DNA of 60,110 nt. It comes from a virus. Taxonomy: Duplodnaviria > Caudoviricetes. The notes under the pieces were generated by a model. It made no database searches, was not told the origin of the DNA, and saw only the letters and a program-made list of their open reading frames with translations. Numbering within the stretch: position 1 is the first letter of the stretch; each line of letters opens with the position of its first letter. The translations under genes and the position numbers were made by a program. This document shows positions 1 to 60,110 of the stretch, piece by piece. The stretch covers positions 1 through 60,110 of the IMG/VR virus record IMGVR_UViG_3300014656_000003. One strand, written 5' to 3'.

Positions 1-123
1 AGCCGCTAAGCCGACGGCCCCCGCGTAGGTATTATGCGTAACCGTAAAATCTCCGAGGAGAAAACGATGATTGCCATCCAATACAAAGCCGAAATATTCG
101 CCTTCTCCAATATGAACGATCTC
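1..123. repeat. Terminal direct repeat, copy 1 (circular-contig overlap)
   Basis: 1-123 is identical to 59988-60110, and the terL reading frame continues across the junction. Confidence 0.97.
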
Positions 124-1155
124 GCGTATGCCGGTAGTAAGCACATCTTTGAAAGGTTTTCGTTTCGGACACCTCTTTCTTGGTATCAATGCCGGAACGA
201 CGGACAGGTCGCCTGAAACGCCAACCTGATAATATTCGCCTTCGAAATCTATTACCTTAATCTTCTTCCTTACTTTTTTCATGTATGCCGCAAAACCTAA
301 AGATCGGCACAGGAAAAGCACATCTCTGGCCAGTGTTTTACTTTTAAAAATAAATTGGTAGCTGTTTCGGTTGACGTAACCATCCGAATCAGCGAGGCCG
401 GCCAGGAGACTTAAACGGAAACTTCTTGAATTTGCCTTAAAATCAATTGGTATATGTTTGTTTTTTATGAGATTATATCTTCTTAAGTCTTCGGTGAGCG
501 GATTGGTGATTCCCCCCTGATTCCCGTCGGAAAAAGCATAAGTGTCTGCCTGATTATCTTTTAATGGCCTTTTTTTTAGGCCGACCCCGATTTCTTTTGA
601 ATATCGCTGAAGGAATTGAATTATTTCCTTGTCAGGGGTTGTAATGGCAGGAAGATGAGAATGACCGTCGCCAAGCCAGATGCCAAGGAAATAGGGACCC
701 AACAGTGTTACCCTGGATGGAAAATCAACGGCGGATCGATACAGCTTGTGGATATTTCTGAAATTCTGGGAAGTTTTCAAATAATCATTCACCGAAATAT
801 GAATTACGGTTCCGGCAAGCCGGTCCGGTTTTTTTGTGGGGGTTCTTTTTAAACACAGGATATGTTCTCCGTTGGTTGCAAAGGGTTCCCCTTTTATGGG
901 CACAACCCTGTAAAGCTGTCCGTACCCGTGTCCGAGATTAAGGACATTCCTGGGCGTTCCGTCATCCCCCATAACACGGTCTCCCGCCCGGATATCCTCT
1001 ACATTCTTCAACGCCCCGTCATACATCAGGATTTTTGTACCCTTTTTTAGACATTTCCCCTCGCCCATGGGTCCAATGATCTGGACGATATGGGCGGCGG
1101 AGTCCACAAATTCCGTCTGGGTGGGTCCGAGACTTAATTCCAGATCCCCGGGCAT
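1..1155 (-). CDS. terL: Terminase large subunit, 5' part including intein; continues at 59987 down to 58644
   Basis: Manual translation from the ATG at 1155 (TAATG overlap with the terS stop): MPGDLELSLGPTQTEFVDSAAHIVQIIGPMGEGK|CLKKGTKILMYDG. Walker A GPMGEGK/T is split by an intein. Missed by the ORF track because it runs off the edge. Precursor is 832 aa. Confidence 0.93.
   Translation of the reverse strand, partial: MPGDLELSLGPTQTEFVDSAAHIVQIIGPMGEGKCLKKGTKILMYDGALKNVEDIRAGDRVMGDDGTPRNVLNLGHGYGQLYRVVPIKGEPFATNGEHILCLKRTPTKKPDRLAGTVIHISVNDYLKTSQNFRNIHKLYRSAVDFPSRVTLLGPYFLGIWLGDGHSHLPAITTPDKEIIQFLQRYSKEIGVGLKKRPLKDNQADTYAFSDGNQGGITNPLTEDLRRYNLIKNKHIPIDFKANSRSFRLSLLAGLADSDGYVNRNSYQFIFKSKTLARDVLFLCRSLGFAAYMKKVRKKIKVIDFEGEYYQVGVSGDLSVVPALIPRKRCPKRKPFKDVLTTGIREIVHIGEGEYFGFVLDGNHRFLLGDFTVTHNTYAGAVGLAA
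31..1053 (-). mobile_element. Intein (341 aa) with LAGLIDADG homing endonuclease in the TerL Walker A
   Basis: Starts CLKKGTKILMYDG and ends DGNHRFLLGDFTVTHN|T. Endonuclease blocks PYFLGIWLGDG and LLAGLADSDG. Lower GC than the flanks. Confidence 0.95.
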
Positions 1156-1826
1156 TATCCGCCCCCTCCTATCAGTGTGAACTTTCGGCCCTGCCTCTGG
1201 TCCCCGCCTTCGGGACTGCCGGACCGATCATCGTGTTTGCTGTACTTGATAATGATGTTCCCGCGTCTCTCGTCATCGATCACGCCCCCGTATCGGAGCT
1301 TGATCTCGATGAGGGAGGCCGTCATCTTCATGGCGTTGATGCGCTCCTTCTGGGTATTGATGTCCTCGAGTACCCATCCGGTGATCCGCTCGATCACAGC
1401 CTGGAGCTTTTCCTGCCTGATCTTGCCCGAGTGCCTGAAGGCCTCCTGAATTTCACCGGCCACCTCCTCCAGGGCGTTCGTGACCTTTTCCCACTTGGTG
1501 ATCCTCTCCGCTGTCCGGGCCGGGTCCTCACGGGCCCAGGCAAGCGCGATCCGCTCCATGTCCTCGAGGGCGTCCAGGTCTTTAGGGAGCTCCTTCAGGT
1601 TGTGATCGTGGAGGATCCGCCGGACCTCGTCCCCGGTCCGCTCACGATACTCCTTGAGCCACCGGGTGACGGTCGGTTGCGATATCTCAAAACCGTCGGC
1701 CTTTAGTACCCTGGAGATCTCCGTATCCGTCTTGCCTTCCTGGAAGGAGAGCTCCACGACCTTCGCGCCGAGGTTGAACTTATCTATTTTGGTGAGCCTA
1801 CCGCTTTTCTCGTCCATTTTTTCCAT
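1155..1826 (-). CDS. Probable terminase small subunit (N-terminal HTH)
   Basis: HTH-like TDTEISRVL...ISQPTVTRWL; translationally coupled directly upstream of terL. Confidence 0.75.
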   Translation of the reverse strand: MEKMDEKSGRLTKIDKFNLGAKVVELSFQEGKTDTEISRVLKADGFEISQPTVTRWLKEYRERTGDEVRRILHDHNLKELPKDLDALEDMERIALAWAREDPARTAERITKWEKVTNALEEVAGEIQEAFRHSGKIRQEKLQAVIERITGWVLEDINTQKERINAMKMTASLIEIKLRYGGVIDDERRGNIIIKYSKHDDRSGSPEGGDQRQGRKFTLIGGGG

Positions 1827-1909
1827 GATTCCACTGCAACCGGCATCTACGTTTTGATGCCCCTGCAGGCTACCATGCCTACCTGTTTTCCGCCTATTGC
1901 GATCAGGGC

Positions 1910-1966
1910 AAATAAAAAGGGCGGCAGGTGAGAGTGCTCACCCACTTACTGTCGCCCTTTTTATTT
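1910..1966 (-). terminator. Intrinsic terminator-like hairpin upstream of the late operon
   Basis: Minus strand AAAAAGGGCGACAG...TGCCGCCCTTTTTATTT, with an inner GGTGAG/CTCACC stem. Confidence 0.7.
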
Positions 1967-2279
1967 CTTGGCCCGTCCGAAGGTAGCCATCCCCGAACAG
2001 GAACCCAGGTAACAGTCTTTAGGAGGAAAATTACAGTGTGGAGTCTAACACGGTTTTAAAAGATTTCTTCTTTACTGAAAGGCAGGTTCTACAAGAAGTG
2101 TTAAAAAAGCGCAAAACGGCGCTTATCGGCGCATAGTCTCTTGACATATATTACAAAAAAACAGTTGACAATGATTTTTAGGCACCCATGGCTCCATTCA
2201 TCATAGTCGGATTATCTGAATAAAAAAGGCGGGCCGGCGCCGCACCCGCCATTAGATTCATGGTTTACGCCGTATAATG

Positions 2280-2594
2280 CTATCTGTTGACGTCCCTCAA
2301 TACAGTATAAACCTCAACAGCCTTTAGCCTGCTGAAAAGGGCGGCCGTTGTGATCATACGCACGAACCCTCGCTCTATGGGCTGCAAGTCTCTTTCTTTC
2401 TTTACGATATCCTCGATAACCCGCTCACACAACCACCCATCCCGGCCGTCATTCTGGGTTGCATATTCCATGGCCATCATCCCGTAGTGCAGCCCTACAT
2501 GATAATCCTTTAAAAAATCCCCGTTTTTCTGCACACACCAGAAATTCCCTTGCCGGGCGCTGTTATTCACGAAAGGAAGCTCTTCGATGATCAT
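2280..2594 (-). CDS. Hypothetical protein
   Basis: 104-aa ORF with an ATGA overlap with the antirepressor gene. Confidence 0.7.
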   Translation of the reverse strand: MIIEELPFVNNSARQGNFWCVQKNGDFLKDYHVGLHYGMMAMEYATQNDGRDGWLCERVIEDIVKKERDLQPIERGFVRMITTAALFSRLKAVEVYTVLRDVNR

Positions 2595-3562
2595 AGCGCG
2601 TCACCCCCTTTCACGGCTCCGGTATCGACCGGGATGTATCTGAGGCCGATGCCGGTAAAATGTACCAGGCGCTTCCCCCCGTAAACACATTTTTTAGCCT
2701 TGGGGACCATCCGTATAATAAATCTGTAAAACCAGGTCCTTCCGAGCATAGGGCGTTTTTTTAATCGGCACCAGACCTTGAATTGTTCATAAAGATGAGT
2801 CGTTTGAACCACCCGCCCCTCGCCCAACAGGCAATGCTCGCGGACGAATAAGGCTACGTCTTCCGTCTCCGGCATAATGGCATAAACATCCCCCGCGTTG
2901 AGCGCGGGCTGTATATCCGCCATGAGTATCCGGTCCAGATCCGCAACCGCATTTATCCCGGCATCTCCGGGACTTATCGGATCAAAGGAGATCCCGGAGG
3001 CCTTCAGGATATCGTCGATCCGGGCCAGCCTCTTGAGCCCGACTCCGAATGCCGACCCCGCCTGCTGCCGGGTCAACCCCGCCTTCCTGAACTTGATGAT
3101 CTGAGCGACATCCTTCACCGGCACCCCCGTCTCCGCCGACGCCCTGGCAACGGCCAACCCTTTCCGGAGACCGGCGGCCTGGGCGGAAGGGAATGCATGA
3201 ACACCCGGGAAAAAGTGAGGGGATGCCTTAAGCCGCCGTTCGCACTCGATAAAATACTTCCTCGCCTCTCGTCCCTTCTCGTTTCGCTCAACCATGGCCA
3301 GCTCCTTGGCCATGTCCAGGGAAATGTGGTACTCGCTTGTGGGTCGGCCTCCGCTGGGAAGGTTTTTCTCATTTTTGAGAAAAACTACAAAGTCCTCGTT
3401 TTCCTTGAATAAATATTCATCTACCCTTCTTTTTAACCAGTCCTGATATTTACTGTTTACCCCCAGAAATTCATGAAGCTCCCGGGCATTCACCGTGGGG
3501 ATCTCCGCCCCCGAAACCACCGACATCCCCGTGGGGATCAACTCGCTTGTGTCTTCTTTCAT
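2591..3562 (-). CDS. AntA/AntB-family antirepressor with C-terminal D5/P4-primase-like winged helix
   Basis: VNARELHEFLGV...EYHISLDMAKELAMVERNEKGREARKYFIECE is the AntA signature. GGAGG RBS. The C-terminus resembles that of 6783..8231. Confidence 0.88.
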   Translation of the reverse strand: MKEDTSELIPTGMSVVSGAEIPTVNARELHEFLGVNSKYQDWLKRRVDEYLFKENEDFVVFLKNEKNLPSGGRPTSEYHISLDMAKELAMVERNEKGREARKYFIECERRLKASPHFFPGVHAFPSAQAAGLRKGLAVARASAETGVPVKDVAQIIKFRKAGLTRQQAGSAFGVGLKRLARIDDILKASGISFDPISPGDAGINAVADLDRILMADIQPALNAGDVYAIMPETEDVALFVREHCLLGEGRVVQTTHLYEQFKVWCRLKKRPMLGRTWFYRFIIRMVPKAKKCVYGGKRLVHFTGIGLRYIPVDTGAVKGGDAL

Positions 3563-3603
3563 ACTGTTACCTCCATAGGTTTGATTTTTTGAGCCAAAAA
3601 AAA

Positions 3604-3669
3604 CGGCCCGACTGAAATCAACGCCTATGGAGCGCTCCGGCCCTTACGGGTTCCCGGTCAGTCGAGCCG
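3604..3669 (-). ncRNA. c4-like antisense RNA
   Basis: Closing stem CGGCTCGACTGA/TCAGTCGGGCCG followed by a U-tract; inner CCC-GTAA-GGG GNRA hairpin; segment CTCCATAGGCGTTGATTT complementary to sites at 3571-3587 (ant RBS) and 3740-3753. Confidence 0.8.
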
Positions 3670-3759
3670 ACAATAAACGGCTTAATTTAAATCATCCCCC
3701 CTTTCGCGATTATTTCCGGTATCGCGGGTTGGAGTCACCCCATAGGTTTGATTAACTCC

Positions 3760-3788
3760 ATTATCAAAAACTGGCTGCGATTTGTCAA
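3760..3788 (-). promoter_or_regulatory. Sigma70-type promoter of the c4-ant operon
   Basis: TTGACA-N17-GATAAT. Confidence 0.8.
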
Positions 3789-3821
3789 GTCTTTTTTAAG
3801 CCCTGTTTAAAAAAGCATGAT

Positions 3822-4382
3822 CTACCATAAACTTCGTTCTATACCCCCTAGGGTATTCAACAATTGAGTGTTGAAATTTTGCCTATTCATCGCATCTGAG
3901 GTTCTTTGAATTTCATTCACCATATTAAAAAAAGTAGCATCCTGCGATGCCTCCAATCGCTGATGTTCCTTCATAACCCCTATCAACCATTTTCTATATT
4001 CTTCTATTTTTATTCTAAAAACCTCAGCTCCTTTTCTGTATTTATTTATCGCCTCATAATTTCGTTGAAGTCTTTTAAATTCCCCTACTTGGCCTAAAGA
4101 CAAGGAACCCAAAAAAAACTCGTATGAATCCCTATTTTTATATTTATTATATAAATCCATTTTATCGATTTGATGATAAGTCAAATTATAATGGAAATCA
4201 TTCCAGTCTTCCGATAAGTCACCGCTTAATTTATCGTAATGTTTTAACCACTTATTAAGCTCTTCACATAATAACTTATAATCATTAATTCTCTGATCCC
4301 GGAGTTCCCGCGCCCGTTTCCATTGGTTCACACAGCCAAATAAAAAAAGGACCAATAAGCAAAAAACTATCTTTTTATACAT
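3822..4382 (-). CDS. Predicted lipoprotein, coiled-coil
   Basis: MYKKIVFCLLVLFLFG-C lipobox; AT-rich. Confidence 0.7.
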   Translation of the reverse strand: MYKKIVFCLLVLFLFGCVNQWKRARELRDQRINDYKLLCEELNKWLKHYDKLSGDLSEDWNDFHYNLTYHQIDKMDLYNKYKNRDSYEFFLGSLSLGQVGEFKRLQRNYEAINKYRKGAEVFRIKIEEYRKWLIGVMKEHQRLEASQDATFFNMVNEIQRTSDAMNRQNFNTQLLNTLGGIERSLW

Positions 4383-4600
4383 ATTCCCCTCCTCTCATTT
4401 AAATGTAATACCCATCCCTCTCTCATTTTTTTATGATAACAGGCCTTACAACCCCAGAACGAAGACTTCGGGCCACCACTGGATAAAGGTATCCATTCAT
4501 TCAAGTTACCGCATTCACAGTGACTATACAGCACTGGCGGGTCCGGGCAAAAAATAAAGGTTTCTGTGTGATTATCATCCATATTAATTTCCTCACCCAC
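4367..4600 (-). CDS. Small Cys-rich hypothetical protein
   Basis: CECG and CKAC motifs; overlaps neighbouring genes in an operon. Confidence 0.55.
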   Translation of the reverse strand: MGEEINMDDNHTETFIFCPDPPVLYSHCECGNLNEWIPLSSGGPKSSFWGCKACYHKKMREGWVLHLNERRGICIKR

Positions 4601-4970
4601 CTATCTTCTTTATATCATCTATTCTGCCATTCTTCACCGCGATCGAATAACCATATTCTTTGATTTCAAGTTTATGAGACCTTAGAGGCGGAGGGTAGGC
4701 CCCTAGAGATTCTATCCTCTGTCGCCATATAGGTGAATTCTCGTCGATCTCACCGGAATTCGGCAAATGAAAAGCAAATTTACATTCCAGGCAAACATGC
4801 TCATTTTCGACATAATAGTCATATCCATCACCAGCCCACACTCCTTTATGGCCACAATTTGGACAAAAAGTATCCGGTAAAAATTCCCATGTTTCAGGAT
4901 ATTCGTGCGACCATACTTTCTTACCTCTTATGATTTTTTCGTTATATCTTAGATTAAAGCTCTTTTTCAT
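4593..4970 (-). CDS. Zn-ribbon hypothetical protein
   Basis: CPNC...CLEC. Confidence 0.65.
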   Translation of the reverse strand: MKKSFNLRYNEKIIRGKKVWSHEYPETWEFLPDTFCPNCGHKGVWAGDGYDYYVENEHVCLECKFAFHLPNSGEIDENSPIWRQRIESLGAYPPPLRSHKLEIKEYGYSIAVKNGRIDDIKKIGG

Positions 4971-5339
4971 TTACCCCGCCCGTCCTGGCACATAGACCCA
5001 TTTAACAATAACAATCAGAAAAGCTCCGACACCGGCAACCACAAACCCGCCCCAGTCATCATGCCACAGGGCCTCATAAAGCCCCACGCCCCCGATGCCG
5101 GCCCCGATCACTATGGAAAGATAGCCGGGGAGGTTGCCGATGCCTCTCCCGCCGGTGACCCGGCTGATGAGATACCCGATGCCGAAAAAAATAGAGATGA
5201 TAAAACAGAACCCATATCCCACCGTAAAGGACATCTTTATAAACTCCCGGTGATCGGGGAAAAGAACATATCCCGTGGGAGCTAAAAGCATAATAATTAC
5301 AAACACCCATGCCCCATCCCTGAACTTCATTCGCTCCAT
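4971..5339 (-). CDS. Membrane protein (about 4 TM segments)
   Basis: Four hydrophobic segments; abuts the next ORF. Confidence 0.7.
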   Translation of the reverse strand: MERMKFRDGAWVFVIIMLLAPTGYVLFPDHREFIKMSFTVGYGFCFIISIFFGIGYLISRVTGGRGIGNLPGYLSIVIGAGIGGVGLYEALWHDDWGGFVVAGVGAFLIVIVKWVYVPGRAG

Positions 5340-5977
5340 TCAAACCCCCTTCCCCCATCATTTATTGTACAGGCTGTCTACTGATCTTAAAATAACAACC
5401 CCCGGGTAAAATGTCACTGAAAAATTTTTCAGGGAAATTTTATACGGGGGCCTAGTTGATAGAGGGGGGCTGGGACTCCGGTCCACGGGTTTTGGGATTT
5501 TGGCTTTCCTTTTTATCATTTCACCCTCATCGCCGAGTCCTCATTTCCTTGTCATCACCAGCCGAAAAAGAAATCCCGCATCCCGCGGCCTCCCGCCCGG
5601 ATCACCGAGTCCGGTCCCGGAATACATCCCCCAAACTCCGGTCCACGGAATCCGAGCTGCCCCTGGCCGGGCGATAAAATCGCCGATAACCGGCCAGAAC
5701 CGCCTCCGGAAAATGGCCAATTGCAACGGTTTAGTTTACACAATAGAGGTTATCGGACGTACTTTTTTTCACAAGCTCGATCTGGCGGAGCCTGGGCGAG
5801 GATACCGGAGAAAAAAACCACTGTAAGTCCGGCTGTATAAAAAAACCACTGATTCGCTCTATTCCCCTGTAACCGGCCATCTCCGCCCCTAATCCCATTT
5901 CGATGATTATCGAATTAAAGGATACGCGAGTATCCCCGAGATATCCCTGATAAATCGACGCTTATCAAGATTCACCT

Positions 5978-6196
5978 TTATCCGAGACCAGGCCGAGATC
6001 CAACTCCAGTCGTGCTGAGGACCTCCACAATATCCCCAGCCCGTTCTGTCGGTGCTTCCTGTAGCAGCCTCAATTCCTTCCCGATTGCAAGCAGGGTTTT
6101 GACTTTCTGTTCTGAGCTGCCGGGTGGGTGCCGGTCCGTATCACCCATCGCTTCACACAACATCTCTTCCGCTTTTTTCAATTCCTCATTTACCAT
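5978..6196 (-). CDS. Hypothetical protein
   Basis: 72-aa ORF with a GGAGG RBS. Confidence 0.5.
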   Translation of the reverse strand: MVNEELKKAEEMLCEAMGDTDRHPPGSSEQKVKTLLAIGKELRLLQEAPTERAGDIVEVLSTTGVGSRPGLG

Positions 6197-6428
6197 TTCA
6201 TCCCTCCATTTAATTCATTTTAAATAGTTTATGTGTTATCAGCCACTTGGCCCTGCCTTCGGGCTCCCCTCCTCCCCCCTTATATCCCAAATTGCCGAGC
6301 AAACCTGCTCTTTCGCCTGGCGGTCATCTCGCCGGCGGCCGGCGCCAAACCTGCATCCTGCACACGCATACCAGTATTTTAATCATAAACTTGACTCCAC
6401 TTGACTATAGACCTCAAAGATATTGGAT

Positions 6429-6690
6429 CTCCAGGGTGAGAGGGTTTTTACTCCAGGGTGAGAGGGTTTCACCCAAACCCTCTCACCCTACCGGCAAAAC
6501 CCTCTCACCCCCCCCATCCTGAAAAGCCTATTAATAGTGGATATCCACTCTTGCACATCCAAAAACCTCGAAGGGTGAGAGGAAAGAGAGGGTTTTTCCC
6601 TCCCTTCGCACGTGAGTAAAATAGTGGTTAAAAAATAATATATATAAAGGAATAGAAAAAACCCTCTCTTTCCTCTCACCCTCTCACCCC
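6429..6690. promoter_or_regulatory. Putative replication origin (iterons plus inverted repeat)
   Basis: CTCCAGGGTGAGAGGGTTT x2 (6429, 6451); inverted AAACCCTCTCACCC x2 (6475, 6497); perfect 26-bp inverted repeat 6572-6597/6657-6682 around an AT-rich core; lies just downstream of the primase-helicase. Confidence 0.7.
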
Positions 6691-6782
6691 TTTTCCGAAG
6701 TACAAGTTGAGCAATTTTGAAAAGTGTGAAGGGGGACGAGGGGAAAAAAGCAAAAAAAAATAAAACCCGGGTCTGATTGATC

Positions 6783-9350
6783 TCAACCGGCATCGCCTAT
6801 CACCTCCGGTGCGAGTTGTATTCCTATCAATTTAGAGGTCCTTCGCTTACCTTGTATCCGTTTTTCCACATTAAAATGCTGTTTTAATTGTCGATACAAT
6901 AGCGTCATTGAAATCGCAGAGTGTCCGTGTTTCTTGCACCAGTCCTGATAGTCCTCGTATAAATCCTTTGACGACATCATGTATTTCTCGCCTATGTCAC
7001 AATTCTCCTCAATATATATCAAAAGGGGATTGAGGTTAGCCATAAAGTTCCTGGTGTCCTTCTTGACATCCTCACCGACCTTAAACCCATGATCCTTAAG
7101 TAGATATCCGAGCCCGGCCAACATCCACATAAAAATTCCATCCTTTTCCTCTATTAATTTTGCCATCAGATTCTCATCCGTGTCCGGGGCTCCCTCCTCA
7201 AATCGTCGGTTATGTTGTAGGACAATAGGCCTACGCATGAAACCGTGGGACTTATCGGTTATCATTGGAGGAGTATTCATCGTGAAAATAAACTTACAGT
7301 AAGGGCGAAACTGATAGGGTATGCCGTATTTTCGCTCCGCCTTCACCAGGTCTCCGGACGAGGCTTTCTTGAAAGTGTTTGTCGCTGCTGGCTTTTTCGT
7401 CTCGATCTCGGTCGCTACATTGATCATCTTACCTTCCATCATCGAAATATTGAACTTTTCTGCCAGATCGTCCATATCAAGCGAGCTGGCATTCTCTTCC
7501 CCGATTATATCCACGAGTATATCCACGATCCGGGACTTGCCGTTGGCACCATCGCCCACTAAGAACAAGGCTTTTTGAAAACGGCTGTCCGGTAATAGAC
7601 AATAACCGAAATATTTTTGTAGGATAATAAATTTAGTATTTCCGGGTTCCGGATAGACCTCCTGACCAAAATCCAGCCATCTGTCTGTTTTTTCCAGGTT
7701 TGCCCAGTCATAATTGCATTTAACCTGACAGCGGGATCCATATTTAGGGTCATGCGGGAAAATCTCTCCGGTTTTCAGCTCGATCATCCCGGAAAGACAA
7801 TTAACAAAACCCGGGTCTGTATACCAGTTCCACCATTCTTTATTGACCATGCCCTTCAGGCCATCGATCGCTTCTTTGACATTTCCTATCCGCAGCTTGT
7901 TTTTCATGGCCACCACGGCTGCCTGGAAAATGCTCGACTCGGGAAAATCAGTCCACACCCCGTGCTGATATTTCCACCAGGCCTCAGCGGTGAACGTGAT
8001 CGGGCTTAAATATGCCATTAGATATTTTGCCAAAAGTTCCGGTTGAAATAACGGTTTCTTGACTTCGACACGAAAAAACATCCTCGGATCAACATCAAGG
8101 GGAGGGGGAAACGGGGAGTCGAGGACCTCGAAGGCGGGTTCATAAGGGACAATGATGCTGTCGAGTTCTTTCTCCTCATCTCGGCCTGCTGAGGAGTCCC
8201 CTGCAGCGCGATCCGGGTCATACCCCGTCATGAATTCCTTAAGAGACTTGTCTCCGGAGATCTTCGCTCGGGCATCCTTCCAGGTGTAGTGCCTGCAGGA
8301 ATCATGTTTGCATTTATAGAATAGGAATGGATATGTAGTCTTTTGGTGTATTGCAGCCTCACCGCCCCGGTGATTCTCATCAAAAAGTCAATCATGGAGG
8401 ATATACATATCCCCGGTACGTCCATCATCCGGCTTGAACTTATATTGCTTCCCGTAATGATCTAGGTACCGGTCGACGTGAAAGGTACCCCAGTCACCCT
8501 TCTTTATTTTTTTAGCGCCAGTGGTCTGTTTAGGGGGAGATGAGGGGACGGGAAGAGAGCCTGCCGGCGCCAGGGCGGACAGGTCTTGCAGTTTCTTTGC
8601 CGGCGATCGGGAAACATTACCAAATTTTGCGGGCTGCCCTTTGTGTAAAAAACTTTTTCGGTACGGTCGGTCCTCGGTATGGTCGCCTTTTCTCGCTATG
8701 GTGCCGTACAATTTCGCAATTCTGGCCGGGTTGAAGTTCTCCCGGTCGATTTCAACCTTGTCATTTCCCTTGAATTTCTCAGCGATGGCAACCAGGGCCC
8801 GCTTTATAAGCTGGACGTTCTCCGCGGTATTTTCCATCCCCTCGAGGGGATATTGGAGATGAAAACCGTTCCCGGATACGGCGCGGATCCCTGGGGCCCA
8901 CCCCAGCTCACCTTCGAGCCAGGCGGCCACTTCTCGGGCGAGATCTTCGGCGTTTTTCATCTCCTCGTCTGTGCTACTGATACCGCTCACCTTTTCATAT
9001 TTTCCGGGTGAGATCTCTGCCTTTGGATCGAAATCAACGTACAACCATCTAATGATAGCGATGTTAGCGTCTGTCGTTGTGTTTATGCCGGCCTTCAGCT
9101 TGTTGGGTGATCTTGCGAGGAGGGGAGGGGGGCAGGGGTTGAGGGTGAAATAGACGCCCAGGGCGCCGGCGTCATCCAGGGTTTTGGCCGCCTTGGCGAA
9201 ATCTACTGCATTGTTGAAATACCCTGCAACTACTGGTTTTGCACCATAAGCACTGCCTTCCCAGTGCTTGCTCGTGCCGCGGATCCCCCCGATCGCTCGA
9301 ATCTCAACTATTTCCCCGGGATTAAAGAACAGTTCATATACTCGTTTCAC
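6783..9350 (-). CDS. Primase-polymerase-like / Zn-finger / D5 (P4-family) SF3 helicase fusion, 855 codons with one in-frame TGA at 8388-8390
   Basis: ORFs 8388..9350 (YVDFD, SGNGFHL: AEP-like) and 6783..8231 (GDGANGKS Walker A, KFIFTMN) are in the same frame. The linker is open after the TGA: HD*LFDENH...CKHDSC...WKDAR. Confidence 0.85.
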
Positions 9351-9484
9351 CGCTTAGGTCTCCGTTTATTCTGCTTGTTTTTTATCCCATACCTAACCCT
9401 GGACCGGACCTGGATCGTCGATTCTCGTGGCGTTCAGGCGGTCAGATTGCCACCATTTCATTGACATATTACCGTTAGGATGTT

Positions 9485-10210
9485 TCAGGGCATTTCTCGG
9501 AATTTTTCCAAAAATGTGGGCATAACCGGAACTTCAACGTCGTTGTCAGAGGCTCGAAGGTGGGCCGCGGCCGCCCCCCAGTTGCTTGCTTCTTCCCTCA
9601 TATCATCCGCCCAGTTGCTGACTTCTGTGGGTGTCACCTCCACGCCGGCAAGAGACAAAAGATCAGTGATGATTCCGGGTTCATCGTATTTTTTCAGATC
9701 CAGGAGGCGGTCGATCTCGGCCGCTATAAGGGCGCCGGCTATGACCAGCTCACGAATCCGAGGGGGCGAGTAGTCCTTCGGATCGGCAACGACTATCTTT
9801 TCACCGCCCCCATGTCTCTTCCGCTTGTCCCACCATCCGGCCCATTCATCAGGCCAGGGATCAAAGAAGGATATGGTTCCATCCACCCATTCCCTTATTT
9901 CATACAACCTTTTCGGCGTGGCGTAACACACGGCAGCCAGGGCCAGATCACCTCCGCGATGTTCCCGATCATGCTCTTTGTTGAACCCCTTTTGGTAGAT
10001 CTGCCGGGCACGCTCTATAGTGATCATGGCTGCGCCGTCTTTTTTGCTCGATTTTTCATACTCCTCTAACAGCTCTCTGTATTTATCCATTGACTCCTCC
10101 CTCCTCTCCAATAGGTAGTATACTTCCAGGCCGAGCTTATTCTTCAGTGTATCCTCTTGCATCCGCTGCCCCCAGTCCTCCCACGGTTTATTGGTAACAT
10201 TCCTGTACAT
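9485..10210 (-). CDS. Conserved phage protein (ERARQ...HD...LALAAVCYA...LVIAGALIAAEIDRL type; possibly MazG-like fold); start uncertain
   Basis: Motif recognition. The 5' part of the track ORF (to 10360) overlaps dnaA and is probably not translated. Confidence 0.6.
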   Translation of the reverse strand: MYRNVTNKPWEDWGQRMQEDTLKNKLGLEVYYLLERREESMDKYRELLEEYEKSSKKDGAAMITIERARQIYQKGFNKEHDREHRGGDLALAAVCYATPKRLYEIREWVDGTISFFDPWPDEWAGWWDKRKRHGGGEKIVVADPKDYSPPRIRELVIAGALIAAEIDRLLDLKKYDEPGIITDLLSLAGVEVTPTEVSNWADDMREEASNWGAAAAHLRASDNDVEVPVMPTFLEKFREMP

Positions 10211-11555
10211 ATCCCCTTGTCTGACTCCCTTCCAGTTCCTTGGCCAATAATTCCACCTGCTGCTTGACCTGCCGGCTCGTCTTACACTGTTTTTCGATCG
10301 CTTCCGATCCGTATATAACGGTTGCATGTCCCCGGCCGACGCTTTCCCCGATCGTCTCAATTGTTTCGTCTGTGAACTGCCTACAGAGATACATATAGAC
10401 CTTCCTCGGCCACACGTGCACCTTTAACCGTGACTTGGCCCTTAGCATATTCGGGGCCACTTTGTAGCGTTTACACACCAGGTCCTCCACGTCCTTCATC
10501 CTCACCCGCATCCGGGTATCGGTGGTAGCCTCCAGGATCTCCTTTGCCAGTTCCGGGTTGATGTCCCGGCGGAGGAGTTCGCTCCTGATCTTCAGGTTTT
10601 TCAGAACTCCCTCTATCTGCCGGATATCCCCCCGGAGGGTGCCGGCCAGGAGGCCTACGATCTCCCCTGGCAGCTTTATGTCATACTCAACCCCCTTCTG
10701 CTCGATGATCTTTCGCCTTGTCTCTGCGTCCGGTACGTCGATCCTGGCCACGATACCCGATGAGAGACGAGAGGTCAGGCTCTTTCTCATATACGGGATC
10801 GCTTGAGGCATGAGTGAGCTGGTCAGTACGATTTTCTTGTGCTCGTTAATCAGCATATCCAGGGTGTAGCCGAGGGCTTCCTGTGTCTTGTTTTTCGCGG
10901 TCATAAAATGAATTTCCTCGAGGATCAGCACATCGCACCCGGCGTACTTGATCTTAAACGGTCCCATCTGCCCGGCCTTGATAGCATATACCATGTCGTT
11001 CAGAAATTCCTCGGACGTAACATAATTGACTTTAATAGTCCTGTTGTTCTCCAGGATGGCGTTGCCGATTGCTTGGGATAGATGAGTCTTTCCAAGACCT
11101 GTCGCCGCAAAAATGAATAGCGGATTATTGCAAGATCCCGACTCTTCGACGAGGACACGTGCGGCTGCGTATGCCAGCTCGTTACACCTTCCCGTCGCGA
11201 ACCGTTCGAAAGTATAATCTCCGTTCAGCCTTCGCCCGTTTCTGCCTACATCGATGTTCGAGATAGCGAGTTGTGGGGATTCCTTAAATCTGTCCGGTTG
11301 CGCCGGCTCACGCTTCCGGGTGCCGGCGACGATCGTAATTTTAATACCTTCCGAGACTTCCGCTGCAGCGGATTTGATAATCTGGGAGAAATTCTCCTCA
11401 ATCCAGTGGCAGACGAACTTATTCCGGGCCTCTATCACTATCGTGTTGCCCTTTTGCTCCTTGAACACCAGGGGCGTGATCCATATCTCGAAGGGCTTGG
11501 CCCCGACCTTTTGCTTTACCTTCTTCTTTATTTCTTTCCACAGGGCCTGGTTCAT
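10188..11555 (-). CDS. dnaA: Full-length DnaA-like replication initiator (domains I, III, IV)
   Basis: FEIWITPL (domain I); YTFERFATGRCNELA, NPLFIFAATGLGKTHL, DVLILEEIHF, DIRQIEG (AAA+); PRKVYMYLCRQFT...GRGHATVIYG (domain IV). Confidence 0.92.
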   Translation of the reverse strand: MNQALWKEIKKKVKQKVGAKPFEIWITPLVFKEQKGNTIVIEARNKFVCHWIEENFSQIIKSAAAEVSEGIKITIVAGTRKREPAQPDRFKESPQLAISNIDVGRNGRRLNGDYTFERFATGRCNELAYAAARVLVEESGSCNNPLFIFAATGLGKTHLSQAIGNAILENNRTIKVNYVTSEEFLNDMVYAIKAGQMGPFKIKYAGCDVLILEEIHFMTAKNKTQEALGYTLDMLINEHKKIVLTSSLMPQAIPYMRKSLTSRLSSGIVARIDVPDAETRRKIIEQKGVEYDIKLPGEIVGLLAGTLRGDIRQIEGVLKNLKIRSELLRRDINPELAKEILEATTDTRMRVRMKDVEDLVCKRYKVAPNMLRAKSRLKVHVWPRKVYMYLCRQFTDETIETIGESVGRGHATVIYGSEAIEKQCKTSRQVKQQVELLAKELEGSQTRGYVQECYQ

Positions 11556-11868
11556 CGTCTCTCAAACCTCCGTTATATCGACACATATATTCATGAAGCA
11601 TTGCCAAAGGCATTGATTTTTCAATAGCACATTCATCACAAACAATAGCCTTGTCCGGACCCGTTATGCTTACTGCGAGATCCTCGTCAGGTCCCATAAT
11701 TGATGCCAAGACAGCACTTCCCAACATAAGCTCAAGCCCATGCTGCCTTTGAACAGCCTTGACTTTTACACCCATTCGCTCTATTTTTATCCGGTAAAAA
11801 CAAATATTTCCGGAGTGCATAACGCCCTTACCACAGATTACACATTTCTCTATTTCACTTTGCTTCAT
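11419..11868 (-). CDS. Zn-binding hypothetical protein
   Basis: CVIC...CDEC; likely start MKQSEIEK at 11868. Confidence 0.6.
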   Translation of the reverse strand: MKQSEIEKCVICGKGVMHSGNICFYRIKIERMGVKVKAVQRQHGLELMLGSAVLASIMGPDEDLAVSITGPDKAIVCDECAIEKSMPLAMLHEYMCRYNGGLRDDEPGPVERNKEEGKAKGRGQALRDMDHAPGVQGAKGQHDSDRGPE

Positions 11869-12220
11869 GGTTTTTCCTCCGCATAGATAAATGCTCAAAT
11901 CTCACTACATACGGAACCTGATCAGGGCCGCCCATCGCCTCGATGTACTCGTCCCGGTCGGACCAATATCGTGTTCCGCCTTCTCGCAAAAAGCTATCTT
12001 CCGTCATATTTCCCAGTCGCTCCTCACGGCAGAAAACTACGCGAGCCGGGTGGATCCGTTTTCCGCCACAGCGGAAGTCTTTATCGATGCCCATAAATTC
12101 AACGCCAGGCTTGAATTTGGCCGCATGTGACGCCTTCCAAAAACGGCGCGTTTCGGTCTTTGTTCCGGCCTCAAAAGCATCGGAAGTCATTGCAAATGAT
12201 ACGTGCAGCATTTTATTCAA
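11855..12220 (-). CDS. ASCH/PUA-like domain protein
   Basis: SF...F..GTKTETRR ... MTEDSFLREG ... VVRF pattern. Confidence 0.7.
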   Translation of the reverse strand: MNKMLHVSFAMTSDAFEAGTKTETRRFWKASHAAKFKPGVEFMGIDKDFRCGGKRIHPARVVFCREERLGNMTEDSFLREGGTRYWSDRDEYIEAMGGPDQVPYVVRFEHLSMRRKNHEAK

Positions 12221-12224
12221 ACCT

Positions 12225-12276
12225 CGCTAACCGTGGAAATCAGCCGTGGTTAATCGGCTGAATTTCCTGGTTATCT
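12225..12276 (-). mobile_element. attC-like site A
   Basis: AGATAAC-CAGGA-AATTCAGCCG...CGGCTGATT-TCCACG-GTTAGCG; imperfect palindrome with an extra base in the left arm. Confidence 0.8.
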
Positions 12277-12401
12277 GATTCTCTACAATATGGACCTCTC
12301 TCCTTGACTCCCCATCCGCAAATCCAACAATATTGGAAATCATATCCGGGGCCTGTCAGTAATTCGTCACACTCCGGGCAATATTCTAATTTTTCGTACA
12401 T
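12240..12401 (-). CDS. Cassette ORF, 53-aa Zn-ribbon protein (MYEKLEYCPEC...CWICGW)
   Basis: Manual translation; GGAGG RBS directly after the R' of site B; ends inside site A. Confidence 0.7.
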   Translation of the reverse strand: MYEKLEYCPECDELLTGPGYDFQYCWICGWGVKERGPYCRESDNQEIQPINHG

Positions 12402-12415
12402 GGTTCCCTCCAGGC

Positions 12416-12483
12416 AGATAACATTGAGTTGAGAAGTGGCCGGATGTCTTTACCGGCCAACTTTCTCAAACGATTGGTTATCG
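12416..12483 (-). mobile_element. attC-like site B
   Basis: CGATAAC-CAATC-GTTTGAGAAAGTTGGCCGG...CCGGCCACTTCTCAAC-TCAAT-GTTATCT. Confidence 0.85.
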
Positions 12484-12738
12484 TCTCGCACGACCCGATG
12501 TAGGCGATTCTTCACTATTACAGGCTGTTCCAGCAACGCAATCCTGTGGGACATTACCCTGAACCTTATTGTATTCTTTTTCCATCCTCTCAGGATCGTC
12601 AAGAAACGCTTCAAGGTCAGAAATAAGTTCCTTTTTGTCCGTGTACGCAAGGCGACAACAACCCACAGTTACAAAAAAACCATTATTTGCCGATGCTTCA
12701 ATATTAATACTGTAATTAATTATTCTTCCAAATTCCAT
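12478..12738 (-). CDS. Cassette ORF, 86-aa hypothetical protein
   Basis: AGGAG RBS after the R' of site C; TAA stop lies within the R'' (TAAC) of site B. Confidence 0.75.
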   Translation of the reverse strand: MEFGRIINYSINIEASANNGFFVTVGCCRLAYTDKKELISDLEAFLDDPERMEKEYNKVQGNVPQDCVAGTACNSEESPTSGRARR

Positions 12739-12767
12739 TTTATTACTCCTTTCTATTTAAAGGTTGA

Positions 12768-12825
12768 CGATAACGATTAACTAACACGTGAGCGTAGCGA
12801 ATCGTTGTTAAGTGATTGGTTATGT
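12768..12825 (-). mobile_element. attC-like site C
   Basis: ACATAAC-CAATC-ACTTAACAACGA-TTCGCTACGCTCA-CGTGTTAGT-TAATC-GTTATCG. Confidence 0.85.
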
Positions 12826-12957
12826 GAAGGCTATTGCAATCCCACAAAGCAACAACCAGCAGACTATAAAGGCTATTAAGCCCTTTTTGCCCCCCAAATA
12901 TCCAACAATAAACCCTACTACTGTTGCAGGTATCCAAACCATATTAATTAAATCCAT
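12820..12957 (-). CDS. Cassette ORF, 45-aa membrane peptide (MDLINMVWIPATVVGFIVGYLGGKKGLIAFIVCWLLLCGIAIAFT)
   Basis: Manual translation; GAGGAGG RBS; TAA stop in the R'' of site C. Confidence 0.7.
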   Translation of the reverse strand: MDLINMVWIPATVVGFIVGYLGGKKGLIAFIVCWLLLCGIAIAFT

Positions 12958-12972
12958 TTTTATTCCCTCCTC

Positions 12973-13026
12973 ACATAACGTGGAAATCACTCGCTCTTTT
13001 CAGTCGAGTGAATTTCCTGGTTAGCC
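12973..13026 (-). mobile_element. attC-like site D
   Basis: GGCTAAC-CAGGA-AATTCACTCGA...CGAGTGATT-TCCAC-GTTATGT. Confidence 0.85.
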
Positions 13027-13148
13027 TTTTCATTTGTAAATAAAATCCCGCCACTACCATCTTGGACAAGGACTTTTCCACCACATTTTCTGCAAATGTT
13101 TTGGTACAGGTTTCTTGTCGGGATAACGCATTCACATATTTTTTCCAT
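12987..13148 (-). CDS. Cassette ORF, 53-aa Cys-rich protein (MEKICEC...CRKCGG)
   Basis: Manual translation; GGAGG RBS; ends inside site D. Confidence 0.65.
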   Translation of the reverse strand: MEKICECVIPTRNLYQNICRKCGGKVLVQDGSGGILFTNEKANQEIHSTEKSE

Positions 13149-13172
13149 TACTTCCTCCATTTTTGATATCCA

Positions 13173-13222
13173 GGCTAACGTGGAATTAATCGGTTTTATC
13201 CGGCTTAAATTCCTGGTTATCT
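13173..13222 (-). mobile_element. attC-like site E
   Basis: AGATAAC-CAGGA-ATTTAAGCCGG...CCGATTAAT-TCCAC-GTTAGCC. Confidence 0.8.
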
Positions 13223-13344
13223 TTTATCCAGCCCATTTTCACTAAGTCTTTTTCACAACTGCTATTAAATTGATGAGCCAACAAATCAACCTCAGCTTCA
13301 AAAGACTGGCCACAAATTTCACAAACCCAATCTTCTCTTGTCAT
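13186..13344 (-). CDS. 52-aa Zn-finger-like protein (WVCEICGQSF...LLAH)
   Basis: Manual translation; ends inside site E. Confidence 0.6.
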   Translation of the reverse strand: MTREDWVCEICGQSFEAEVDLLAHQFNSSCEKDLVKMGWIKDNQEFKPDKTD

Positions 13345-13459
13345 ACCTCACCCCACCACTCCCAAAGCTATCAACAGCACTCCCACCACGATCATCTCCG
13401 GACCGATCGCCCAGGGACCCACCAGGATGGCCAGGAATCCTGCTACCAGGAGACCCCCT

Positions 13460-13663
13460 TTAACTGTGCGCCGGGTTCGTTCTGATACCATAATCCTCCG
13501 GTCCAGCCGAGTAGATCCCGATTACTTCCAGGGTTCGGTCATTGCCATTGCCTTCGGGAACGTATTGAAAATTCTTTGACCCGCACTCCGGACATCCTTT
13601 GTCATTCTCGCTCTCAAACGTATGGTGACAATGCTCACACCACTTCTTAAACTTCTTAGGCAT
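13460..13663 (-). CDS. Zn-ribbon protein
   Basis: CEHC...CPECGS; GGAGG RBS. Confidence 0.7.
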   Translation of the reverse strand: MPKKFKKWCEHCHHTFESENDKGCPECGSKNFQYVPEGNGNDRTLEVIGIYSAGPEDYGIRTNPAHS

Positions 13664-13665
13664 AA

Positions 13666-14529
13666 TTAACCTCCCTTCTTCTCTTTCGCCCAGGTTTTTA
13701 CCTGGAGCCTCGATAATGCCAGCACGCTCGGTTTCAGCTCATCCGGTGTGTCTTTATAGCCAAGCCGAGTCAAATTCAGCAATCCAGCCCGCGAGATCAG
13801 CATCAGATTTTCAGGCTCGCAGCGGGTTTTATCACCATCGATAAACGCCACGACCATGCCTTTCGGCACCGGACCGTGCGCCTGCTCCCAGATGTGCACG
13901 TGTTTTTGCTTGTAACGGGTCGGGGAGCCGGTATGAGGATTGTGTTCGGGGACCTTCATAAGGATGTACCCGTCTTTCGTGCATATCCGTTCCGAGCCGA
14001 GCGGCTTGCGGTTAGGGGGAACATTCCCTTTTTTAAAGCTTCCTTTATTCGCGCCTGTCAGACCCTGGCCTTTGGTGCCCTGGTTCCAGGACGTATGCCC
14101 CTCGGGGAAATGACCGGTCCTGCCTGATGTAATGCCCCGGTTACTCACAAACGTCTTGATTTGCCTCCGTGTCTTGTGGTCCCCGAATCGATCGTTAAAT
14201 AACACGGTCAGCTCAGCCACACTCCTGCCCGCGTAATTGTCCCGGATAAACTGTGCCTGCTCTTCAGTATATATTCTCAGCCTTGATATCATCCTGTCTT
14301 TATGCTTTCGCCCGCACTTGATTTTGTGGCTTCCTAATGCCGCCTTGATCCCGACTTCGGTTTTTGCCGTACCGAACCGATCGTTAAAAGCCGGCGTAAG
14401 CCCGTGAACATTCATGGACAGATATTCGGTTCGTAAAAACGTAATTTGCTGATCGGTATATCTATTCCGCAGCCTCTTCATCCCCCCCCACTCCCAACAT
14501 TTCGGGGGCAGTCTTTTTAAGTCCGTCAT
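13666..14529 (-). CDS. HNH endonuclease-family protein (start possibly at 14480)
   Basis: HVHIWEQAHGPVPKGMVVAFIDGDKTRCEPENLMLISR; two N-terminal YTxEQxxF(L/I)R repeats. Confidence 0.85.
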   Translation of the reverse strand: MTDLKRLPPKCWEWGGMKRLRNRYTDQQITFLRTEYLSMNVHGLTPAFNDRFGTAKTEVGIKAALGSHKIKCGRKHKDRMISRLRIYTEEQAQFIRDNYAGRSVAELTVLFNDRFGDHKTRRQIKTFVSNRGITSGRTGHFPEGHTSWNQGTKGQGLTGANKGSFKKGNVPPNRKPLGSERICTKDGYILMKVPEHNPHTGSPTRYKQKHVHIWEQAHGPVPKGMVVAFIDGDKTRCEPENLMLISRAGLLNLTRLGYKDTPDELKPSVLALSRLQVKTWAKEKKGG

Positions 14530-14716
14530 TTATGACTTTATGTGCTTCCAGCGCGAGTTTGCCATTGGATATAATCTGAGAAGCAACAAAGCCTATAGAC
14601 TTTGCGCGAGTAATTTCCCGCTGTAATTCATTGCCTTTCAAATCCTTGTCGTCCAGTCGCTCCATCTGGCGAAACAAAAGATCGTTCAGATCCATAAGTC
14701 TGTTTTTCTTAGGCAT
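14462..14716 (-). CDS. Conserved small phage protein typically upstream of HNH genes
   Basis: DLNDLLFRQMERL...EITRAKSI...QII motif. Confidence 0.7.
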   Translation of the reverse strand: MPKKNRLMDLNDLLFRQMERLDDKDLKGNELQREITRAKSIGFVASQIISNGKLALEAHKVINDGLKKTAPEMLGVGGDEEAAE

Positions 14717-14718
14717 AA

Positions 14719-14946
14719 TTAACCTCCCTTCATTACCTTCTTATTTTCATATCTCAGCACAACCTTGCCTTTCTGTCTGTCCACTTTAATGACCTTGAAT
14801 AGATGGTTGAAAAGAGTCAGCCGCTGCCCTCTCTTATGTATCTGACTCAGCGCCCCGAGAATATCCCTGTCGAACAGCTCTTCCGGAACTGCTCTTTTGT
14901 CCCCGCGCCCGGCGTCAGGGACCGGGCTTTTCTTCACTTCCTCCAT
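14719..14946 (-). CDS. Hypothetical protein
   Basis: 75-aa ORF in a tightly packed operon. Confidence 0.55.
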   Translation of the reverse strand: MEEVKKSPVPDAGRGDKRAVPEELFDRDILGALSQIHKRGQRLTLFNHLFKVIKVDRQKGKVVLRYENKKVMKGG

Positions 14947-15097
14947 TTTTTTCCCTCTCTTTTGTTATCGTCTGATACCGGTGGCATTTCAGGCAAGGAG
15001 GATCCTTCCTGCCGATGTGCCACTCGCACACCATAGGATGCACCCGGCCGCTGCCGGCCAGGGGATGAATACATTTTACTGGCTCATATCCTCCCAT
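14915..15097 (-). CDS. Small Cys-containing hypothetical protein
   Basis: 60-aa ORF, CEWH...CLKC. Confidence 0.45.
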   Translation of the reverse strand: MGGYEPVKCIHPLAGSGRVHPMVCEWHIGRKDPPCLKCHRYQTITKEREKNGGSEEKPGP

Positions 15098-15099
15098 TA

Positions 15100-15426
15100 T
15101 CAGCCCTTGAATACCTTTACTTTGCCGTTTGTGGGGTTGATCATTTCGCCTTTATCCGAGGACGGTACGCCGGGGGCTCTTCTTCTTTTCCGGCGAATGG
15201 CCTTTTTGAGGATCTTGTTAAATGGCGCCTCCTCAATCAGGTTATTGATCCACATATCCAGGACATCCACGTTATAAAGCCTGGTCCTGTCGGATCCTCC
15301 ATGGGGCACCCCCTTTGAGTGCGCCCTGAATACGGACAATGCCAGACCGCAGTAGATCGCGGCTTCTCTGATCCGGAGCCATGGCGTCCTGATCACCTTC
15401 CCTTCAGCTATCACTACTTCCTTCAT
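15100..15426 (-). CDS. Excisionase/MerR-like winged-HTH protein
   Basis: WLRIREAAIYCGL...RLYNVDVLDMW. Confidence 0.7.
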   Translation of the reverse strand: MKEVVIAEGKVIRTPWLRIREAAIYCGLALSVFRAHSKGVPHGGSDRTRLYNVDVLDMWINNLIEEAPFNKILKKAIRRKRRRAPGVPSSDKGEMINPTNGKVKVFKG

Positions 15427-15628
15427 GCTCCTCCATTATTTTCGGCCAATTCTCGACAAGAAGCCCCCAGTGCAAGCTATTCGGAGTTCTCTCTCCTCGC
15501 TCCCACATAGAGACAATCGAGGGATTGACGCCGATCCTCGCCGCGACCTGCGCCTGGGTCAGTGTGTACTTGATCCTCAACGCCAGAATGATATCCTGGA
15601 TTCTCTCCGGATCCGGCATATTCGCCAT
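15404..15628 (-). CDS. XRE-family HTH regulator
   Basis: LTQAQVAARIGVNPSIVSMWERGERTP. Confidence 0.9.
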   Translation of the reverse strand: MANMPDPERIQDIILALRIKYTLTQAQVAARIGVNPSIVSMWERGERTPNSLHWGLLVENWPKIMEEHEGSSDS

Positions 15629-15631
15629 GCC

Positions 15632-15817
15632 TTATACCTCGTATATATCGAGCCTCTCCTGGACAGCTAACCATAGCGGTAATTCGAGTTCGTTATCAGG
15701 GGACATAAAGCATTCGCTTCTCGGTAGTTTCACCTTCAACCCATCGAACTCCGCCTCTAACTCGGTTTCGCTGTATACTGTCACCGTGTCACACTGGATA
15801 ATGATTCTCTTTGCCAT
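15632..15817 (-). CDS. Small beta-rich hypothetical protein
   Basis: LPRSE...LELPLWLA; GGAGG RBS. Confidence 0.6.
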   Translation of the reverse strand: MAKRIIIQCDTVTVYSETELEAEFDGLKVKLPRSECFMSPDNELELPLWLAVQERLDIYEV

Positions 15818-15868
15818 TGGTCCCCCTCCTCATCTTCTCACCCTCCTTCCTTCTCACCCTCTTATCTT

Positions 15869-16762
15869 CTAATCTTCTTCCTGCCCCGGTTCACCAACCA
15901 AAAACGGCAGGGTATCACACTGAAACCTTGCCGCCTTTCTATGACCTCCGCCGCCATAGCTGAGTGCAATGACGGAAAGATCGATGTCAGGATGTGTCGT
16001 ATACAGACTAACCTCCCACCGACCATTGCGCCGGCAGAAACCGATCATCGCCGAGTGGCGCTTCGGATCATACACGGACTCGAAGAGCTGGGAGTTCACG
16101 ACCGGCTTGCCCGCGTTGATGGCAACGCACGGTATTCCCTCAAACATTACGTCAAAGGCATTCAGCCTGCAGTAATTGTCGTTTACCTTCCGCTGATATG
16201 CCAGGCAGGTCTGCCCTTCCTTGATAATCATATCCACCAGTTCCTCGTGACCCGTAAAGAGCCTCTCCCACAGATCCATCTCCTGATCAGGTGTCGTCTC
16301 CTGTATCCGCATCCCCCACTGAAATGGAAGCACGGATACAGAGTGCTCCAGGTCCCATACGTCATACCGCCCGAGGAGCTTTATCGCCCTGGGCATGGTT
16401 TCTTCATCCGGAAAAAACCAGCTCCACGCCAGCTCGCAGGCAGCGAGCTTATTGGTGCGATACCCGGCGATCGGGATCCAGTCATGTTCCTTAGCCCAGC
16501 GTTCGGCCTCGCTGATTGCCGACTCGTGGTGATCGATCCAGACCAACCGCCCGCAAAGCTCGTCGAGTTGCATCATAAGGGCAAAGGGCTGCAGACTGAA
16601 ATCCACCATGATCACCTCCGTCTCCCCGTCGATCTTGTTCCAGGGGAAATCGTCCCCGTAATCCATCCCCACCATGGTGCAGTGAGGGTACTTGTACTTG
16701 ACGATCGCGCCGGCGCAATGCCCGTCGAGATCCAACCTATGGTATATGCAAATCATTTTCAT
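15869..16762 (-). CDS. DHH/DHHA1-family phosphoesterase
   Basis: YHRLDLDG, VDFS, WIDHH and YGGGGHRKAA motifs. Confidence 0.92.
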   Translation of the reverse strand: MKMICIYHRLDLDGHCAGAIVKYKYPHCTMVGMDYGDDFPWNKIDGETEVIMVDFSLQPFALMMQLDELCGRLVWIDHHESAISEAERWAKEHDWIPIAGYRTNKLAACELAWSWFFPDEETMPRAIKLLGRYDVWDLEHSVSVLPFQWGMRIQETTPDQEMDLWERLFTGHEELVDMIIKEGQTCLAYQRKVNDNYCRLNAFDVMFEGIPCVAINAGKPVVNSQLFESVYDPKRHSAMIGFCRRNGRWEVSLYTTHPDIDLSVIALSYGGGGHRKAARFQCDTLPFLVGEPGQEED

Positions 16763-17066
16763 TTATCCTCCTCCTTCCTTGCCTTCTGACCTTCTCACCT
16801 TCTTCTTCCCCCTCCGGTCCATTGCTATTTTCTTTTATGAGAGCTTCCATCCTGTCAATAAGATTCATGGCTTTTTCTCCACATTCCATGCGAATATTCA
16901 GGTAAAATGTCATAAATGCCACGAATCCCGGGATCTCCCCATTTCCATCCGGACTTGGGAAGATATGATCCAGCAGCATTATAAAATTGGCGCAAGCATG
17001 GCGTTCGTCATGCACAAAGTCATATAGCCGCTCAAAAAGTTTCTTCTGGTTCTCATCTAATAACAT
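16737..17066 (-). CDS. Hypothetical protein
   Basis: GGAGG RBS; 109 aa. Confidence 0.6.
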   Translation of the reverse strand: MLLDENQKKLFERLYDFVHDERHACANFIMLLDHIFPSPDGNGEIPGFVAFMTFYLNIRMECGEKAMNLIDRMEALIKENSNGPEGEEEGEKVRRQGRRRINENDLHIP

Positions 17067-17112
17067 TGCAGTTACCTCCCCTCTAACCCTCTCGATCTTT
17101 TATTTAAGCTGT

Positions 17113-17322
17113 TCACCCCACCACTCGATCAAGTAAGTAACATCCACTAATTCCATAAAGCCACACCACAGCCGTATGTCCTGAAAGAACCTCGGCCGGA
17201 TATTTAACTTTCGTTTCAACCCTTTCGCCAAAATCCTTGACCACCGTCACTGGTGTTCCAACCGGATTCCGTTTGTTAAAAGCCTCAACCTTGTCTTGCA
17301 TTACTTCGATCGATTCTTGCAT
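17113..17322 (-). CDS. Hypothetical protein (FNKRNPVGTPV motif)
   Basis: Likely start MQESIE; the track's longer 5' extension is repeat-derived. Confidence 0.6.
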   Translation of the reverse strand: MQESIEVMQDKVEAFNKRNPVGTPVTVVKDFGERVETKVKYPAEVLSGHTAVVWLYGISGCYLLDRVVG

Positions 17323-17402
17323 TGAAATCTCACCTGTCCTTTCCCATTCGAAGTTGGATGTTCGATGTTGGCCTCCGGCCCGCCTACGCCCCGGAGGGAC
17401 GT

Positions 17403-17666
17403 TCATCTGTTTACCCCTTTCCCCACCTTCTTCTTTCTAAGGTACGCCAGGAGCCGGCACCGCTGCCCGTCCCGATAAAAAACATATTCGCCGATCTCAG
17501 TATCCCACTGGCTCGCCAGTATCCCATGGTAGCGGTGCGCCCGCTTGATGCCCTCCGGGGCGGGCCCAGGCCGTGGCCCCGTGTAAATAACGACCGGTTG
17601 CGGGCCGTAAAGCAGATACCCGATCGCGATGCCGGCCATGGCCACCACTGCAAAAAAATACTTCAT
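17403..17666 (-). CDS. Membrane-anchored hypothetical protein
   Basis: N-terminal hydrophobic helix. Confidence 0.6.
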   Translation of the reverse strand: MKYFFAVVAMAGIAIGYLLYGPQPVVIYTGPRPGPAPEGIKRAHRYHGILASQWDTEIGEYVFYRDGQRCRLLAYLRKKKVGKGVNR

Positions 17667-17872
17667 TCTTTTCCCCTATTGAGAGACGAGCCATACTCGT
17701 ACCCGATCTCCCCCGTCTTTGTGTTCCGGATCCGGTTCGTCAACACGTTCGGGTTTCCGAAAAACTGTCTTAACAGATCATCAATATTTGCAACCCAGAA
17801 CCACCTGAACCTGAGCGGTCGGCTCGGCCGGAACTCACTTCCCTTTAACTCCTCTCTCTCAATCACCCACAT
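17663..17872 (-). CDS. Hypothetical protein
   Basis: ATGA overlap with the next gene. Confidence 0.5.
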   Translation of the reverse strand: MWVIEREELKGSEFRPSRPLRFRWFWVANIDDLLRQFFGNPNVLTNRIRNTKTGEIGYEYGSSLNRGKE

Positions 17873-18101
17873 CCGAAACCATCCATTTCAATATCCGTAA
17901 ACGCACTTCCACCCTGCGGATCTCCGCCAGGACCTCATCATTACTCTTTTTGAGCCATCTCTTCTCATAGGAATCCAGAACGGTGCAGGGTTTACAGATA
18001 TTGTGAGGGGACCCGTTTTTTCTCAAATAGCAGTTATTGAGATCAATCGGTTTTTTGCAGTAAGCACAATGCACTTTATTAGGTTTTTTTAATGTTCTCA
18101 C
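17859..18101 (-). CDS. Zn-finger hypothetical protein
   Basis: CAYC...CKPC. Confidence 0.55.
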   Translation of the reverse strand: MRTLKKPNKVHCAYCKKPIDLNNCYLRKNGSPHNICKPCTVLDSYEKRWLKKSNDEVLAEIRRVEVRLRILKWMVSDVGD

Positions 18102-18203
18102 CTTCTCACCTTCTCACCCTCTCACCCTCTCACCTTCTCACCTTCCCACCTTCTCACCCTCTCACCTTCCCACCTTCCCACCTTCCCACCTTCTCACCTT
18201 CTA
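18095..18203. repeat. 8-mer tandem array (CCTTCTCA/CCCTCTCA/CCTTCCCA)n, about 13 units
   Basis: Directly visible; fills the gap between two genes. Confidence 0.95.
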
Positions 18204-18625
18204 TCTTTCATGTGCCACTTATGAACCTTGGCCAGAACGTTCGACTGCCAGTCCTGCAGTTCTTTCCGGTCCGGGCTCCGGGCTGCGAGGGGACCGCGTA
18301 ATCCATCCATGACCATGTTGAATGCAAACAAGGGGTACTTCTCGGTATGCGGCCAGTTATCGCCGACATATTTTGCCCTCAGATCCGGATCCTTCTCTTC
18401 GTAGATTTCACTCACAAAAATGACCCGGGGCATAACAATGATCGCTTTTTCAACCTTGCACACAACATTTGACTCCACCAGACTCAGATAACTCTCGTCC
18501 TCTTCCACGCCCAAGACCTCGATCCTGGCATTGGGAGACAATATCTCCGCCATGCGATCGAGGTCCTCTTGCGTGGTCGCCGGCTCTTCACCCTCCGGAA
18601 GTCTTAACCTGTAAAGATAATTCAT
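18194..18625 (-). CDS. Hypothetical protein
   Basis: AGGAGG RBS; 143 aa. Confidence 0.7.
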   Translation of the reverse strand: MNYLYRLRLPEGEEPATTQEDLDRMAEILSPNARIEVLGVEEDESYLSLVESNVVCKVEKAIIVMPRVIFVSEIYEEKDPDLRAKYVGDNWPHTEKYPLFAFNMVMDGLRGPLAARSPDRKELQDWQSNVLAKVHKWHMKDRR

Positions 18626-18732
18626 GATCTCACCTCCTTTCTCTTCTAAGTAGTCCTCGAATATTCACAATATCTCTCAAAAGCCTTCGGCATATTAAGA
18701 TTGACGTTTCACCCATTTCCATATCCCTGAAG

Positions 18733-18888
18733 CTACAAGGTATTCAAAACATCCTCGGATTCCCGTGCCTCAGCATCGAAATAGCCATCTTCCCACTCGT
18801 CGAATTCTGCCTCACGAGGGTCATAGGGATTCATTTTCAACTCATGCTCTTGGTAATACGTTTCTTCCCCTTCTTCATATGCCCCCAA
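18733..18888 (-). CDS. 51-aa acidic protein with Rmf/CrpP-like motif
   Basis: Manual translation from TTG: MGAYEEG...NPYDPREAEFDEWEDGY; GGAGG RBS. Confidence 0.5.
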   Translation of the reverse strand: MGAYEEGEETYYQEHELKMNPYDPREAEFDEWEDGYFDAEARESEDVLNTL

Positions 18889-19056
18889 TTCAAGCCCTCC
18901 TTTTCCCCCAACCTTCTATTCTCACCCTCTGATTTTCTATCCCTCTAATCTTCTGTTTTCCTTAAGGTATACCTATGTCACACCATTTTCCCCGGATGTG
19001 TACCCAAGGTATACCGATGTATCCCGAGGTATACCTCGACAGGCAAAAAAAACTGA

Positions 19057-19302
19057 TTACCCTTTATTAAAAAGATCTTGGAGCTTTTCATCACCACGAA
19101 GCTCTGCCATAAAGATCTCGCCAAAGGCCTTCTGCATTCCCTCGAGGACAAACTGATACGCTAACTTGGCCCTTTCGGTTCCAAACCGTTCAGCTTGTTC
19201 GTCTAATCTATTAATGAATTCTTCAGAGCAGGGGATGGATAAGCGGCAGGTTTTTTTGCCCGTGATGATCTTGGATTTAAGGTCGAGTTTAATTTGATCC
19301 AT
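19057..19302 (-). CDS. Ribbon-helix-helix-like protein
   Basis: RLSIPCSEEFINRLDEQAERFGTERAKLAYQFV pattern. Confidence 0.6.
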   Translation of the reverse strand: MDQIKLDLKSKIITGKKTCRLSIPCSEEFINRLDEQAERFGTERAKLAYQFVLEGMQKAFGEIFMAELRGDEKLQDLFNKG

Positions 19303-19398
19303 ATTTACACCTCAAAAAAAATAAATAATTTGACTTTGTCTCAAAGCAGGGGCATACAGGAATATGGATTAATCCGAGAAAATCGATTCTCGTCTATT

Positions 19399-19683
19399 TC
19401 ATGTGGTAGTTTTCAATGTCTCACGATATTTCTGCAACGCCTCAGCGTTGCCTTTAGACTTAGAGCTATAAAAGGGATTTTTTCCGAACCGGAAATCGAA
19501 TAAGGGGCACATTTTATCAGTGCAGCCTTTGACATCATCGAAAGGCCTCCCCGAATCTTTGTGCCGGCGATCCCAGCCCATACATTCAAAACAAAAAAAA
19601 CGGATCGCCTGGAGCGGCTTTCTTGATTTTTTAGGGTAAAATTCCATTAAGGGATTTAATTTTCCTGGTTTGATTCCAGCCAC
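19399..19683 (-). CDS. Zn-binding conserved phage protein (start uncertain)
   Basis: PLQAIRFFCFECMG...CTDKMCPLFDFRFG. Confidence 0.65.
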   Translation of the reverse strand: MAGIKPGKLNPLMEFYPKKSRKPLQAIRFFCFECMGWDRRHKDSGRPFDDVKGCTDKMCPLFDFRFGKNPFYSSKSKGNAEALQKYRETLKTTT

Positions 19684-19844
19684 TTAATTACTTTTTCGGC
19701 CTCAAAACGAATATACCTGCCGCACTTAACATGCGGTAACTGAGCCGAGCCCTTAAGTTTGGTCCTGTAATACACCCAGGACCGGGGGACCTTCAGGAAT
19801 TCGGTCACCTCATCAACCGTTATTAGTTTTGTATTCAGATCCAT
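19656..19844 (-). CDS. Excisionase/Cox-like HTH protein, first gene of the lytic operon
   Basis: LITVDEVTEFLKVPRSWVY...LPHVKCGRYIRF; divergent from the repressor. Confidence 0.85.
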   Translation of the reverse strand: MDLNTKLITVDEVTEFLKVPRSWVYYRTKLKGSAQLPHVKCGRYIRFEAEKVIKWLESNQEN

Positions 19845-19854
19845 TTACATCAAC

Positions 19855-19916
19855 CTTCTTGAGTTAGGTTTATTGGCACGTCTGGACTATTTTATATAAC
19901 TCAAGAAGTTTGTCAA
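19855..19916 (-). promoter_or_regulatory. Lytic promoter and putative operators of the genetic switch
   Basis: TTGACA-N16-TAAAAT on minus; 12-bp inverted repeat CTTCTTGAGTTA (19855-19866) / TAACTCAAGAAG (19897-19908), one arm lying in the promoter spacer. Confidence 0.7.
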
Positions 19917-19947
19917 GGAAAAATATCACCCAGGAAGATTATTTCAC

Positions 19948-20610
19948 ATGAATACACATTTTGGAACCAGGCTAAAAGAAGTCAGAAAAGATGTAAAATT
20001 AACTCAGGAAGATTTTGCCAGGGAAATCGGTGTCAAAGGACCTCATATTTCCCAGCTTGAAAAAGGCAAGAGTAATCCATCCGATCAATTCATTAAATCC
20101 ATATGCCACCGGTTTTCTGTAAATGAACCCTGGCTTGTTAAAGGAGAAGGGGAGAAGTATATCTCTTTGAGAGAAGTGGCGAGAGAACATGTCCTTGGGA
20201 TACCGCCGCAGGCTAAAGACGATGAAGGCCTGTGGGGCAAAACCCGGCATCATGAAGCCAAGGGCGAGCACTTCGCTGTCACCGAATTTGAACCAAGAAA
20301 AGAGGATTTAGATTACGACGATCCGGCCATCAAGACTTTTGCGGAGCTGAAAAAGGTTTTTGAGCTGGATTCCCCCGAAATCCGAGATGCCATACTCGGA
20401 CGGTTCCGGGATGTCGCCTTCATATCCCGTCTATTGATAGACTATCAAGACCTTAAAAAAGATCACCTGTCCCTACGCAATAGGCTGGATAAGGTATTAT
20501 TGGTTCTCAAGAGAGTTGAAGATATCCTTGTAGAAGGGAAATTACCCGAAAACATTGAAGAGAGACGCGAGACCTGGGTCGCAATGAAAAAGGCAATAGG
20601 CATCGATTGA
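19948..20610 (+). CDS. CI-like XRE repressor
   Basis: RLKEVRK...LTQEDFAREIGV...ISQLEKGKSNPS...VNEPWLVKGEG; no S24 peptidase domain evident. Confidence 0.9.
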   Translation: MNTHFGTRLKEVRKDVKLTQEDFAREIGVKGPHISQLEKGKSNPSDQFIKSICHRFSVNEPWLVKGEGEKYISLREVAREHVLGIPPQAKDDEGLWGKTRHHEAKGEHFAVTEFEPRKEDLDYDDPAIKTFAELKKVFELDSPEIRDAILGRFRDVAFISRLLIDYQDLKKDHLSLRNRLDKVLLVLKRVEDILVEGKLPENIEERRETWVAMKKAIGID

Positions 20611-20626
20611 AAGACATCAATCCAAA

Positions 20627-21697
20627 ATGCCAGTTTATACCAAAAAAAACCTCCTCTACTGTGTCTACTGCGACGGCCCCAAACGGATTTGGGAACCCTT
20701 TGGCAAAGACACCCCCCAAAATCGCGCGGCCGCCGAAGCCCGGGACTTTGAGATAAAGGCACGGAAAAAGCGGGGAGCATGGCACCCGTCTACCTACAGC
20801 CTCATCACCTTCCGTGATCTTGCCCAGGCGTACATCGATGAGCGGGCTCCCGAACTGGCCAAAAACACCGTTGATTGTATATTCTACACCCTGACCGCTT
20901 ACGTTCCGGACGACCTCCAGAAAACGTCCATCAGCCGGATCACCCTGGCCGACTGGACCCGGATCCAGCAGCAAATGATCAAGGCCGGCGCCCAGGGCAA
21001 AAAACTCAAATTAGGAACCATCAATAAATATTTCCACTACCTGGACAAGATATGGCGGTGGGCAATAGAAGGCAATGACCCGTCGCTCATCGATCGAAAC
21101 CCCTGGGAGAGGAGAAAACGACTGAGCGATCGCCGGGAACGCCAGAAAACCCGCCTCCGTCTCCTCAGCCTGGCCGACCTGAAGCGGATCATTGCCTTTT
21201 CCGCCCCTCACCTCGCCTGGAGCCTGGCCGTGGCGTACTACACCGGCGCAAGGACGGGACCGACCGAACTCTTTGCGCTACAGTGGAAACACGTAGACTG
21301 GGGGCGCGGGGGAATCAGGATCCCCGGCACCAAAACCGTCCGCAGTCGGCGCTGGCAGTTCCCGGACAAACAATTCATGCCATGGCTCCGGATGCGCTAC
21401 GATTACGACCAAGAGAAATACCCCGACTGCCCGTGGATCTGCCACTACCGCGGCGAACCCATAAGCTCCCTCAAGACCGCCTGGCGAACCGCTAAAAAGA
21501 AAGCCGGCATAACGAAGCGGATCCGAATTACGGATATCCGCCATTTTCACATCACCTACGCCCTGGCGGGCGGCGCCGACATCATGGACCTGGCCGAGCG
21601 CGTCGGCCACTCCAACGCCCGGATGATCATCGATGTCTACGCCCACCTGGCCAAAGACATCCAAACAAACCAGCCCCACAACATCCCAAAACTGTAG
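20627..21697 (+). CDS. int: Tyrosine integrase
   Basis: YTGAR, TK, DIRH, GH and YAH catalytic motifs; adjacent to a tRNA-derived attP. Confidence 0.93.
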   Translation: MPVYTKKNLLYCVYCDGPKRIWEPFGKDTPQNRAAAEARDFEIKARKKRGAWHPSTYSLITFRDLAQAYIDERAPELAKNTVDCIFYTLTAYVPDDLQKTSISRITLADWTRIQQQMIKAGAQGKKLKLGTINKYFHYLDKIWRWAIEGNDPSLIDRNPWERRKRLSDRRERQKTRLRLLSLADLKRIIAFSAPHLAWSLAVAYYTGARTGPTELFALQWKHVDWGRGGIRIPGTKTVRSRRWQFPDKQFMPWLRMRYDYDQEKYPDCPWICHYRGEPISSLKTAWRTAKKKAGITKRIRITDIRHFHITYALAGGADIMDLAERVGHSNARMIIDVYAHLAKDIQTNQPHNIPKL

Positions 21698-21814
21698 TTT
21701 TGTTAATCAAAAATAAACATTTCCAAAATCTTCATTCTTCTAAAATCAAGATCTTGCCCCCGGTCCCAATCCTGTAAGTTTTACTGAAACTGTAGATATA
21801 TGTGTAGATCAAAC

Positions 21815-21841
21815 AAAAAAGGCCGCCCGTTAAGGCGGCCT
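21815..21841 (-). terminator. Terminator hairpin downstream of the tRNA 3' end
   Basis: AGGCCGCC-TTAAC-GGGCGGCC-TTTTT. Confidence 0.7.
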
Positions 21842-21857
21842 AAGTATTTGATTTAAT

Positions 21858-21903
21858 TGGTGGAGCTGATCGGGATCGAACCGACGACCTCATGAATGCC
21901 ATT
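21858..21903 (-). tRNA. 3' half of tRNA-Ala(GGC) = attP core (not a full tRNA)
   Basis: AATGGCATTCATGAGGTCGTCGGTTCGATCCCGATCAGCTCCACCA: anticodon loop GGC, T-arm GGTTCGATCC, CCA end; the 5' half is absent. Confidence 0.9.
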
Positions 21904-22015
21904 AATGGTATATGCCGCCATTACACCATAACTATCTGATTTTGTTAGGCGTGACTTTCTTTTAATGCCGTTTTGCGCCGTTAAAAAGAGCCTCGACTGT
22001 AGATTAAGTGTAGAT

Positions 22016-22576
22016 CTACCCTTGGGTATTTTTAGCGGGCCCCAGGGCGAGGAGCTGGGTCTTGTCCTGGCTCGACCTACTGGACCCGAAGAAATACTGC
22101 AGCACGGTACCGAATCCCGTGGCCAAACCGCCGAACAGCATAAAAACCACTTTGCTGGAGCCATCCGGAAGCGGATTAAACATCAACACCCCACACAATA
22201 TAAAAAACCCGAAGATCACCGTCCAGGCGAGGACATAGAGGTTAATGTCTTTCGTCCCGGTGGCCTGGGTGATCTTGACCTCCCGATTCCGGGCATCGGC
22301 ACGGTCGGCTAAGTTCATCCGCTCCTGTTCGAGGATAATTTTCTGGAGCTCGATTTTGGTGTTAGCCTCGATCTCCCTCAGCTTGATAGCCGCCGCGGGA
22401 TCCCCCTGGATGGCCTGCATGATCGTATCCGGAGATATTGCCTCCTCCTCAATACCAAAGGCTGACGCAATCAATGATACAACTCCTCCAATGGCCCCGC
22501 CTACGGGCCCCCCAAGGGCAGTGCCCAAGATGGGTGCAAACTTCTTTACTGCCCCACCTACATCTTTCCAGTCCAT
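22016..22576 (-). CDS. Holin-like membrane protein
   Basis: APILGTALGGPVGG...DRADARNRE...two TM segments...YFFGSS; follows the endolysin. Confidence 0.75.
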   Translation of the reverse strand: MDWKDVGGAVKKFAPILGTALGGPVGGAIGGVVSLIASAFGIEEEAISPDTIMQAIQGDPAAAIKLREIEANTKIELQKIILEQERMNLADRADARNREVKITQATGTKDINLYVLAWTVIFGFFILCGVLMFNPLPDGSSKVVFMLFGGLATGFGTVLQYFFGSSRSSQDKTQLLALGPAKNTQG

Positions 22577-22579
22577 GTC

Positions 22580-23002
22580 TTAAACCTCCTCTAATTTATT
22601 CCTGAACAAATCCAGGTCAAAATATTTTCCAGGGCAGCTCTTGGGCGCAAACTCATAGTGCCCGTAGACATTCTCTCCTGGAATACTGTAAACCTTCATC
22701 AACCATCTCACCAGCTTGAGACACAGCTCCCACTGATCAGGAGGCGGGGTCACCAAGTCATAATTCCCCACACAACAGACCCCGATAGCCTCCCTGTTCA
22801 TCCCTTTGCAGTGGGCTCCGGTCTCGTCCGGAAAGCGCCCGAACAGGACCTCCTGTTTGTCCTTCACCTGCTCGATCCCGAAGTGATACCCGATATCACG
22901 CCATCCCAGGTGTTCCGTGTGATATCTCCGGATCGCGCTCCAGCTCACGGTCCGGCTGTCTTTGGTCAGACTATGATGTATGATGATGTGTTTCGGTTCC
23001 AT
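22580..23002 (-). CDS. Endolysin, N-acetylmuramoyl-L-alanine amidase (Amidase_2/T7-lysozyme-like)
   Basis: IIIHHS, GWRDIGYHF, GAHC, GH, KSCPG. Confidence 0.93.
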   Translation of the reverse strand: MEPKHIIIHHSLTKDSRTVSWSAIRRYHTEHLGWRDIGYHFGIEQVKDKQEVLFGRFPDETGAHCKGMNREAIGVCCVGNYDLVTPPPDQWELCLKLVRWLMKVYSIPGENVYGHYEFAPKSCPGKYFDLDLFRNKLEEV

Positions 23003-23017
23003 TTTGCCTTTCCACCT

Positions 23018-23353
23018 TTATTCCTTGTTTTTTATTAGAAAACCCTGAAACTGGTCCAGTTTATTACCAAAATCATCAAACCTTCTACCTAATTCATCGA
23101 ACTTCCGCCGGCCGTTTTCGAGATCCTTCTCGATCAGCTCCTTAAGGTGCAACAAGTCCTTCTCGTGAGCCTTTACTATTCCCTCGTGCGCCGTCTTGCA
23201 ATGCCTCTCCAGTTCCGAGAAATTCACAAACTTGTCATTTCCGACAACCAGAATTTTCCCTTTTTCCATACCGTTCCGCTCCTTTCTGTAGAGATGCCAG
23301 GCAGCCCCCAATGCAGCTACGGCCTGCGCGATGATAACCCAGTTAATATCCAT
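23018..23353 (-). CDS. Membrane-anchored coiled-coil protein (lysis-associated?)
   Basis: N-terminal TM segment plus coiled coil; directly upstream of the endolysin. Confidence 0.6.
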   Translation of the reverse strand: MDINWVIIAQAVAALGAAWHLYRKERNGMEKGKILVVGNDKFVNFSELERHCKTAHEGIVKAHEKDLLHLKELIEKDLENGRRKFDELGRRFDDFGNKLDQFQGFLIKNKE

Positions 23354-23981
23354 GGTATTTTACTTCCCCTGTCACATCATCCCGGTACCTCTCTTCCAGG
23401 TCTTTGATGGCATCCGTCAACCCATCCTTATCCATCCGGAGATACATGGCTGTCATGAGGGCCTGGTCGTGAAAGTTGATGACTTCTGTCCGGCCGGGTG
23501 GGACCTTTCCGACATTCCATTTGCTTTTGGATTGATATCCTCCGTTATTGTGCCAGAACCTCCCGAGTCGCCAGTAGGCCCATGTTCGGAACAAAAGCCA
23601 GATAAAGGCCACAATGGCCAGGACTATCATGGAAATGGTCATGGCCCGGTCCCAACCGAGCACCACGTATTTCACAAACGCCACGATGGCCAGGACCTCC
23701 GCCATCGTGGTAATCTTGAAGCTCTGGACAATAGCCAGGCCCTGGTGATACCAGTATTCCCAGGCAGTAAATTTATCGATCGCCCTTTTTCTGCTCAGCT
23801 TCGGAACCTTTCCCCTGATCCGCTCACGCAGTTTGTCTCTTGCCAACTTTAGCCCCCTTTGCCTGTACGATAATATCGACATAATCCAGATGTTTTTCGA
23901 CCCGCTTCTTGCCCAGGATGGCCATGTTGTCCCAGGGCAGGAGGTCCAGTGCCTGGTTATATGCCGCGTTGGCCAGCACAT
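23343..23981 (-). CDS. Membrane protein; true start probably near 23840-23880
   Basis: Two TM segments; the track's 5' extension overlaps the upstream gene. Confidence 0.55.
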   Translation of the reverse strand: MCWPTRHITRHWTSCPGTTWPSWARSGSKNIWIMSILSYRQRGLKLARDKLRERIRGKVPKLSRKRAIDKFTAWEYWYHQGLAIVQSFKITTMAEVLAIVAFVKYVVLGWDRAMTISMIVLAIVAFIWLLFRTWAYWRLGRFWHNNGGYQSKSKWNVGKVPPGRTEVINFHDQALMTAMYLRMDKDGLTDAIKDLEERYRDDVTGEVKYHGY

Positions 23982-25434
23982 GAGCGCCGTTGAAGTAGGC
24001 TATATCTCCCATGCCTCTGTATAGCCACCACAGCAACAGATCCCCGTCATAGTGTTCTATGGCCTTGACTGTATGGACCCAGGCCGTCACAAAATGACCT
24101 TCCTTGCTGCAGTGGTCGGCGGCCAGGCTGTTGGCGTGGGTACTCCGTGGATCCAGCCGGAGACATCTCGTCAGGTCCGTCGTCGTCTTTTTCGCATAGT
24201 ACCTGTTCAGATAAAATGACCACAGAGCGCGTTTTATGATGTAGCGGTATACCAGACACCCTATTGCAAAATAGAGCACAGCGACGAGGGGCAGGGTCCC
24301 CGATAAATCTATTTTAAGGCCATATCCCTGCCACGCGCACCCGATCATGGCCCAGAACACGAGGTTGAGGGCCGGGATGTGGAGGGCGTGGAAGAAGAGC
24401 CCGTTTCCCGCGATCGCGGCGATCACCGCGAGGATAAGATACCCCTCGCTTCCGCCTCCCGATGCCGCCGCCACGGCCGTGGCCGTTACAGCGCCCAGGA
24501 GAAGGAGCCCCGGGATCCCGTTGTCAAGTACCGCCTGGAGGGCGTCGTTATGTGCCAGCTTCGGCCAGGGATCCTGGTAGTTCTCTTTTCGCAGGAACTC
24601 GCCGGCGGTCCGTTTGTGGATGTCCCCCTGGATACGTGCGACCGTAAGTTTCCAGCACCTGAATCCTACCCCTGTCACGGGGCTCCTCCTTATCTGCTCC
24701 ACGGCCACCCGCCAGTAGTTCATCCGCTCCTTAAGGGTATGCTGATTGAAGAGGAAGAAGGCGCCCCCGAAGGGCAGCACGAGCATGAAAACGATCGGGT
24801 TATGGAGTCCGGCCAGGAGCAGGGCTCCGATACCGACTCCCATGAATGCGGCCCGGCATTTCGTCCGCCACATGGCGAAGAGGATAACAGCGCCGGCAAA
24901 GGCCCAGAAAAAGGACTGGGCCGCCGCCAAGTGCGCGGCCATGAGGGCGTGCGGGGCAAGGTATGCCGCCAGGTGGTTCGGATTCCCGATGAGCCCGGCA
25001 GGCTCGAACTGTTTGCGGTACCTGATTTTATTGTGAAGTTTTATCCTGAAGACGTTATGGATTATGGCGACCAGGGCGTTGAGCGTGGCCATGGCCGTGA
25101 AGGCCTCGATGACGGTCAAGGCTTCCACGCCGGCCAGGAGAAAAACCCCAAGGAAGACACTGAATCCGTATATAAGGGTCCACCGGATGGCGTTATCGTT
25201 CCTCTCGGATCCCGCGGCACACACGAACCACCAGATCACCATCGCGGATGCCAGGACCGCCGTGCCGGCCGGCACCTGGATCACCGGCCCGGAATAGAGC
25301 CAGGCCCCCAGGAGCAGGTGCCCCGCCACACACAGAAACGTATTCCTGGGGATGGAGAAGGGCTGAGCAAATACCCCGTTCGTGATCAGCACCATGTATG
25401 TGCACGCCGTAATTAGCGCAAAAATCTCAATCAT
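23824..25434 (-). CDS. O-antigen ligase (Wzy_C/WaaL/PglL-like) family membrane protein with C-terminal TPR-like region
   Basis: About 12 TM segments; GNPNHLA, TKCRAA, ERMNYW...PVTGVG, AHNDALQ...GIPG motifs. Confidence 0.85.
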   Translation of the reverse strand: MIEIFALITACTYMVLITNGVFAQPFSIPRNTFLCVAGHLLLGAWLYSGPVIQVPAGTAVLASAMVIWWFVCAAGSERNDNAIRWTLIYGFSVFLGVFLLAGVEALTVIEAFTAMATLNALVAIIHNVFRIKLHNKIRYRKQFEPAGLIGNPNHLAAYLAPHALMAAHLAAAQSFFWAFAGAVILFAMWRTKCRAAFMGVGIGALLLAGLHNPIVFMLVLPFGGAFFLFNQHTLKERMNYWRVAVEQIRRSPVTGVGFRCWKLTVARIQGDIHKRTAGEFLRKENYQDPWPKLAHNDALQAVLDNGIPGLLLLGAVTATAVAAASGGGSEGYLILAVIAAIAGNGLFFHALHIPALNLVFWAMIGCAWQGYGLKIDLSGTLPLVAVLYFAIGCLVYRYIIKRALWSFYLNRYYAKKTTTDLTRCLRLDPRSTHANSLAADHCSKEGHFVTAWVHTVKAIEHYDGDLLLWWLYRGMGDIAYFNGAHVLANAAYNQALDLLPWDNMAILGKKRVEKHLDYVDIIVQAKGAKVGKRQTA

Positions 25435-25625
25435 GACCGTCTCTTCTTCTGTAGAAAATTTTTTAGTTCATCCATTTTAATTTCGCGTTTGCGCCTATAA
25501 TAATCATAGCGTATCGTTCCGTTTTTTGTGACAACTATCGTCCCTCTTATGCCTTTAGGCTTATAACGGACAATAGTGCCCGGTTCCCATTCTCGCTTTA
25601 CTTTATTTAACAGACCGATCCGCAT
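25431..25625 (-). CDS. Small basic hypothetical protein
   Basis: GGAGG RBS; ATGA overlap; AT-rich. Confidence 0.55.
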   Translation of the reverse strand: MRIGLLNKVKREWEPGTIVRYKPKGIRGTIVVTKNGTIRYDYYRRKREIKMDELKNFLQKKRRS

Positions 25626-25668
25626 GTTTAGCCTCCCTGTATAGGAAACGGCCTGTCGTCCTTCAATG

Positions 25669-25699
<31 letters not shown>

Positions 25700-25881
25700 A
25701 ATCCCTTTCTCCCATCATGCCGCCTCACCTGCACCCATGACATCCCGAACACTGCCTGCAAACGATTTTCTTCTCACCCAGGATAATCTCCAAAGGAAAT
25801 CTCATGGTCTCATTTTTCTTCAGCATGGGCTTTTCATACCTCACCTTCTCACCTTCTCACCTTCTCATCTTCTAATCCCTT

Positions 25882-28800
25882 TCATGCCGCCTCCTCCATA
25901 CCCCTTGCCGTACTCTTCTTTATCCTGGACCGGACCCGCTTCCGGGCGTTCAGGATGACTTTCCGGATGATCTTGGCCCGCTTCTCCGGAGAGAACTGCT
26001 CCCAGTTATCGGCCTTCATCCGCCTTTCCAGCTTCCGCCGCACAATGCTGCTCGAATCGTTCAGGTATTTCGCGTACTGGCCCCGGGTCATACGTTGAGT
26101 GATCCCGCCAACGGTCATATACCGGCTGGGGGGCCCCATGCTGAGATCCCCGGCCTTCAGCATCTTCTCGATCATGTCAAAGGCCGGGTCCGCCTTTTTA
26201 CCTTCCGCCTCCAGGATGGGTGTCTCGAGTCTCGGGGGCCATGCCGTGTGGGTTTGTGCGCCGGCGGACTGCATGAGGGCGGTGAGTCCGTCCTCTTCAC
26301 CCTGCAGGTACTGGATGAAATGCCCAATCTGTATGGGCTGCATGTTGACTACCTGATTGACAATCGTTGCCGGCGCTCGGGTGATGGCCCCCTCCTTTGG
26401 CAGGTGTGTCGATTTCTTGATCGTTTTCCCGGTCGTTAGCAGCTCTGCGGCCCCGGTAAACGGCCTGTCGGCCCAATCCGATCCGCTTACAAATGCGCCG
26501 GCGACTCGAACAACAGGCGACCCTTTGCCCTTGATCAACCGCCAGGGATCCATAAGCTTCAGCGGGTCAAAGAAGTGCCCGCCGATAGAAAATGTCTTCC
26601 TTCTCCCTTCAGTATCGATGCCCAGCATGTTATACAGCTTCGTCACATCGACTTCCGTCCACCGCTTTTTATTGAATCGATTCGAGAGCATCTGCTCATT
26701 GATGAATTCCTCGGTCTCATCCCACCCGTTCAGGAGCATCTGGGCGAGAACTGTCGATACGGCGATCCGGAACACTACCCGGCCCCAGAACTTCCTGTAT
26801 ATTTTTTCCATCCCCTTTGGACCCGGTACGTCGCCCATAAACCTGCTTATTTTATCGTTCAGTCCGGGAATCCAGCCGCTGACAGTCCGGAAATTCGACT
26901 CGGTATTTCCGGTGATAAATATCAGACCTTTTCTTTCCGCGAGCCAGAAACCCGTGTCTACCGATGGACACCAGATTGTTCCGGAGTAGTCAACTTCGTC
27001 CTTATTATCATGGTGGCCCCAACAGCTTATGCCTTTCCCTCTGGTTATCCAGCGGGTGCGCCAGCAATTCTCTTCTTGTTGATAGAAAGTTGATGGCAAT
27101 CCCTGCATCGTCCTGATAAGCGTCATATAAAACACTATCTTTTCTTTTCCGGAGAAACGATTTTGCCCGGTTCCGCATCCGAGCATCATTGTATCGTCAA
27201 GGAGTTTAATTTGCCTTTTTGTCAACTTACTTAAAAATTCCCAATTCAAACCATCTTCCAGGCCGATATCCTGCATTTTTTGAAACAAACCATTGGGAAT
27301 GTTAAAAACATGTTTCTTATAATTGGCTTTGAATTTATCATGATCGCAATTTGTATCGTCTACATGATAAGTGATCCCTAAATTCTTGAGCATCTCGACC
27401 GTTCGCGGCTTTGATTGTGTTATCCTGCCATATCGATATTCTTTGGTAGATCCATCGGCCAATTTATTATAGGACTTTTTCACATATCCATCGGTTACTA
27501 GCCACCCGCAGAGCTTTACAAAATAATCCGTATAGGTCTCTTTTTCAGGGAAATCAAAATCAGCACACCTGGGAATCTGATGGTTTGTTTGAAGATCTTT
27601 GGCCTTGACTATATCGTTTCTTTTCGTAGTGGAATTATAAACATAGCAGGTATGATCCGGGGTCAACATTACACTTCGGCTGAAATTTTTAATCCGGATC
27701 ATTTTTCCTGCGTAATTTTTGTTGACATACTTGTCTTTCAGCTTGGACCATTTTAGTTTTTGGGTTTCAGGATCAAAGGCCATGATTTCATCATTCGTTT
27801 CCAGCTCATGATGATATTTCCAGCCTGCTTTCGTCATAGCGCGGGTTTGAAAATCGCAGCACCAATCTGGTGCTAGCAGCAATATCCTGAACCATTTCTG
27901 AAGCGAAGGGTTCCGCCCCATTCGTCCCAGGTGGAGGCCTCCGAAGTCCGCGTTAATGAGTCTTGCCACTTTCTCGGCGATCTTTCCCGTATCCGGAGGG
28001 GCTTTTATAACTCCTTTGGTGTATTTCTCGTTTGCCTTCTGTAGCTCGTGGCCATATTCCATTACAAAGGCCTCAGCCTTCAGGCCGGCAAAGAACTTCT
28101 TAAAGAGACTGTCCGTGAACCGCTCCCTATTGAATCGCCCGTACTCGATGACCTTACCCGCTTTTTCCAGCCCAAAGTAATTAACCAGGCGCTCGGCAAA
28201 CCCCTTTTGCTCTCCAAGCGCCCGTTCCGACCAGTCCTGGAGATCGCCCAGGGTGAGACCGTTTTTGACCCCCAGCTCCACCAGCGCGTGCCGTTCCCGA
28301 ATCTTATCAAGTCCGGCCTTGTAGGCACTTACAGGGTTCCACCCCTTCCAGCCATGATGCACCCCGAATATCCAAGAGCGTGATCCTGCCATATGGTGAA
28401 AAAGGGACGACAGCAGCACCCACGCCTTCATGCTTGCGTTTAACCTCAGCAGGCCCTTGAGAACCGGCACTTCCCCAAACATATCGCCCGAGGCTGTCAT
28501 CTTATTGATCATCTCGGCGATGGGTCTGGGCGCATAAAGCGGCGCCTTCTCAAAAAACTCGGATACATCTTCGGGCGGCCGCCTTTCGATACGATCATAG
28601 CCTTGGTCCTTTGCCCATTCATTGGCCTCTTTCTCGCTATCAAAAAGCCTTGCCGCCCGTTGGTCTGCATTGTCTTTGTAAACCGCCCACCGCTCCGGGA
28701 TCCGCTCCGGAGGTGTAGCAAAAAACTTTCTCCCATATGCGGTAATAGCAAGGGCTTCCTGGTCCGGGAGATCCGCTTCAGCCACGGCCTTTCCTGCCCA

Positions 28801-31800
28801 CCGCCATACCTGAAAGCCCGAAGCCTTCAATTGCCCGTACCCTTCATGTTCCGTGGCGCTGAACATCGAGTTGCCGTCGAGCCCCATGGTGGCTACGCCT
28901 CGCTGCACAAAGGCTTTATTGGCCATGATGCCGGCCAGGTCTTCCATGTACTGCCCGTAGGAGTTCGTGATCCCCTGGACCTTCAGCTCATAGCCGTTCA
29001 TCCACCCGTCGAGGATTGTGTCAAGGGTCCGCTGCTTTGCCGCCGTGGTGTAGGTCTTAAACCCGTAACCACTCCCGGAGCTCTTGAAATCTTCCTCTTT
29101 GCCCTCGGGCAGCGTCCAGATCCGGCGGACGTAGTTATCCATGTGGGACTTTATGATTTTAGCCTGTTTGGCCACCGCGTGGGCAGCCTCAAAAAGTCCG
29201 CCCATTTTTTCGGTAAACTTTTTTTGCTCATCTTTCAGGTTCACGGCCTGGTTAAGCAGCTTGAGCTGCCCTTTAATTTTTATCTTATCCCTTGCAGGCG
29301 TCTTCTGGTCCTCGAGTTGCCCCTCGGCCCAGTCCCTGAATTCCTGTTCTTTTTCGGGCTTATTCTGAAGGTCCCGCCACACCATCATGGCCCGGTCTAA
29401 CTGATCCGATGCCATGGACCGCTTCAGCTCTCGGTTATGGGCAAACCCGAGCACAAACTTGCGCCGGCTCGGCTGTCCCGCCATTCCCTGGACCTCCTCC
29501 TGGAGCTTAGCCACCTCGGTCTTCACCCGGTTTAAGGCCAGGTCCTTCATTTCAAAGATTTTGTTCACAAAAGAGCGATTCTCCGCCAGTTCCCGGGAGA
29601 CCTCCTCACCCACCGGCTGCTTTGCCACGTTTAGCCAGGCCTGGGGGGCATATGCCTGCTGAAGGCTTACACCCGTCCCTTCCGCCTGTTTGACGGCAAG
29701 CCGGATATCCCCCGTCTCCGGCGACCAGGTGCCGGTGTTGAAGATGGATTTGATTTGATTGGGATAGAAGGCGACTATTTCTTGTTTATTATTTGCAAAT
29801 GCACCATCATAACCAGCCAATTCTAAGGTTTCCCTGCTTGTTAATCCTAATGTTGCTCTTTCATAGGCAGGGGTTGATAAAATAGATCCTTTTGCATTCA
29901 GAAAGGCATCTTTATAAGACCCATATCGTTCTTTTGAATTAGGTTCTAATCCTTTGTTTTTCCTTATTTGGTCCGTTGCTACCCATAATTTGTCAAAATC
30001 TTTTCCTGTTACATTATCAAAATCAAATGGATTCTCAATAGACGCATACAAGGCCATTACTCGCCCTGATTTTGTTAGTTTTCCTGTCTTAATAGACGTT
30101 GTGTAAAGTTTTGCATAAACTGGATCTTTTGTAAGAAAATATCCAGACGAGTAAAAACCTCTATCTCTAATACCATATTTTTTGAACACATTAAATTTAG
30201 CTGGCGTACCATGGTAAACCACCAACGGATCGCCCTTTTCGTCCACAACCTTGCTCTCATCAAACCACGCCTTGAAATTCCCCTGGCGCTTCAGGTCGGT
30301 GAGCGCCTGAAGGCTTACACCCGTCCCTTCCGCCTGGCCGAAGTGAGGCCTATACGCGTCGACAGCGATCTTCCCGAATATATCCTCGGGCCTGGTGAAT
30401 CCCATGCCGTTCAGACCGTTCCGGATGATCTTAAGGAGCCGACGGAGCTTGAGCAGTATCGCCCGGATAGGCCCCGGGTGTCCGCCGATCGGCGAGACCT
30501 TTCGGCCGGCCACAAAGGAGGAGAAGGCATCGGCCGCTTTTTCCTCTGTTTTGAAGTATTTTATGAGCTTGGCGTAGTCCGCCTCCGGGAGGATCCAGCG
30601 GGCGGCGACGTGAAAGGCCTCGTGATATGTAGTGCGTTCCAGCTCCCCGAGGCTCTGAACGCTCAGGGCCAGTTCCAGGAGGCCCCGGTAGTTCCTGAAG
30701 GTCGTGGCGCCCAGGATGGTGTCGAGACTTATTCCCTGCTCGGCCCACTGCTCGGTGGTTTTGGATACGTCTTTCCCCGATATGTCGATGATGGCCTTGA
30801 GTTCAACGTCGATCCGGGCGATGACTTCGGCCGGGAGTCCGGCCGCCTTGAGCCATTCCCTGACCTTGCGGGCGATCTTGACGATATTTTTAATCTGTTT
30901 GGGGGATAATTGGGAGGGCTGTTCTCCCTGGACGGCTAACGGGTAGGCTGAGAGGGCGGTTTCTCCTGGAACAGCGGGGTGAGCTTGTACTCCCTCAGCA
31001 AGTCGCCCATGGCGACTATCTTCTCTCGGGGTTCCCCTCTCAGGTTGCCGCCGGTGCTGATCCGACCGAACATCTCCTTGAGCTCCTCGGTCGAGTAGCC
31101 CTTGTAGGTCTCGGGTAATTTTTTGTCTGGCATTTTCGGTCCCTGCATTGTTTATTGTCCTTATAATATCCCTTGCCTCTGTCCTTGTCAAGAGGCCCGC
31201 TAAATCTTTTGCCCTGATATCTTTTATGCCTGCATTTTTCAAGGCCTTTCCGAGGGCCGTCTGAGTCGCCCGGTCTACCTTTAACCGCGCATCTCCCATG
31301 TAGCCCACGACTGTCTTTACATCTATGCCGGCGCCGTTAAGTGTCCTGATAAATGCCGCCACAGACCCACCGGATGTAAAAATATCATCAACGACAACAA
31401 CTTCTTTTCCTTCCGTGATTCCCTTGAGCTCTTCAAGGTTACGGGGTTCGTAATCACGCGGATAAAACGCCCTTTTATATTTCGGGATATCCTTTGACGC
31501 CTCCTCATGGGCAGCGGTATAATAATCATCTCCCCTCACATATTCACCGCCCAGATCCTTTGCCAACTTCTCCGCAAGGCTCAAAGGATGAACATTCATA
31601 CGGGTAGTGCTCGGCTGCGCGATAAAGACTGTGTTTCCCGGAGAATCGAGCTGCTCTTTCAGTTTTTCGGTTTTTTTATCCGCCCAGAACTTGTCCGCAA
31701 AACGATCCGCCGCCGCCCGGTCGCCCTTCTCTTTCCCTGCAATCCAGTCTTCGTCCTCTTTTATAAGGGTGCGATCAACCTTCACCCTTTCAACGATCCC

Positions 31801-34800
31801 TTTCTCATTTAATTCAACAGCATCTCCCCTTGATACCGCCAGCTTGGTCTCCTCACCGACTACGACTTCGCCCGGCTCACCACCCTCCGTAGGGTCCCGC
31901 CTGGGCGGGATGCCCGCCGCCTGGGGCCTCACCGCCGGCATAGTCTCGCCGGCTCTCCCCTCGGCTTCGGGGGCGGGCGGTTCGGTGGGCTTTCTTTCCT
32001 CAATAAGTTCCTTTGTTCCCTTTAATGTTTTTGGTAATTTCTGGCCTGTAAATTCCTCAAATACCGTTCTTGATATCTTATTTGAGGGATCTAACAGGTC
32101 CGTCCATATACCATTGTTTATTGCATCAAGTAGCCCTTTTGCGTTTTTCATTGCGACGGCAAATGGCATATGTTTATCGGCGACATTTGCAATCTCAACA
32201 TATCTTTCTGCTATCCGGTTAGGGCTTATATCCTCCCCCCCCTTTGCAGGGGTGGCTTGCTCAGGGACCTTGGCAGGGGCCTTCTCCGGCTCCGTGACCG
32301 CCTTGCCCTTGAATAAATCAGGGTACTCGGCTTTGACTGCATCGGGGATTACGGAAGCGTCTTTCGCGGCCTGGGCTTTGACAGACGCCCGGTGCTGCCT
32401 ATGTTGTGTTGAAACAGTCTTTTTCACTATTTTTCCACGAGTGCCGGCCGGATCGTCAAAAAAGTGAAACAAGTCATCAGTAACCGGATCAGGATCACCA
32501 TATTTTTCAGCGAATGAACGCCATTGCTTGAGTGTTATCAAGCCTTCTCTTCTACCAATCTTCTCGTTTTTCTTGACGATAGATTGCAATGCCTTCCATT
32601 GTTTTTCACGGGCTTTAACCTCGGGATCTTCTAAATCCCTAAACATAGTTTCATATTCACTGGCCATCATTTCCCATGACTCTTTGGCTTTGGTGGCCTT
32701 CTCCTTCCCCGCCTCCAGCCTCTCGCCTCTAGCCTCTCCCCCCGTCCTCTTCCCCGTAATCGTCTCAACACCTTTTTTTTTGGGCTTCTCGGTGGCCTTT
32801 TTAACCTCTGGGGTGGGTCCTGTTCGATAAAAGTCATTAAATCTTTGTGTGGCCCTCTCAGCAGCATCCTTGGCTTTTTTATATATCTCATTGGATACTT
32901 TCAACCCCTTCTTTTTCCTATATTCTAAAGCCGAAAGTTCACTTGTTCTTTTCTTGAAGTCACGCCTTATATATTGTTCTTTTTCGTATTCCGTTTTCTG
33001 TTCTTTTTGTTTTTCAACTTCTACTTCATGCTCTTCTAAAAACTCTTTACCTTTTGCGAAATCAACCCATCTAAGGGAATCCGGCTTTTTTGTGTCTGAT
33101 TTTTGGTAAAGCCATCCTTTAACGATGTTTTGAAGTTCTTTAACGTCAACATTTGTAGGGTGGTCTAAAATAGTTCCGTCTTTGTGTACCTGTCTTACCG
33201 TCCAACCATCTCTACCGCTTTTCATAACGATCGGAACTATATCAATCTTGTCTATCCCCTTTTCCTCCATCATTTTAGACAGTGCGAATTTTTCAATATC
33301 ATTAAGACTATCAAGCAGAGTTTCAGCTTTGGACATTGCCTTCTCCTTCCCCGCCTCCAGCCTCTCGCCTCTAGCCTCTCCCCCCGTCCTCTTCCCCGTA
33401 ATCGTCGCGACGCCTCGGGGTTTTCCCTTCCTGAGCTCAAGAACCTGCTCTTTGCCGTCCTTCCCGCTGAACACCACGGAATTAAACGTGATTTCCTTTC
33501 CCTCGAAGGTGCTGTCTCCTATATATTTTTTGCCCTCTCCCTTCTTGACATAGGCGATGGTGAGGTGGGGACGGTAAACCGGATGGGTGTCCGTAACCTC
33601 AATTTTTTCGCTGATCAATTTATTGAGGGCATGGAGTTCAGGACCATCAATGTCCACCTTGACGACATCGGCCTCGTCATTTTCAAAGACAGATACCTTG
33701 CCGAGCGTAGCTTTGATCGGGCCCTGACCTTCAAGTATAGGCTTCAGATCCTCCGGGTCAACGGTATGAAGGCCGTATTTTACCGTAATATGGGGACTTT
33801 CCACTCTCCCCGAATCCGGGTCTTCCGGATCTATATAAAGCTCTTCATCCGGGATCTTTTTCCCGAAATCTAATACCGGCTTCGCCTCCGTTTCCGGTAG
33901 ATTCACCTGGGTCGAGCTATATTTATGGGCCTGGGGCTTTATCTGATCCTCTGTTTTCTCAGCTTCTCCACCTTCTATCCCTTCGGTGGGAACCCCCTGC
34001 TCCTTTCCCAGGGGAGCAGGGGGTTTAGTGGTGGGCGCCTCCGTCTCCTTGCCTAAGGGAGTGGAAGGCGTTTCGGTAGGTGTCGGGGTTGTTTCTATCC
34101 TTTCTTCTTCGCCGCCTTCGCGGCCTCGACCTGCCTCAATCTCTCGTTCGCTTCCTTCTCGGTCTTGTAGGGTCCTCCCAGGCGCCGCCGTTTCCCCGTG
34201 ATCGGGCTCTTCTTCTCCGCGTACACGTGCCACCCGTCCTTCTTTTGCCGCATCATCCGCTGCCTCCTCCCTGGCCGCCATAGCTTCAGCGGTGGTGAAT
34301 TCTTCTCTTACCCTCTGATCTTCTGTTTTCTCACCTTCTTCCGCCCTAAGCGCCTCCAGGTCCGCCCTGGCCGCCTCATCCTCCCGGCTGATCTCATCGA
34401 GCATCGTTTCGGCCCTGCCGCGGGCCGCCGCGGCCCGGCGCTTTTCGTCTTTTTCGAGCTCCTCGCGGTCCCGGGCTCCGGCCGTAGCGATATCCCCGGT
34501 TCCGTGCGTGGAGGAGGCCATCGGCTGCCGGCTCTCTTTGTCCTTCCTGCCCTCTCTTACCCTCTGATCTTCTTCCCCTCTTATCTTCTGATCTTCCGTC
34601 CCTTCGCCCTGCGCGAATACCCCGCCTACGCCTCCACCTAACACCGTTCCGATGATCCCCGATTCGACGATCCGACCAACGTTCTCCCTGAAGCCCTGCT
34701 CCGGCTTATGCCCCAGGCTTTCTACATAGATGCTGACCGCCTCCTGGGCCATCTCGGTGCCGCCCTCTGTAAGGGCCTGGCGCACGATTTTTTTGATAAT

Positions 34801-35445
34801 CCGGTGAGCTCCGGTGCTTTTAAGAAATAAGGTGTCAAAAGGCAGGATTTCCAGGATTCCGTTTGCTATACCGATCGTGATTCCTTCCAAGGTGGCCGTC
34901 TGCTCGGTCGTAACCGGATCCCAGCCCTCCCGGATCATCTCATCCTTGGCCTCGCTGTATGCCGCGCCCGCCTCCACGGTCGCAGCTCCGCCAAAGGCGC
35001 CCGCCAGTGAGACCGTCCTTATGGCTTTTTCGCCCCATCCGGCGAGCCTGGCCGCTCTCATGGCGCCCAGGCCCGGGAGCATCATGGCGGCCATGGTGGG
35101 AGTGTTCTCGCCCAGGGACCTTACCCACCATCTCCAGTCCAGCAATCGTTCCGGATGTTCGACAACGGTCCCTTCGGCCAGGTACGCCGGCCGCCGCAAA
35201 GACGGACTCTCTCCCAGATCCCGGTAATACTCCCGGGTAGTTGCCCCGCCGGGGATCCCGGCCATCTCCATGGTACCGCCGATGGACTCCATGGTGGATG
35301 CGGCACCGGCCCCCAGGGCGGAGCCCACTTCCTCCAGCGGGCCCCTGGGGTCTTCGGGTTCTTTTGCTCCAGGAAGGATGGTGGCGCCTGGAGGCCCGCC
35401 TTCCGAAAGCCAGCGATCGAAATCTTCCTGGGTTTTTAATCGCAT
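25882..35445 (-). CDS. Giant polyvalent (probably ejected) virion protein: 2H phosphoesterase, PRTase, zincin, ADP-ribosyltransferase, intein
   Basis: PHITVKYGL/PHLTIAYVK; VVVDDIFTSGGS; HEAFH; FKAWFDESKVVDEKGDPLVVYHGT...GYDG...EIVAFYPNQIKS; last of the ejection-gene cluster. Confidence 0.85.
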   Translation of the reverse strand: MRLKTQEDFDRWLSEGGPPGATILPGAKEPEDPRGPLEEVGSALGAGAASTMESIGGTMEMAGIPGGATTREYYRDLGESPSLRRPAYLAEGTVVEHPERLLDWRWWVRSLGENTPTMAAMMLPGLGAMRAARLAGWGEKAIRTVSLAGAFGGAATVEAGAAYSEAKDEMIREGWDPVTTEQTATLEGITIGIANGILEILPFDTLFLKSTGAHRIIKKIVRQALTEGGTEMAQEAVSIYVESLGHKPEQGFRENVGRIVESGIIGTVLGGGVGGVFAQGEGTEDQKIRGEEDQRVREGRKDKESRQPMASSTHGTGDIATAGARDREELEKDEKRRAAAARGRAETMLDEISREDEAARADLEALRAEEGEKTEDQRVREEFTTAEAMAAREEAADDAAKEGRVARVRGEEEPDHGETAAPGRTLQDREGSEREIEAGRGREGGEEERIETTPTPTETPSTPLGKETEAPTTKPPAPLGKEQGVPTEGIEGGEAEKTEDQIKPQAHKYSSTQVNLPETEAKPVLDFGKKIPDEELYIDPEDPDSGRVESPHITVKYGLHTVDPEDLKPILEGQGPIKATLGKVSVFENDEADVVKVDIDGPELHALNKLISEKIEVTDTHPVYRPHLTIAYVKKGEGKKYIGDSTFEGKEITFNSVVFSGKDGKEQVLELRKGKPRGVATITGKRTGGEARGERLEAGKEKAMSKAETLLDSLNDIEKFALSKMMEEKGIDKIDIVPIVMKSGRDGWTVRQVHKDGTILDHPTNVDVKELQNIVKGWLYQKSDTKKPDSLRWVDFAKGKEFLEEHEVEVEKQKEQKTEYEKEQYIRRDFKKRTSELSALEYRKKKGLKVSNEIYKKAKDAAERATQRFNDFYRTGPTPEVKKATEKPKKKGVETITGKRTGGEARGERLEAGKEKATKAKESWEMMASEYETMFRDLEDPEVKAREKQWKALQSIVKKNEKIGRREGLITLKQWRSFAEKYGDPDPVTDDLFHFFDDPAGTRGKIVKKTVSTQHRQHRASVKAQAAKDASVIPDAVKAEYPDLFKGKAVTEPEKAPAKVPEQATPAKGGEDISPNRIAERYVEIANVADKHMPFAVAMKNAKGLLDAINNGIWTDLLDPSNKISRTVFEEFTGQKLPKTLKGTKELIEERKPTEPPAPEAEGRAGETMPAVRPQAAGIPPRRDPTEGGEPGEVVVGEETKLAVSRGDAVELNEKGIVERVKVDRTLIKEDEDWIAGKEKGDRAAADRFADKFWADKKTEKLKEQLDSPGNTVFIAQPSTTRMNVHPLSLAEKLAKDLGGEYVRGDDYYTAAHEEASKDIPKYKRAFYPRDYEPRNLEELKGITEGKEVVVVDDIFTSGGSVAAFIRTLNGAGIDVKTVVGYMGDARLKVDRATQTALGKALKNAGIKDIRAKDLAGLLTRTEARDIIRTINNAGTENARQKITRDLQGLLDRGAQGDVRSDQHRRQPERGTPREDSRHGRLAEGVQAHPAVPGETALSAYPLAVQGEQPSQLSPKQIKNIVKIARKVREWLKAAGLPAEVIARIDVELKAIIDISGKDVSKTTEQWAEQGISLDTILGATTFRNYRGLLELALSVQSLGELERTTYHEAFHVAARWILPEADYAKLIKYFKTEEKAADAFSSFVAGRKVSPIGGHPGPIRAILLKLRRLLKIIRNGLNGMGFTRPEDIFGKIAVDAYRPHFGQAEGTGVSLQALTDLKRQGNFKAWFDESKVVDEKGDPLVVYHGTPAKFNVFKKYGIRDRGFYSSGYFLTKDPVYAKLYTTSIKTGKLTKSGRVMALYASIENPFDFDNVTGKDFDKLWVATDQIRKNKGLEPNSKERYGSYKDAFLNAKGSILSTPAYERATLGLTSRETLELAGYDGAFANNKQEIVAFYPNQIKSIFNTGTWSPETGDIRLAVKQAEGTGVSLQQAYAPQAWLNVAKQPVGEEVSRELAENRSFVNKIFEMKDLALNRVKTEVAKLQEEVQGMAGQPSRRKFVLGFAHNRELKRSMASDQLDRAMMVWRDLQNKPEKEQEFRDWAEGQLEDQKTPARDKIKIKGQLKLLNQAVNLKDEQKKFTEKMGGLFEAAHAVAKQAKIIKSHMDNYVRRIWTLPEGKEEDFKSSGSGYGFKTYTTAAKQRTLDTILDGWMNGYELKVQGITNSYGQYMEDLAGIMANKAFVQRGVATMGLDGNSMFSATEHEGYGQLKASGFQVWRWAGKAVAEADLPDQEALAITAYGRKFFATPPERIPERWAVYKDNADQRAARLFDSEKEANEWAKDQGYDRIERRPPEDVSEFFEKAPLYAPRPIAEMINKMTASGDMFGEVPVLKGLLRLNASMKAWVLLSSLFHHMAGSRSWIFGVHHGWKGWNPVSAYKAGLDKIRERHALVELGVKNGLTLGDLQDWSERALGEQKGFAERLVNYFGLEKAGKVIEYGRFNRERFTDSLFKKFFAGLKAEAFVMEYGHELQKANEKYTKGVIKAPPDTGKIAEKVARLINADFGGLHLGRMGRNPSLQKWFRILLLAPDWCCDFQTRAMTKAGWKYHHELETNDEIMAFDPETQKLKWSKLKDKYVNKNYAGKMIRIKNFSRSVMLTPDHTCYVYNSTTKRNDIVKAKDLQTNHQIPRCADFDFPEKETYTDYFVKLCGWLVTDGYVKKSYNKLADGSTKEYRYGRITQSKPRTVEMLKNLGITYHVDDTNCDHDKFKANYKKHVFNIPNGLFQKMQDIGLEDGLNWEFLSKLTKRQIKLLDDTMMLGCGTGQNRFSGKEKIVFYMTLIRTMQGLPSTFYQQEENCWRTRWITRGKGISCWGHHDNKDEVDYSGTIWCPSVDTGFWLAERKGLIFITGNTESNFRTVSGWIPGLNDKISRFMGDVPGPKGMEKIYRKFWGRVVFRIAVSTVLAQMLLNGWDETEEFINEQMLSNRFNKKRWTEVDVTKLYNMLGIDTEGRRKTFSIGGHFFDPLKLMDPWRLIKGKGSPVVRVAGAFVSGSDWADRPFTGAAELLTTGKTIKKSTHLPKEGAITRAPATIVNQVVNMQPIQIGHFIQYLQGEEDGLTALMQSAGAQTHTAWPPRLETPILEAEGKKADPAFDMIEKMLKAGDLSMGPPSRYMTVGGITQRMTRGQYAKYLNDSSSIVRRKLERRMKADNWEQFSPEKRAKIIRKVILNARKRVRSRIKKSTARGMEEAA
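26905..27861 (-). mobile_element. Intein (319 aa) with probably degenerate LAGLIDADG domain
   Basis: APDW|CCDFQTRAMTKAGW...LTPDH...GWLVTDG...YSGTIWCPSVDTGFWLAERKGLIFITGN|T; AT-rich island. Confidence 0.9.
29659..30336. repeat. 30-bp direct repeats (29659-29688, 30307-30336) flanking the ART domain
   Basis: CTGAAGGCTTACACCCGTCCCTTCCGCCTG, identical; encodes QAEGTGVSLQ. Confidence 0.9.
32696..33406. repeat. 69-bp direct repeats (32696-32764, 33338-33406) flanking an AT-rich module
   Basis: Identical copies encoding TITGKRTGGEARGERLEAGKEKA. Confidence 0.92.
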
Positions 35446-36948
35446 TTATCTCCTACCCCTGATTAACGCATTTACATCGAAGGGTGTTTTTTCTTTATCA
35501 GTTATTTCTATTTTCGCCGGTGGGTGTTTTTTATATTCTTTTTCCTGTTCTTCACGGATAAATTTCAAAATAATTTTATTTTCCTCTTTCGTTAAATCCC
35601 GCAATTTACCGTTTTCCCTGACTTTATAACCTCCCGGAACTTCAACAAAGGTTCTTCCTTCATAACTTATCTCTGCCTTGCGTTCCTTTTTTCCTTTAAT
35701 CCGTTCGGCTATATTGTCACCAAGATTTATTGTAAGATCTGCTGCTTTCTTTCCGCCTTCATCCGCCTGCTCCCCCTTACCGCCGCCCTTGGCCTCGATC
35801 AGTTCATCGAGGATTTCGATGACCCTGGCTTCTTCCTCCGGGCCCCCTTTATTCAAATGCGCCCGGATTGCCGCATTAACCGCCTGCATGCGTTTTTCAT
35901 TTGGTTCATTTCCGGTAGTCGGATACAGTTTTTTCGCTTCGTTCCATTTGGTCGCGATCTGGGCCTTCACCTTTTTCGATGGCGGAGGAGCCTGCTCCGG
36001 AAATTGCTTCTTGATCAAAGCGCGGAATTCTTTCTCTGTCGGCGGTTTGGCCCCGTAAACCATGCCCCTGACTTTTTTTGCGCCGTCAACGGCCTCCTGG
36101 AGCACCTTCTCGTAGGTCACCTTCTCGCCGTTCTCGATGCGGGCCTCATAGTTTTTCTGGGCGATCGTCTGGAGTCCCTTCATTTCCCCGGCCGTGATCT
36201 TATCGCTCGTACCCACAATGGCCTTGATCGTCGCGACCGCGCTCATCTGGGGGAGGAGCTTTTGCTCCATCACCTGGACGGCCTCTTCTTCGCTCTTCGC
36301 ATTCCTGATCTGATCCCGGGCCTCGACAATGTTCTGCTCGATCTTGGACAGGGTCCCGGAAAAAAGGACCTTCGGGTTGCTCATGAGCTCCTTCAGGGTG
36401 CCTTCGAACTGTCGCGTCGTGATTTTCTTGTCCCAGTCTTCCTTGTCCGTGTTGCCCCGGAGGACCTTCTTCCAGGACGGAGGCATACCGCTACCCTCCA
36501 CCAGGTTTCCCCAGGTGTCCGCCTTATCGAGCCGGGCCTTTTCGTCCTTGAGGAGCTTCATCCTCTGCTCGTCGGTGGCCGCCCGCTGCTGGGTTGCCGC
36601 GGCCATCTTGTCCTGGTAGGATGCCGCGGCCTGGTCCCGGGTGCCCTGCATCCGTTCCGATTCGACATTATGCCGGCCCGCTTCGATATTTCTATCCTGC
36701 TCCAGTGCGAGCTCCGACTCCCCTTTCCTGATTTGACCAAGCTCTTTTTGTTTAGCCACCTCCGCCAGGGCGAGGTCCTTTTTCAGTCCCGAGGTGGTCT
36801 TGACTTTTTCGAGCTCCAACTGCTTCATATCCAGTCCGGCCTTGGCCTTCAAAAGCTGCACATTAGCAAACGACTTTACGATATCCGAAAGAGACGTTCC
36901 GACATCCCTTATGGCCTCTGCCGGTGTATACCCGCCGTATGGATTCAT
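35446..36948 (-). CDS. Probable ejection/internal virion protein
   Basis: Helical, K/E/A-rich 500 aa; located between the nozzle and the giant protein. Confidence 0.6.
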   Translation of the reverse strand: MNPYGGYTPAEAIRDVGTSLSDIVKSFANVQLLKAKAGLDMKQLELEKVKTTSGLKKDLALAEVAKQKELGQIRKGESELALEQDRNIEAGRHNVESERMQGTRDQAAASYQDKMAAATQQRAATDEQRMKLLKDEKARLDKADTWGNLVEGSGMPPSWKKVLRGNTDKEDWDKKITTRQFEGTLKELMSNPKVLFSGTLSKIEQNIVEARDQIRNAKSEEEAVQVMEQKLLPQMSAVATIKAIVGTSDKITAGEMKGLQTIAQKNYEARIENGEKVTYEKVLQEAVDGAKKVRGMVYGAKPPTEKEFRALIKKQFPEQAPPPSKKVKAQIATKWNEAKKLYPTTGNEPNEKRMQAVNAAIRAHLNKGGPEEEARVIEILDELIEAKGGGKGEQADEGGKKAADLTINLGDNIAERIKGKKERKAEISYEGRTFVEVPGGYKVRENGKLRDLTKEENKIILKFIREEQEKEYKKHPPAKIEITDKEKTPFDVNALIRGRR

Positions 36949-37005
36949 TTAATTTTCCTCCTCTTCCTCTGCTCTTCTAACCCTCTAACCTTCTGATCTT
37001 CTTTC

Positions 37006-37632
37006 TTAAAGAAGCCCCCCAAGAATCCCCGCAACCGCTCCGAAGGCCGCTGCTACCGGTCCCCCAAAGTAATACCCGGCGGCGGCTCCGACCGCTCCGC
37101 CGGCGACCGCACCTTTCGTCTTACTCCCGGTCACCCTGCGGACCCCGTATCCCGTCCCGAAGCCGAGGGATGCGCCTGCTGCACTCCCTGAGACTTTGCC
37201 CATCTTGGCAGCCGCAACGGCTCCACTCATCTTGTAGGCCATGTAGGCCCCGCCCATGCCGAGCCCGATGGCCTGAACGCCTTCGGCCTTCTCGGCCTGG
37301 GCCTCCGCGATGTCCATCTCCTTCTCGGCCTGGTCGATCTTCTTTGCGCTGTCCTCCGCCATGGCCTTAAGGGTCTCCTTGTGTTCCGTTTCCCTCTGGG
37401 CCAAATCGGCAAGGGAGATGTCCTTTTCCAGTTTCAGACCCGCCTCGAACTGCGTCTGGTCCTGCTCCAACTCCTTCTTATATTGATCCGTTGCCGCCTT
37501 GACCCGGCCTTCTTCTCGGTGGGCGGGAAGCTGGGCGTGGATGACCGTGGACAGGGGTAAATTAATGGGCCTCTTCCGCGTGCTCACCGCGTCCATCTGA
37601 GGCGAATAAAGCTCCGCTAAATTAACCGGCAT
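37006..37632 (-). CDS. Probable ejection protein with C-terminal glycine zipper
   Basis: Coiled coil plus GAVAGGAVGAAAG...GPVAAAFGAVAGILGGLL. Confidence 0.65.
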   Translation of the reverse strand: MPVNLAELYSPQMDAVSTRKRPINLPLSTVIHAQLPAHREEGRVKAATDQYKKELEQDQTQFEAGLKLEKDISLADLAQRETEHKETLKAMAEDSAKKIDQAEKEMDIAEAQAEKAEGVQAIGLGMGGAYMAYKMSGAVAAAKMGKVSGSAAGASLGFGTGYGVRRVTGSKTKGAVAGGAVGAAAGYYFGGPVAAAFGAVAGILGGLL

Positions 37633-37643
37633 TTTTTTCTCCT

Positions 37644-38267
37644 TTATGTGGATAGAAGCTCGGGGCCGTAATCCGCGTCCTGAGACTTTTTGTAGCTTTT
37701 CTTCTGGGTTTCTGCTCTCTCCCCATAGTTCCCGATAAACTCGTCGGTCTTTTCCCTCACATAGCTCATAATGTCATCGAAGAAGCCTTTTTGCTTCGTG
37801 TACATATCAACCACGCCCTTGGTCTGATCCGACTGCCACCATGCGCCCGTAAGCTGAAGGGTCGATTTAATTCCCGCAAAGATCATAGAGCGGTTGCCCA
37901 TGGATTCAGCCTTCCCCAGTTGGATATCCTGCAGCCCGATCTCCTTATCGGTCTCCTGCCCTCGGAATGCGATATCCCCTTCGTGGATCCTCGACTGGGT
38001 CTCCATCCGGGTCCCGGCAAGCTCCTCCTTGGTTTCGAGCCCCATGGCGTGCCGCTTGGCCGTTGTTGAAAGCGCCAGGTTGTGCCTGCCGGCCTGCGCC
38101 TCCTCACCGGAAATCTGTGCCTGCTCATCGGCTCGTGCCTTCACGGCCGCGTAAACAGCATCGTCTGCCGCCGCCATGGGCGTTGCCCGGACACTCTGGT
38201 CTACATTCATGAGATCCCGTAAATTGATCGGAAATTTATCTCGCCGTATTTCCATCTTATCCCCCAC
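37644..38267 (-). CDS. Probable ejection protein
   Basis: Position and helical composition. Confidence 0.55.
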   Translation of the reverse strand: MGDKMEIRRDKFPINLRDLMNVDQSVRATPMAAADDAVYAAVKARADEQAQISGEEAQAGRHNLALSTTAKRHAMGLETKEELAGTRMETQSRIHEGDIAFRGQETDKEIGLQDIQLGKAESMGNRSMIFAGIKSTLQLTGAWWQSDQTKGVVDMYTKQKGFFDDIMSYVREKTDEFIGNYGERAETQKKSYKKSQDADYGPELLST

Positions 38268-38302
38268 TTTTGAATTGAAAAATGAATATTGAATATTGAA
38301 GA

Positions 38303-38635
38303 TTAAATACTTCCCTGTCTAAATTTAAGACCCGGGATACCTCCTTCGATCTCCTCACCAAAATAAAGATTATTATCTTTCAGGACCTGATACAGACACT
38401 CACTCAAGGCGCATATCGATTTATGCTCGATCTTTAATTCCAGTTGAGTCTCTATAAATTCGATAATTTCATGCAATAATGTCTCTTCCAACTGCTGTGG
38501 TTCGACATCCTCGTTTAAGTGTATCAGGTTATATTGTGTTTGAAATTGCCCATTCAGATTTGGCAATTCCTTATTTTTTACAATTTTCACATCAATCATC
38601 TTCCCTATAATCTTAATTTTCTCAGGTATTTTCAT
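38303..38635 (-). CDS. Small zincin-like protein (HEIIE)
   Basis: MKIPEKIKIIG...ETLLHEIIE; AT-rich insert. Confidence 0.7.
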   Translation of the reverse strand: MKIPEKIKIIGKMIDVKIVKNKELPNLNGQFQTQYNLIHLNEDVEPQQLEETLLHEIIEFIETQLELKIEHKSICALSECLYQVLKDNNLYFGEEIEGGIPGLKFRQGSI

Positions 38636-38717
38636 CTATTTCCCCTTTTTTCTCATTCGATGTTGAATGTTCGATGTTGAATGTTCATCTTTTATTTTCC
38701 CTTCCAATCTTCAATAT

Positions 38718-39773
38718 TCAATCTTCAATATTCAATTTAAGCGCCTCTTCCCACCTGCGCCTGAGTGTAAAATTATCCCTCGTAAAGAGGGCTATTTTTA
38801 CAAAAGCCAGAAAACCCGCGATATGACAGAGGGTTAGAAAAAATATCGCCGTAAACTTACTGGTCCTGTATTGCCGTCGTTGCCGGTTGCCCAGAAACCA
38901 CGCCCCGTAATCCATCAGTCGGTCCACCAGTATCCGCTTGACGCCCCCGCGCCTCGATGCCTTGCTTTTGATGTATGGTACTACCCGTGCCGCGATCGCG
39001 TAATACCCTCTCAGCGTCACCGGGTCCAGAAATGTGTCTCGACAGAACCGGGTGAGATCCACCTCCGGAGAGAACCGATCCGTACACGCCGTAACGATGA
39101 TACAGCCCCCTCCGCCTCCGCCTGCGTCGGACATGCCCGCGGTGTTGTCGTGGAGCCCTGCTTCCATGCCCTCTTCGCTTGACAGCCCCTCCTCCGCTTG
39201 ACTTAATGGAGCCATGCTCATTGCCATCTGATCGTTAAGAGAGGGTTTTCCTTCCGAAATAGGATCACCATAAACAGCCTCACCGATATCCTTTCCGAAA
39301 GCCTGGGCGATGCCTTTCGCAAACCCTAGAGCAGGATTCATCGCCATCAGACCTAGCCCCAAATTCCCGAGAACAGTGCCCACTTGCTCAGTCGTCGCGA
39401 ACGGTCCGGTATTGTCGCCTGGCGGCCCGGGTTCACCGCCTCCCGTCTCTATGCCTTCCGCTGTCTCGCCGGGGACGGGGACTGGGGCAGCATCGGGGAG
39501 ACCCCCCGGGGCTGCATCCGCGTACACGGAGGAAGCCGTTTTTTTCTTTGCGATGTCCGCCAGAGCAGCATCCTGGGTGGCCTGTATTTCGGATTTTTGG
39601 GCATCGAACTCCGAATCTATCCGCTCCGTCTCCTTCCGGATCTCCGCATCCACGGCCCCGGCTGCCCTTGCCGATTGCGTCCGCGCCTTCACGTCCAGTT
39701 CGAGCGGCGCCCTGCCGGTCTTTCCACCTGTAGCCGCATATTGCGATGAACTAAGATCCCTTAAATCAACCAT
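38718..39773 (-). CDS. Probable ejection protein with Gly-linker and CFI-box-CTERM-like C-terminal domain
   Basis: GGGGGGCIIVTAC...EVDLTRFCRD...GYY. Confidence 0.6.
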   Translation of the reverse strand: MVDLRDLSSSQYAATGGKTGRAPLELDVKARTQSARAAGAVDAEIRKETERIDSEFDAQKSEIQATQDAALADIAKKKTASSVYADAAPGGLPDAAPVPVPGETAEGIETGGGEPGPPGDNTGPFATTEQVGTVLGNLGLGLMAMNPALGFAKGIAQAFGKDIGEAVYGDPISEGKPSLNDQMAMSMAPLSQAEEGLSSEEGMEAGLHDNTAGMSDAGGGGGGCIIVTACTDRFSPEVDLTRFCRDTFLDPVTLRGYYAIAARVVPYIKSKASRRGGVKRILVDRLMDYGAWFLGNRQRRQYRTSKFTAIFFLTLCHIAGFLAFVKIALFTRDNFTLRRRWEEALKLNIED

Positions 39774-39822
39774 TTACCCACCCCGCTCCGATTGAATAAT
39801 GAAGAATGAATATTGAAGATTG

Positions 39823-40032
39823 TTAATCACGCTTCTTACACATCTTGTTTAAGGCTTGCCTCTTTTCTTCCAGCAGCTCGGCTGGAGTCAAGGGAGGCGT
39901 ATTTTCGATCAATTCTTTAGGTACCGAAAAAGCCAGTTGCGTTTTCTCAATCATCTCCATGTAAAAGTCCTTGATGCCTTCGCCCTGGTCATCGTCTACC
40001 AGGGGAATTATTTCCCCGTCTGCATTTGACAT
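39823..40032 (-). CDS. Hypothetical protein
   Basis: GGAGG RBS; 69 aa. Confidence 0.55.
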   Translation of the reverse strand: MSNADGEIIPLVDDDQGEGIKDFYMEMIEKTQLAFSVPKELIENTPPLTPAELLEEKRQALNKMCKKRD

Positions 40033-40102
40033 AGTTTTTCCTCCCTCAATTTTTAACCTGCCCGCTCGTGCCTTGCAATGGCAGGCGGGTCTTCAATATT
40101 CA

Positions 40103-43100
40103 TTATTCAGTTCTTAACACCTCCCACTCAAATCCCCATCCCATCAGCGGCACCCCCTTCTTTGTCGTGGACGTGGCGCACGAAAACTTGAACTGGTGCG
40201 ACCAGCCGTGCCGGTCGATGGTCTTCGTCTTTCTCATGTGCCGGTTGTCTCCCGATATCTCCACGGTATCCAGGGTGGTTCCGGTTGTCGATCCGTCCTT
40301 GTAGTGCGTTATGGTGACATCCGGGTTTTCCGCGATCACCTCACTGAAGAGCTTCACCCTTTTGATCGAGCTCAAGTCCCCGATATCCCCGCCCGGGATG
40401 ATGTCCGCGGTCTTGATGGTCTGGGTGATGTCCTCTCCGTCCCAGGTTGCGCCGTTTTCGAGGCGCATCATGTGGCCGTTGTCCCGAAGCCCATAGACAT
40501 ACTGCCGGCCGTTGGTATCGACCACCTTGAATGCAGCCCGCGGATAGGGTTCCGTAAGGCCTGAATCGGGCTCCTTCTCAAACCACTTCCGCTTTACGAG
40601 ATCCAGGGCGATCCACTTCAGGGCCCCGGTCTTGATCTGGAAGATAAGGTTATATTCCTTATTGTCCGGATCCACCCAGCCCTCGGCCTCCTCGATATAG
40701 CCCAGGTCGATGGCGTCGGTCCGGGACTGGTCAAAAAAATTCTTGATTTTGCCCTCGACGGGCACGAGAAGGGCGGCGTCGCACACGATCGGGCCGGAAT
40801 AGGCAAGCCATATTGCGATGTTGCGGCTCACGTCCTCGGCCAGCCCGAAGCCCACCGCGGCCGTGGCGACCGTGAGAGGCGCCGGGCACCCGTCTTTATC
40901 CGAAAGCTGAAATATCCGCCAGTCATACGGGCTGTCGCCGTTCAGGAGAAAAACATCGCTCTTTTTCAGGAATATGCCCGTGTTGTAGATACTGGACCCG
41001 AACCGGTTGTACAGGCCCACCGCGGCCGTGAGATCGTCGCTGCCCCCGAAATACAGAGACCCGGCAATGCCCGCGCTGCTGTCATCCCCGTTGTGGACAT
41101 CGACGGTGTTTTTGGCGCCGTAATCCACCCGGTTACCCTCTTTGCCCGTCAGGTAGCCGCAGAGCATGGGGTAATTCTTGTACTCGAAGGGAAACTTCCA
41201 CCCAGACGGGATCTGCCTTGGCGCTGATATTCCCTTGATGGCGTCCAGTTTCACATCCAAGGAGAGGTTCTGGCTGAAAACGAACTTGTAGTAATAGAGC
41301 GTCGTATCGCTCGATATCTGTGTGGGAAACTCCGTGTTATGGTCCGGGGGGTTCCATGTGATGGTTCCGGAGGCCGCAAAACTCTTATTGTCCTGGATGC
41401 TCTGATCGTCGATCACTCCGACCGATACCCAGTCGTCCCCGGCCCAATAGTATATCGTGAGGATCGTGTTGGCAGTGGTGTTGACGGCCCCGCCCACCAG
41501 GGTAACATTCACGCCCATCTGGCGCTCCTGGAAGCCTGCCACAAAATAATCCGTCGCGGCTGCCAGGCTGTTGAGCGCGGCATAGGTGGCCGTGTTGGCG
41601 GAGCTGTAATCCTGCTCGGCGACGTTCAGGGTATAATCGTTGTACGTCGATGAGGTATAGACCTGAAACGATATGGCCGTTCGGTAAAACCCGTTCCACA
41701 AATCCTTGACGCTCTGAAATGGTGCGTCCACGCTGACGTGGCTGATTGTGGCCGTGGCGTCGCATTCCGTAACGACGATCCGGTACCAGTAGAGAACGAT
41801 GCCGTCGATGGCCTTGACCTTGGCCGTCGCTGCCGTGCTCGTAAAAGACAAGGTGCCCGTCTGGGCGAGCGGGATCCCTCCGGATGCGGTGCCGTCAAAG
41901 AGGGCGGCAACCGCGGCCCAGGAGCTGCCGTCAAAATATTCCACCGTGAGGGCGCCGGCTGTCGTGTTTGCCGTCGCCACATAGGGCTTGATCCCTTTGA
42001 CCGGGCGGGTCGATCCGACATAGATATAGGTCCTGTAGGTCGCCGATCCGTAGGCCGCAACCGATATTTCAAAGGCGCCCGTGTGTCTGGCCACGTTGCT
42101 GACCCGGTACTCGTCAAGCCTGCCGTTCAGGTAAAACCCCGCGCCGCTTGCTGCGTCATATCCGATATAGACGGAACCGGTATAATCCGCGGCTCGGCTC
42201 GCATCCGAGATGTAGGCCTGCTGTACCCCGTCAACAAAAATCCACCAGTTGTTTCCGGACTCCACCAGCTCCACGTGGTACCAGGTCGCTGTGCTGATGG
42301 TGCCGTCGGGCGTTGCCATCCCGGCTGTGCCCAGGACCTCGGCCGCCGTGTCGAATATGGAGAGCGTAAGGGCCCCGTTTTCGTCCAGGGAGAACTTGAA
42401 GTAGTTGGCTGCGTCTGTTTGTTGATAGTAAAGGGCGTAGTCTGTGCCTGCCCCGGGCAGGGCATCCACGTACAGCCTGAAATCTACCGTAAAGGTACCG
42501 CCGGAGAAATCGAAGTCCGCGTTATCGGGAATGGAGAAATAGGCGTCCGTGCCGTTGAAATCCGCCGAGTGGGTGCCGAATACCTTGACCGTGGCATCAT
42601 AGGCCGCGGTACCGTTAAAGGTTACCGTGTGGATCGTTGTCGGGCTCGAGTCCGTGACGTTGTTGTCTAAGTGGAGGAGAAGCAGGGTGTTTGCATCCGT
42701 GCTCTCGGTTACACGGTGAAGGGTCGCCACGTTGGTCGCGTCGGTCTCGGTGTTCAGGATAGCGCCCGAGCCGGCAATGCCGTAATTGTACTTGAAATCG
42801 CCGTCGGGAGCGTAATTGATGAACCCCGGACACCTGAGCTCCCCGCCCGCATAGACCATGACCTCCTTGCCGTTCGCATAGGCGATATGCCCGCCGGGCC
42901 ACTTGCTGAACCGGCCGAGGCCCGCACCGGTTGCGTCCGTGTGGACAGCCGTGGCTTCAAAGTCTCCCTGGGCCGGGACGGCGGCCTTGTTCTCCAGGAC
43001 CCTCGATGCGGTGCCGGCCGCGTTCAGGGCCTGAATCAGGACTCGAGACTGTGAATCATAGGGGCTCTCGAGCTGGATCCCGTTTCGTCCCTTGAGGTAG

Positions 43101-43285
43101 GTGGTAAGCGCAGTGGTGTTGATCTTGGAATAGCCGAGGACCCCTTCGGTCCCGGTGTTGGTATAACGGCGATTCTTGAGCTCGGAAAAATTGGACTCCC
43201 CGATCTTAAGGGGGTCCTCTTCCGGGATCCATTCGCCGTTAAATAAAAATGTCTTACGATTTAGTTTTTTCCCTTGTGTCGTCAT
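40103..43285 (-). CDS. Tail nozzle/stabilisation-type protein with inserted LamG-like lectin domain
   Basis: LLLHLD...FNGTDAY...FTVDF...TWYHVELV...IFVDG...GRLDEYRVSNVAR is LamG-like; beta-rich C-terminal part; follows the adaptor gene. Confidence 0.7.
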   Translation of the reverse strand: MTTQGKKLNRKTFLFNGEWIPEEDPLKIGESNFSELKNRRYTNTGTEGVLGYSKINTTALTTYLKGRNGIQLESPYDSQSRVLIQALNAAGTASRVLENKAAVPAQGDFEATAVHTDATGAGLGRFSKWPGGHIAYANGKEVMVYAGGELRCPGFINYAPDGDFKYNYGIAGSGAILNTETDATNVATLHRVTESTDANTLLLLHLDNNVTDSSPTTIHTVTFNGTAAYDATVKVFGTHSADFNGTDAYFSIPDNADFDFSGGTFTVDFRLYVDALPGAGTDYALYYQQTDAANYFKFSLDENGALTLSIFDTAAEVLGTAGMATPDGTISTATWYHVELVESGNNWWIFVDGVQQAYISDASRAADYTGSVYIGYDAASGAGFYLNGRLDEYRVSNVARHTGAFEISVAAYGSATYRTYIYVGSTRPVKGIKPYVATANTTAGALTVEYFDGSSWAAVAALFDGTASGGIPLAQTGTLSFTSTAATAKVKAIDGIVLYWYRIVVTECDATATISHVSVDAPFQSVKDLWNGFYRTAISFQVYTSSTYNDYTLNVAEQDYSSANTATYAALNSLAAATDYFVAGFQERQMGVNVTLVGGAVNTTANTILTIYYWAGDDWVSVGVIDDQSIQDNKSFAASGTITWNPPDHNTEFPTQISSDTTLYYYKFVFSQNLSLDVKLDAIKGISAPRQIPSGWKFPFEYKNYPMLCGYLTGKEGNRVDYGAKNTVDVHNGDDSSAGIAGSLYFGGSDDLTAAVGLYNRFGSSIYNTGIFLKKSDVFLLNGDSPYDWRIFQLSDKDGCPAPLTVATAAVGFGLAEDVSRNIAIWLAYSGPIVCDAALLVPVEGKIKNFFDQSRTDAIDLGYIEEAEGWVDPDNKEYNLIFQIKTGALKWIALDLVKRKWFEKEPDSGLTEPYPRAAFKVVDTNGRQYVYGLRDNGHMMRLENGATWDGEDITQTIKTADIIPGGDIGDLSSIKRVKLFSEVIAENPDVTITHYKDGSTTGTTLDTVEISGDNRHMRKTKTIDRHGWSHQFKFSCATSTTKKGVPLMGWGFEWEVLRTE

Positions 43286-43619
43286 CGTCAGATTCCAGCG
43301 GTATGCCTTGTAAGGCCATCCGTCGCATATCCTCCAAATGATATTTAGTAGCTTTTAACTCCTGTTCGGTCGCTGTCGGACCCTTTGGTGTAAATATCTC
43401 TCCCAGGGCCTGATAGAGTTTTTCTGCCAGGTAGGTGGGCAGTGTTATCAAACCGTCAATTTCTATGGGTTCGCCGTCCTTGAACTTTTTCACGGTCCAC
43501 AAAGTTCCCTGCTCCAACGATGGATAGGCAACATCAACACTGCCGTCCCTGTGTTTGGTCATAAAGGCTATATTAATTTTCCTGCCCCAGTCGACCTGGT
43601 CGATCCTTACTTCCCTCAT
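43254..43619 (-). CDS. Conserved phage hypothetical protein (ELKATKYHLEDMRRM)
   Basis: Operon position; motif. Confidence 0.65.
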   Translation of the reverse strand: MREVRIDQVDWGRKINIAFMTKHRDGSVDVAYPSLEQGTLWTVKKFKDGEPIEIDGLITLPTYLAEKLYQALGEIFTPKGPTATEQELKATKYHLEDMRRMALQGIPLESDDDDTREKTKS

Positions 43620-43807
43620 GAATCCCCCATTAAAAAAATCACTGAAAAATTAAGCAGGCCCGCCGCAAACCAGTAAATCGCGCTGCCGTATTTACCGTAT
43701 ATAAACAAAGGGATAGACGCCGCAAAACTCTCAACCATGATGATGATCGGCAATACATCTATAAATTTCTCCATCCCCTGTTTCTTCTCACCTTCTAATC
43801 TTCTCAC
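43616..43807 (-). CDS. Small 2-TM membrane protein
   Basis: Hydrophobic; likely start MEKFID. Confidence 0.55.
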   Translation of the reverse strand: MRRLEGEKKQGMEKFIDVLPIIIMVESFAASIPLFIYGKYGSAIYWFAAGLLNFSVIFLMGDS

Positions 43808-43877
43808 CTTCTCACCCTCTCACCTTCTCACCTTCTCACCTTCTCACCTTCTCACCTTCTAATCTTCTCACCTTCTC
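43782..43877. repeat. 8-mer tandem array (CCTTCTCA)n, about 12 units
   Basis: Directly visible; supplies the stop codon of 43868..44764. Confidence 0.95.
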
Positions 43878-44764
43878 GCATGTACCCGCATCCTCGCAAT
43901 CTCTCTCCTGGCCCGCTCGATCTCCGCCGCGAAAAGCCCGCCGATCTGCCGGGACTCGGTAAACTCCCTCTTGGGCATCTTGAAGATCGATGCCGCGCCC
44001 GCGCAGATCCCCCTGCAGCTCCTCGGGGATATCCGCCAGAATCCGTAGTCGCTGAATACCGGGCTCGGTGTTGTCGCGTAAGGGACGTAGATCGTATGCC
44101 CGGCGGTCTGGGACGGTGCATCCAGGAAGATCTGCTTTTCGGCTGCCGGCTGGATCACGTATCCGTCTCCGCTGGTCCAGTCGTCGTCCGTGCCCGCAAA
44201 AAGCGCCGTCACCAGGTTGTTTGCATCCGTAACCGAGAGCACATACCCCGTTGATCCGTCCGAGGTGTTGTGGACGATGTCCCTGGGGTAGACCCTGTCC
44301 GTCGTGGTGAAGGCCTTCGATGTGTCCGTGAGCGTACACTGCCCGCCCGATGCCGCGCCGGCCGCCGTGGTCGTCCCAGTGATCAGCTCTTCTTTGGCCG
44401 GTTTGTCCCGGATCGTGAACTTGTTGGGCCACTCCTTCGAGTCCGTGAGGTTGCTCTTGTAGATCCGATCCCAGCTATCGAAAATCGGAAAAGAGTAATT
44501 CGACCCGTCGTAATATTTGATGAAAAACCGGTCGCGACGGTTTTTCATGGAAAGAGAGACGTACCCGGTCGGAAGGTCGTAGGCCTGCTGGTCGGCGACG
44601 GTCGTGATCTCCTCCTCGGCATGGAGCGAGAGGGTCTCCCGGGCATAGATCCCGGCGGCCAGGTCCAGGCAGTCATACATTTTCCTGGCAAAGGCGTAGA
44701 GATCATCCTCCGTGAGCTCATCCAGGAAGTCCAGCATTGTAAGTTTTAATTTAGCCCCATCCAT
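43868..44764 (-). CDS. Probable head-tail adaptor
   Basis: TTVADQQAYDLP motif, helical termini, upstream of the nozzle. Confidence 0.65.
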   Translation of the reverse strand: MDGAKLKLTMLDFLDELTEDDLYAFARKMYDCLDLAAGIYARETLSLHAEEEITTVADQQAYDLPTGYVSLSMKNRRDRFFIKYYDGSNYSFPIFDSWDRIYKSNLTDSKEWPNKFTIRDKPAKEELITGTTTAAGAASGGQCTLTDTSKAFTTTDRVYPRDIVHNTSDGSTGYVLSVTDANNLVTALFAGTDDDWTSGDGYVIQPAAEKQIFLDAPSQTAGHTIYVPYATTPSPVFSDYGFWRISPRSCRGICAGAASIFKMPKREFTESRQIGGLFAAEIERARREIARMRVHARR

Positions 44765-44889
44765 TTTCTCACCTTCTCACCTTCTGATTTTCTCACCTTC
44801 TGCCCTTAGCCCCGTCCATTCTTTTACCCTTTTTTTCGTTCGATGTTCGATGTTGGATGTTCGATGTTGGACGTTCATCCCTTTAATCC

Positions 44890-45189
44890 TTACACCTTTG
44901 TCTTCGCCGACTCGACCGCGTCACTCAAGGTAACCTTCTTCTCCGGCCCGATGATCTCACAGGTGGTCAGGTGTATGTTAAATGACTTCGAGGTATCCCA
45001 GATGTCTTCAGCGCTATGAAACCCTTTGACTTTCCCCTTAAGGATCACCGTAATGTCTTCCTCCGGGTTAATATTGAGATAACCCTTCGGTTTGACCTTG
45101 CCGTCCTTCGGGAAGGACAGCCTGGCACTCGCTTTCTCTTTGATTTTCCCTGCCATGGTAGTAGGTACCTCCTTTGCTTCTGATATCAT
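44890..45189 (-). CDS. Hypothetical protein
   Basis: 99-aa ORF with RBS. Confidence 0.6.
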   Translation of the reverse strand: MISEAKEVPTTMAGKIKEKASARLSFPKDGKVKPKGYLNINPEEDITVILKGKVKGFHSAEDIWDTSKSFNIHLTTCEIIGPEKKVTLSDAVESAKTKV

Positions 45190-45270
45190 ATACTTCCTCG
45201 CAATTTTCGACCGGGCGCCCTCGCCTGAGTCGTAGGGTCCCGCCTCGGCGGGATGCCCGCCCTTTTATCC

Positions 45271-45576
45271 TTATCGATGCTGATTTATCAATTGCAACAC
45301 TTCATCCTTTGAGGAAAAACCCTTCCGCATCCACAATGGCTTTGGATTTTTGATTTCCTCCGTCACCAGATCCCCCGTTTTGGCATCGCCACTAATGACG
45401 CGAGTAGCCGAGACATCATCGGTATCGTATATGGATTGCAGCTCTGCCAACGCTCGTTGTTTGTATTGCGGCATGGATAACATATTGACAAAATCCTGTT
45501 TGGCCGCCATGTGTTCCGGGTACGTGAATGCACATAAAATCGGTATAGCTATCAAAATTAGAAAAATTCTATTCAT
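45271..45576 (-). CDS. Hypothetical protein with signal peptide
   Basis: MNRIFLILIAIPILCAFT; AGGAG RBS. Confidence 0.65.
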   Translation of the reverse strand: MNRIFLILIAIPILCAFTYPEHMAAKQDFVNMLSMPQYKQRALAELQSIYDTDDVSATRVISGDAKTGDLVTEEIKNPKPLWMRKGFSSKDEVLQLINQHR

Positions 45577-45586
45577 ACCTTTTCTC

Positions 45587-45883
45587 CTACATAAATGTAA
45601 AATAGCGATCTATCTTTTTGATCGTCGCCAGAAATGGCATCTGATCTTTATAGGTTTCTGCTTGCTTTATTAAAACCGTTGAGCCGGTAAACAATATCCG
45701 CGTTTCGTCATTCATCCGAAACTGAAGCGTCATACAACGTGTGCCCTGTTTATATTTGCTGCTTACCACCTTAAAACCCATCACCATTATCTCACGGTTT
45801 AGCACCTCTGTAATATTGCACTTTGCCCCTTCAAGCGGCCTGTGATCCTTGGCAAAATCACTGAACCGCTTCAGGGTTTCCAT
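45587..45883 (-). CDS. RT-coupled small beta-rich protein (candidate DGR accessory)
   Basis: Overlaps the RT 3' end by 26 nt; alternating beta-strand pattern, unlike the four-helix Avd. Confidence 0.7.
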   Translation of the reverse strand: METLKRFSDFAKDHRPLEGAKCNITEVLNREIMVMGFKVVSSKYKQGTRCMTLQFRMNDETRILFTGSTVLIKQAETYKDQMPFLATIKKIDRYFTFM

Positions 45884-46886
45884 CTCTACAAATCTCCATC
45901 AGGCTATCCAGGCCGAGTGACAGAAACAAATTGTGGCTGTTGGCCCATTTTAGCCATCCAAGTGTCGAGGCAATTGATGATATTATCTGTTCTCTTGATA
46001 TCTTTCCAGCCCAAAAAAGGGACGGGAACAACGCCAAACGTTTTTTTACACGCTTAACAGTGCTCTTTCGAATAAGAATATATCTTGGAAAATGGCGATA
46101 TCCCAAAAAGTCCACCCCCCTGGACACAGGGAAGAGATCACATTTACTTAGAGCGAGTTCCAAATTTTCCGACAGGAACTTTCGGATTTTTTGTGCCAGA
46201 TCGTTGAGATGGCCTTTATCGTTAGAAAAAAGACAGAAATCATCACAATAGCGCACGTAGTCTTTAACCCGCTCATTGTGTTTTATAAATTGATCCAACT
46301 CATTGAGGTAGAGATTCCCGAACCATTGGCTTGTATAATTACCGATTGGGACATTTTTACCGCCTGGGAAAGAATCTATGATATTTTGAATAAGCCATAG
46401 GGTATCCGTACATTTAATCTTTCGTTTCACGATTTCAAAAAGGATATCATGATCAACTGAAGGGTAAAATTTTGAGATATCCATCTTGAGACAATACCTA
46501 TTCCTGCGTACAAACTCCATTGCCCGTTTGCTTCCGGCATGGATACCCCTGCCGATAAGGCAAGCATAGGAATCGGATATAAATAGTTTGCTCCAAATCG
46601 GCTCCAGGACATTCATAAGAGCATGCTGCACAATCCGATCAGGGCTGAATGGCAATTTATAAATAGTTCGCATTTTAGGCTCGTAAATTATTTTCTCTAC
46701 ATAAGATGAGGTCGCAAAGGTTTTATCCAACAATACTTTCCTGATATGAGCCAAATTAACATCAAGATTTGACTCGAATCGTTTCACTTTGTTCTGCCAG
46801 GATTTTCCCTTACGAGCACGCCTATACGCATCATAAAGGTTTTCGATATCCGTGATCCTTTCCCATAGTTTTCCGTGTCGTTTCAT
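45858..46886 (-). CDS. DGR reverse transcriptase (342 aa; likely start MKRHGKL)
   Basis: PKMRTI, DRIVQHA, LKMDISKFYPSVDH, PIGNYTSQWFGNLYL (DGR SQ motif), YVRYCDDF, GVDFLGY; no endonuclease domain. Confidence 0.95.
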   Translation of the reverse strand: MKRHGKLWERITDIENLYDAYRRARKGKSWQNKVKRFESNLDVNLAHIRKVLLDKTFATSSYVEKIIYEPKMRTIYKLPFSPDRIVQHALMNVLEPIWSKLFISDSYACLIGRGIHAGSKRAMEFVRRNRYCLKMDISKFYPSVDHDILFEIVKRKIKCTDTLWLIQNIIDSFPGGKNVPIGNYTSQWFGNLYLNELDQFIKHNERVKDYVRYCDDFCLFSNDKGHLNDLAQKIRKFLSENLELALSKCDLFPVSRGVDFLGYRHFPRYILIRKSTVKRVKKRLALFPSLFWAGKISREQIISSIASTLGWLKWANSHNLFLSLGLDSLMEICRDGNPEAVQ

Positions 46887-47012
46887 GATCTGATGCAGAC
46901 GACGTTCGGGTTTTCCCCTACTAGCCGCCTTCATCCTCCGTTTTGTGTTTTGCCGGACCTTTTGTCCGACAGGGCCGATAGGTCCAGCCAGGAGTTTGCT
47001 CAAACGCCTGTA

Positions 47013-47128
47013 TCCGACTGCCTGCGACTGCCGATATTCGTATTCGTATTCCAGCGATAGTTATTCGCATTACGTGACCGCGAACCGGAATTCGTCCCAT
47101 TATTCCAATTACCGCCTGCATGCAGCTT
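47013..47128 (-). ncRNA. DGR template repeat (TR)
   Basis: Non-coding 116-bp copy of the VR, rich in AAT/AAC triplets; followed by a spacer (46887-47012) before the RT start. Confidence 0.95.
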
Positions 47129-47181
47129 ATGACCTATCAGCCCAAAAATCGCGAACGTTCTACGTCTGCTCGTTTTTCGTG

Positions 47182-48384
47182 CTATAACGGCTCCGACCGC
47201 CCGCGACCGCCGATATTCGCACCCGCAGCCCAGCGATAGACACTCGCAGCACGTGACCGCGAACCGGAATCCGGCCCATTATTCCAATGACCGCCCGCAT
47301 GCAGCTTTATATCACCATATGTGCCTTGTTTATATATCGATCCTTTTGCTCCGGGGAGATCGTAGTATCCCCATATGGGTTCTATGGTGGTCCCTGATGT
47401 TGCCGTTACGGTTCCGGTCTCAGTGTGGTCATGAGCAACCGGCCCGTCAAAACGATAGCCTTGGTCGCGTAGCCATTGCCACATTACACCAGCGGCATCC
47501 TCTACGCCAATATTACTGATCATTCGGCGTCCGGCCGTATCCGAATGCCCTCCGGTCGTGACTGGATCGGCGCTGCCTACGATGTTAGTCTCTTCATTGC
47601 TGCCCGCGGCGATAATTTGAAATTCTCCATCATCCAAAAGCTGCTTTTTGACTGCGGCAAAATCATCAACGAAATCCATCCAGTTGCGGGTATCTGTAAT
47701 TGTGCCGCCGTTTGTGGAGGCAGTAGTAGTACCAGAGCCGGAGGCAAGATAGATATCCACCCAAATGTTGGCCTGATCCGAGTAGACCATCCCTTCCGGA
47801 GATGACCGTGGTCGATGTTTCAGGTCCCAAATTGACGCAGGCAGGATGTCTCCGATTACATAATCTGATAGCGTGTGACCGGCAATTGTGCCAACCGAAG
47901 CACAAAGTAGGTGAAATCCTCCGATCTTTGCCGACGTATCGGCGTTATATGTGCTTGGCCAGGTAGAATTAACAGAGACTACGAAATCCAGGGCATTTGA
48001 GGACGTGACGCCACTGACTGCATATACATAATAATCCGTCCCCTCCGTGGTAGTGCCGGAATCCAGATCTGCAGCCAGACTGACATTCGTATCGGATTTC
48101 AGAATGTATGTTGTGCCGTTGATATTAAAGGGGACCGTTTCGGATCCCTGGACCGTTACTTGGATATGATCGGTTGCGTGCGCCTCAATGAACCGCTTGG
48201 TTTTATCGCTCAAAAACGAAGATACTTTAATAAGGTCATCAGGGAGGACGATATTCCCTATGCGCCGGTTGTCCTGGTGGAGTGTAGGCTTGGCATAGAC
48301 ACTCCCTGCAACCGCTAAAAGGAGCACCAGGATAACGACTGACAGAATAACGACCGGTTTTTTTAAGCGCATGGATTTCATCAC
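47182..48384 (-). CDS. DGR target protein, Mtd-like C-type-lectin fold, with N-terminal signal peptide
   Basis: IWVDIYLAS, ISNIGVEDAAGVMWQW, AGGHW...SGSRSR...IGGRGRSEP; the VR occupies the 3' end. Confidence 0.9.
   Translation of the reverse strand: MMKSMRLKKPVVILSVVILVLLLAVAGSVYAKPTLHQDNRRIGNIVLPDDLIKVSSFLSDKTKRFIEAHATDHIQVTVQGSETVPFNINGTTYILKSDTNVSLAADLDSGTTTEGTDYYVYAVSGVTSSNALDFVVSVNSTWPSTYNADTSAKIGGFHLLCASVGTIAGHTLSDYVIGDILPASIWDLKHRPRSSPEGMVYSDQANIWVDIYLASGSGTTTASTNGGTITDTRNWMDFVDDFAAVKKQLLDDGEFQIIAAGSNEETNIVGSADPVTTGGHSDTAGRRMISNIGVEDAAGVMWQWLRDQGYRFDGPVAHDHTETGTVTATSGTTIEPIWGYYDLPGAKGSIYKQGTYGDIKLHAGGHWNNGPDSGSRSRAASVYRWAAGANIGGRGRSEPL
47192..47307 (-). repeat. DGR variable repeat (VR)
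   Basis: 116-bp gapless alignment to the TR with 18 mismatches, all at TR adenines (13 A>G, 4 A>C, 1 A>T). Confidence 0.96.
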
Positions 48385-48385
48385 A

Positions 48386-48865
48386 TCAGCCTCCTATTTT
48401 ATAGAGTACGACGTAGGCCGTGGCCGCGGAACTGCCCTCATCCAGAACGGTGTTGAAATACTTAACCTCGTCCGCCTCGTCCAGAAAAATCAGATCTCCT
48501 TCGTCGAGTACCGCCCCATTGTTTCGCTCCGCCAGGCTGTAGAGTTTAAACCGGGCGGTATCACCCTGCAGAAATATGGCGGCCATGACGGCCAGGGGGC
48601 TGACGGCGGACATGATCTGGGTGGTTGTGGTGCCGATCACCAGGTCTTCGTCGGCCAGGATCGTCAGCCTGCCGTCATATGCCGCGGCCTTGGCCGAAGG
48701 GATCATGAACTTGATATTCTGCGGCTGCAGGAATTTCGGGACCCTTTTAATTGACGACTTGTTCGCTGTTTGTCTGGTGGGTTGTTTCCCGGAATAATGA
48801 AGCAGACTGACCCCCGCAAAAAAAATGATACAAAGCGCTGAAATTAAATAATTTCTCTTTTTCAT
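48386..48865 (-). CDS. Hypothetical protein with N-terminal signal/anchor
   Basis: MKKRNYLISALCIIFFAGVSLL. Confidence 0.7.
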   Translation of the reverse strand: MKKRNYLISALCIIFFAGVSLLHYSGKQPTRQTANKSSIKRVPKFLQPQNIKFMIPSAKAAAYDGRLTILADEDLVIGTTTTQIMSAVSPLAVMAAIFLQGDTARFKLYSLAERNNGAVLDEGDLIFLDEADEVKYFNTVLDEGSSAATAYVVLYKIGG

Positions 48866-48887
48866 CTCATCCTCCCGTTCCTGGTTT

Positions 48888-49247
48888 TCATGGTGTTTCT
48901 GTCACTCCCGATTCAAAATCTACCCCCCAATCAGCAGTCACATCTTCTATTTCCTCTGCTGTTAATTTTACCGCATCTCTGGCCGATTCCACCTCGACAA
49001 TGGCAGTGGCTTTCAACTCGGTAATATCCATCTTTAAAATGATAAAACCATCCCCTCGATCTATCCAGGCTTTAATATTCTTTTTTTCTCTAACCACACA
49101 GGCAGGATATTTATCAGGGTCGTGGATTCCGGCGAATTGATCTATACCTCTTCTATTCATACGCCCCTCAATAGAGAGTAGTTTTTTACCTGTCGCCGGG
49201 TCATAATATCCAAGGCCAGGTCGTTTCCTGAATCTTATATATTCCAT
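48888..49247 (-). CDS. Hypothetical protein (possible fibre chaperone)
   Basis: Follows 49256..50113; AT-rich. Confidence 0.55.
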   Translation of the reverse strand: MEYIRFRKRPGLGYYDPATGKKLLSIEGRMNRRGIDQFAGIHDPDKYPACVVREKKNIKAWIDRGDGFIILKMDITELKATAIVEVESARDAVKLTAEEIEDVTADWGVDFESGVTETP

Positions 49248-49255
49248 TTATTCCC

Positions 49256-50113
49256 TCAAGCAGCGATCAAGCAGTCTTCTGATACAATCATATAGTATGC
49301 TTTGGCAGTTATGCCATTAGCATTATTTTGCGAAAAAACATCATTATCAAGCCAGGGATTATGAATAGGAGAAAATGCCTGCAATGTATCGTATATTTTA
49401 TTAGCATCAAAATCACTTTCTTTTGTGGGCTGCCCATGCGCACCCGATCCAGTAGTCGTTACAAATCCATATTTAATATTTCCACTACTCCTTCTCCAAA
49501 TTGCCAGCCAAATGTTACCTGTTGTAACGATTGTATCGACTGTGAAAGAACTCACGGAGTTAGTAAATAACTCAAGAGTGTTGTTAGTATGTACCATAAA
49601 CTGGAAATCAACAGCATCTCCATCTGCGAAATCAAAAACGAAATCATCAACACCGGCTACCTGATTTTGTAGATCTGCAAGCTTAATTATGATTGACCAG
49701 CTGGTTCCGGTAATTAAATTCTGGTAGTTAGATGTAACACTATACATATCATTGTCGGTGATCTGACGATAAGGTGGGTCTCCTACGGCCCCAACGATTG
49801 CACCGCTTTCCGTGAATGTAAGATCAGCGCCGGTTAATCCCGCTCCGGTCGAGTAGTCATCATCGCCTACACCTGAAGCATCGAATAAACAGATGTTCGT
49901 ATTCGCTTGAGAATCGGTCCAACCTTCCTGATCCGTTCCAAGCCATGCAGAGTAAGAGGCGGCGGCGGCAGCAGCACCACTGGTAATGACAGCGGGTAGT
50001 ATCCCCCAACCTCTGGCGTCCTCAATAGCTCCCATGCCAAGGCAAGCAACCCCAGCATAGCCACCAATCTGGAAACAGTTTTTTAGAAATTCTCTGCGTG
50101 TTCTATCTTTCAT
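49256..50113 (-). CDS. Tat-signal protein with beta-sandwich (LamG-like?) domain
   Basis: MKDRTRREFLK matches the twin-arginine consensus. Confidence 0.7.
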   Translation of the reverse strand: MKDRTRREFLKNCFQIGGYAGVACLGMGAIEDARGWGILPAVITSGAAAAAASYSAWLGTDQEGWTDSQANTNICLFDASGVGDDDYSTGAGLTGADLTFTESGAIVGAVGDPPYRQITDNDMYSVTSNYQNLITGTSWSIIIKLADLQNQVAGVDDFVFDFADGDAVDFQFMVHTNNTLELFTNSVSSFTVDTIVTTGNIWLAIWRRSSGNIKYGFVTTTGSGAHGQPTKESDFDANKIYDTLQAFSPIHNPWLDNDVFSQNNANGITAKAYYMIVSEDCLIAA

Positions 50114-51075
50114 TAGTTTATCGACACGTAAGAAACTGTCCCCTCCTCGTATATGCGCAAGACGTTATCTGCTACAGCCTTGAAAGTAAAAGATCCCGCG
50201 CCCGTTGTTCCACTCAATTTTATGGCGCTTGCTCCGCTGCCAGTCACAAAGCCCGGTTTGTTTATAATTGTATCGGCGGCATTAACAACATACCAAATTG
50301 TCGACCCGGATGTTTGATCCTGATCAAGGCTGACGTTATATGTCATCCCTTTTATGGCGGGTAATCCCCATAAAGTCACCTCAGATATAGCGCCATAATT
50401 ACCGATAAAAGCCCCCCCGGTCATTTCACGAGTCAATGTCTGCGAGGTGGTGATATTATAAATACTCACGCCCGCGACGATTGGTTGAACGGTAGAAACC
50501 CCTGATGTCACAGGATCCGGCAGTTGCGCGTTAGTTGCCTGCCCGGTAAGGTCGGTGAAGGGCAAGGACCCGGAGAAAGATCCGGTTATATCCGTGGCGC
50601 CCATTTTGCCCGTGACATCGAATTTGTAGCCGTCCCTGGGTTCCCCCCCAAAACCGTACCCGGTTGCACTGCTCGCGTCGTCTCGCCAACCGTCATAGAA
50701 AGGGCCTTTGGTGGCATTGACCCCGAAGATGCTGTCACCGCTCCCGAAGATAATTCGATAGGGTCCTGCTATGATGCTGCCGTAATAATAAAGGCTCGCC
50801 CCGCTGTGGACCGAGATCCCGGAGCCCGGCGTGAAGGTGATCTGGGTATTAGGGCTGACAGTGACCGAGTTTCCCGAGGGGATATTCTGGATGTCCGTTA
50901 TCAGGAGGTTGGCGTCATTCGCGCCCACGGCCGTGACGGCGCCTATAAACCCTCCGTATCCGTTCACATTCCTGGCGGGCTCGTGGATACTCCTGCCCGA
51001 GGCAGAGCCGAAGTAAAACACACCGACGATGCAGAGGATAACGAAAAGGAAATAAGCCTTTAAAACTCTACCCAT
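50113..51075 (-). CDS. Tail-fibre-like G/S/T-rich protein with Sec signal peptide
   Basis: MGRVLKAYFLFVILCIVGVFYFGSASG; IIAGPYRIIFGSG tailspike-like segment. Confidence 0.65.
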   Translation of the reverse strand: MGRVLKAYFLFVILCIVGVFYFGSASGRSIHEPARNVNGYGGFIGAVTAVGANDANLLITDIQNIPSGNSVTVSPNTQITFTPGSGISVHSGASLYYYGSIIAGPYRIIFGSGDSIFGVNATKGPFYDGWRDDASSATGYGFGGEPRDGYKFDVTGKMGATDITGSFSGSLPFTDLTGQATNAQLPDPVTSGVSTVQPIVAGVSIYNITTSQTLTREMTGGAFIGNYGAISEVTLWGLPAIKGMTYNVSLDQDQTSGSTIWYVVNAADTIINKPGFVTGSGASAIKLSGTTGAGSFTFKAVADNVLRIYEEGTVSYVSIN

Positions 51076-51467
51076 AGCGCACCTCCATTTGAGTGTAGCG
51101 TAACGGACTCGTACTGGCCCGATAGAATAATGGACGCTTGCCCTTCGATCGTGTCACTCCCGGCACACTGTATCGTGACCCTTCCCGTACCGATGTTGCA
51201 GATCTTTTCTGTCCAGGCGTTCGACGCGGGCGCGAGGGTGATCGTGAGGGTGCCGCTCGCAAAGACCTTTTCTCCGTCCTGGTCGATGGTATAGTCCGAT
51301 GTCTGCGTCGATGTGGGTCCTTTGAGGTTCTGGACCGTGATCTTCTTTGTCTGGGATGCGCTGACATCCACAATGGGGAGGACGTCGTTGTCCGCCGGCG
51401 TGGTCATGGCCGTCATACCTGATATCTTGACGCTCATAAAGCCTCTCCTTTTTACGCTTTGCGCCAT
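51060..51467 (-). CDS. Small tail-fibre-related protein (likely start MSVKISGM at 51437)
   Basis: KISGM...ADNDVLPIVD...TKKIT and DTIEG...ESVTLHSNG..W patterns. Confidence 0.65.
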   Translation of the reverse strand: MAQSVKRRGFMSVKISGMTAMTTPADNDVLPIVDVSASQTKKITVQNLKGPTSTQTSDYTIDQDGEKVFASGTLTITLAPASNAWTEKICNIGTGRVTIQCAGSDTIEGQASIILSGQYESVTLHSNGGALWVEF

Positions 51468-51485
51468 GCCCTATGCGCTATGCGA

Positions 51486-51755
51486 CTACATATTTTGTTC
51501 CGTCACGAGCCATTTGCCGTTCTCCTGGAGCATAGGGCCTGCCGACTCCGTGTAAATGATCTGCCGCCTGGCATCCCCGCCTCCGCCGATCCAATCGAAG
51601 AGGTCCACGTCGTCCCGGAGCACGAACGCATCCGCGAACCGGCCGCATTCCGGGCACCGGTCCGTGTCCTCGTACATATTCGGATCTTCCACCCAGACGG
51701 CCCTGCAGCCGGGCCAGGGGCAGACCCTGATGGGCATATCCGTTATTCCGGACAT
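51486..51755 (-). CDS. Small Zn-ribbon plus virion-attachment-like peptide
   Basis: CPWPGC...CPEC; TESAGPMLQENGKWLVTE tail. Confidence 0.55.
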   Translation of the reverse strand: MSGITDMPIRVCPWPGCRAVWVEDPNMYEDTDRCPECGRFADAFVLRDDVDLFDWIGGGGDARRQIIYTESAGPMLQENGKWLVTEQNM

Positions 51756-52520
51756 CTACTCTTCCTGTTCTCCAGTCTCTTTCTGCTCTTCTAACCTTCT
51801 GATCTTCTCACCTTCTTCTTCGCCCAGATCCACCCGCCGGAAGTACCAGTCGCCCATCTCGATGGTCTTTGCAACGCCCCACCAGTCCGGTCGCCGGATA
51901 AAGCCCAGGCCGTGCCAGGGCAGCGGGTCGGAGTAGGACTTCTCGGATCGGTTGCTCGTCGGCCGTTTCTGGTAGAGAACCATGTCCAGACTGCTGACAT
52001 CCCCTTCCGGCGCCTTGAGCATGTTGCCCTGGAGGCCTCGGAGGTACTCCTCGTGTTCCTCCCAGAACTTCTCTGAGATCTTATGCCCGAACCGGTCCCA
52101 CCAGTTAAGGGCCATATCCCTCTGAATCTTTGAGCCGATAATCGTCTCCAGTTCCCCTCGGGTCCGAACGGGATCGCCGGTCTTATAGCAGTAGGTCCCG
52201 TCTTCCGATAGCCATACCTGCTGGCCGTCGCCCTGGTCGAAGCTCCGGATGTAATTCTTCTCCACGACCTTTTCATCTCCGGTTGCCCGGTCCTTGATCT
52301 TCACATGCAGTTTCTGCATACAAAACCTCCATATTGCTGGTTGATGGTCATCGTTAAGGCAACCATCAACCAGCGTTTTAGTTTTCGGCTTTCCCCGACT
52401 TGCCTCCTCGTCCCGATCGAGAGCGGGATAATGAGGCCCGGCCGCGTGCACCTGCAGGCCGGATTGAGGCCCGGGAGTCTCACCCGGATAGGTCGGGACC
52501 GCGTGGTATATCGTTGTCAA
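51756..52520 (-). CDS. Hypothetical protein (start uncertain, possibly near 52306-52319)
   Basis: Long ORF in the late operon. Confidence 0.6.
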   Translation of the reverse strand: MTTIYHAVPTYPGETPGPQSGLQVHAAGPHYPALDRDEEASRGKPKTKTLVDGCLNDDHQPAIWRFCMQKLHVKIKDRATGDEKVVEKNYIRSFDQGDGQQVWLSEDGTYCYKTGDPVRTRGELETIIGSKIQRDMALNWWDRFGHKISEKFWEEHEEYLRGLQGNMLKAPEGDVSSLDMVLYQKRPTSNRSEKSYSDPLPWHGLGFIRRPDWWGVAKTIEMGDWYFRRVDLGEEEGEKIRRLEEQKETGEQEE

Positions 52521-52563
52521 ATCGTCAATGGCTTGCCTCGGCGTAGCCGCAGGCGTAGCCGGG

Positions 52564-53022
52564 TCACTCGCCCGTAAACTTCAGCCGGAGCGATGTGGCC
52601 GCCGGAGCGACCGTGGCCGGCATCTCGATCATTGCCCCGAGATCATAAGTCGTATTTATGACGCCCTCCGCATCCGAGGCATCCCCTATACTGCCGGAAC
52701 TGTTTTTAACAAGAATAGAGTCACTATCTCCCGTTGTACCGGTAACCGCTCCCTGGGTTCGTATCATGAGTTTGTGGTTGGTCCGGTCATACTTATAGAG
52801 AAATCCGTCCGCGGGCTGCTCGATCTCGCAGAAATCAATGACCTTCTTGAAACCGAACTGGGCCTTGTCGGGCAACGGTATCCCACCCGACGGGTAAGTC
52901 AGAGCGCTGTCGCCGAAGGCGATATCTATAATGCTCACGATCTTATCCAGACCGCGGGCTCCGATGTTAAGAAGCCGGTTGGTGATAGTGACAGTGACGT
53001 TCGTCGCTGCTAAAGCTACCAT
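52564..53022 (-). CDS. Probable virion structural (head) protein
   Basis: LTYPSGGIPL...YKYDRTNHKL; near the capsid gene. Confidence 0.6.
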   Translation of the reverse strand: MVALAATNVTVTITNRLLNIGARGLDKIVSIIDIAFGDSALTYPSGGIPLPDKAQFGFKKVIDFCEIEQPADGFLYKYDRTNHKLMIRTQGAVTGTTGDSDSILVKNSSGSIGDASDAEGVINTTYDLGAMIEMPATVAPAATSLRLKFTGE

Positions 53023-53096
53023 GATTAGCCTCCTGTCTCATTTTTATGGTTTATTCCCCGGACTCTTTAATCGAATCCGGGGAATTTTTTGGTTAC

Positions 53097-53180
53097 TGCG
53101 CCATGCGCCATGCGCCATGCGCCATGCGCCATGCGCCATGCGCCATGCGCCATGCGCCATGTGCCATGTGCCATGCGCTA
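53097..53180. repeat. 7-mer tandem array (TGCGCCA)9(TGTGCCA)2(TGCGCTA)
   Basis: Directly visible; on the sense strand it begins at the stop codon of 53178..53687. Confidence 0.95.
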
Positions 53181-53687
53181 TGTCGTTGCCTGAAGCGCCG
53201 ACAGGTTCGCTCGGGTCTCCGGACGGTACCTGACAAGCAGGTGCGGCCATATATGGCCGGCCTCTCCTGCACCGTTCGGTGCGGTTACGCACTCGACAAC
53301 CACTTCCATACCGGGCTCAAGAGTAACGCCCATACCTACAAGATCATAGGCCACATCGCCTGCCGCGCTCACGCCTGTTACACCCAGGTTGATGTCGGCA
53401 ACATCCCCGTCGGCACGCCCCGTGTCGGACCCTGAAGTGAAACGCCGGTCAAACTTGATCTCGGCGGTACCTAAAGTGCCGCCCGCCAACCCCTCGGTAA
53501 TCTCTACCATCGCCAGGACCACATCGCACTTAAAGGGGACCTTAAAGACCCCCATATCCCCGGCGACGTGGCCTGCAATATCGAGCCCCAGGGCGTCCCT
53601 TGTGGTCCCCGCAACCATATGGTCGCCGGATTCAACAGATACACCCGCAAAGGGATGAAATTCTAACACAGCCGGATTAAGTTCCAT
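53178..53687 (-). CDS. Probable capsid decoration protein
   Basis: Beta-rich, directly after the major capsid gene; strong RBS. Confidence 0.6.
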   Translation of the reverse strand: MELNPAVLEFHPFAGVSVESGDHMVAGTTRDALGLDIAGHVAGDMGVFKVPFKCDVVLAMVEITEGLAGGTLGTAEIKFDRRFTSGSDTGRADGDVADINLGVTGVSAAGDVAYDLVGMGVTLEPGMEVVVECVTAPNGAGEAGHIWPHLLVRYRPETRANLSALQATT

Positions 53688-53714
53688 TATTTGTTCCTCC
53701 TTATTTTTTATTAT

Positions 53715-53800
53715 CTAATCTTCTTACCTTCTCACCTTCTTACCCTCTCACCTTCTAACCTTCTAACCTTCTAACCTTCTAACCTTCTAACCTTCTTCCT
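53715..53800. repeat. 8-mer tandem array (CCTTCTAA/CCTTCTCA)n
   Basis: Directly after the major capsid stop codon. Confidence 0.93.
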
Positions 53801-54768
53801 CACGCACTGCCGATTTTGACGATCCTGGCTTCCCGGTCGTTGGCGGTCGGAAACTTGACTCCAAATGCGACCGTTCCGTACCAGGCCACCGCGTGGCGGC
53901 GCCCGAAATCGCCCTTGTAGTTGGGTTGGGCCCGGAGATGAGGAAACTCGATCTCGATCCGGGCGACCGCGTCCTTCCCGAAGATAACCGCTTCTCCGAG
54001 CACGCTCGATGTCCCGACGGAGTTCGAGAGGGCGTTCTCGTTGGTGACCTCGATGAGCCGGGTACTCTCGCACCTGCCTATCTCGGACTTGTAGATGAGA
54101 TCCCCCTTTCGGAGGTACATCATCCAGGCCTCGATGACCTTATCGCTCTTCAGGCCCCGCAAGGCCTTGGTGGAAAAGAGCCCGATGTAGTGGTCCGTCT
54201 CGAACATAGGGCAGTGGATGTCCTTGGCCATGTAGTCCCGGACCACGCCCATATGGTCCTTGGTGACGTTCTGAGTGGCCGATGTGGACGCGGTTCCGTC
54301 CGTGTCCCAGGTCCCGCCGGTCAAGCTCGTCGGTATAAAGGCGAGCTTTACGTCAGTGCCCGTAAACTCACTGGCCGCTGCATTGTCCATACCCTCGTTC
54401 ATCTGATCCTTGAGGGCGCCTTGAGCGGCATCGTCCGGGTCGAACTTGGAGAGCTGTTTGGCAAGATCGGTGTACTCGACGCCACGGCCCCATTCCTTGA
54501 GGGTTATGCTCTGTTTTCCCATGGTGAGCTGATCGATAGGGATCCGGGTATCTTCATCCAATTCCGCCGAGGTAGGCTGGCTCAGGGCCTTGTAATAGAT
54601 CAGGGTGACGGACTCGCCCATGCCTTTACCGTAGGAGTCCACCTTCCTGGTGAATTGAACAAATTTAAAGTCCCTGGCGGCCAGCTTGAGAAGGTCCCCG
54701 CTCAGGGCGTGATTCTTATAGACGCCTGTCTGGGCGTCGTAGGTCCAGGTGAATGCTTGATTCGGCAT
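53800..54768 (-). CDS. Major capsid protein (HK97 fold; N4-gp56-like)
   Basis: 322 aa after the scaffold; GKGMGESVTL, ITLKEWG, EIGRCE..R, DFGRRHAVAWYG; AAGGAGG RBS. Confidence 0.85.
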   Translation of the reverse strand: MPNQAFTWTYDAQTGVYKNHALSGDLLKLAARDFKFVQFTRKVDSYGKGMGESVTLIYYKALSQPTSAELDEDTRIPIDQLTMGKQSITLKEWGRGVEYTDLAKQLSKFDPDDAAQGALKDQMNEGMDNAAASEFTGTDVKLAFIPTSLTGGTWDTDGTASTSATQNVTKDHMGVVRDYMAKDIHCPMFETDHYIGLFSTKALRGLKSDKVIEAWMMYLRKGDLIYKSEIGRCESTRLIEVTNENALSNSVGTSSVLGEAVIFGKDAVARIEIEFPHLRAQPNYKGDFGRRHAVAWYGTVAFGVKFPTANDREARIVKIGSA

Positions 54769-54847
54769 AATTCTTGTCCTCCTTTATATTGTATTGCGTA
54801 GGGTCACGCTTCGGCGTGATGCCTGCCTTTTTGCTATGCCCTATGCG

Positions 54848-55858
54848 CTACAGCCTGCGAGATTCCAGGGCATCTTCGACTGCGTCGTTCAGCGTGACCT
54901 TGCCGCCGCCTTCCGGTTCCTTTGCCAGGGGCGAGGTGATTGTCGCCCTCCCCATGGGCATTCCTCTTTTCTGGTGATTGAGGGCGTTATTGGCCGCAGC
55001 CGGTCCCGTGAATTTCGCCTGATAGGTTTTCGTTTCTTCGATGGCCCAGCCAACCTGGTCATCGAATGCCAATTTATTGCCCGTGCCGTCTTCCCTGGGG
55101 GCAACCGCACAGGTACGGATAAAGAACTCGTCTTTCGGGTCGATGCCGGCGTCCTCGGCCATCTTCTGGACACGGTCCCAGGCATCCTCACTTTCGTCTC
55201 CCGTCGGTTTTTCAGCGGGTGGTGTCGTCGCTGCCTTTACTGTTGTCTGCGGCGATGCGGCCGCGGTTGATGCCCTTGTAAAACCGGCGATGGCCATGTC
55301 TTTTTTGGCCCAGATATCCGATACGGCGTCTTGATAGGCGCCGTTATCTTCAAAATCATCCGGGTCAAGGACATCGATGGCGTCCAGGGCTTCGCGGTTC
55401 GCCTTCTTTGAAAACCCGAAAATATCGTCGCCAAACTTTTTCTTTTCCGCTTCAGCGGCCTCGGCGACATTCCTTTCGATCTGCTTGCCTTTAAGCTCGG
55501 TGAGTTCGGTCTCGATCCTCGTGGTCTTGCCCTGGAGCTCCTTGTACCCCTTCTCGGCCTCCTCGTGGCTCTTGAACCTCAACCCCGCATCTCCGGCTCC
55601 CGGACTTTCATCGGTTTTTATCTTCTTTTCCGTGCCGCCCTCCTCGGAGGGGTCGCCCGTCTTTTTACCCACGGTCTCCTCGTCTTCTCCCGTCCCGGGA
55701 TCCGGTACGGAGATTTGGGAGGTATCCGGGGAAATGCCGGCGGCTTCCGCCAACTGGCCTTCAAATTTTGTCATGCCTTCCTGCATAACTGCGTCCAGAT
55801 CGAATGCGTTCTCGTCCGGGACGATAACGACCTGGTCTATTCCTGTTTTTGGTGCCAT
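54848..55858 (-). CDS. Capsid scaffolding protein
   Basis: Acidic N-terminus, FKSHEEAEKGYKELQ coiled coil; between portal and capsid. Confidence 0.75.
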   Translation of the reverse strand: MAPKTGIDQVVIVPDENAFDLDAVMQEGMTKFEGQLAEAAGISPDTSQISVPDPGTGEDEETVGKKTGDPSEEGGTEKKIKTDESPGAGDAGLRFKSHEEAEKGYKELQGKTTRIETELTELKGKQIERNVAEAAEAEKKKFGDDIFGFSKKANREALDAIDVLDPDDFEDNGAYQDAVSDIWAKKDMAIAGFTRASTAAASPQTTVKAATTPPAEKPTGDESEDAWDRVQKMAEDAGIDPKDEFFIRTCAVAPREDGTGNKLAFDDQVGWAIEETKTYQAKFTGPAAANNALNHQKRGMPMGRATITSPLAKEPEGGGKVTLNDAVEDALESRRL

Positions 55859-55956
55859 AACGCCTCCTTTAGCGTGGTCCCTTGGCCTTTTATCGCTTTG
55901 CTATGCGCCATGCTCTCTGCGCCATGCGTCTAAAGGTCCCGGGGGCTCCGGTTGGA

Positions 55957-56277
55957 TTATGTGTTCTTAAAGGACCGCTGATACAGAGCGTCAACGGCAT
56001 TCCTGGCCTGGCTCTCCTTGACGCCCAATGTAAAAAGCAGTTCCGTTAATTCTTTTGAAGCGGCATCCCCAGCTACAAGCTGCTCGATCCGCACTTGTAA
56101 TCGTTTCTTGATTAAAACAATGATCGCCTGTCCGGCATCGGATTCCACGATGCCCAGATACTTTGTTTTTTCCCGCAGGTGGAATTCTTCCGCGCCCGCT
56201 TTTTCGGCGGCCTTCGTCAGCTCGGCATCGCTCTTCAGTTCGAATGTGGTAATATCAACGTCCGGTCCCTTTTCCAT
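55957..56277 (-). CDS. Small helical protein following the portal
   Basis: TAATG coupling to the portal stop. Confidence 0.65.
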   Translation of the reverse strand: MEKGPDVDITTFELKSDAELTKAAEKAGAEEFHLREKTKYLGIVESDAGQAIIVLIKKRLQVRIEQLVAGDAASKELTELLFTLGVKESQARNAVDALYQRSFKNT

Positions 56278-58220
56278 TATTCCCCTCCGCCCTCAAGTGC
56301 CATGATCCTTTCGGTGATCCCGGCTATGTCTCCGCCGGTCTCGGCCTCTATCTTGCCTAACTTCTCGATGAGCTCCGTGATTCCCATGGCCTCCTGGAGC
56401 TCCGCTAACTTCTCGGCCGCCTCTTGCTGCTTTGCCGCGGCAAGACGTTCCTGAAGATTTATTACCTTCGCCTCCTCATCGGTCGGGATGATCCCCTCGT
56501 CTTTGATATTTATCCGGCCCTCGATGGCCTTGAGCACGCGGAATTTATTGATATAGGGCGCATAGCCCGGGACGTTGGACAGCGGAATGATGGTCTCCTT
56601 GATGCCGGCAAGGGTCTCGTTGTCTCTCATGAGCGCCTGAATTCCGCTGACGTGAAAGGACTCCTCGAGTTCGGGCACGCCCGTAACCCCGTTTTCTTTT
56701 CCCGTGTCGGGACTGAGGCCGTATTGCTTCAGCTCCTCTTCAGTGAACGCGGCTTCATAGTCGCTGTAGCCCGCCATTTCCTTGACGACCTTGGCGGCGA
56801 GGCTGATGACCTGTATGGCCCCTTCTTCCACGTTCTCGCCCATGAGCCCGAAGACGGCGAGTGCCTGATCCAGGTCCATGGCGGCGAGGCGAAAGGGTTC
56901 CTGTTTCCGCCAGCCCGGCAATCCCTGTACACGGCTGGTCACAAAACTTCCCCGATCGAACATCTGGTCATAGTGCTGCATGTTGGCCAGGATATCGCTC
57001 GTTCGGCTCCGGCGCTGCTCGAGCCGGACGGCCTGCTGTCCGTGGGCCGTCTCTCGAGTGAGGATGTCCTTGCCCGGAAAGATTTTTACGTCCTCCGGGT
57101 CGTCCAGGGCGGATAGATTGATTTCTCGGGGCGGATTCACGATCCAGTGGATATAATCCTGGTGGAGGCAGAGAATATTGTTCATGGCTTCCCAGAGGCT
57201 GAGGACTCCCTCCAGGAGTCCGCGGCCGTCGTGACGGAGCAGGTGGGGCATGGGCGAAAAAGAAATTCCCGGCCATCGATACCCGCCCGTTGCAGCCATG
57301 GGAAGCTGTATCACCCGGTTGGCCGCTATGGTATAGGTTGCGTTATCGAGCAGTAACTCGCCGCCCGGGCTCAGTACCTGCCCCCAGAACTCGCTCGAAA
57401 GAATCGATTTCCTGAAGGCGGACCGCTCGACGATCATCTGCTTCCGGGCCGCGATCGCCTCTTTGGTCATAAGGGGATTTTCCGGGTCCGCGGAGCCCGC
57501 TTCCTTGACCCTGGCGACATTAAAATATCTGCCGTTCGCCTCACCCTCCTGGAGCACGTGATAGTCCAGCCACTCCTGATGTATCCAGTACATGCCCGAC
57601 TGGGGCTCACGCGAAATGGCGTCAGGATCTCTATGGATCTTCCAGGGCTCAACCAGCGCGAACTCCAGGCCCTTGCCCGGGACATATCTGGGAATGATCT
57701 CCTGGCTGGTCCCGACGGCCAGCGCCATGCAGACGGCGTCCGCGAATCGGAGCACGAAGTTGCCCCTGGGTTTTTCGAACTGGAAGTCCATCTCTTTCTT
57801 CCAGAACTCTCCGTTTTGCTTGTTTTTGGGATTCTCGATGGTCAGAAAGTTGGGGCTGAACGCCTTTTTTATTGCGCTGGCCCCGAACTGTACGGTCTGG
57901 TGGGGTTTAGGGATAATAGTCCTGGCCTGCCAGTCTTCCTTATCCACCCACGACATGGGTTCGTTTTCCTCGTATGCGTTCCAACAAAGCGCCTGTATCC
58001 GGCGGATGTTCCTGTGCGCCTGAACGCTCTGTTTTATGCAGTCCATGACGTAATCGACGAAGTGCTGCTCGCTTTCACCGACATAGGCCTGTGCCGCCGC
58101 TTCCCGTTCCGCGAGCTCCTGCTCATCGGGCGTGGCTTTGACAGGGGCGGTCTCGATTTCCCGCCGGCGCCGGATCAGCTCGAGCTGCGCGTCATTCTCT
58201 GTGGTCGGTAATGTCGCCAT
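56277..58220 (-). CDS. Portal protein (P22-like position and size)
   Basis: 647 aa between terL and scaffold; C-terminal coiled coil; identification is mainly positional. Confidence 0.75.
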   Translation of the reverse strand: MATLPTTENDAQLELIRRRREIETAPVKATPDEQELAEREAAAQAYVGESEQHFVDYVMDCIKQSVQAHRNIRRIQALCWNAYEENEPMSWVDKEDWQARTIIPKPHQTVQFGASAIKKAFSPNFLTIENPKNKQNGEFWKKEMDFQFEKPRGNFVLRFADAVCMALAVGTSQEIIPRYVPGKGLEFALVEPWKIHRDPDAISREPQSGMYWIHQEWLDYHVLQEGEANGRYFNVARVKEAGSADPENPLMTKEAIAARKQMIVERSAFRKSILSSEFWGQVLSPGGELLLDNATYTIAANRVIQLPMAATGGYRWPGISFSPMPHLLRHDGRGLLEGVLSLWEAMNNILCLHQDYIHWIVNPPREINLSALDDPEDVKIFPGKDILTRETAHGQQAVRLEQRRSRTSDILANMQHYDQMFDRGSFVTSRVQGLPGWRKQEPFRLAAMDLDQALAVFGLMGENVEEGAIQVISLAAKVVKEMAGYSDYEAAFTEEELKQYGLSPDTGKENGVTGVPELEESFHVSGIQALMRDNETLAGIKETIIPLSNVPGYAPYINKFRVLKAIEGRINIKDEGIIPTDEEAKVINLQERLAAAKQQEAAEKLAELQEAMGITELIEKLGKIEAETGGDIAGITERIMALEGGGE

Positions 58221-58607
58221 CTATACCCTCGCTCCGGCTGAGTCGGGAAAAATCCGGGCGAAATTTTTGTTGAACACGGTCTGCCTTGACACACGCGGTG
58301 TCTTTCCCCGCGTGATCACCTTAACCCCGAACCGGGACAGCCGCTCCGACTCCCCGTCTCCCTTGAATCGGATCTTTCGGATATTCCTGAGAAATTCCGG
58401 GGTATTCACCGTCCGTAGGTCCCCGTGGTCCATCTTGCAGTCATGATGGCAGCCGTTCGGGTCCGGCTCTCCGCTGTGGCCTTTTTCCGGGAAGGTCTCG
58501 TTCCCGCACTTGGTGCACTTGAAGATCTCCTCGTTGTAGTCCCCGTAAGGACCTCCCGTCTCCATCTCCCAGTGTCGCTTGAATTTACTCAACTTCTCCT
58601 CCCTCAA
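58221..58607 (-). CDS. Cys-containing hypothetical protein
   Basis: CTKCG; between terL and portal. Confidence 0.6.
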   Translation of the reverse strand: MREEKLSKFKRHWEMETGGPYGDYNEEIFKCTKCGNETFPEKGHSGEPDPNGCHHDCKMDHGDLRTVNTPEFLRNIRKIRFKGDGESERLSRFGVKVITRGKTPRVSRQTVFNKNFARIFPDSAGARV

Positions 58608-58643
58608 TCCCTTGCCGCGGCGTAGCCTTCAGGCGAAGCCGGG

Positions 58644-60110
58644 TCACCCGGGTACCCCGAATCCCGTTGTAATATTCATCCCCGCTGCAGGACGACGGCT
58701 GTAGTTTCCGCCGCCGTAGCTCCGTGCCCGCTTCCTCTGGGCCTCGACGAGCTTTTTATAGTCGCTCGTTTTTTGCTCTTTATAGGGCATCAACACACAA
58801 ATCCCGTTTGCAAAGGCGTCCCCGACGTGGCTGTGTATGTTTTTCACCGGCAAGCTCCCCGTAATATTGCCGTTAACATCGACCTTGTAGTGCCACCCGC
58901 CCCTGAGCGACCGGTTGAGTTTGGTCGCGGATCTCGATAGGATGATGGAGGGGATCCCGCCGTTGAGGAGAGACTTGAAGCACCGGCTGATGGACTGGGT
59001 CATGCTGTGCCAGTGTGCCGGCCCTCCCTCGAACCGGGCGTCGTATTTCTTCCCTATGATCGTGGCTGTGCTTCGCCTGGACGTGCTCTGGTTCGGATTG
59101 AGCATGGTTCGATCCCCGATAATTCGCCAGGACGTAGCCTTATTCTTGTATTTAGGGGTATTGAGGAGGATATCGAGGTGTTCTTCCATGATCTCCTCCG
59201 GCCCTTTGCCCGGCTCGTGTAAAACGTCGTGGATGACGAGCTGGCCCTGGGGGGTGTACTGTGCCAGGATGCAGCTCGCATTCGTCCAGCTATCCCACAT
59301 CGCGATGAGCTGGCCCTTAAAAACAGGCAGGATCTTTTTTGAAAAATGAACCTGTGGAGAATACCCCGGGATCACCGGCCGGCCTTCGCTTACCGTGGCC
59401 GTCTCGCCCAGGACATATCTCTGATACTTCGCCTCATCTCCCTTAAAGGCAGCCATGTTGGCCGCCCTGGCAATGGGGCTCAGGTATTTGTTCTCTCCCC
59501 TGGGGATCCAAAAGGTGTCCTTGGTAATGGTGACCCACTCGCCCGTACCGGGGTCCTGCATCGTCAGGTAATCGTGGGGTTCGTCGGCGAGCTCCGCCGT
59601 CCAGTGCTCGTCGTCCGACGGATTCTGTGAAATCTGGACCCGCGGGACCGTATCTCTCTGCCGGGCCGCCCTGGCCAGCGCCATCCGGAAGACGCCGATA
59701 GGGAGTCCCGCGTTGGTCTTTTCATAGATCGGTGCAGGCTCCTCGAGCCAGACCAAGGCGTACTGTGGACCCTGGAGTTTGGATATGGCCCGCTCGTCGT
59801 CGATCCCGAAAAGGTCGAGGGATACCTTGGGTTTACTATTGATGACGATCTGCTTTCCGCCGTCCCTGAGAGTCATCCATCCATCCGCGAAATACTCCTG
59901 GAGGTCAGGCAGGGTAGAAGTCTTTATGTTCTGGAAGGTATCCCGGATCAATGCGGACCGGATATCGCACTCGCATCGCTGGGCGTGAGCCGCTAAGCCG
60001 ACGGCCCCCGCGTAGGTATTATGCGTAACCGTAAAATCTCCGAGGAGAAAACGATGATTGCCATCCAATACAAAGCCGAAATATTCGCCTTCTCCAATAT
60101 GAACGATCTC
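58644..60110 (-). CDS. terL: Terminase large subunit, 3' part
   Basis: After intein: TYAG...LIRDTFQNI, Walker B VWLEE, SQNP coupling motif; nuclease MWD, IIGD, SHVGDAF. Confidence 0.93.
   Translation of the reverse strand, partial: EIVHIGEGEYFGFVLDGNHRFLLGDFTVTHNTYAGAVGLAAHAQRCECDIRSALIRDTFQNIKTSTLPDLQEYFADGWMTLRDGGKQIVINSKPKVSLDLFGIDDERAISKLQGPQYALVWLEEPAPIYEKTNAGLPIGVFRMALARAARQRDTVPRVQISQNPSDDEHWTAELADEPHDYLTMQDPGTGEWVTITKDTFWIPRGENKYLSPIARAANMAAFKGDEAKYQRYVLGETATVSEGRPVIPGYSPQVHFSKKILPVFKGQLIAMWDSWTNASCILAQYTPQGQLVIHDVLHEPGKGPEEIMEEHLDILLNTPKYKNKATSWRIIGDRTMLNPNQSTSRRSTATIIGKKYDARFEGGPAHWHSMTQSISRCFKSLLNGGIPSIILSRSATKLNRSLRGGWHYKVDVNGNITGSLPVKNIHSHVGDAFANGICVLMPYKEQKTSDYKKLVEAQRKRARSYGGGNYSRRPAAGMNITTGFGVPG
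59988..60110. repeat. Terminal direct repeat, copy 2
   Basis: Identical to 1-123. Confidence 0.97.

Follow-up and report, generated by a model that had tools for sequence, protein, structure and literature searches.

The stretch of DNA analysed here (the window, 60,110 nt) is a complete phage genome of 60 kb with a 123-nt terminal repeat. On its minus strand lies a primase-helicase frame with one internal TGA, which under translation table 11 appears as two ORFs. The features of the locus are the following.

6783..9350, minus strand: whole primase-helicase frame of 855 codons and a terminal TGA, with the internal TGA at codon 321
8388..9350, minus strand: ORF of 320 aa (table 11) for a predicted AEP-type primase core and linker, GTG start at 9350-9348
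8388..8390, minus strand: in-frame TGA, candidate selenocysteine (Sec) codon, residue 321, at the first ligand of a predicted C-H-C-C zinc finger
8359..8373, minus strand: SECIS-like hairpin, 5' arm 8373-8368, loop GGG 8367-8365, 3' arm 8364-8359
8232..8387, minus strand: remaining zinc finger and linker, untranslated if the TGA terminates, without an in-frame start codon
8372-8370 (H327), 8312-8310 (C347), 8306-8304 (H349) and 8297-8295 (C352), minus strand: invariant finger residues
6783..8231, minus strand: SF3 helicase ORF of 482 aa (table 11) with D5_N, DUF5906 and Pox_D5, starting at Met374

Past the TGA at 8390-8388 the frame stays open as far as the TGA at 6785-6783, and translation through the internal codon gives 855 residues, the length that a first-pass annotation had calculated for a selenocysteine-containing fusion; its coordinates for two ORFs sharing one frame and split only by the TGA at 8388-8390 likewise hold. 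The first in-frame start downstream of the TGA is the ATG at 8233-8231, with AAGGA upstream of it, where AAG-GAA encodes Lys-Glu. Met is frequent at column 374 in homologues and is a residue of the family. Fused full-length homologues of 832-892 aa align from end to end across the TGA, with coding conserved on both sides.

The 320-aa ORF has 6911 relatives in the protein search, gives no Pfam match and is matched by no AEP model in Pfam or PDB. Among aligned homologues of the primase part, D106, D108 and the stretch S159-G-N-G-x-H164 are invariant, and by our own reading of the sequence D106-x-D108 and S159-G-N-G-x-H164 would be the catalytic motifs of an AEP (DxD and SxH-type). The helicase half matches DUF5906 at 3.2e-20 together with Pox_D5 and D5_N in Pfam, and PDB 7ola with E = 6.5e-35 over profile positions 424-836 of a six-sequence alignment (A2). 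The latter, named "DNA primase" in its entry, we take to be the enzyme of a staphylococcal island. With its D5_N, DUF5906 and Pox_D5 regions, the C-terminal half resembles the P4-family or D5-type primase-helicases (PDB 7ola, PHROG 864), whereas the N-terminal module of AEP domain and finger has no sequence match among solved structures.

Between the primase and the D5-type helicase lies the finger motif C-x5-H-x19-C-x4-C, whose first ligand coincides with the TGA. This column is an invariant Cys in 12/12 aligned homologues, and H327, C347, H349 and C352, all kept 3' of the TGA, are invariant in homologues as well. An AlphaFold2 model of residues 283-375 has a mean pLDDT of 92.6; it found no Foldseek match at E <= 0.001 among solved structures (best E = 0.19), and no Pfam zinc-finger model matched the finger. 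In ligand order and spacing the motif matches the UL52-like finger of human PrimPol and HSV-1 UL52, which also follows an AEP domain (PMC4027207, in the portion available); the likeness is one of motif spacing only, and the first ligand in the phage would be Sec. In PrimPol, that portion gives the ligands C419, H426, C446 and C451, hence C-x6-H-x19-C-x4-C, and reports that a C419A/H426A mutant loses primase activity.

The codon at the Cys column is TGC in 90 and TGT in 69 of the related loci, which accounts for all 159 that reach it (161 entered the codon count; L096 and L101 begin past the column and were left out). Within this set TGA is therefore confined to this genome, with no second TGA-bearing relative in the 159 loci, and the earlier placing of the TGA on the first zinc-finger Cys is corroborated by both the homologues and the codon counts. 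Single-base changes that create a stop in the frame number 346, one of them at codon 321, three at invariant zinc cysteines and 11 at any Cys. Protein P0133 stops 1-2 residues short of the Cys column; apart from it, no other protein ends just before the column among the matches listed (120 of 131, 176-560 aa) or among the 150 listed of the 6911 relatives. With identities of only 44-57% to the nearest relatives, the comparison is too distant to show whether the TGA has persisted in its lineage. The term "new selenoprotein" is reserved, in the part of PMC1976440 available, for cases with a UGA conserved in at least two different sequences; here the TGA is found in one sequence only, and following that rule we speak of a selenoprotein candidate and not of a selenoprotein.

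Fourteen nucleotides past the TGA begins the hairpin UCACCG-GGG-CGGUGA (8373-8359), with a 6-bp stem and a 3-nt loop, GGG, that starts 20 nt past the TGA, both distances being those given in the first-pass annotation. The hairpin alone is worth -6.5 kcal/mol and the extended structure -11.5 kcal/mol; pairing below it, though weaker, may lengthen the hairpin to 8386-8340. The prototype of a bacterial SECIS element lying within an ORF and read by SelB is that of E. coli fdhF. As in bacterial SelB/SECIS genes, the in-frame UGA stands on a Cys column and is followed just 3' by a hairpin with a 3-nt loop of the form G-G-N.

The published bSECIS model, as given in the portion of PMC13188914 available, specifies a loop of 3-9 nt, a stem of 4-16 bp, a G in the first two loop positions, a distance of 16-37 nt from the UGA and an MFE <= -7.5 kcal/mol. 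The phage hairpin agrees with all four constraints of the consensus published there (spacing 20, loop 3, stem 6, -11.5 kcal/mol), but the model is loose: it is also passed by 26-33% of natural-sequence and synonymous controls and by 14% of shuffles (41/125, 159/600, 26/98, 69/500 and 317/1000). The bSECIS check suggested at first pass thus gives a pass that 14-33% of controls share; the model alone is uninformative, and under it the hairpin is no better than background. The generic fold of the region is also unremarkable (z = -0.70; 41/200 shuffles fold as well), and Rfam holds nothing relevant around the TGA site. L064, the closest relative in the finger region, carries TGC at the Cys column and has the same 6-bp stem with the loop CGG. 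The stem therefore predates the TGA and was not selected for Sec insertion; it is probably a by-product of the codons for N-H-R-G-G-E, present before the TGA arose.

Since the loose model is uninformative, we used the clade-specific geometry of real Sec sites. The reference set comprises 39 Sec-UGA sites (5 SelD, 16 FdhA-like, 10 MvhD/FlpD and 8 peroxiredoxin) from five Desulfobacterota genomes (G001-G005) that carry relatives of the primase-helicase gene; in 5/5 of these selB scores above cut-off, and in 5/5 SelD is itself Sec-containing. A tight geometry common to these sites is fitted by 37/39 of them and by the phage hairpin (spacing 20, loop GGG, stem 6, -6.5 kcal/mol), with criteria that were fixed after the phage hairpin had been seen and that have only four protein families behind them. 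The same geometry is found in 0-7% of controls, and in 0-1.1% at equal or better energy. Cys-encoding homologues pass in 4/125 cases, one of them at -6.5 kcal/mol or better, and in-frame Cys codons in 5/98, again with one at that energy; synonymous resampling gives 640/10000 (77 at -6.5 kcal/mol or better), and TGA triplets in host-clade loci give 541/8170 (91 at -6.5 kcal/mol or better). TGA triplets elsewhere in the phage pass in 68/1046 and 40/893 cases, with 4 and 3, respectively, at <=-6.5 kcal/mol, and the real TGA stops of other phage genes in 0/19.

Under the geometry of the likely host clade, the hairpin is therefore above chance, Desulfobacterota being the candidate for that clade. 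A GGG loop is present among the 39 real sites, 27 of which have hairpins at least as stable as that of the phage. The Desulfobacterota SelD element UCCAGG-GGA-CCUGGA has the same geometry, with spacing 20, loop 3 and stem 6. The phage site differs from these Sec sites in two respects: their UGA is conserved across genomes and belongs to known selenoprotein families, and the phage UGA is neither.

In the rest of the genome, TGA behaves as an ordinary stop. It ends 25/74 phage ORFs, the primase-helicase frame included, coding density is 90% under table 11, and a 3187-aa ORF is open under the same table. Genome-wide reassignment of TGA (NCBI tables 4 and 25) is ruled out by its use as a stop in 25/74 ORFs, so a SECIS-dependent reading is required and not a changed genetic code. 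We found no other convincing TGA-split gene in the 60 kb and no other primase, helicase or polymerase. Nor does the phage carry Sec machinery of its own, as neither tRNA genes, tRNA-Sec among them, nor Sec genes turned up. An integrase (20627-21697) and a cI-like repressor mark the phage as temperate, and a DnaA homologue is encoded as well. A DNA-pattern search returned no near-identical relatives among viral contigs, a collection that may exclude records of, or very near, this genome; among cultured phages 1467 records match, with identity below 60% and query coverage below 80% throughout, and they provide no clue to the host.

We consider, with moderate confidence and for a single-sequence candidate, that selenocysteine is the most likely reading of the TGA at 8390-8388. 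Bound to the hairpin at 8373-8359, the SelB of a Sec-using host, loaded with Sec-tRNA(Sec), would deliver Sec at the UGA, and the product would be an 855-residue protein of about 97 kDa in which an AEP primase, a zinc finger (U-H-C-C) and an SF3 helicase follow one another, while termination at the UGA would give a 320-residue AEP fragment without finger and without helicase. With the stem already present, a change from TGY to TGA could have been tolerated in that lineage, a case of exaptation. Recognition of the hairpin by SelB, zinc binding through Sec and a possible dependence on selenium supply are what we infer from this arrangement. For the selenocysteine interpretation of the first-pass annotation, the outcome is mixed: hairpin spacing, loop and stem like those of Desulfobacterota SECIS elements, together with selB in 5/5 genomes, speak for it, and the uniqueness of the TGA and the stem shared with L064 speak against it. 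The pattern which that annotation had set against its own proposal, a TGA unique to this contig beside Cys-encoding homologues with the same hairpin, is found in part, TGA occurring in 0/159 loci and the stem being the same in L064.

The alternative that survives best, although we judge it unlikely, is a recent null allele, in which a TGY-to-TGA nonsense change is a plain stop and the hairpin an inherited coincidence. The genome would then either be defective or cope without its primase-helicase, for instance through copying by the host in the lysogenic state or through help from the DnaA homologue, and the temperate character of the phage, with integrase and cI-like repressor, is compatible with this. 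A single base change turns TGC or TGT into TGA, the TGA is unique among 159 loci, no split relatives at this point appear among the protein matches listed, and L064, with TGC, has the same stem. A young mutation also predicts an intact downstream frame, and broken copies do occur, the helicase part being shortened in about 1/109 stop-bounded relatives. Against this, a null allele needs two independent coincidences, a stop on an invariant zinc cysteine (3/346) and, after it, a suitably spaced SECIS-shaped hairpin of the kind that few lineages have (1-4/125). No other gene in the 60 kb is visibly TGA-split, and a complete genome with terminal repeats, assembled more than once, is more what one expects of DNA that replicates or is packaged than of a prophage in decay.

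A leaky stop, at which a near-cognate tRNA for Trp or Cys occasionally decodes the UGA independently of SelB, is in our view improbable. As with programmed readthrough, the 320-aa AEP fragment would predominate over a small amount of full-length enzyme; UGA readthrough in phage genes exists, as in Q-beta A1. The downstream frame is intact, and the UGA is followed by C, a context (UGA-C) that Poole et al. in 1995 reportedly found to be the weakest for termination in E. coli. The context does not discriminate, however, since C also follows the UGA in 23/39 real Sec sites. Readthrough by tRNA-Trp would place Trp at a zinc ligand, and a leaky stop explains neither a stop exactly on the Cys codon nor the SECIS-shaped hairpin after it.

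More doubtful still is an arrangement of two genes, a 320-aa primase and a separate 482-aa helicase starting at the ATG at 8231, with the finger left untranslated. AAGGA precedes this ATG, 36/125 relatives have the AEP part in an ORF of its own, apart from the remainder, and many AEP-only proteins of 230-250 aa exist. In the family, however, the natural split occurs 60-150 residues before the Cys and always leaves the finger within the helicase ORF; a split here would lose the finger, yet all its invariant residues are intact, and the stretch from 8387 to 8234 lacks an in-frame start. The frequency of Met at column 374 also led us to reject Met374 with its AAGGA as a newly evolved start. The genuine split that the first-pass annotation had offered as an alternative thus loses ground, with the break away from the natural split point of the family and Met374 a family residue.

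Least credible is a base-calling or assembly error over a true TGC or TGT, a one-base difference in one genome only, given that the identical 320-aa ORF, with the same end, occurs in the JGI/IMG and the Logan and ENA assemblies, whose read sets are possibly common. These assemblies represent the same 59987-bp unit with different end overlap (contigs of 60110 in JGI/IMG and at most 60048 in Logan/ENA), and recurrence of the ORF in other assemblies makes an assembler artefact unlikely.

Returning to selenocysteine as the preferred reading, production of forms with and without a finger from one replication gene has a parallel in T7 gene 4, whose products gp4A and gp4B, with and without the zinc-binding domain, belong to the DnaG/TOPRIM type of primase. 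In T7 the two forms arise through an internal start, and here they would arise through a stop codon. Unlike known bacterial selenoprotein genes, this is a phage gene, it serves replication and encodes no redox enzyme, and its UGA is seen in one sequence.

No natural protein with a zinc finger liganded by Sec is known to us. In the portion available, the 2026 review PMC13188914 treats Sec as a possible metal ligand only in other families, contains no report of Sec as a zinc-finger ligand, and lacks the words "phage", "virus" and "primase". In full-text literature searches, none of the papers listed, judged by title and the start of the abstract, reported a phage selenoprotein. As this primase-helicase shows, genes of this kind are divided into two ORFs by gene callers.

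Taken as a whole, the locus leads us to propose, tentatively, a temperate phage that infects anaerobes using selenium, probably members of the Desulfobacterota, and whose sole primase-helicase may be a selenoprotein with Sec as the first zinc-finger ligand, the SelB of the host being borrowed through a pre-existing hairpin. The finger-less AEP fragment would then be the usual product, and formation of the full-length enzyme, hence phage DNA replication, would depend on host selenium. If this is true, a bacteriophage would encode a selenoprotein whose role is replication and not redox chemistry, and Sec would act in it as a structural ligand of zinc. It would also point to a route by which new selenoproteins arise, a Cys-to-UGA change surviving thanks to a hairpin already in place, and it would allow a direct test of how phage replication is tied to the selenium status of the host.

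The primase and helicase ORFs of this phage occupy one frame and are split only by a TGA, as the first-pass annotation had noticed: the frame of the 320-aa ORF continues stop-free past TGA 8390-8388 to TGA 6785-6783, giving one open frame at 9350-6783 apart from that codon. The two elements at issue are:

9350..8388, minus strand: 320-aa ORF with a GTG start, ending at TGA 8390-8388
8373-8359, minus strand: SECIS-like hairpin UCACCG-GGG-CGGUGA, 14 nt past the TGA, with its loop starting 20 nt past the TGA

The C-terminal half of the readthrough product contains D5_N, DUF5906 and Pox_D5, matches PHROG 'DNA primase' families and, at E = 6.5e-35, the primase-helicase structure 7ola. No Pfam model recognises the N-terminal 320 residues, which have 6911 relatives in a protein search; D-x-D and S-G-N-G-x-H are invariant among the closest of these that were aligned, and we read them from the sequence as putative AEP primase motifs. 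No other primase, helicase or polymerase was found in the phage genome. A full-length DnaA homologue (10188-11555; DnaA_N, ATPase domain and C-terminal helix-turn-helix) adjoins the primase-helicase, and a 66-aa ORF in another frame of the minus strand (window 8228-8428), whose TGA overlaps ATG 8231 (ATGA), overlaps the finger region, probably by chance.

Fused full-length homologues of 832-892 aa, at 37-44% identity, can be aligned straight through the TGA; all of them have Cys at its column, and H327, C347, H349 and C352 are likewise invariant. A scan of viral, metagenome and genome contigs yielded 161 loci (50 viral, 80 metagenomic, being the best 80 of 282, and 31 genomic, with some contigs occurring in two collections), and since its peptide patterns all lie downstream of the TGA, it carries no bias toward Cys at the column. 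The codon there is TGC in 90 and TGT in 69 of the 159 loci that reach it, and TGA in none; L096 and L101, which begin 3' of the column, fall outside this count. The proposal that the TGA replaces the first Cys of a C-x-F-x3-H...C motif is thus borne out, and the comparison of TGA with TGY in homologues returned TGY in 159/159 loci and no second TGA. In its spacing the motif, C-x5-H-x19-C-x4-C with the TGA column as first C, comes very close to the UL52-like C-H-C-C finger of human PrimPol (C419, H426, C446, C451), in which mutation of the first Cys and the His abolished priming (PMC4027207). AlphaFold2 models residues 283-375 with confidence (pLDDT 92.6), and no solved structure matches the model significantly, so that it is the motif that makes the link to the UL52 finger.

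The TGA is not conserved among relatives. Two protein searches for relatives ending at its position found, P0133 aside, no protein ending just before the Cys column, either among 120 listed of 131 hits (176-560 aa) or among 150 listed of 6911 hits, eight short ones of which were inspected. P0133, a distant relative (286 aa, 32% identical), stops as called one or two residues short of that column, which might reflect the end of a contig or another stop at this site. Even the closest relatives share no more than 44-57% identity and the lineage itself is unsampled, so these comparisons do not date the TGA. A single-sequence cluster of this kind is termed a 'selenoprotein candidate', with errors not excludable, in PMC1976440. 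Among the papers listed in a literature search, titles and abstract starts showed no report of a phage selenoprotein, although supplementary selenoprotein inventories could list such a family, and the words 'phage', 'virus' and 'primase' are absent from the 2026 review PMC13188914.

As a plain fold, the hairpin does not stand out (66 nt at -11.5 kcal/mol, z = -0.70). In our own implementation it satisfies all four bSECIS constraints published in the Fig. 2 legend of PMC13188914, as do 41/125 Cys-encoding homologues, 159/600 sampled phage TGA triplets, 26/98 in-frame Cys codons, 69/500 shuffles and 317/1000 synonymous resamplings; the model is too permissive to discriminate here.

Real Sec sites provide a sharper comparison. 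Relatives in genome collections come from Desulfobacterota or 'deltaproteobacterial' MAGs in 27 of 31 record titles, and five of those genomes were chosen to represent this candidate host clade. All five carry selB above the cut-off and a SelD gene containing a single TGA in frame. Thirty-nine real Sec sites from four families were considered (5 SelD, 16 FdhA-like, 10 MvhD/FlpD and 8 peroxiredoxin), those of the last three families being in-frame TGAs on the known Sec position. Their loops are 3-5 nt long with G at the first or second position (29/30 three-nucleotide loops begin with G), start 17-23 nt after the UGA and close a contiguous stem of 5-9 bp, a geometry that fits 37/39 sites. The phage hairpin, with spacing 20, loop GGG, stem 6 and -6.5 kcal/mol for the hairpin alone, lies mid-distribution, and the SelD element UCCAGG-GGA-CCUGGA has identical geometry. 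The same geometry fits 4/125 Cys homologues (one with energy at least as good as the phage hairpin's), 68/1046 and 40/893 other phage TGA triplets (4 and 3 with such an energy), 0/19 other real TGA stops, 5/98 in-frame Cys codons (1), 640/10000 synonymous resamplings (77) and 541/8170 TGA triplets in host-clade loci (91). A tighter rule based solely on the SelD and FdhA sites, which asks for a 3-nt loop with G in first place at a distance of 19-23 nt from the UGA, passes 19/21 real sites and the phage hairpin, 1/125 homologues and 631/60040 strand positions. Both rules were written after the phage hairpin had been seen, on the basis of four protein families in five genomes. The SECIS likeness claimed at first pass holds as a fit to real Sec-site geometry that controls rarely share, while the bSECIS model alone is uninformative.

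L064 is the one Cys homologue whose hairpin is as good as that of the phage, and in the finger region no relative is closer (56% identity, alignment A4). It has TGC at the column and reads AAT CAC CGC GGC GGT GAG where the phage reads AAT CAC CGG GGC GGT GAG, so that the 6-bp stem is unchanged and the loop is CGG in place of GGG; the stem is thus a side effect of the codons for N-H-R-G-G-E and predates the TGA. A hairpin shared with Cys relatives and a TGA found nowhere else had been named as evidence against Sec, and this is partly what we see, in L064 and across the 159 loci. The coincidence remains that the sole TGA of the family falls in one of very few lineages with a SECIS-shaped hairpin at SECIS distance, as is expected if a Cys-to-UGA change survives only where Sec insertion is possible.

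We lean towards decoding of TGA 8390-8388 as Sec, having weighed against it the unique TGA, a host placed no further than a candidate clade, the post-hoc hairpin rule and the fact that we know of no precedent for Sec in a zinc finger. A recent null allele is unlikely, if still a serious competitor: a random nonsense mutation must have struck one of three invariant zinc cysteines (3/346) in one of the lineages with the hairpin (roughly 1-3% of the family), and visibly broken copies in this family have a base rate of ~1 in 109; all three observations are expected under Sec decoding. Leaky readthrough independent of SelB is improbable. A true two-gene split is very improbable. Two ORFs do occur in 36/125 distinct relatives (~29%), but the Cys of these relatives lies 60-150 residues downstream of the break, which in most cases leads into another frame, and the TGA is not the family's natural split; the numerous AEP-only proteins of 230-250 aa agree with this position of the break. 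The finger always goes with the helicase ORF, and the first in-frame start after the TGA is ATG 8231, a position where Met is common in homologues. A base error is barely credible, the 320-aa ORF being identical in the JGI/IMG (60110) and Logan/ENA assemblies (longest contig 60048), which differ only in the writing of the GTG start; an assembly artefact is probably not involved, though the assemblies may share reads.

The two-ORF loci, which include L001, L012-L014, L020, L028, L084, L088, L095 and L099, may represent a variant with two genes, or perhaps a programmed frameshift. Of 32 loci examined, the AEP motif was found in 24; in 15 of these the AEP ORF is offset by one frame from the finger-helicase ORF, in many cases with overlap of the two open frames.

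A genome-wide code change was rejected, as TGA ends 25/74 ORFs, the primase-helicase included, table 11 gives a coding density of 90%, and no other gene of the phage is convincingly split by TGA. The virus record is complete (60110 bp) with direct terminal repeats, bases 1-123 equalling 59988-60110, which leaves a 59987-bp unit. The phage is temperate, and anti-repressor, amidase, capsid and tail genes are present beside the following:

20627-21697: integrase
19948-20610: cI-like repressor
18095-18209, 25832-25885, 43785-43880, 44758-44800, 53700-53779, 15811-15880, 16770-16815, 36961-37006: 8-nt-unit tandem arrays
53083-53180; 25659-25712, 38653-38706, 44836-44903, 17337-17390: other short intergenic tandem arrays

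The 8-nt units (TTCTCACC on the plus strand, GGTGAGAA on the minus strand) stand directly 5' of many minus-strand genes, and each contains AGGUGA, which is complementary to the 16S rRNA 3' tail; the arrays may be leaders of repeated Shine-Dalgarno-like sites. The other arrays comprise the 7-nt unit TGCGCCA (~12 copies) and TTCGATG/TTGGATG-type units. The genome also encodes a 3187-aa polyvalent protein (25882-35445; ART-PolyVal, 2'-5' RNA ligase-like and phosphoribosyltransferase domains) and a diversity-generating retroelement (45858-48384) with reverse transcriptase (45858-47003), Mtd-like tail protein (47182-48384) and an 84% identical template/variable repeat pair (47013-47128 and 47192-47307).

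Under Sec decoding, SelB and Sec-tRNA(Sec) would bind the hairpin and Sec would be inserted at codon 321, yielding an 855-residue product composed of AEP, a U-H-C-C finger and an SF3 helicase, while termination at the UGA would free an AEP fragment of 320 residues. If it behaves like PrimPol lacking its finger (PMC4027207), this fragment should not prime. It is a matter of speculation that phage replication might in this way be tuned by selenium supply.

Follow-up and report, generated by a model that had tools for sequence, protein, structure and literature searches.

Small gene cassettes with attC-like sites in the early operon of a temperate phage whose genome encodes no integron integrase

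We analysed a DNA stretch of 60,110 bp (the window), which is an uncultivated IMG/VR phage given in full (record IMGVR_UViG_3300014656_000003, direct terminal repeats, 100% complete). The phage is temperate and its genome is complete. Five imperfect hairpin sites lie on the minus (coding) strand within 1.0 kb (12225-13222, limits from the covariance model R1 described below), and the array that they form with small ORFs sits in the early operon of the phage, which serves replication and regulation. In the direction of coding, the array contains:

13186..13344, minus strand: ORF cE, 52 aa, CxxC..H, weakly zinc-finger-like; stops inside site E; partial unit with no 5' cassette boundary
13173..13222, minus strand: attC-like site E, 50 nt; R1 13.4 bits, E=1.1, the lowest of the five; R'' AGATAAC, R' GTTAGCC
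12979..13178, minus strand: cassette D, 200 bp, from the TT after the G of site E to the G of site D; GC 0.395
12987-13160, minus strand: ORF cD, 57 aa, Cys-rich; 53 aa from the second ATG, which is preceded by GGAGG
12973..13026, minus strand: attC-like site D, 54 nt; R1 34.1 bits, E=2e-5; fold z=-4.2
12774..12978, minus strand: cassette C, 205 bp; GC 0.39
12820-12957, minus strand: ORF cC, a 45-aa hydrophobic peptide; ATG preceded by the ribosome-binding site GGAGGG
12768..12825, minus strand: attC-like site C, 58 nt; R1 15.6 bits, E=0.36; detector 9 bp with 2 left-arm bulges
12422..12773, minus strand: cassette B, 352 bp; matched ends
12478-12738, minus strand: ORF cB, 86 aa; member of an uncharacterised small-protein family
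12416..12483, minus strand: attC-like site B, 68 nt; R1 24.4 bits, E=0.0033; detector 16 bp with 3 left-arm bulges
12231..12421, minus strand: cassette A, 191 bp; matched ends
12240-12401, minus strand: ORF cA, 53 aa, zinc-ribbon-like; weak Zn_ribbon_3 match, E=6e-5, below cut-off
12225..12276, minus strand: attC-like site A, 52 nt, the last site of the array; R1 28.6 bits, E=3.7e-4; fold z=-6.1

The five sites, which an initial annotation had described as imperfect palindromes of 50-68 bp, were recovered in place at 50, 54, 58, 68 and 52 nt. All of them follow one plan, with xxxTAAC and a 5-nt spacer ahead of the left arm, then the loop and the right arm, and finally a spacer of 4-5 nt and GTTAxxx (site A has one additional G ahead of GTTA). 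This is the layout of an integron attC site, i.e. an imperfect palindrome R''-L''..L'-R' with AAC/GTT cores and unpaired spacers between R and L. Sites E, A and D belong to one subtype (TAACCAGGAAttt..aaTTCCACGTTA), and the R' of site A is a hybrid, GGTTAGCG. The variable loop measures 5-9 nt in four sites and about 14 nt in site C. As had been annotated, the extra unpaired bases always fall in the left arm on the coding strand, both in the R1 alignments and in the output of an architecture detector (1-3 bulges in B, C and D, in a run that disallowed right-arm bulges), and in site D both extrahelical positions of R1 are filled. The extrahelical bases are thus one-sided, with the canonical polarity of attC. 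The first of them is a T in A, D and E (an A on the bottom strand), while the 31 reference sites on which R1 was trained mostly have a C there and a T in 4 of 31. The reference sites span 58-96 nt, so that E, D and A (50-54 nt) lie below their range.

Folding gave a mixed answer. With ViennaRNA on the coding strand, z-scores were strong (-4.2 to -6.1) for three of the sites and weak for E (-1.6) and C (-1.75), and the minimum-energy fold alone lacked attC-type pairing for C and B. The architecture detector found four of the five sites plus one other match on the minus strand and one match on the plus strand, compared with a mean of 2.4 matches per 60 kb (both strands) in 30 shuffles, and the sites exceed the chance expectation. 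This detector replaced an unconstrained scan for AAC..GTT minimum-energy hairpins, which was too permissive (158 matches on one strand).

We then compared the sites with attC sites that are linked to integron integrases. The covariance model R1, our own stand-in for the IntegronFinder attC model, was trained on 31 attC sites from cassette arrays adjoining IntI genes above the TIGR02249 cut-off; these sites were chosen by a detector that assumes the same general architecture. In the training alignment 94.3% of cells were paired and the covariation score was 0.350, as opposed to 0.093 in shuffles. When R1 was run over both strands of the window with no filters, seven matches were obtained at E<=10. 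The top five coincide with the five sites and lie without exception on the minus strand, and the other two stayed below 10 bits; at none of the five sites was there a plus-strand match at E<=10. Three of the five are individually significant under R1; C and E are not. As controls, 96.9 kb of related phage loci contained nothing that R1 matched at E<=1, and in four integrase-linked loci of other bacterial groups R1 detected 14 distinct sites, each on the strand where it was expected (15 matches, as one site was matched on the reverse strand too). With R1 as the model, the covariance-model check that had been proposed for the locus came out in favour of attC, and the ranking of the five sites, together with their polarity and the matching cassette ends described next, bears out an integron-type attC array in the early region of a phage.

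Cassette D has the ends GTTAGCCT/AGGCTAAC (8 nt complementary), cassette C GTTATGTGA/TCACATAAC (9 nt), cassette B GTTATCGTC/GACGATAAC (9 nt) and cassette A GTTATCTG/CAGATAAC (8 nt), exactly as had been annotated. In an all-against-all table, contiguous complementarity between an R' and the R'' of the next site reached 8, 9, 9 and 8 nt, whereas R' and R'' inside single sites matched over only 4, 4, 5, 6 and 4 nt. Eighteen of the matched bases lie outside the common TAAC/GTTA, for which the chance expectation is about 4^-18. All four complete cassettes start with TT plus an RRRY that is complementary to the R'' at their own end, as gene cassettes do. Judged from sequence, complementarity of this kind across each cassette is the mark that excision in circular form leaves. 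Unit E, on the other hand, has no matching 5' end upstream, and no GTTATCTT was found on the minus strand there. The array therefore consists of four complete cassettes (200, 205, 352 and 191 bp), and the annotated size of about 190-350 bp corresponds to a measured 191-352 bp.

The cargo is small. ORFs cE, cD and cA read through R'', share one frame (..NQEF/NQEI..) and reach their stop within the site; of the two kinds of stop that had been annotated, in R'' or inside the site, these three have the latter. Searches of Pfam and PHROGs returned nothing above cut-offs for the five cassette ORFs, and by tblastn the cassette proteins of the window and of two comparison loci described below (L004 and L016) had no homologue in the other loci compared. 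The family of cB comprises 432 representative clusters at E<=1e-3; a viral homologue lies in a locus without attC sites (L227), and a search of 401 genomes of the phylum of G404 gave no match, a result that carries no weight as the search was run without a positive control. The base composition of the array is foreign to the phage (GC 0.408 for the array and 0.39-0.455 for individual cassettes, 0.505 and 0.511 for the flanks and 0.517 for the whole phage). Unit E is preceded by coding sequence of the phage, and cE abuts the stop codon of a 47-aa ORF (13348-13491). At the other side, the array ends a few bases past R' of site A and is followed by a phage-family gene (phrog_11705, E=4e-11).

No integron integrase was detected in the 60,110-bp record, in agreement with the initial annotation. 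The single TIGR02249 match was 27.4 bits against a cut-off of 265; it came from the phage tyrosine integrase and was confined to positions 241-302 of the model, its generic catalytic region. This enzyme and its probable attachment site are located as follows:

20627..21697, plus strand: phage tyrosine integrase, 356 aa; PF00589 E=2e-17; phrog_1 integrase E=9e-50
21858..21895, minus strand: tRNA-Ala 3'-end fragment, probable attP core; read in sequence

By its profile matches, the only tyrosine recombinase of the phage is a generic phage integrase and not an integron integrase. A complete integron, with intI and an adjacent attI and Pc at the array head, is not present, as there is no IntI. A CALIN is defined as a cluster of two or more attC sites that lie on the same strand, about 4 kb apart at most, with no integron integrase nearby (as outlined in Cury et al. 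2016, 10.1101/030866). The five minus-strand sites matched by R1 lie within 1.0 kb and the record has no integron integrase, so the region falls under this definition as a CALIN in a temperate phage. The attachment core gives little information on the host: a 34-nt stretch of it is identical in tRNA-Ala genes at at least 120 genome loci from many phyla, and the 4-nt extension to 38 nt, common to 12 of 120 of the tRNA-Ala loci among the matches listed, may serve as a weak host pointer. The clues are also in conflict, since the tRNA-Ala core and the sites of an IntI-linked array (L102) point to Desulfobacterota-like bacteria, whereas the best match to the attC subtype (L016) points to Omnitrophota.

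Relatives of the phage were found by alignment of the protein of the neighbouring HNH gene; single-protein locus searches with HNH or DnaA found none. These relatives have the HNH gene and its small preceding gene in common with the window, and otherwise only a distantly matching primase, in the L004 record (L058, 24% identity). No closely syntenic relative was found among them, so no empty site and no gain, loss or reordering at G|TT can be demonstrated. R1 matched at E<=1 in 6 of the 42 loci that encode relatives of the HNH gene (L004, L073, L075, L076, L093 and L066); the match in L066 is AT-rich and doubtful, and the one in L073 was found by unfiltered cmsearch and missed by the less sensitive genome-scale R1 search. 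In each of L004, L075 and L093 there is a cassette with 9-nt matching ends and different cargo, and L093 belongs to a bacterial genome in which a separate contig encodes an IntI (416 bits). Both sites of L075 carry an AAT/ATT core instead of AAC/GTT. L073 lies in a complete phage record (G812) with a tyrosine recombinase, an attC-like site and no IntI.

Sequence is also shared at the level of single sites, as between site A of the window (AATTCAGCCG..CGGCTGATTT), the site of the related phage locus L004 (AATTCAGCGGAC..GCCGCTGATTT) and the consensus of the integrase-linked attC sites (AATCCAGCGGAC..GCCGCTGATTT). The flanks of site B closely match those of a site in L102, which belongs to a Geopsychrobacteraceae genome. 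The best match to the attC subtype is L016, a cassette array on a 2.5-kb contig binned to Omnitrophota, whose genome has no IntI above the cut-off. Among the matches of an exact-pattern scan, L004 was a real relative and L002 and L003 were chance matches inside coding genes; a looser scan yielded 13 genome matches, when roughly 30 were expected by chance, and L016 was the only cassette array among them.

The chromosomal arrays L044-L053 (from the phylum of G001) and L102, which adjoin TIGR02249-positive genes, share the plan of the phage sites: TAAC, a 5-nt spacer, an L'' with two extra bases and the loop, then the L' arm, a spacer of 4-6 nt and GTTA. They also share the L-box CAGCGGAC..CCGCTG, the R'/R'' match across cassettes and a single small ORF per site. 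Unlike these arrays, the phage array lies inside a phage operon, is much shorter and has neither intI nor Pc nor a recognisable attI, and four of its five sites have the variable loop shortened to 5-9 nt.

We conclude, with a probability of roughly two in three (0.68), that the region is a genuine CALIN of four cassettes and a 5'-truncated unit in a temperate phage, recombined by a host IntI in trans. The recombinase of the array is most likely host-encoded. Each cassette would consist of an ORF followed by its attC site, and the sites would recombine as folded single strands, the bottom strand being the plus strand of the window. The crossover would take place at G|TT by an IntI that the phage does not encode, so the enzyme would have to be supplied in trans by a host with an integron. 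Once a first attC site was present in the phage, further cassettes could have entered by attC x attC recombination, either in the prophage state or during phage replication; the SOS response would be expected to activate both intI and prophage induction. The cassettes would be promoterless and expressed by read-through from the phage operon, as they share the orientation of the phage genes on either side and every one of them comes with a ribosome-binding site.

Recombination of the predicted sites as a folded bottom strand by IntI is suggested by analogy with phage attC sites and IntI1. Qi et al. (2023, Front Microbiol 14:1091391, PMC9892861) report that IntI1 inserted five of the six attC sites that were tried from phage CALINs into attI1, and that CALINs occur in temperate as well as virulent phages. 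A route for the first cassette into a genome without att sites may be insertion by IntI outside att sites (attG sites, isolated cassettes), with expression from a nearby promoter, as summarised by Loot et al. (bioRxiv 10.1101/2022.09.11.507474). That account concerns bacterial chromosomes, whereas here the DNA is a phage and the 5' junction of unit E is non-canonical.

This junction is also what one would expect if the phage had instead acquired a segment of a host chromosomal array in one piece, through one event of illegitimate or homology-driven recombination, with a segment that starts in the middle of a cassette and stops shortly beyond site A. The attC sites would then be genuine, maybe inert, and IntI would never have inserted a cassette into phage DNA. 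A breakpoint within a cassette would explain unit E, and the similarly low GC of all cassettes (0.39-0.455) is in its favour. There are precedents as well, as Qi et al. describe Vibrio phages with a subset of the host chromosomal integron and discuss illegitimate recombination at GTTRRRY-like motifs (PMC9892861). However, the downstream end of the array falls just past R' of site A, as an exact G|TT junction predicts, and a random breakpoint would need luck to do the same. A distance of about 8 kb also separates the array from both the integrase and the tRNA core, so imprecise prophage excision offers no explanation. Moreover, neither the cassettes nor their positions around the HNH module are the same in the related phage loci, and this suggests that such events happened repeatedly and independently. 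We therefore regard capture in one piece as possible, though on the unlikely side.

The initial annotation had raised a phage-specific cassette system. In such a system the cassettes would be moved by the tyrosine integrase of the phage itself, or by a phage recombinase that escaped recognition, and no host integron would be needed. In line with this, two complete phage records (the window and G812) combine attC-like sites with a tyrosine recombinase and no IntI, and both L075 sites have the AAT/ATT core. Several related phages also have such sites near one and the same gene module, a recurrence that is partly an artefact of the search, as only 5-6 kb flanks of the HNH gene were examined. Against this stand the sequence and architecture that the sites share with attC sites adjoining bona fide IntI genes, and the phage integrase itself, which matches TIGR02249 only at positions 241-302 and has its own tRNA-type attachment site. 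With L-boxes common to ordinary chromosomal integron attC sites and a generic enzyme as the sole tyrosine recombinase, we do not uphold the proposal and consider it improbable.

That the hairpins serve in regulation between genes (as terminators, RNA stabilisers or PeSL-like promoter/stem-loop modules) rather than in recombination is very hard to sustain: they are intergenic and three of them fold strongly on the coding strand, but none is among the four terminator-like calls or followed by a T-run, promoter-like matches in coding orientation (7 against a shuffle mean of 5.0) put none in a site beyond shuffles, Rfam has no family in the window (nor in L016, L004, L075 or L076), and the 8-9 nt match of R' to the next R'', the one-sided bulges and the homology to integrase-linked attC sites would be left unexplained. 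PeSLs reportedly act via homologous recombination between conserved promoter-plus-terminator motifs. The PeSL cassettes of T4-type phages, presented by Arbiol et al. 2010 (PMC2839356) as small genes of unknown function flanked by repeated stem-loops that are thought to drive modular shuffling, differ from the array described here, where the sites are mutually different in sequence, lack promoter and terminator features and have the attC-specific end signature.

Returning to the CALIN, the novelty implied in the initial annotation did not hold, as phage CALINs with attC sites proven with IntI1 were published in 2023 (PMC9892861). The array adds one phage CALIN to the published kind and no new system or mechanism. 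As described by Qi et al., phage CALINs are rows of ORFs with attC sites in the same direction, without intI and with cargo mostly of unknown function, and their proposed role is access to the cassette pool of the host integron; all this resembles the present array. Compared with that description, the differences here are the perfect 8-9 nt ends of all four complete cassettes, the very small size of the cassettes (191-352 bp) and of three sites (50-54 nt), and cargo without a methyltransferase. Phage CALINs are rare (17 in 10,705 NCBI isolate-type phage genomes according to the same survey) and they matter because they link transduction by phages with the capture of cassettes by integrons. The present one is an unusually clean example, with a complete temperate genome, four perfect end signatures and foreign composition, and its attC sites are near or below the smallest size in the 31-site reference set. 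It should thus be a good substrate for tests of the minimal working size of attC sites and cassettes, and of whether phages carry very small host-directed proteins on cassettes. It also shows that phages of uncultivated bacteria of the sediment or groundwater type are among those that integron cassettes can reach.

Bacterial integron cassettes have recently been found to store anti-phage defence genes. If the 45-86 aa products acted as host-takeover or anti-defence factors, the array would be the phage-side mirror of those cassettes. In L075, the co-varied change of the core from AAC/GTT to AAT/ATT hints at a variant integrase specificity. A tentative and rather doubtful extension of the CALIN reading is that a group of temperate phages with a common module of a small gene and the HNH endonuclease repeatedly use mini cassettes as a plug-in gene store (cassettes of about 200 bp, attC sites of about 50 nt and zinc-ribbon-like or membrane peptides of 45-57 aa), with host integrases acting in trans and genes flowing both ways. 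As to gene flow, the cB family also occurs as an ordinary phage gene away from attC sites, in L227.

Five attC-like hairpin sites, read on the coding (minus) strand, set apart small ORFs on that strand.

Sites (A-E) and cassette ORFs (cA-cE) of the array
Site E: 13222-13173, minus strand
Site D: 13026-12973, minus strand
Site C: 12825-12768, minus strand
Site B: 12483-12416, minus strand
Site A: 12276-12225, minus strand
cE: 13186-13344, minus strand, 52 aa, Cys-rich
cD: 12987-13160, minus strand, 57 aa, Cys-rich
cC: minus strand, 45 aa, hydrophobic
cB: 12478-12738, minus strand, 86 aa
cA: 12240-12401, minus strand, 53 aa, weak zinc-ribbon match

All five sites have the layout xxxTAAC, 5 nt, left arm, loop, right arm, 4-5 nt, GTTAxxx. 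Sites A, D and E have TAACCAGGAA(A/T)TT...(A/T)TTCCACG(G)TTA in common, and TAACCAATC is common to sites B and C. All-against-all comparison of the outer boxes showed the right one (R') of each site to be complementary to the left one (R'') of the following site, in contiguous runs of 8, 9, 9 and 8 bases, whereas R' and R'' of one single site were complementary over just 4, 4, 5, 6 and 4 bases. The sites and matching cassette ends described in the initial annotation were thus confirmed; the cross-unit matching amounts to 18 paired bases on top of the common TAAC/GTTA. The cassettes measure 200, 205, 352 and 191 bp from crossover to crossover. No matching cassette start was found upstream of site E, so the complete cassettes number four, not five. 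An architecture detector (AAC, 5 nt, a stem of ≥9 bp with ≤3 bulges in the left arm only, 4-6 nt, GTT) recovered four of the five sites, together with a single additional minus-strand match and a single plus-strand match, compared with a mean of 2.4 matches on both strands combined in shuffled sequence. The extra bases lie in the ORF-side arm of the top strand, as in reference attC sites, which makes the plus strand of the window the recombinogenic bottom strand.

Rfam contained no family matching the sites. We therefore relied on a covariance model made in this analysis (R1), an independent stand-in for the attC model whose scores are not those of IntegronFinder's own model. A pattern scan led to a plain cassette array on a 2.5-kb contig (L016) from a MAG labelled Omnitrophota, with one site of the A/D/E subtype. 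A cassette of this contig (360-658, plus strand) opens with ∼300 nt devoid of any long ORF, and no Rfam family was found there. An integron integrase (IntI) above the TIGR02249 cut-off was present in 22 of 401 sampled genomes of the same phylum, and the DNA adjoining ten of the 22 IntI genes served as the training source. Of the sites that the detector picked out in these ten loci, 42 had the orientation expected of a cassette array and 8 lay on the opposite strand. The training alignment comprised 31 of the 42, leaving out 6 of 13 near-identical sites of locus L048, 4 of 5 of L047 (three >100 nt, one doubtful) and one doubtful site of L052. The consensus of these reference sites was nTCTAAC-AAnTC-AATCCAGCGGAC...GCCGCTGATTT-nnAT-GTTAGAn; 94.3% of cells were paired in the assigned structure, and the covariation score was 0.350, compared to 0.093 in shuffles and ≤0.081 with the partners slid.

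When R1 was run unfiltered on both strands of the entire phage record, seven matches were obtained at E≤10, and the five best were sites A-E, each in coding orientation. Site D (34.1 bits, E=2e-5), site A (28.6 bits, E=3.7e-4) and site B (24.4 bits, E=0.0033) scored highest; sites C (15.6 bits, E=0.36) and E (13.4 bits, E=1.1) were not significant by themselves, and the remaining two matches each scored <10 bits. No match at E≤1 was seen in nine related phage loci (96.9 kb). As a positive control, R1 found 14 distinct sites on the expected strand (15 matches, one site being matched on the reverse strand too) in IntI-linked arrays of one Geopsychrobacteraceae genome, one Zhongshania genome and two Desulfobacterota-type MAGs, indicating that R1 is a general attC model and not a phylum-specific one. 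The attC claim therefore held up when checked with a covariance model, albeit one whose training sites were chosen by our own architecture detector. The arms of site A (AATTCAGCCG..CGGCTGATTT) also directly resemble IntI-linked attC sites, and a Geopsychrobacteraceae integron has a site (TAACCAATCGTTTAA..TTAACTCAACGTTAT) whose flanks are almost those of site B (TAACCAATCGTTTGA..TCAACTCAATGTTAT). Three window sites (A, D and E, 50-54 nt) are below the size range of the reference sites (58-96 nt), and the first extra base is T in these three versus T in 4 of 31 reference sites, which mostly have C.

The array sits within the regulatory and replication gene block of a complete virus record (60,110 bp, direct terminal repeats, completeness rating 100%) that carries nearly every gene on the minus strand.

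Phage genes and elements around the array
2591-3562: AntA-type antirepressor, array block
6783-8231: D5-type primase/helicase, array block
10188-11555, minus strand: full-length DnaA-like protein (N-terminal, ATPase and C-terminal DNA-binding domains), array block
13666-14529: HNH endonuclease, array block
15404-15628: HTH protein, array block
19948-20610: CI-like HTH protein, transcribed opposite to the array block
20627-21697, plus strand: tyrosine integrase, opposite direction to the array block
21858-21895, minus strand: tRNA-Ala 3'-end fragment downstream of the integrase, probable attP core

From the gene order we infer that the array block is an early operon. A tRNA 3'-end fragment is the usual form of phage attachment core, and integration into a tRNA-Ala gene is likely; together with the CI-like protein and the tyrosine integrase, this core identifies the phage as temperate. 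Just upstream of the fragment lies a junk-level R1 match (21926-21950, CTAACAAA..GTTAT, 9.9 bits). Elsewhere, an ORF running past the window start (1-1155, minus strand) combines Hint with LAGLIDADG homing-endonuclease domains (Hom_end_hint E=6e-21) and resembles an intein within a gene of the phage at the end of the genome. Two further minus-strand ORFs are unusual phage cargo: one of 3,187 aa (25882-35445) and, next after it, one whose 536-aa product has an O-antigen-ligase (Wzy_C) domain (23824-25434, E=1e-11).

The GC content of the array (0.408) is lower than that of its flanks (0.505 and 0.511) and of the whole genome (0.517), which points to a foreign origin of the array. None of the five cassette ORFs attained the cut-off in Pfam or PHROG. 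A full HMMER search placed cB in a widespread family without a Pfam entry: 432 representative clusters matched at E≤1e-3, of which 41 reached E≤1e-10, and they have in common a conserved N-terminal domain of ∼60 residues (family consensus MxFGKxIxYxIxIxPSxNxGFxVxVGCxxxxYxDKxxLxxDLxxYLxDPExxEKxYN); this conservation indicates that cB is a real gene. One viral homologue, 52% identical, is encoded as an ordinary gene and lacks an adjoining attC site. A GGAGG-type ribosome-binding site lies just past R', ahead of cD, cC, cB and cA. In cE, cD and cA, translation crosses R'' in the same frame and stops within the site, so that the C-terminal residues are encoded by the recombination site; in cA, cD and cE, which read on through the attC left arm, these are the final 9-11 residues (..DNQEIQPINHG, ..ANQEIHSTEKSE and ..DNQEFKPDKTD, respectively). 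Preprints reportedly describe anti-phage defence genes stored in bacterial integron cassettes, which would make a counter-defence role of the phage-borne peptides a hypothesis worth testing.

In agreement with the initial annotation, the record encodes no integron integrase: the only TIGR02249 match is the phage integrase, whose 27.4 bits over model positions 241-302 fall short of the cut-off (265), and in PHROGs this protein falls among the ordinary integrases of phages (phrog_1, E=9e-50). The R1 matches, the end complementarity and the missing IntI thus support the core reading of integron-type cassettes in a phage, and by the definition of Cury et al. (10.1101/030866) the array is a CALIN, an attC cluster lacking integrase, in a temperate phage. 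Most likely, the cassettes were placed into phage DNA in trans by an integron integrase of the host, through folded attC sites and with crossover at G|TT. The non-canonical upstream junction would be a trace of the first cassette entry, which could have used a non-att site, as Loot et al. show for bacterial chromosomes, or involved recombination cutting into cassette E. Transcripts reading through from the phage operon would express the cassettes. The main rival is that part of a host array was captured in a single event; this accounts for the missing 5' junction but leaves unexplained why the array is distant from the attachment site and why it ends right at R' of site A. A phage-specific cassette system moved by the phage's own recombinase has little or no support, given the TIGR02249 score of the phage integrase, which is of ordinary type, and sites that match a model built from IntI-linked attC. 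A purely regulatory role of the hairpins is likewise scarcely supported, as the R1 matches and cross-unit complementarity weigh against it.

As to the host supplying such an integrase, a 34-nt stretch of the tRNA-Ala fragment is present in at least 120 genome loci from many phyla. Among the 120 loci listed, 12 share 38 nt, and these include MAGs labelled Desulfobacterales, Desulfarculaceae, Desulfatiglandaceae, Desulfobacteraceae or 'Deltaproteobacteria'; IntI is encoded in two of the five genomes of this kind that were searched. The closest attC subtype match is the Omnitrophota-binned short contig L016, whose genome has no IntI above the TIGR02249 cut-off.

Phage CALINs are already published as a kind: Qi et al. 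2023 (PMC9892861) screened 10,705 phage genomes, identified 17 CALINs, and showed that IntI1 recombined phage attC sites into attI1 in five of the six cases tested. The present array adds a very clean example from an uncultivated phage, with cassettes and sites of very small size, and indications that such cassettes are carried repeatedly by related phages. A search of the literature from 2022 onward found nothing on integron attC gene cassettes in viral contigs, and the integron literature on Omnitrophota, at the level of titles, nothing on such arrays.

Relatives were gathered with an alignment of the window HNH protein and its homologue in L004, yielding 42 loci (21 viral, 16 metagenomic and 5 from genomes). 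What they have in common with the window is the HNH gene and the small gene preceding it; in addition, only the L004 record has a primase, distantly matching that of the window. R1 matched at E≤1 in six of the 42.

HNH-related loci with R1 matches
L004: 42.9 bits
L073: 28.3 bits, from another complete phage record, without IntI
L066: 18.4 bits, GC 0.15, doubtful
L075: 17.6 bits
L076: 17.2 bits
L093: 14.5 bits, Zhongshania genome

L004, L075 and L093 have one cassette each with a 9-nt end match and cargo unrelated to that of the window. The Zhongshania genome encodes IntI (416 bits) on a separate contig. In this cultured isolate, Zhongshania guokunii, 2-3 attC-like sites lie near the HNH relative (L093 8066-9209, minus strand; cassette ends GTTATACAC/GTGTATAAC), and the IntI has its own array on the other contig (L097, L101), so that the isolate would be a tractable system for studying recombination in trans. 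Both L075 sites (369-457 and about 615-745, plus strand; cassette ends ATTATGCAC/GTGCATAAT) have AAT/ATT where others have AAC/GTT; this co-varying change of the core lies at the crossover and might stem from an integrase with another specificity. In L004, a tiny perfect palindrome (5015-5036, plus strand; ATAAC-TT-GTTAT) immediately ahead of the first cassette might represent the remnant of a collapsed attC site, or else a target site of minimal size.

What the first reader, a model, noticed from the sequence alone, without database searches (positions are those of the whole stretch)
45271..51075. Tail-fibre module in which most proteins, including the DGR target, carry Sec or Tat export signals
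Seen: 50113..51075 (MGRVLKAYFLFVILCIVGVFYFGSASG), 49256..50113 (TRREFLK, an exact Tat consensus), 48386..48865, the DGR target 47182..48384 (MRLKKPVVILSVVILVLLLAVAGSVYA|K) and 45271..45576 all begin with signal-peptide-like sequences. They sit in the late operon between head and adaptor genes, and some have fibre or lectin-like bodies. Established: tailed-phage fibres such as BPP-1 Mtd normally assemble in the cytoplasm without signal peptides. Inference: either receptor-binding proteins are exported and added to virions in the periplasm or at lysis, or the phage displays a hypervariable adhesin/decoy set on the host surface.
Basis: partly seen in the sequence, partly recalled or inferred. Interest (0 to 1): 0.78.

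Follow-up and report, generated by a model that had tools for sequence, protein, structure and literature searches.

The report
Phage lectin module with export leaders
A temperate bacterial phage carries an optional gene block in which a self-mutating tail-fibre-type binding protein, its predicted partner and several lectin-like neighbours all start with secretion leaders, so they are probably sent out of the cytoplasm, where phage particles are built.

Summary
Four proteins (320, 159, 400 and 101 aa) start with a basic stretch followed by a 17-22-residue uncharged hydrophobic stretch. The 285-aa protein has an exact twin-arginine motif. That is 4 of 10 called genes in the block against 4 of 76 elsewhere (p=0.005).

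The leaders look functional:
- 16 of 17 homologues of the 320-aa protein have one, and 18 of 19 homologues of the 285-aa protein keep RR.
- The DGR target and the 101-aa protein are full-length versions of leaderless phage proteins. Only 1 of 50 and 11 of 150 target relatives have a leader, and 0 of 26 relatives of the 101-aa protein.
- A model predicts that these two bind (0.84; best control 0.00).
- The target lost nearly all the family's cysteines.

The block is not the core tail-fibre module. It fills a variable slot between the head genes and the adaptor gene. The slot is empty in three relatives and holds other leader-bearing proteins in five complete and two truncated loci.

Best reading: Sec/Tat-exported envelope lectins, one of them DGR-diversified. 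Their role is unknown, and arming of virions after export is not excluded. This scan noted similar cases on other DNA.

The parts
51060..51467 (-). 135-aa protein without a leader; first gene of the variable cargo block
   Evidence: Homologues occur only in the relatives L053, L062, L066 and L054. In L053, L062 and L066 the next gene encodes a leader-bearing protein. In L054 the homologue itself carries a leader. No Pfam or PHROG hit.
50113..51075 (-). 320-aa protein: Sec-type leader (about residues 1-27), a small beta-helix-like N-domain, a disordered linker and a C-terminal beta-sandwich
   Evidence: 16 of 17 homologues carry an N-terminal leader, many ending in A-x-A. The AF2 model is poor (pLDDT 57.6): helix 2-25, strands 55-111, disorder 114-203. 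The mature part has 0 Cys.
49256..50113 (-). 285-aa protein: twin-arginine (TRREFLK) leader, Gly/Ala-rich linker and a ConA/LamG lectin-fold body
   Evidence: RR is kept in 18 of 19 homologues, and the first 40 or so residues are the most conserved part of the family. The AF2 model has pLDDT 86. Foldseek top hits are the cyanopodophage Pan3 tailspike, CBM40 and legume lectins, and viral LamG proteins. The Tat HMMs were not significant.
48888..49247 (-). 119-aa protein without a leader
   Evidence: It follows the 285-aa homologue in L067 as well: 54% identity over 26 residues, E about 1e-5. No family hit.
48386..48865 (-). 159-aa protein: N-terminal hydrophobic segment (residues 5-26), a basic linker and a small viral-type domain
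   Evidence: Flagged by the heuristic. No sequence homologues. In the Atlas, residues 49-159 resemble 101-112-aa viral proteins at TM 0.53-0.56, which is a lead only. Weak similarity to the protein upstream of the target in vir525 (E 0.009). Topology is ambiguous.
47182..48384 (-). DGR target: a leader of about 30 residues joined to a full-length Mtd-like protein
   Evidence: Pfam mtd_2nd at residues 71-187 (E 2.6e-23) and phrog_11262. A family profile hits BPP-1 Mtd 1YU0-1YU4/2IOU (E 6e-24). Leaders are present in 1 of 50 IMG/VR homologues and 11 of 150 representatives. It is the only leader-bearing row in its 39-row clade. It has 1 Cys against a family median of 7.
47192..47307 (-). Variable repeat (VR) at the 3' end of the target gene
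   Evidence: 116-nt repeat, 84% identical to the TR. It differs from the TR at 18 positions, all TR adenines.
47013..47128 (-). Template repeat (TR)
45858..47003 (-). DGR reverse transcriptase. The ORF is listed from a TTG; the likely start is the internal Met near 46883.
   Evidence: Pfam RVT_1 (E 6.4e-20) and phrog_1423 (E 5e-127). The start was judged by comparison with the vir525 RT N-terminus.
45587..45883 (-). 98-aa cassette accessory protein that overlaps the RT stop; no leader
   Evidence: tblastn hits downstream of the RT or target in 27 loci. phrog_19665, function unknown. No Avd-like Pfam hit.
45271..45576 (-). 101-aa cassette protein: a 17-residue hydrophobic leader joined to a conserved body of about 84 residues that is predicted to bind the target
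   Evidence: 26 homologous ORFs in 25 loci, none with a leader. 25 of the 26 start two or three residues before the conserved YP motif. Complex prediction with the mature target: 0.84, best of 3 controls 0.00. No solved relative.

Best explanation
The block 45271-51467 is horizontally acquired cargo in a variable slot of the late operon of a complete temperate phage of a Gram-negative-type bacterium. A relative lies on a contig of a Desulfosarcina MAG. Most of the block's proteins are moved across the cytoplasmic membrane. Three go by Sec-type leaders (320 aa, the 400-aa DGR target, 101 aa), with the 159-aa protein uncertain, and the 285-aa lectin goes by a Tat leader. They therefore act in the envelope of the infected cell, either cleaved and soluble or tethered by an uncleaved leader, and are not built onto virions in the cytoplasm. 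The DGR cassette is of the ordinary phage tail-fibre type: partner protein, Mtd-like target, TR, RT, 98-aa accessory. In this lineage the target and its predicted binding partner each gained a leader, and the target shed its cysteines, as expected for a move to an oxidising compartment. What is shown: the leaders, their conservation or lineage-specific gain, the Cys loss, the variable slot and the lectin folds. What is inferred: actual export, and the role. My guess at the role is late-expressed carbohydrate or receptor binding in the envelope, for example receptor masking, exclusion of other phages or matrix binding, with the DGR retuning one binder.
For: 1. Leader anatomy and good ribosome sites upstream of the leaders. 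The leaders cluster: 4 of 10 against 4 of 76, p=0.005.
2. Family-level conservation: 16 of 17 homologues of the 320-aa protein have leaders. RR-x-F-L is kept in 18 of 19 homologues of the 285-aa protein.
3. Precise add-ons: the target's homologues start at its residue 39 or later. The 101-aa protein's homologues start two or three residues before the conserved YP motif, and 0 of 26 have a leader.
4. The mature 101-aa protein is predicted to bind the target: score 0.84, best of 3 controls 0.00. That mark was reached by 58 of 80 solved complexes and 2 of 110 mismatched pairs. The runs agree in at least 95% of contacts and the partner's pLDDT is at least 88. No solved relative of the partner exists. 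A binding pair thus gained leaders together.
5. Cysteine loss: the target body has 1 Cys against a median of 7 in 133 leaderless representatives, of which only 1 has 1 or fewer. The family's G-C-E-D-C-C motif reads G-V-E-D-A-A here, while every motif-matching member of its own clade keeps the first Cys. The first Cys is kept in 44 of 59 leaderless against 1 of 9 leader-bearing representatives (p=0.0005). The four mature proteins hold 1 Cys in 879 residues against 60 in 6409 for the other late proteins (p=0.002).
6. On a tree of 115 bodies the leader label needs at least 6 changes. One 9-row clade holds 7 leader-bearing rows.
7. Ten loci, the window included, show both flanks of the slot. It is empty in 3 (L056, L057, L059). 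5 of the 7 filled ones hold at least one leader-bearing protein (window, L062, L065 with 4 of 4, L066, L068). Both truncated loci (L053, L054) also hold one.
8. The host is bacterial and the phage temperate: Amidase_2, DnaA, integrase, CI-like repressor, Wzy_C; Desulfosarcina MAG contig.
Against: No dedicated predictor (SignalP, TatP, DeepTMHMM) could be run.

The Tat-signal HMMs gave 1 of 20 at E 0.069 and nothing in Pfam. The first 40 or so residues of the 285-aa family are more conserved than its body and recur on a different LamG body (P0038). That is the pattern of a phage docking domain as much as of a signal.

The uncharged stretches are 17-22 residues long, enough for an uncleaved anchor. 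The 159-aa protein has a strongly basic flank after its hydrophobic stretch.

The genes are tightly packed in the late operon, and no promoter or terminator signal rises above shuffled sequence. Nothing marks them as separately expressed morons.

The target keeps its N-terminal region. That region is more diverged than the body, at 15-42% identity against 53-66%.

In the distant relative L067 an SU10-adaptor-like paralogue (E 3.9e-17) and a homologue of the conserved 1060-aa protein also carry canonical leaders. This hints that leader-bearing proteins may still be tied to the virion.

The other leader-bearing target, L019, keeps its cysteines. The Cys association may be partly phylogenetic.

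The complex was modelled with a monomeric target, so the partner may sit on a trimer interface.
Confidence: 0.55

Rival explanations
1. Export followed by virion arming. The leader-bearing lectins and fibres, including the DGR-diversified tip and its partner, are exported, mature in the periplasm, and dock onto finished particles only when lysis mixes the compartments. They would be genuine but extracytoplasmically matured virion accessories such as head or tail fibres.
For: The bodies are typical virion folds: Mtd-like and LamG, with a podophage tailspike as the best PDB hit. The block sits among structural genes in the late operon with translational coupling. The target keeps the N-terminal region that leaderless homologues have. 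In L067 an SU10-adaptor-like paralogue and a homologue of the 1060-aa protein carry canonical leaders. The leaderless 135-aa protein is followed by a leader-bearing protein wherever the next gene is visible (window, L053, L062, L066).
Against: I know of no precedent for a tailed phage (from recall). Two full-text searches listed nothing that looked like one by title or abstract, and I did not open those papers. The block is dispensable: three relatives lack it. The target's N-terminal region is much more diverged than its body. In L067 the homologue of the 1060-aa protein has lost the first 236 or so residues, where docking would be expected.
Confidence: 0.17
2. Membrane tethers, not export signals. 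The hydrophobic N-termini are uncleaved anchors, or the conserved N-terminus of the 285-aa protein is a docking module. They would hold the proteins at the inner membrane, possibly with the bodies in the cytoplasm, for assembly, lysis timing or exclusion at the membrane.
For: The uncharged stretches of 17-22 residues could span a membrane. The basic flank after the hydrophobic stretch of the 159-aa protein suits an N-out, C-in topology. The N-terminus of the 285-aa family is unusually conserved and is swapped between bodies. The Tat HMMs were not significant. AF2 models residues 6-35 of the 285-aa protein as two helices at pLDDT 71-86.
Against: Homologues of the 320-aa protein have short classical leaders ending in A-x-A. 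The N-terminal side is more basic than the C-terminal flank for the 320-aa protein, the target and the 101-aa protein. Cysteine depletion of the mature parts is not expected for cytoplasmic bodies. The exact seven-residue Tat consensus is kept across the family.
Confidence: 0.15
3. Annotation artefact: the true starts lie downstream of the hydrophobic segments, or the segments are chance.
For: For the target and the 101-aa protein nearly all homologues lack a leader.
Against: There is no ATG at the position where the homologues start. The only internal Met of the 101-aa protein (residue 23) would cut off the conserved YP motif. Strong Shine-Dalgarno sequences precede the upstream starts, and the upstream genes end right there. 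Leaders are conserved in two families. Clustering gives p=0.005.
Confidence: 0.03

Closest known systems
BPP-1 Mtd and its DGR (Bordetella phage tropism switching; PDB 1YU0-1YU4, 2IOU)
   Same: Mtd second domain plus a C-terminal variable lectin fold. The family profile hits Mtd at E 6e-24. tblastn gives 25.7% identity over residues 50-377. There is a TR/VR pair with adenine-only changes, a DGR-type RT, and the cassette lies in a phage late region.
   Different: The window's target has an N-terminal leader of about 30 residues and almost no cysteines. No Avd-like gene was detected; conserved 98-aa and 101-aa cassette proteins are present instead. That Mtd is assembled on tail fibres in the cytoplasm is from recall.
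Exported cellular DGR variable proteins (Legionella LdtA, Treponema TvpA, Bacteroides type V pilus tip adhesins)
   Same: A DGR-diversified C-type-lectin-fold binder is sent out of the cytoplasm by an N-terminal signal. Roux 2021 (PMC8144416, passages read) says most cellular target clusters carry a TM domain or signal peptide. The preprint 10.1101/2024.11.15.621889 (passages read) describes signal sequences and lipoboxes on pilus-tip targets. LdtA and TvpA details are from recall; my search for the LdtA paper found nothing.
   Different: Those are lipoproteins or pilins of cells or ICEs. Here no lipobox follows the leaders, the body and cassette are of the phage tail-fibre (Mtd) type, and the genes sit in the late operon of a complete phage. 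Benler 2018 (PMC6199706, passage read) states that phage DGR proteins lack detectable TM regions or signal peptides.
Bdellovibrio MAT (mosaic adhesive trimer) fibres (Caulton 2024, PMC10769870; abstract and passages read)
   Same: Phage-fibre-like proteins with signal peptides that are displayed outside the cytoplasm. One tip is a C-type-lectin-fold variant.
   Different: They are cellular genes of a predator, with a conserved beta-rich N-domain of about 130 residues after the signal. That domain was not tested here. No DGR is involved.
Phage-encoded envelope proteins next to receptor-binding genes (T5 Llp, lambda Lom/Bor, Cor; from recall)
   Same: Phage genes with export signals lie beside or inside structural modules. 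Their products act in the envelope, for example by receptor blocking, exclusion or lysogenic conversion.
   Different: Those are small lipoproteins or outer-membrane proteins unrelated to virion folds. Here the exported proteins are derivatives of virion-type lectins and fibres, one hypervariable. No own promoter or terminator was detected.

Membership tests
Diversity-generating retroelement | TR/VR pair that differs only at template adenines | tested here: met
   The 116-nt repeats differ at 18 positions, all TR adenines.
Diversity-generating retroelement | DGR-clade reverse transcriptase next to the TR | tested here: met
   RVT_1 (E 6.4e-20) and phrog_1423 (E 5e-127).
Diversity-generating retroelement | Avd-type accessory protein | tested here: not met
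   No Avd-like Pfam hit on any cassette ORF. Conserved 98-aa and 101-aa proteins are present instead. Avd is not universal among DGRs (recall).
Mtd-type phage tail-fibre tip | Mtd second domain plus a C-terminal variable lectin fold | tested here: met
   Pfam mtd_2nd (E 2.6e-23). The family profile matches Mtd residues 69-376 at E 6e-24.
Mtd-type phage tail-fibre tip | No export signal; assembled on the virion in the cytoplasm | tested here: not met
   A leader of about 30 residues is present. Virion attachment cannot be tested here.
Sec-type (SPase I) signal peptide | Basic n-region, hydrophobic h-region, small residues at -3 and -1 | tested here: inconclusive
   The n- and h-regions are met for four proteins. 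Plausible sites, such as V-x-A before K in the target, were read by eye. The h-regions are long (17-22 residues) and the 159-aa protein has a basic flank after its h-region. SignalP was not available.
Sec-type (SPase I) signal peptide | Leader conserved in homologues | tested here: met
   Met for the 320-aa family, 16 of 17. Not applicable to the target and the 101-aa protein, where the leader is a lineage-specific gain.
Twin-arginine (Tat) signal | S/T-R-R-x-F-L-K motif before a mildly hydrophobic, Gly/Ala-rich h-region | tested here: met
   Exact motif at residues 5-11, followed by a 19-residue uncharged stretch. RR is kept in 18 of 19 homologues.
Twin-arginine (Tat) signal | Match to the curated Tat-signal profiles (TIGR01409, Pfam TAT_signal) | tested here: not met
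   TIGR01409 matched 1 of 20 members at E 0.069. Pfam gave no TAT_signal match among its 8 weak families. Short models are weak under HMMER's filters.
Exported cellular DGR lipoprotein targets (LdtA, TvpA, pilus tips) | Lipobox cysteine at the cleavage site | tested here: not met
   No lipobox at the end of any of the five leaders. The only lipobox-like leader in the genome is on the 186-aa protein at 3822-4382.
Moron (separately transcribed cargo gene) | Own promoter and terminator | tested here: inconclusive
   13 promoter-like sites against 11.1 expected and 10 terminator-like sites against 9.4 expected. The genes overlap or lie 8-22 nt apart. Lower GC (0.38-0.47 against 0.55-0.62) suggests foreign origin.

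The most novel reading that the evidence does not exclude
Some tailed phages have repeatedly turned cytoplasmic virion fibres into Sec/Tat-exported ones; in the Mtd-like family alone the leader label needs at least 6 changes on the tree. In this phage a whole accessory set was converted: a DGR-diversified tip with its binding partner, a Tat-exported lectin and a spike-like protein. The set matures outside the cytoplasm and then either arms the released particles at lysis or forms a phage-built hypervariable binding layer in the host envelope, possibly an adaptive exclusion or receptor-masking device.
Probability: 0.2. Interest if true: 0.85.

Novelty: new variant of a known kind. Interest (0 to 1): 0.66.

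Why it matters
Published surveys draw a clean line: phage DGR targets are cytoplasmic tail-fibre tips without signals (Benler 2018), and cellular DGR targets are exported surface binders (Roux 2021). This complete phage genome crosses that line. It carries a tail-fibre-type cassette whose target and predicted partner both gained leaders, set in a block of other exported lectin-like proteins. Related phages hold other leader-bearing cargo in the same slot. If export is confirmed, phages use DGRs to diversify something other than the virion's receptor-binding tip. A class of late-expressed, phage-encoded envelope lectins, one of them Tat-dependent, would then need a function. The leaders are short and portable, so the claim is directly testable with reporter fusions in laboratory E. 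coli without culturing the host.

Tried and rejected
- **Archaeal host.** The best phage-database hit of the target is a virus annotated with a Methanosarcinales host. I rejected an archaeal host for this window because of the Amidase_2 endolysin, bacterial DnaA and Wzy_C and a relative on a Desulfosarcina MAG contig.
- **Relatives of the 320-aa and 285-aa proteins in IMG/VR.** Single-protein searches found none. The alignment query found one locus, L067, and none in genome contigs.
- **The 159-aa protein.** No sequence homologues. The Atlas gave only weak leads.
- **The 320-aa protein.** The fold was too poor (pLDDT 57.6) to search. The Atlas hits scored 0.80 or less and are leads only.
- **Promoters and terminators.** The scan showed nothing above shuffled sequence.
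- **Tat-signal HMMs.** Not significant.
- **Class III (pilin-type) signals and lipoboxes.** Considered by eye and not seen in the five leaders.
- **Literature.** Four full-text searches listed no paper that, by title or abstract, describes a tailed-phage virion fibre with a Sec or Tat signal. The listed papers were not opened except Benler 2018, Roux 2021 and 10.1101/2024.11.15.621889, of which I read passages; Caulton 2024, named in an earlier scan note, was read as abstract and passages. Subscription journals are not covered. The search for the Legionella LdtA paper found nothing. Supplements, such as Benler's Additional file 10 and Roux's Supplementary Data 5, were not seen and may list exceptions.
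- **Earlier scan notes.** None on this genome or on look-alike sequence.

Full report
**What the window is.** The window is a complete virus record of 60,110 bp with direct terminal repeats. It carries a tyrosine integrase and a CI-like repressor on the + strand. It also has bacterial-type DnaA, an Amidase_2 endolysin, a Wzy_C-like membrane protein, a 3187-aa polyvalent protein and a large terminase interrupted by an intein. It is therefore a temperate phage of a peptidoglycan-bearing bacterium. The best phage-database hit of its DGR target is a virus annotated with a Methanosarcinales host, but that does not make this phage archaeal. One relative, by a major capsid protein 67% identical, lies on a contig of a Desulfosarcina MAG. 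All late genes are on the - strand: terminase, portal, scaffold, capsid (Phage_capsid_4), four small conserved genes, the block in question, a 99-aa gene, a 298-aa gene with a weak SU10-adaptor hit (E 0.022, below the cut-off) and a conserved 1060-aa LamG protein.

**The observation.**
- The 320-, 159-, 400- and 101-aa proteins begin with 1-4 basic residues followed by an uncharged, strongly hydrophobic stretch of 17-22 residues.
- The 285-aa protein has TRREFLK at residues 5-11 followed by a Gly/Ala-rich uncharged stretch of 19 residues.
- Good Shine-Dalgarno sequences sit 5-8 nt before the starts that include the leaders. The upstream genes end at or within a few bases of those starts, so the leaders are not untranslated spacers.
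- A uniform heuristic flags 4 of 10 called ORFs in the block against 4 of 76 elsewhere (p=0.005).
- The same heuristic flags 4.2% of 529 genes in 50 other DGR-bearing viral loci and 7.5% of 280 genes in relatives.
- The DGR is genuine: the TR and VR differ at 18 positions, all of them template adenines.

- For the 320-aa protein, 16 of 17 homologues have a leader, mostly short classical ones ending in A-x-A. The seventeenth looks N-terminally truncated.
- For the 285-aa protein, 18 of 19 homologues keep RR-x-F-L. The first 40 or so residues are the most conserved part of a family whose bodies are only 27-40% identical, apart from one 68% relative. P0038 carries the same N-terminus on a different LamG body.
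- For the DGR target, only 1 of 50 IMG/VR homologues (L019) has a leader. The common form starts at what is residue 39 or so of the window protein.
- Of the 150 best representatives from an exhaustive search with the target (980 hits at E up to 0.001), 11 carry clear leaders. All 11 are long multidomain forms. A twelfth flag was a false positive. No hit aligns to the first 42 residues of the query.
- For the 101-aa protein there are 26 homologous ORFs in 25 loci and none has a leader. 25 of the 26 begin two or three residues before the conserved YP motif that follows the 17-residue leader in the window.

In this phage, then, two components of an otherwise ordinary phage DGR cassette were each extended at the N-terminus by a leader. 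If cleaved, each leader would release a protein of almost exactly the ancestral length.

**Independent signs of a change of compartment.**
- The 101-aa family sits immediately upstream of the target in most cassettes. A controlled complex prediction of the two mature proteins scored 0.84, against 0.00 for the best of 3 controls. That mark was reached by 58 of 80 solved complexes and 2 of 110 mismatched pairs. The runs agree in at least 95% of contacts and the partner's pLDDT is at least 88.
- The partner has no solved relative, so the pass is not from memory of a known complex. The target was modelled as a monomer, however, so the partner may occupy a trimer interface. With that caveat, a binding pair gained leaders together.
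- The target's body has 1 cysteine. The median of 133 leaderless representatives is 7, and only 1 of them has 1 or fewer. The 11 leader-bearing representatives have a median of 4 (Mann-Whitney p=0.005).
- The family's G-C-E-D-C-C motif reads G-V-E-D-A-A in the window. Every motif-matching member of the window's own clade keeps the first Cys.
- Across representatives the first Cys is kept in 44 of 59 leaderless and 1 of 9 leader-bearing proteins (p=0.0005). This may be partly phylogenetic, and L019 keeps its cysteines.
- The mature parts of the four leader-bearing proteins hold 1 Cys in 879 residues, against 60 in 6409 for the other late proteins (p=0.002).
- Avoidance of unpaired cysteines is what I would expect of proteins moved to an oxidising periplasm (general knowledge, recalled).
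- On a tree of 115 bodies the window is the only leader-bearing row in a well-supported 39-row clade. The leader label needs at least 6 changes, and one 9-row clade holds 7 leader-bearing rows. Leaders were therefore gained repeatedly and kept.

**What the block is.** It is not the core tail-fibre module. Ten loci, the window included, show both flanks of the slot.
- The slot is empty in 3 (L056, L057, L059).
- It holds one large leaderless protein in the near-identical pair L063 and L064.
- It holds at least one leader-bearing protein in 5: the window; L062, with a 589-aa protein whose N-terminus is 34% identical to that of the 320-aa protein; L065, with four consecutive leader-bearing proteins, one a polysaccharide lyase; L066; and L068.
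- Two truncated loci (L053, L054) also show leader-bearing proteins there.

GC drops to 0.38-0.47 inside the block against 0.55-0.62 in the flanks. The genes overlap or lie 8-22 nt apart, and no promoter or terminator signal exceeds shuffled sequence. They are probably co-transcribed with the late genes.

The bodies are virion-type binding folds. The target is Mtd-like. The 285-aa body is a confident ConA/LamG jelly roll (pLDDT 86). Its best solved neighbour is a cyanopodophage tailspike, followed by sialic-acid-binding and legume lectin modules and many viral LamG proteins. The 320-aa model is poor and suggests only a short beta-helix-like N-domain and a C-terminal sandwich.

In a more distant phage, L067, a protein with the C-domain of the 320-aa protein, a homologue of the 285-aa protein and a homologue of the 119-aa protein are again adjacent.

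**Evidence against a simple reading.**
- Curated Tat-signal profiles did not detect the 285-aa leader. Its extreme conservation and its exchange between bodies would also fit a docking domain.
- The hydrophobic stretches are long enough to be uncleaved anchors.
- The 159-aa protein has a basic flank that makes its orientation uncertain.
- L067 carries canonical leaders on one of two tandem SU10-adaptor-like paralogues (E 3.9e-17; the leaderless copy scores 2.9e-7) and on a homologue of the conserved 1060-aa protein that lacks the first 236 or so residues.
- Derivatives of core virion proteins can therefore carry leaders in this phage group. That keeps open the possibility that exported proteins still end up on particles.

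**Comparison with what is known.**
- Benler et al. 2018 state that phage DGR proteins lack detectable TM regions or signal peptides, unlike surface-displayed bacterial DGR proteins (PMC6199706, passage).
- Roux et al. 2021 report that most cellular target clusters have an N-terminal TM domain or signal peptide (PMC8144416, passages).
- Exported DGR targets are thus a known kind in cells. Examples are LdtA and TvpA (recalled) and Bacteroides pilus-tip adhesins (10.1101/2024.11.15.621889, passages).
- Phage-fibre-like adhesins with signal peptides are also known in Bdellovibrio (PMC10769870, abstract and passages).
- This case differs in several ways. The cassette and the body are of the phage Mtd type. 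The genes lie in the late operon of a complete phage. The target's predicted partner is converted as well. The neighbours include a Tat-type lectin.
- Earlier notes of this scan describe leader-bearing phage DGR fibres on other DNA (e1-5852245, e1-3293906, e1-6093837), so the phenomenon recurs. None of those notes is on this genome or on look-alike sequence.

**Verdict.** The most likely mechanism is Sec/Tat export of an optional set of phage lectins, one of them DGR-diversified together with its partner, acting in the envelope late in infection (confidence 0.55). The role itself, whether receptor masking, exclusion or matrix binding, is a guess. The rivals are arming of virions after export (0.17), membrane tethering without export (0.15) and artefact (0.03). 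I rate it a new variant of a known kind, with interest 0.66.

Noticed in passing
window 18095-18202, 43784-43877, 44766-44801, 44838-44876, 53097-53182, 53714-53796, 25662-25702, 38656-38736: Heptamer and octamer tandem arrays, for example TTCTCACC x13.5, CTTCTCAC x11.8, TGCGCCA x12.3 and TCTAACCT x10.4, fill many gaps between genes. Two of them flank the variable slot next to the adaptor gene. Their function is unknown.
   Followed up: no
L067:4815-5507 and L067:5507-6187: Two tandem SU10-adaptor-like paralogues in a distant relative. The second has a canonical signal peptide (E 3.9e-17; the first scores 2.9e-7). In the same locus a 920-aa homologue of the window's 1060-aa protein starts with a signal peptide in place of the first 236 or so residues.
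   Followed up: partly
window 45587-45883 and 45271-45576; loci L001-L052: This family of Mtd-type DGR cassettes has no Avd-like gene. It has a conserved protein of about 95 residues right after the RT (hits in 27 loci) and a conserved protein of about 85 residues, usually right before the target (25 loci). The latter is predicted to bind the target and touches residues in the VR region.
   Followed up: partly
window 1-1155 and 58644-60110: The large terminase gene runs across the record ends and is interrupted by an intein with Hint and LAGLIDADG domains.
   Followed up: no
window 25882-35445: A 3187-aa polyvalent protein with ART-PolyVal, 2'-5' RNA ligase-like and phosphoribosyltransferase domains.
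   Followed up: no
window 3822-4382: A 186-aa protein with a classical lipoprotein-type leader (lipobox cysteine) in the early region. It is the only lipobox-like leader seen in the genome.
   Followed up: no
window 23824-25434: A 536-aa Wzy_C/O-antigen-ligase-like membrane protein next to the lysis genes. It is a candidate for surface-polysaccharide conversion.
   Followed up: no
L001 (BK063673.1, virus annotated with a Methanosarcinales host): A myovirus-like virus assigned to an archaeal host carries the same cassette type, without leaders: 127-aa protein, target, RT, 95-aa protein, 82-aa protein. Its target is 56% identical to that of this bacterial phage. Either the cassettes move between very different viruses or the host assignment needs checking.
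   Followed up: no
L019:5704-6888 and 7294-8376; L036:3971-5668; L021:7928-11388; L041:5571-6005: Other uncultured DGR phages have leader-bearing proteins next to or within the cassette. In L019 the target and the next gene have near-identical leaders.
   Followed up: partly
L062:2246-2587: A 113-aa ORF upstream of the portal gene in a relative starts with a canonical twin-arginine motif and a hydrophobic region. I did not check whether it is a real gene.
   Followed up: no
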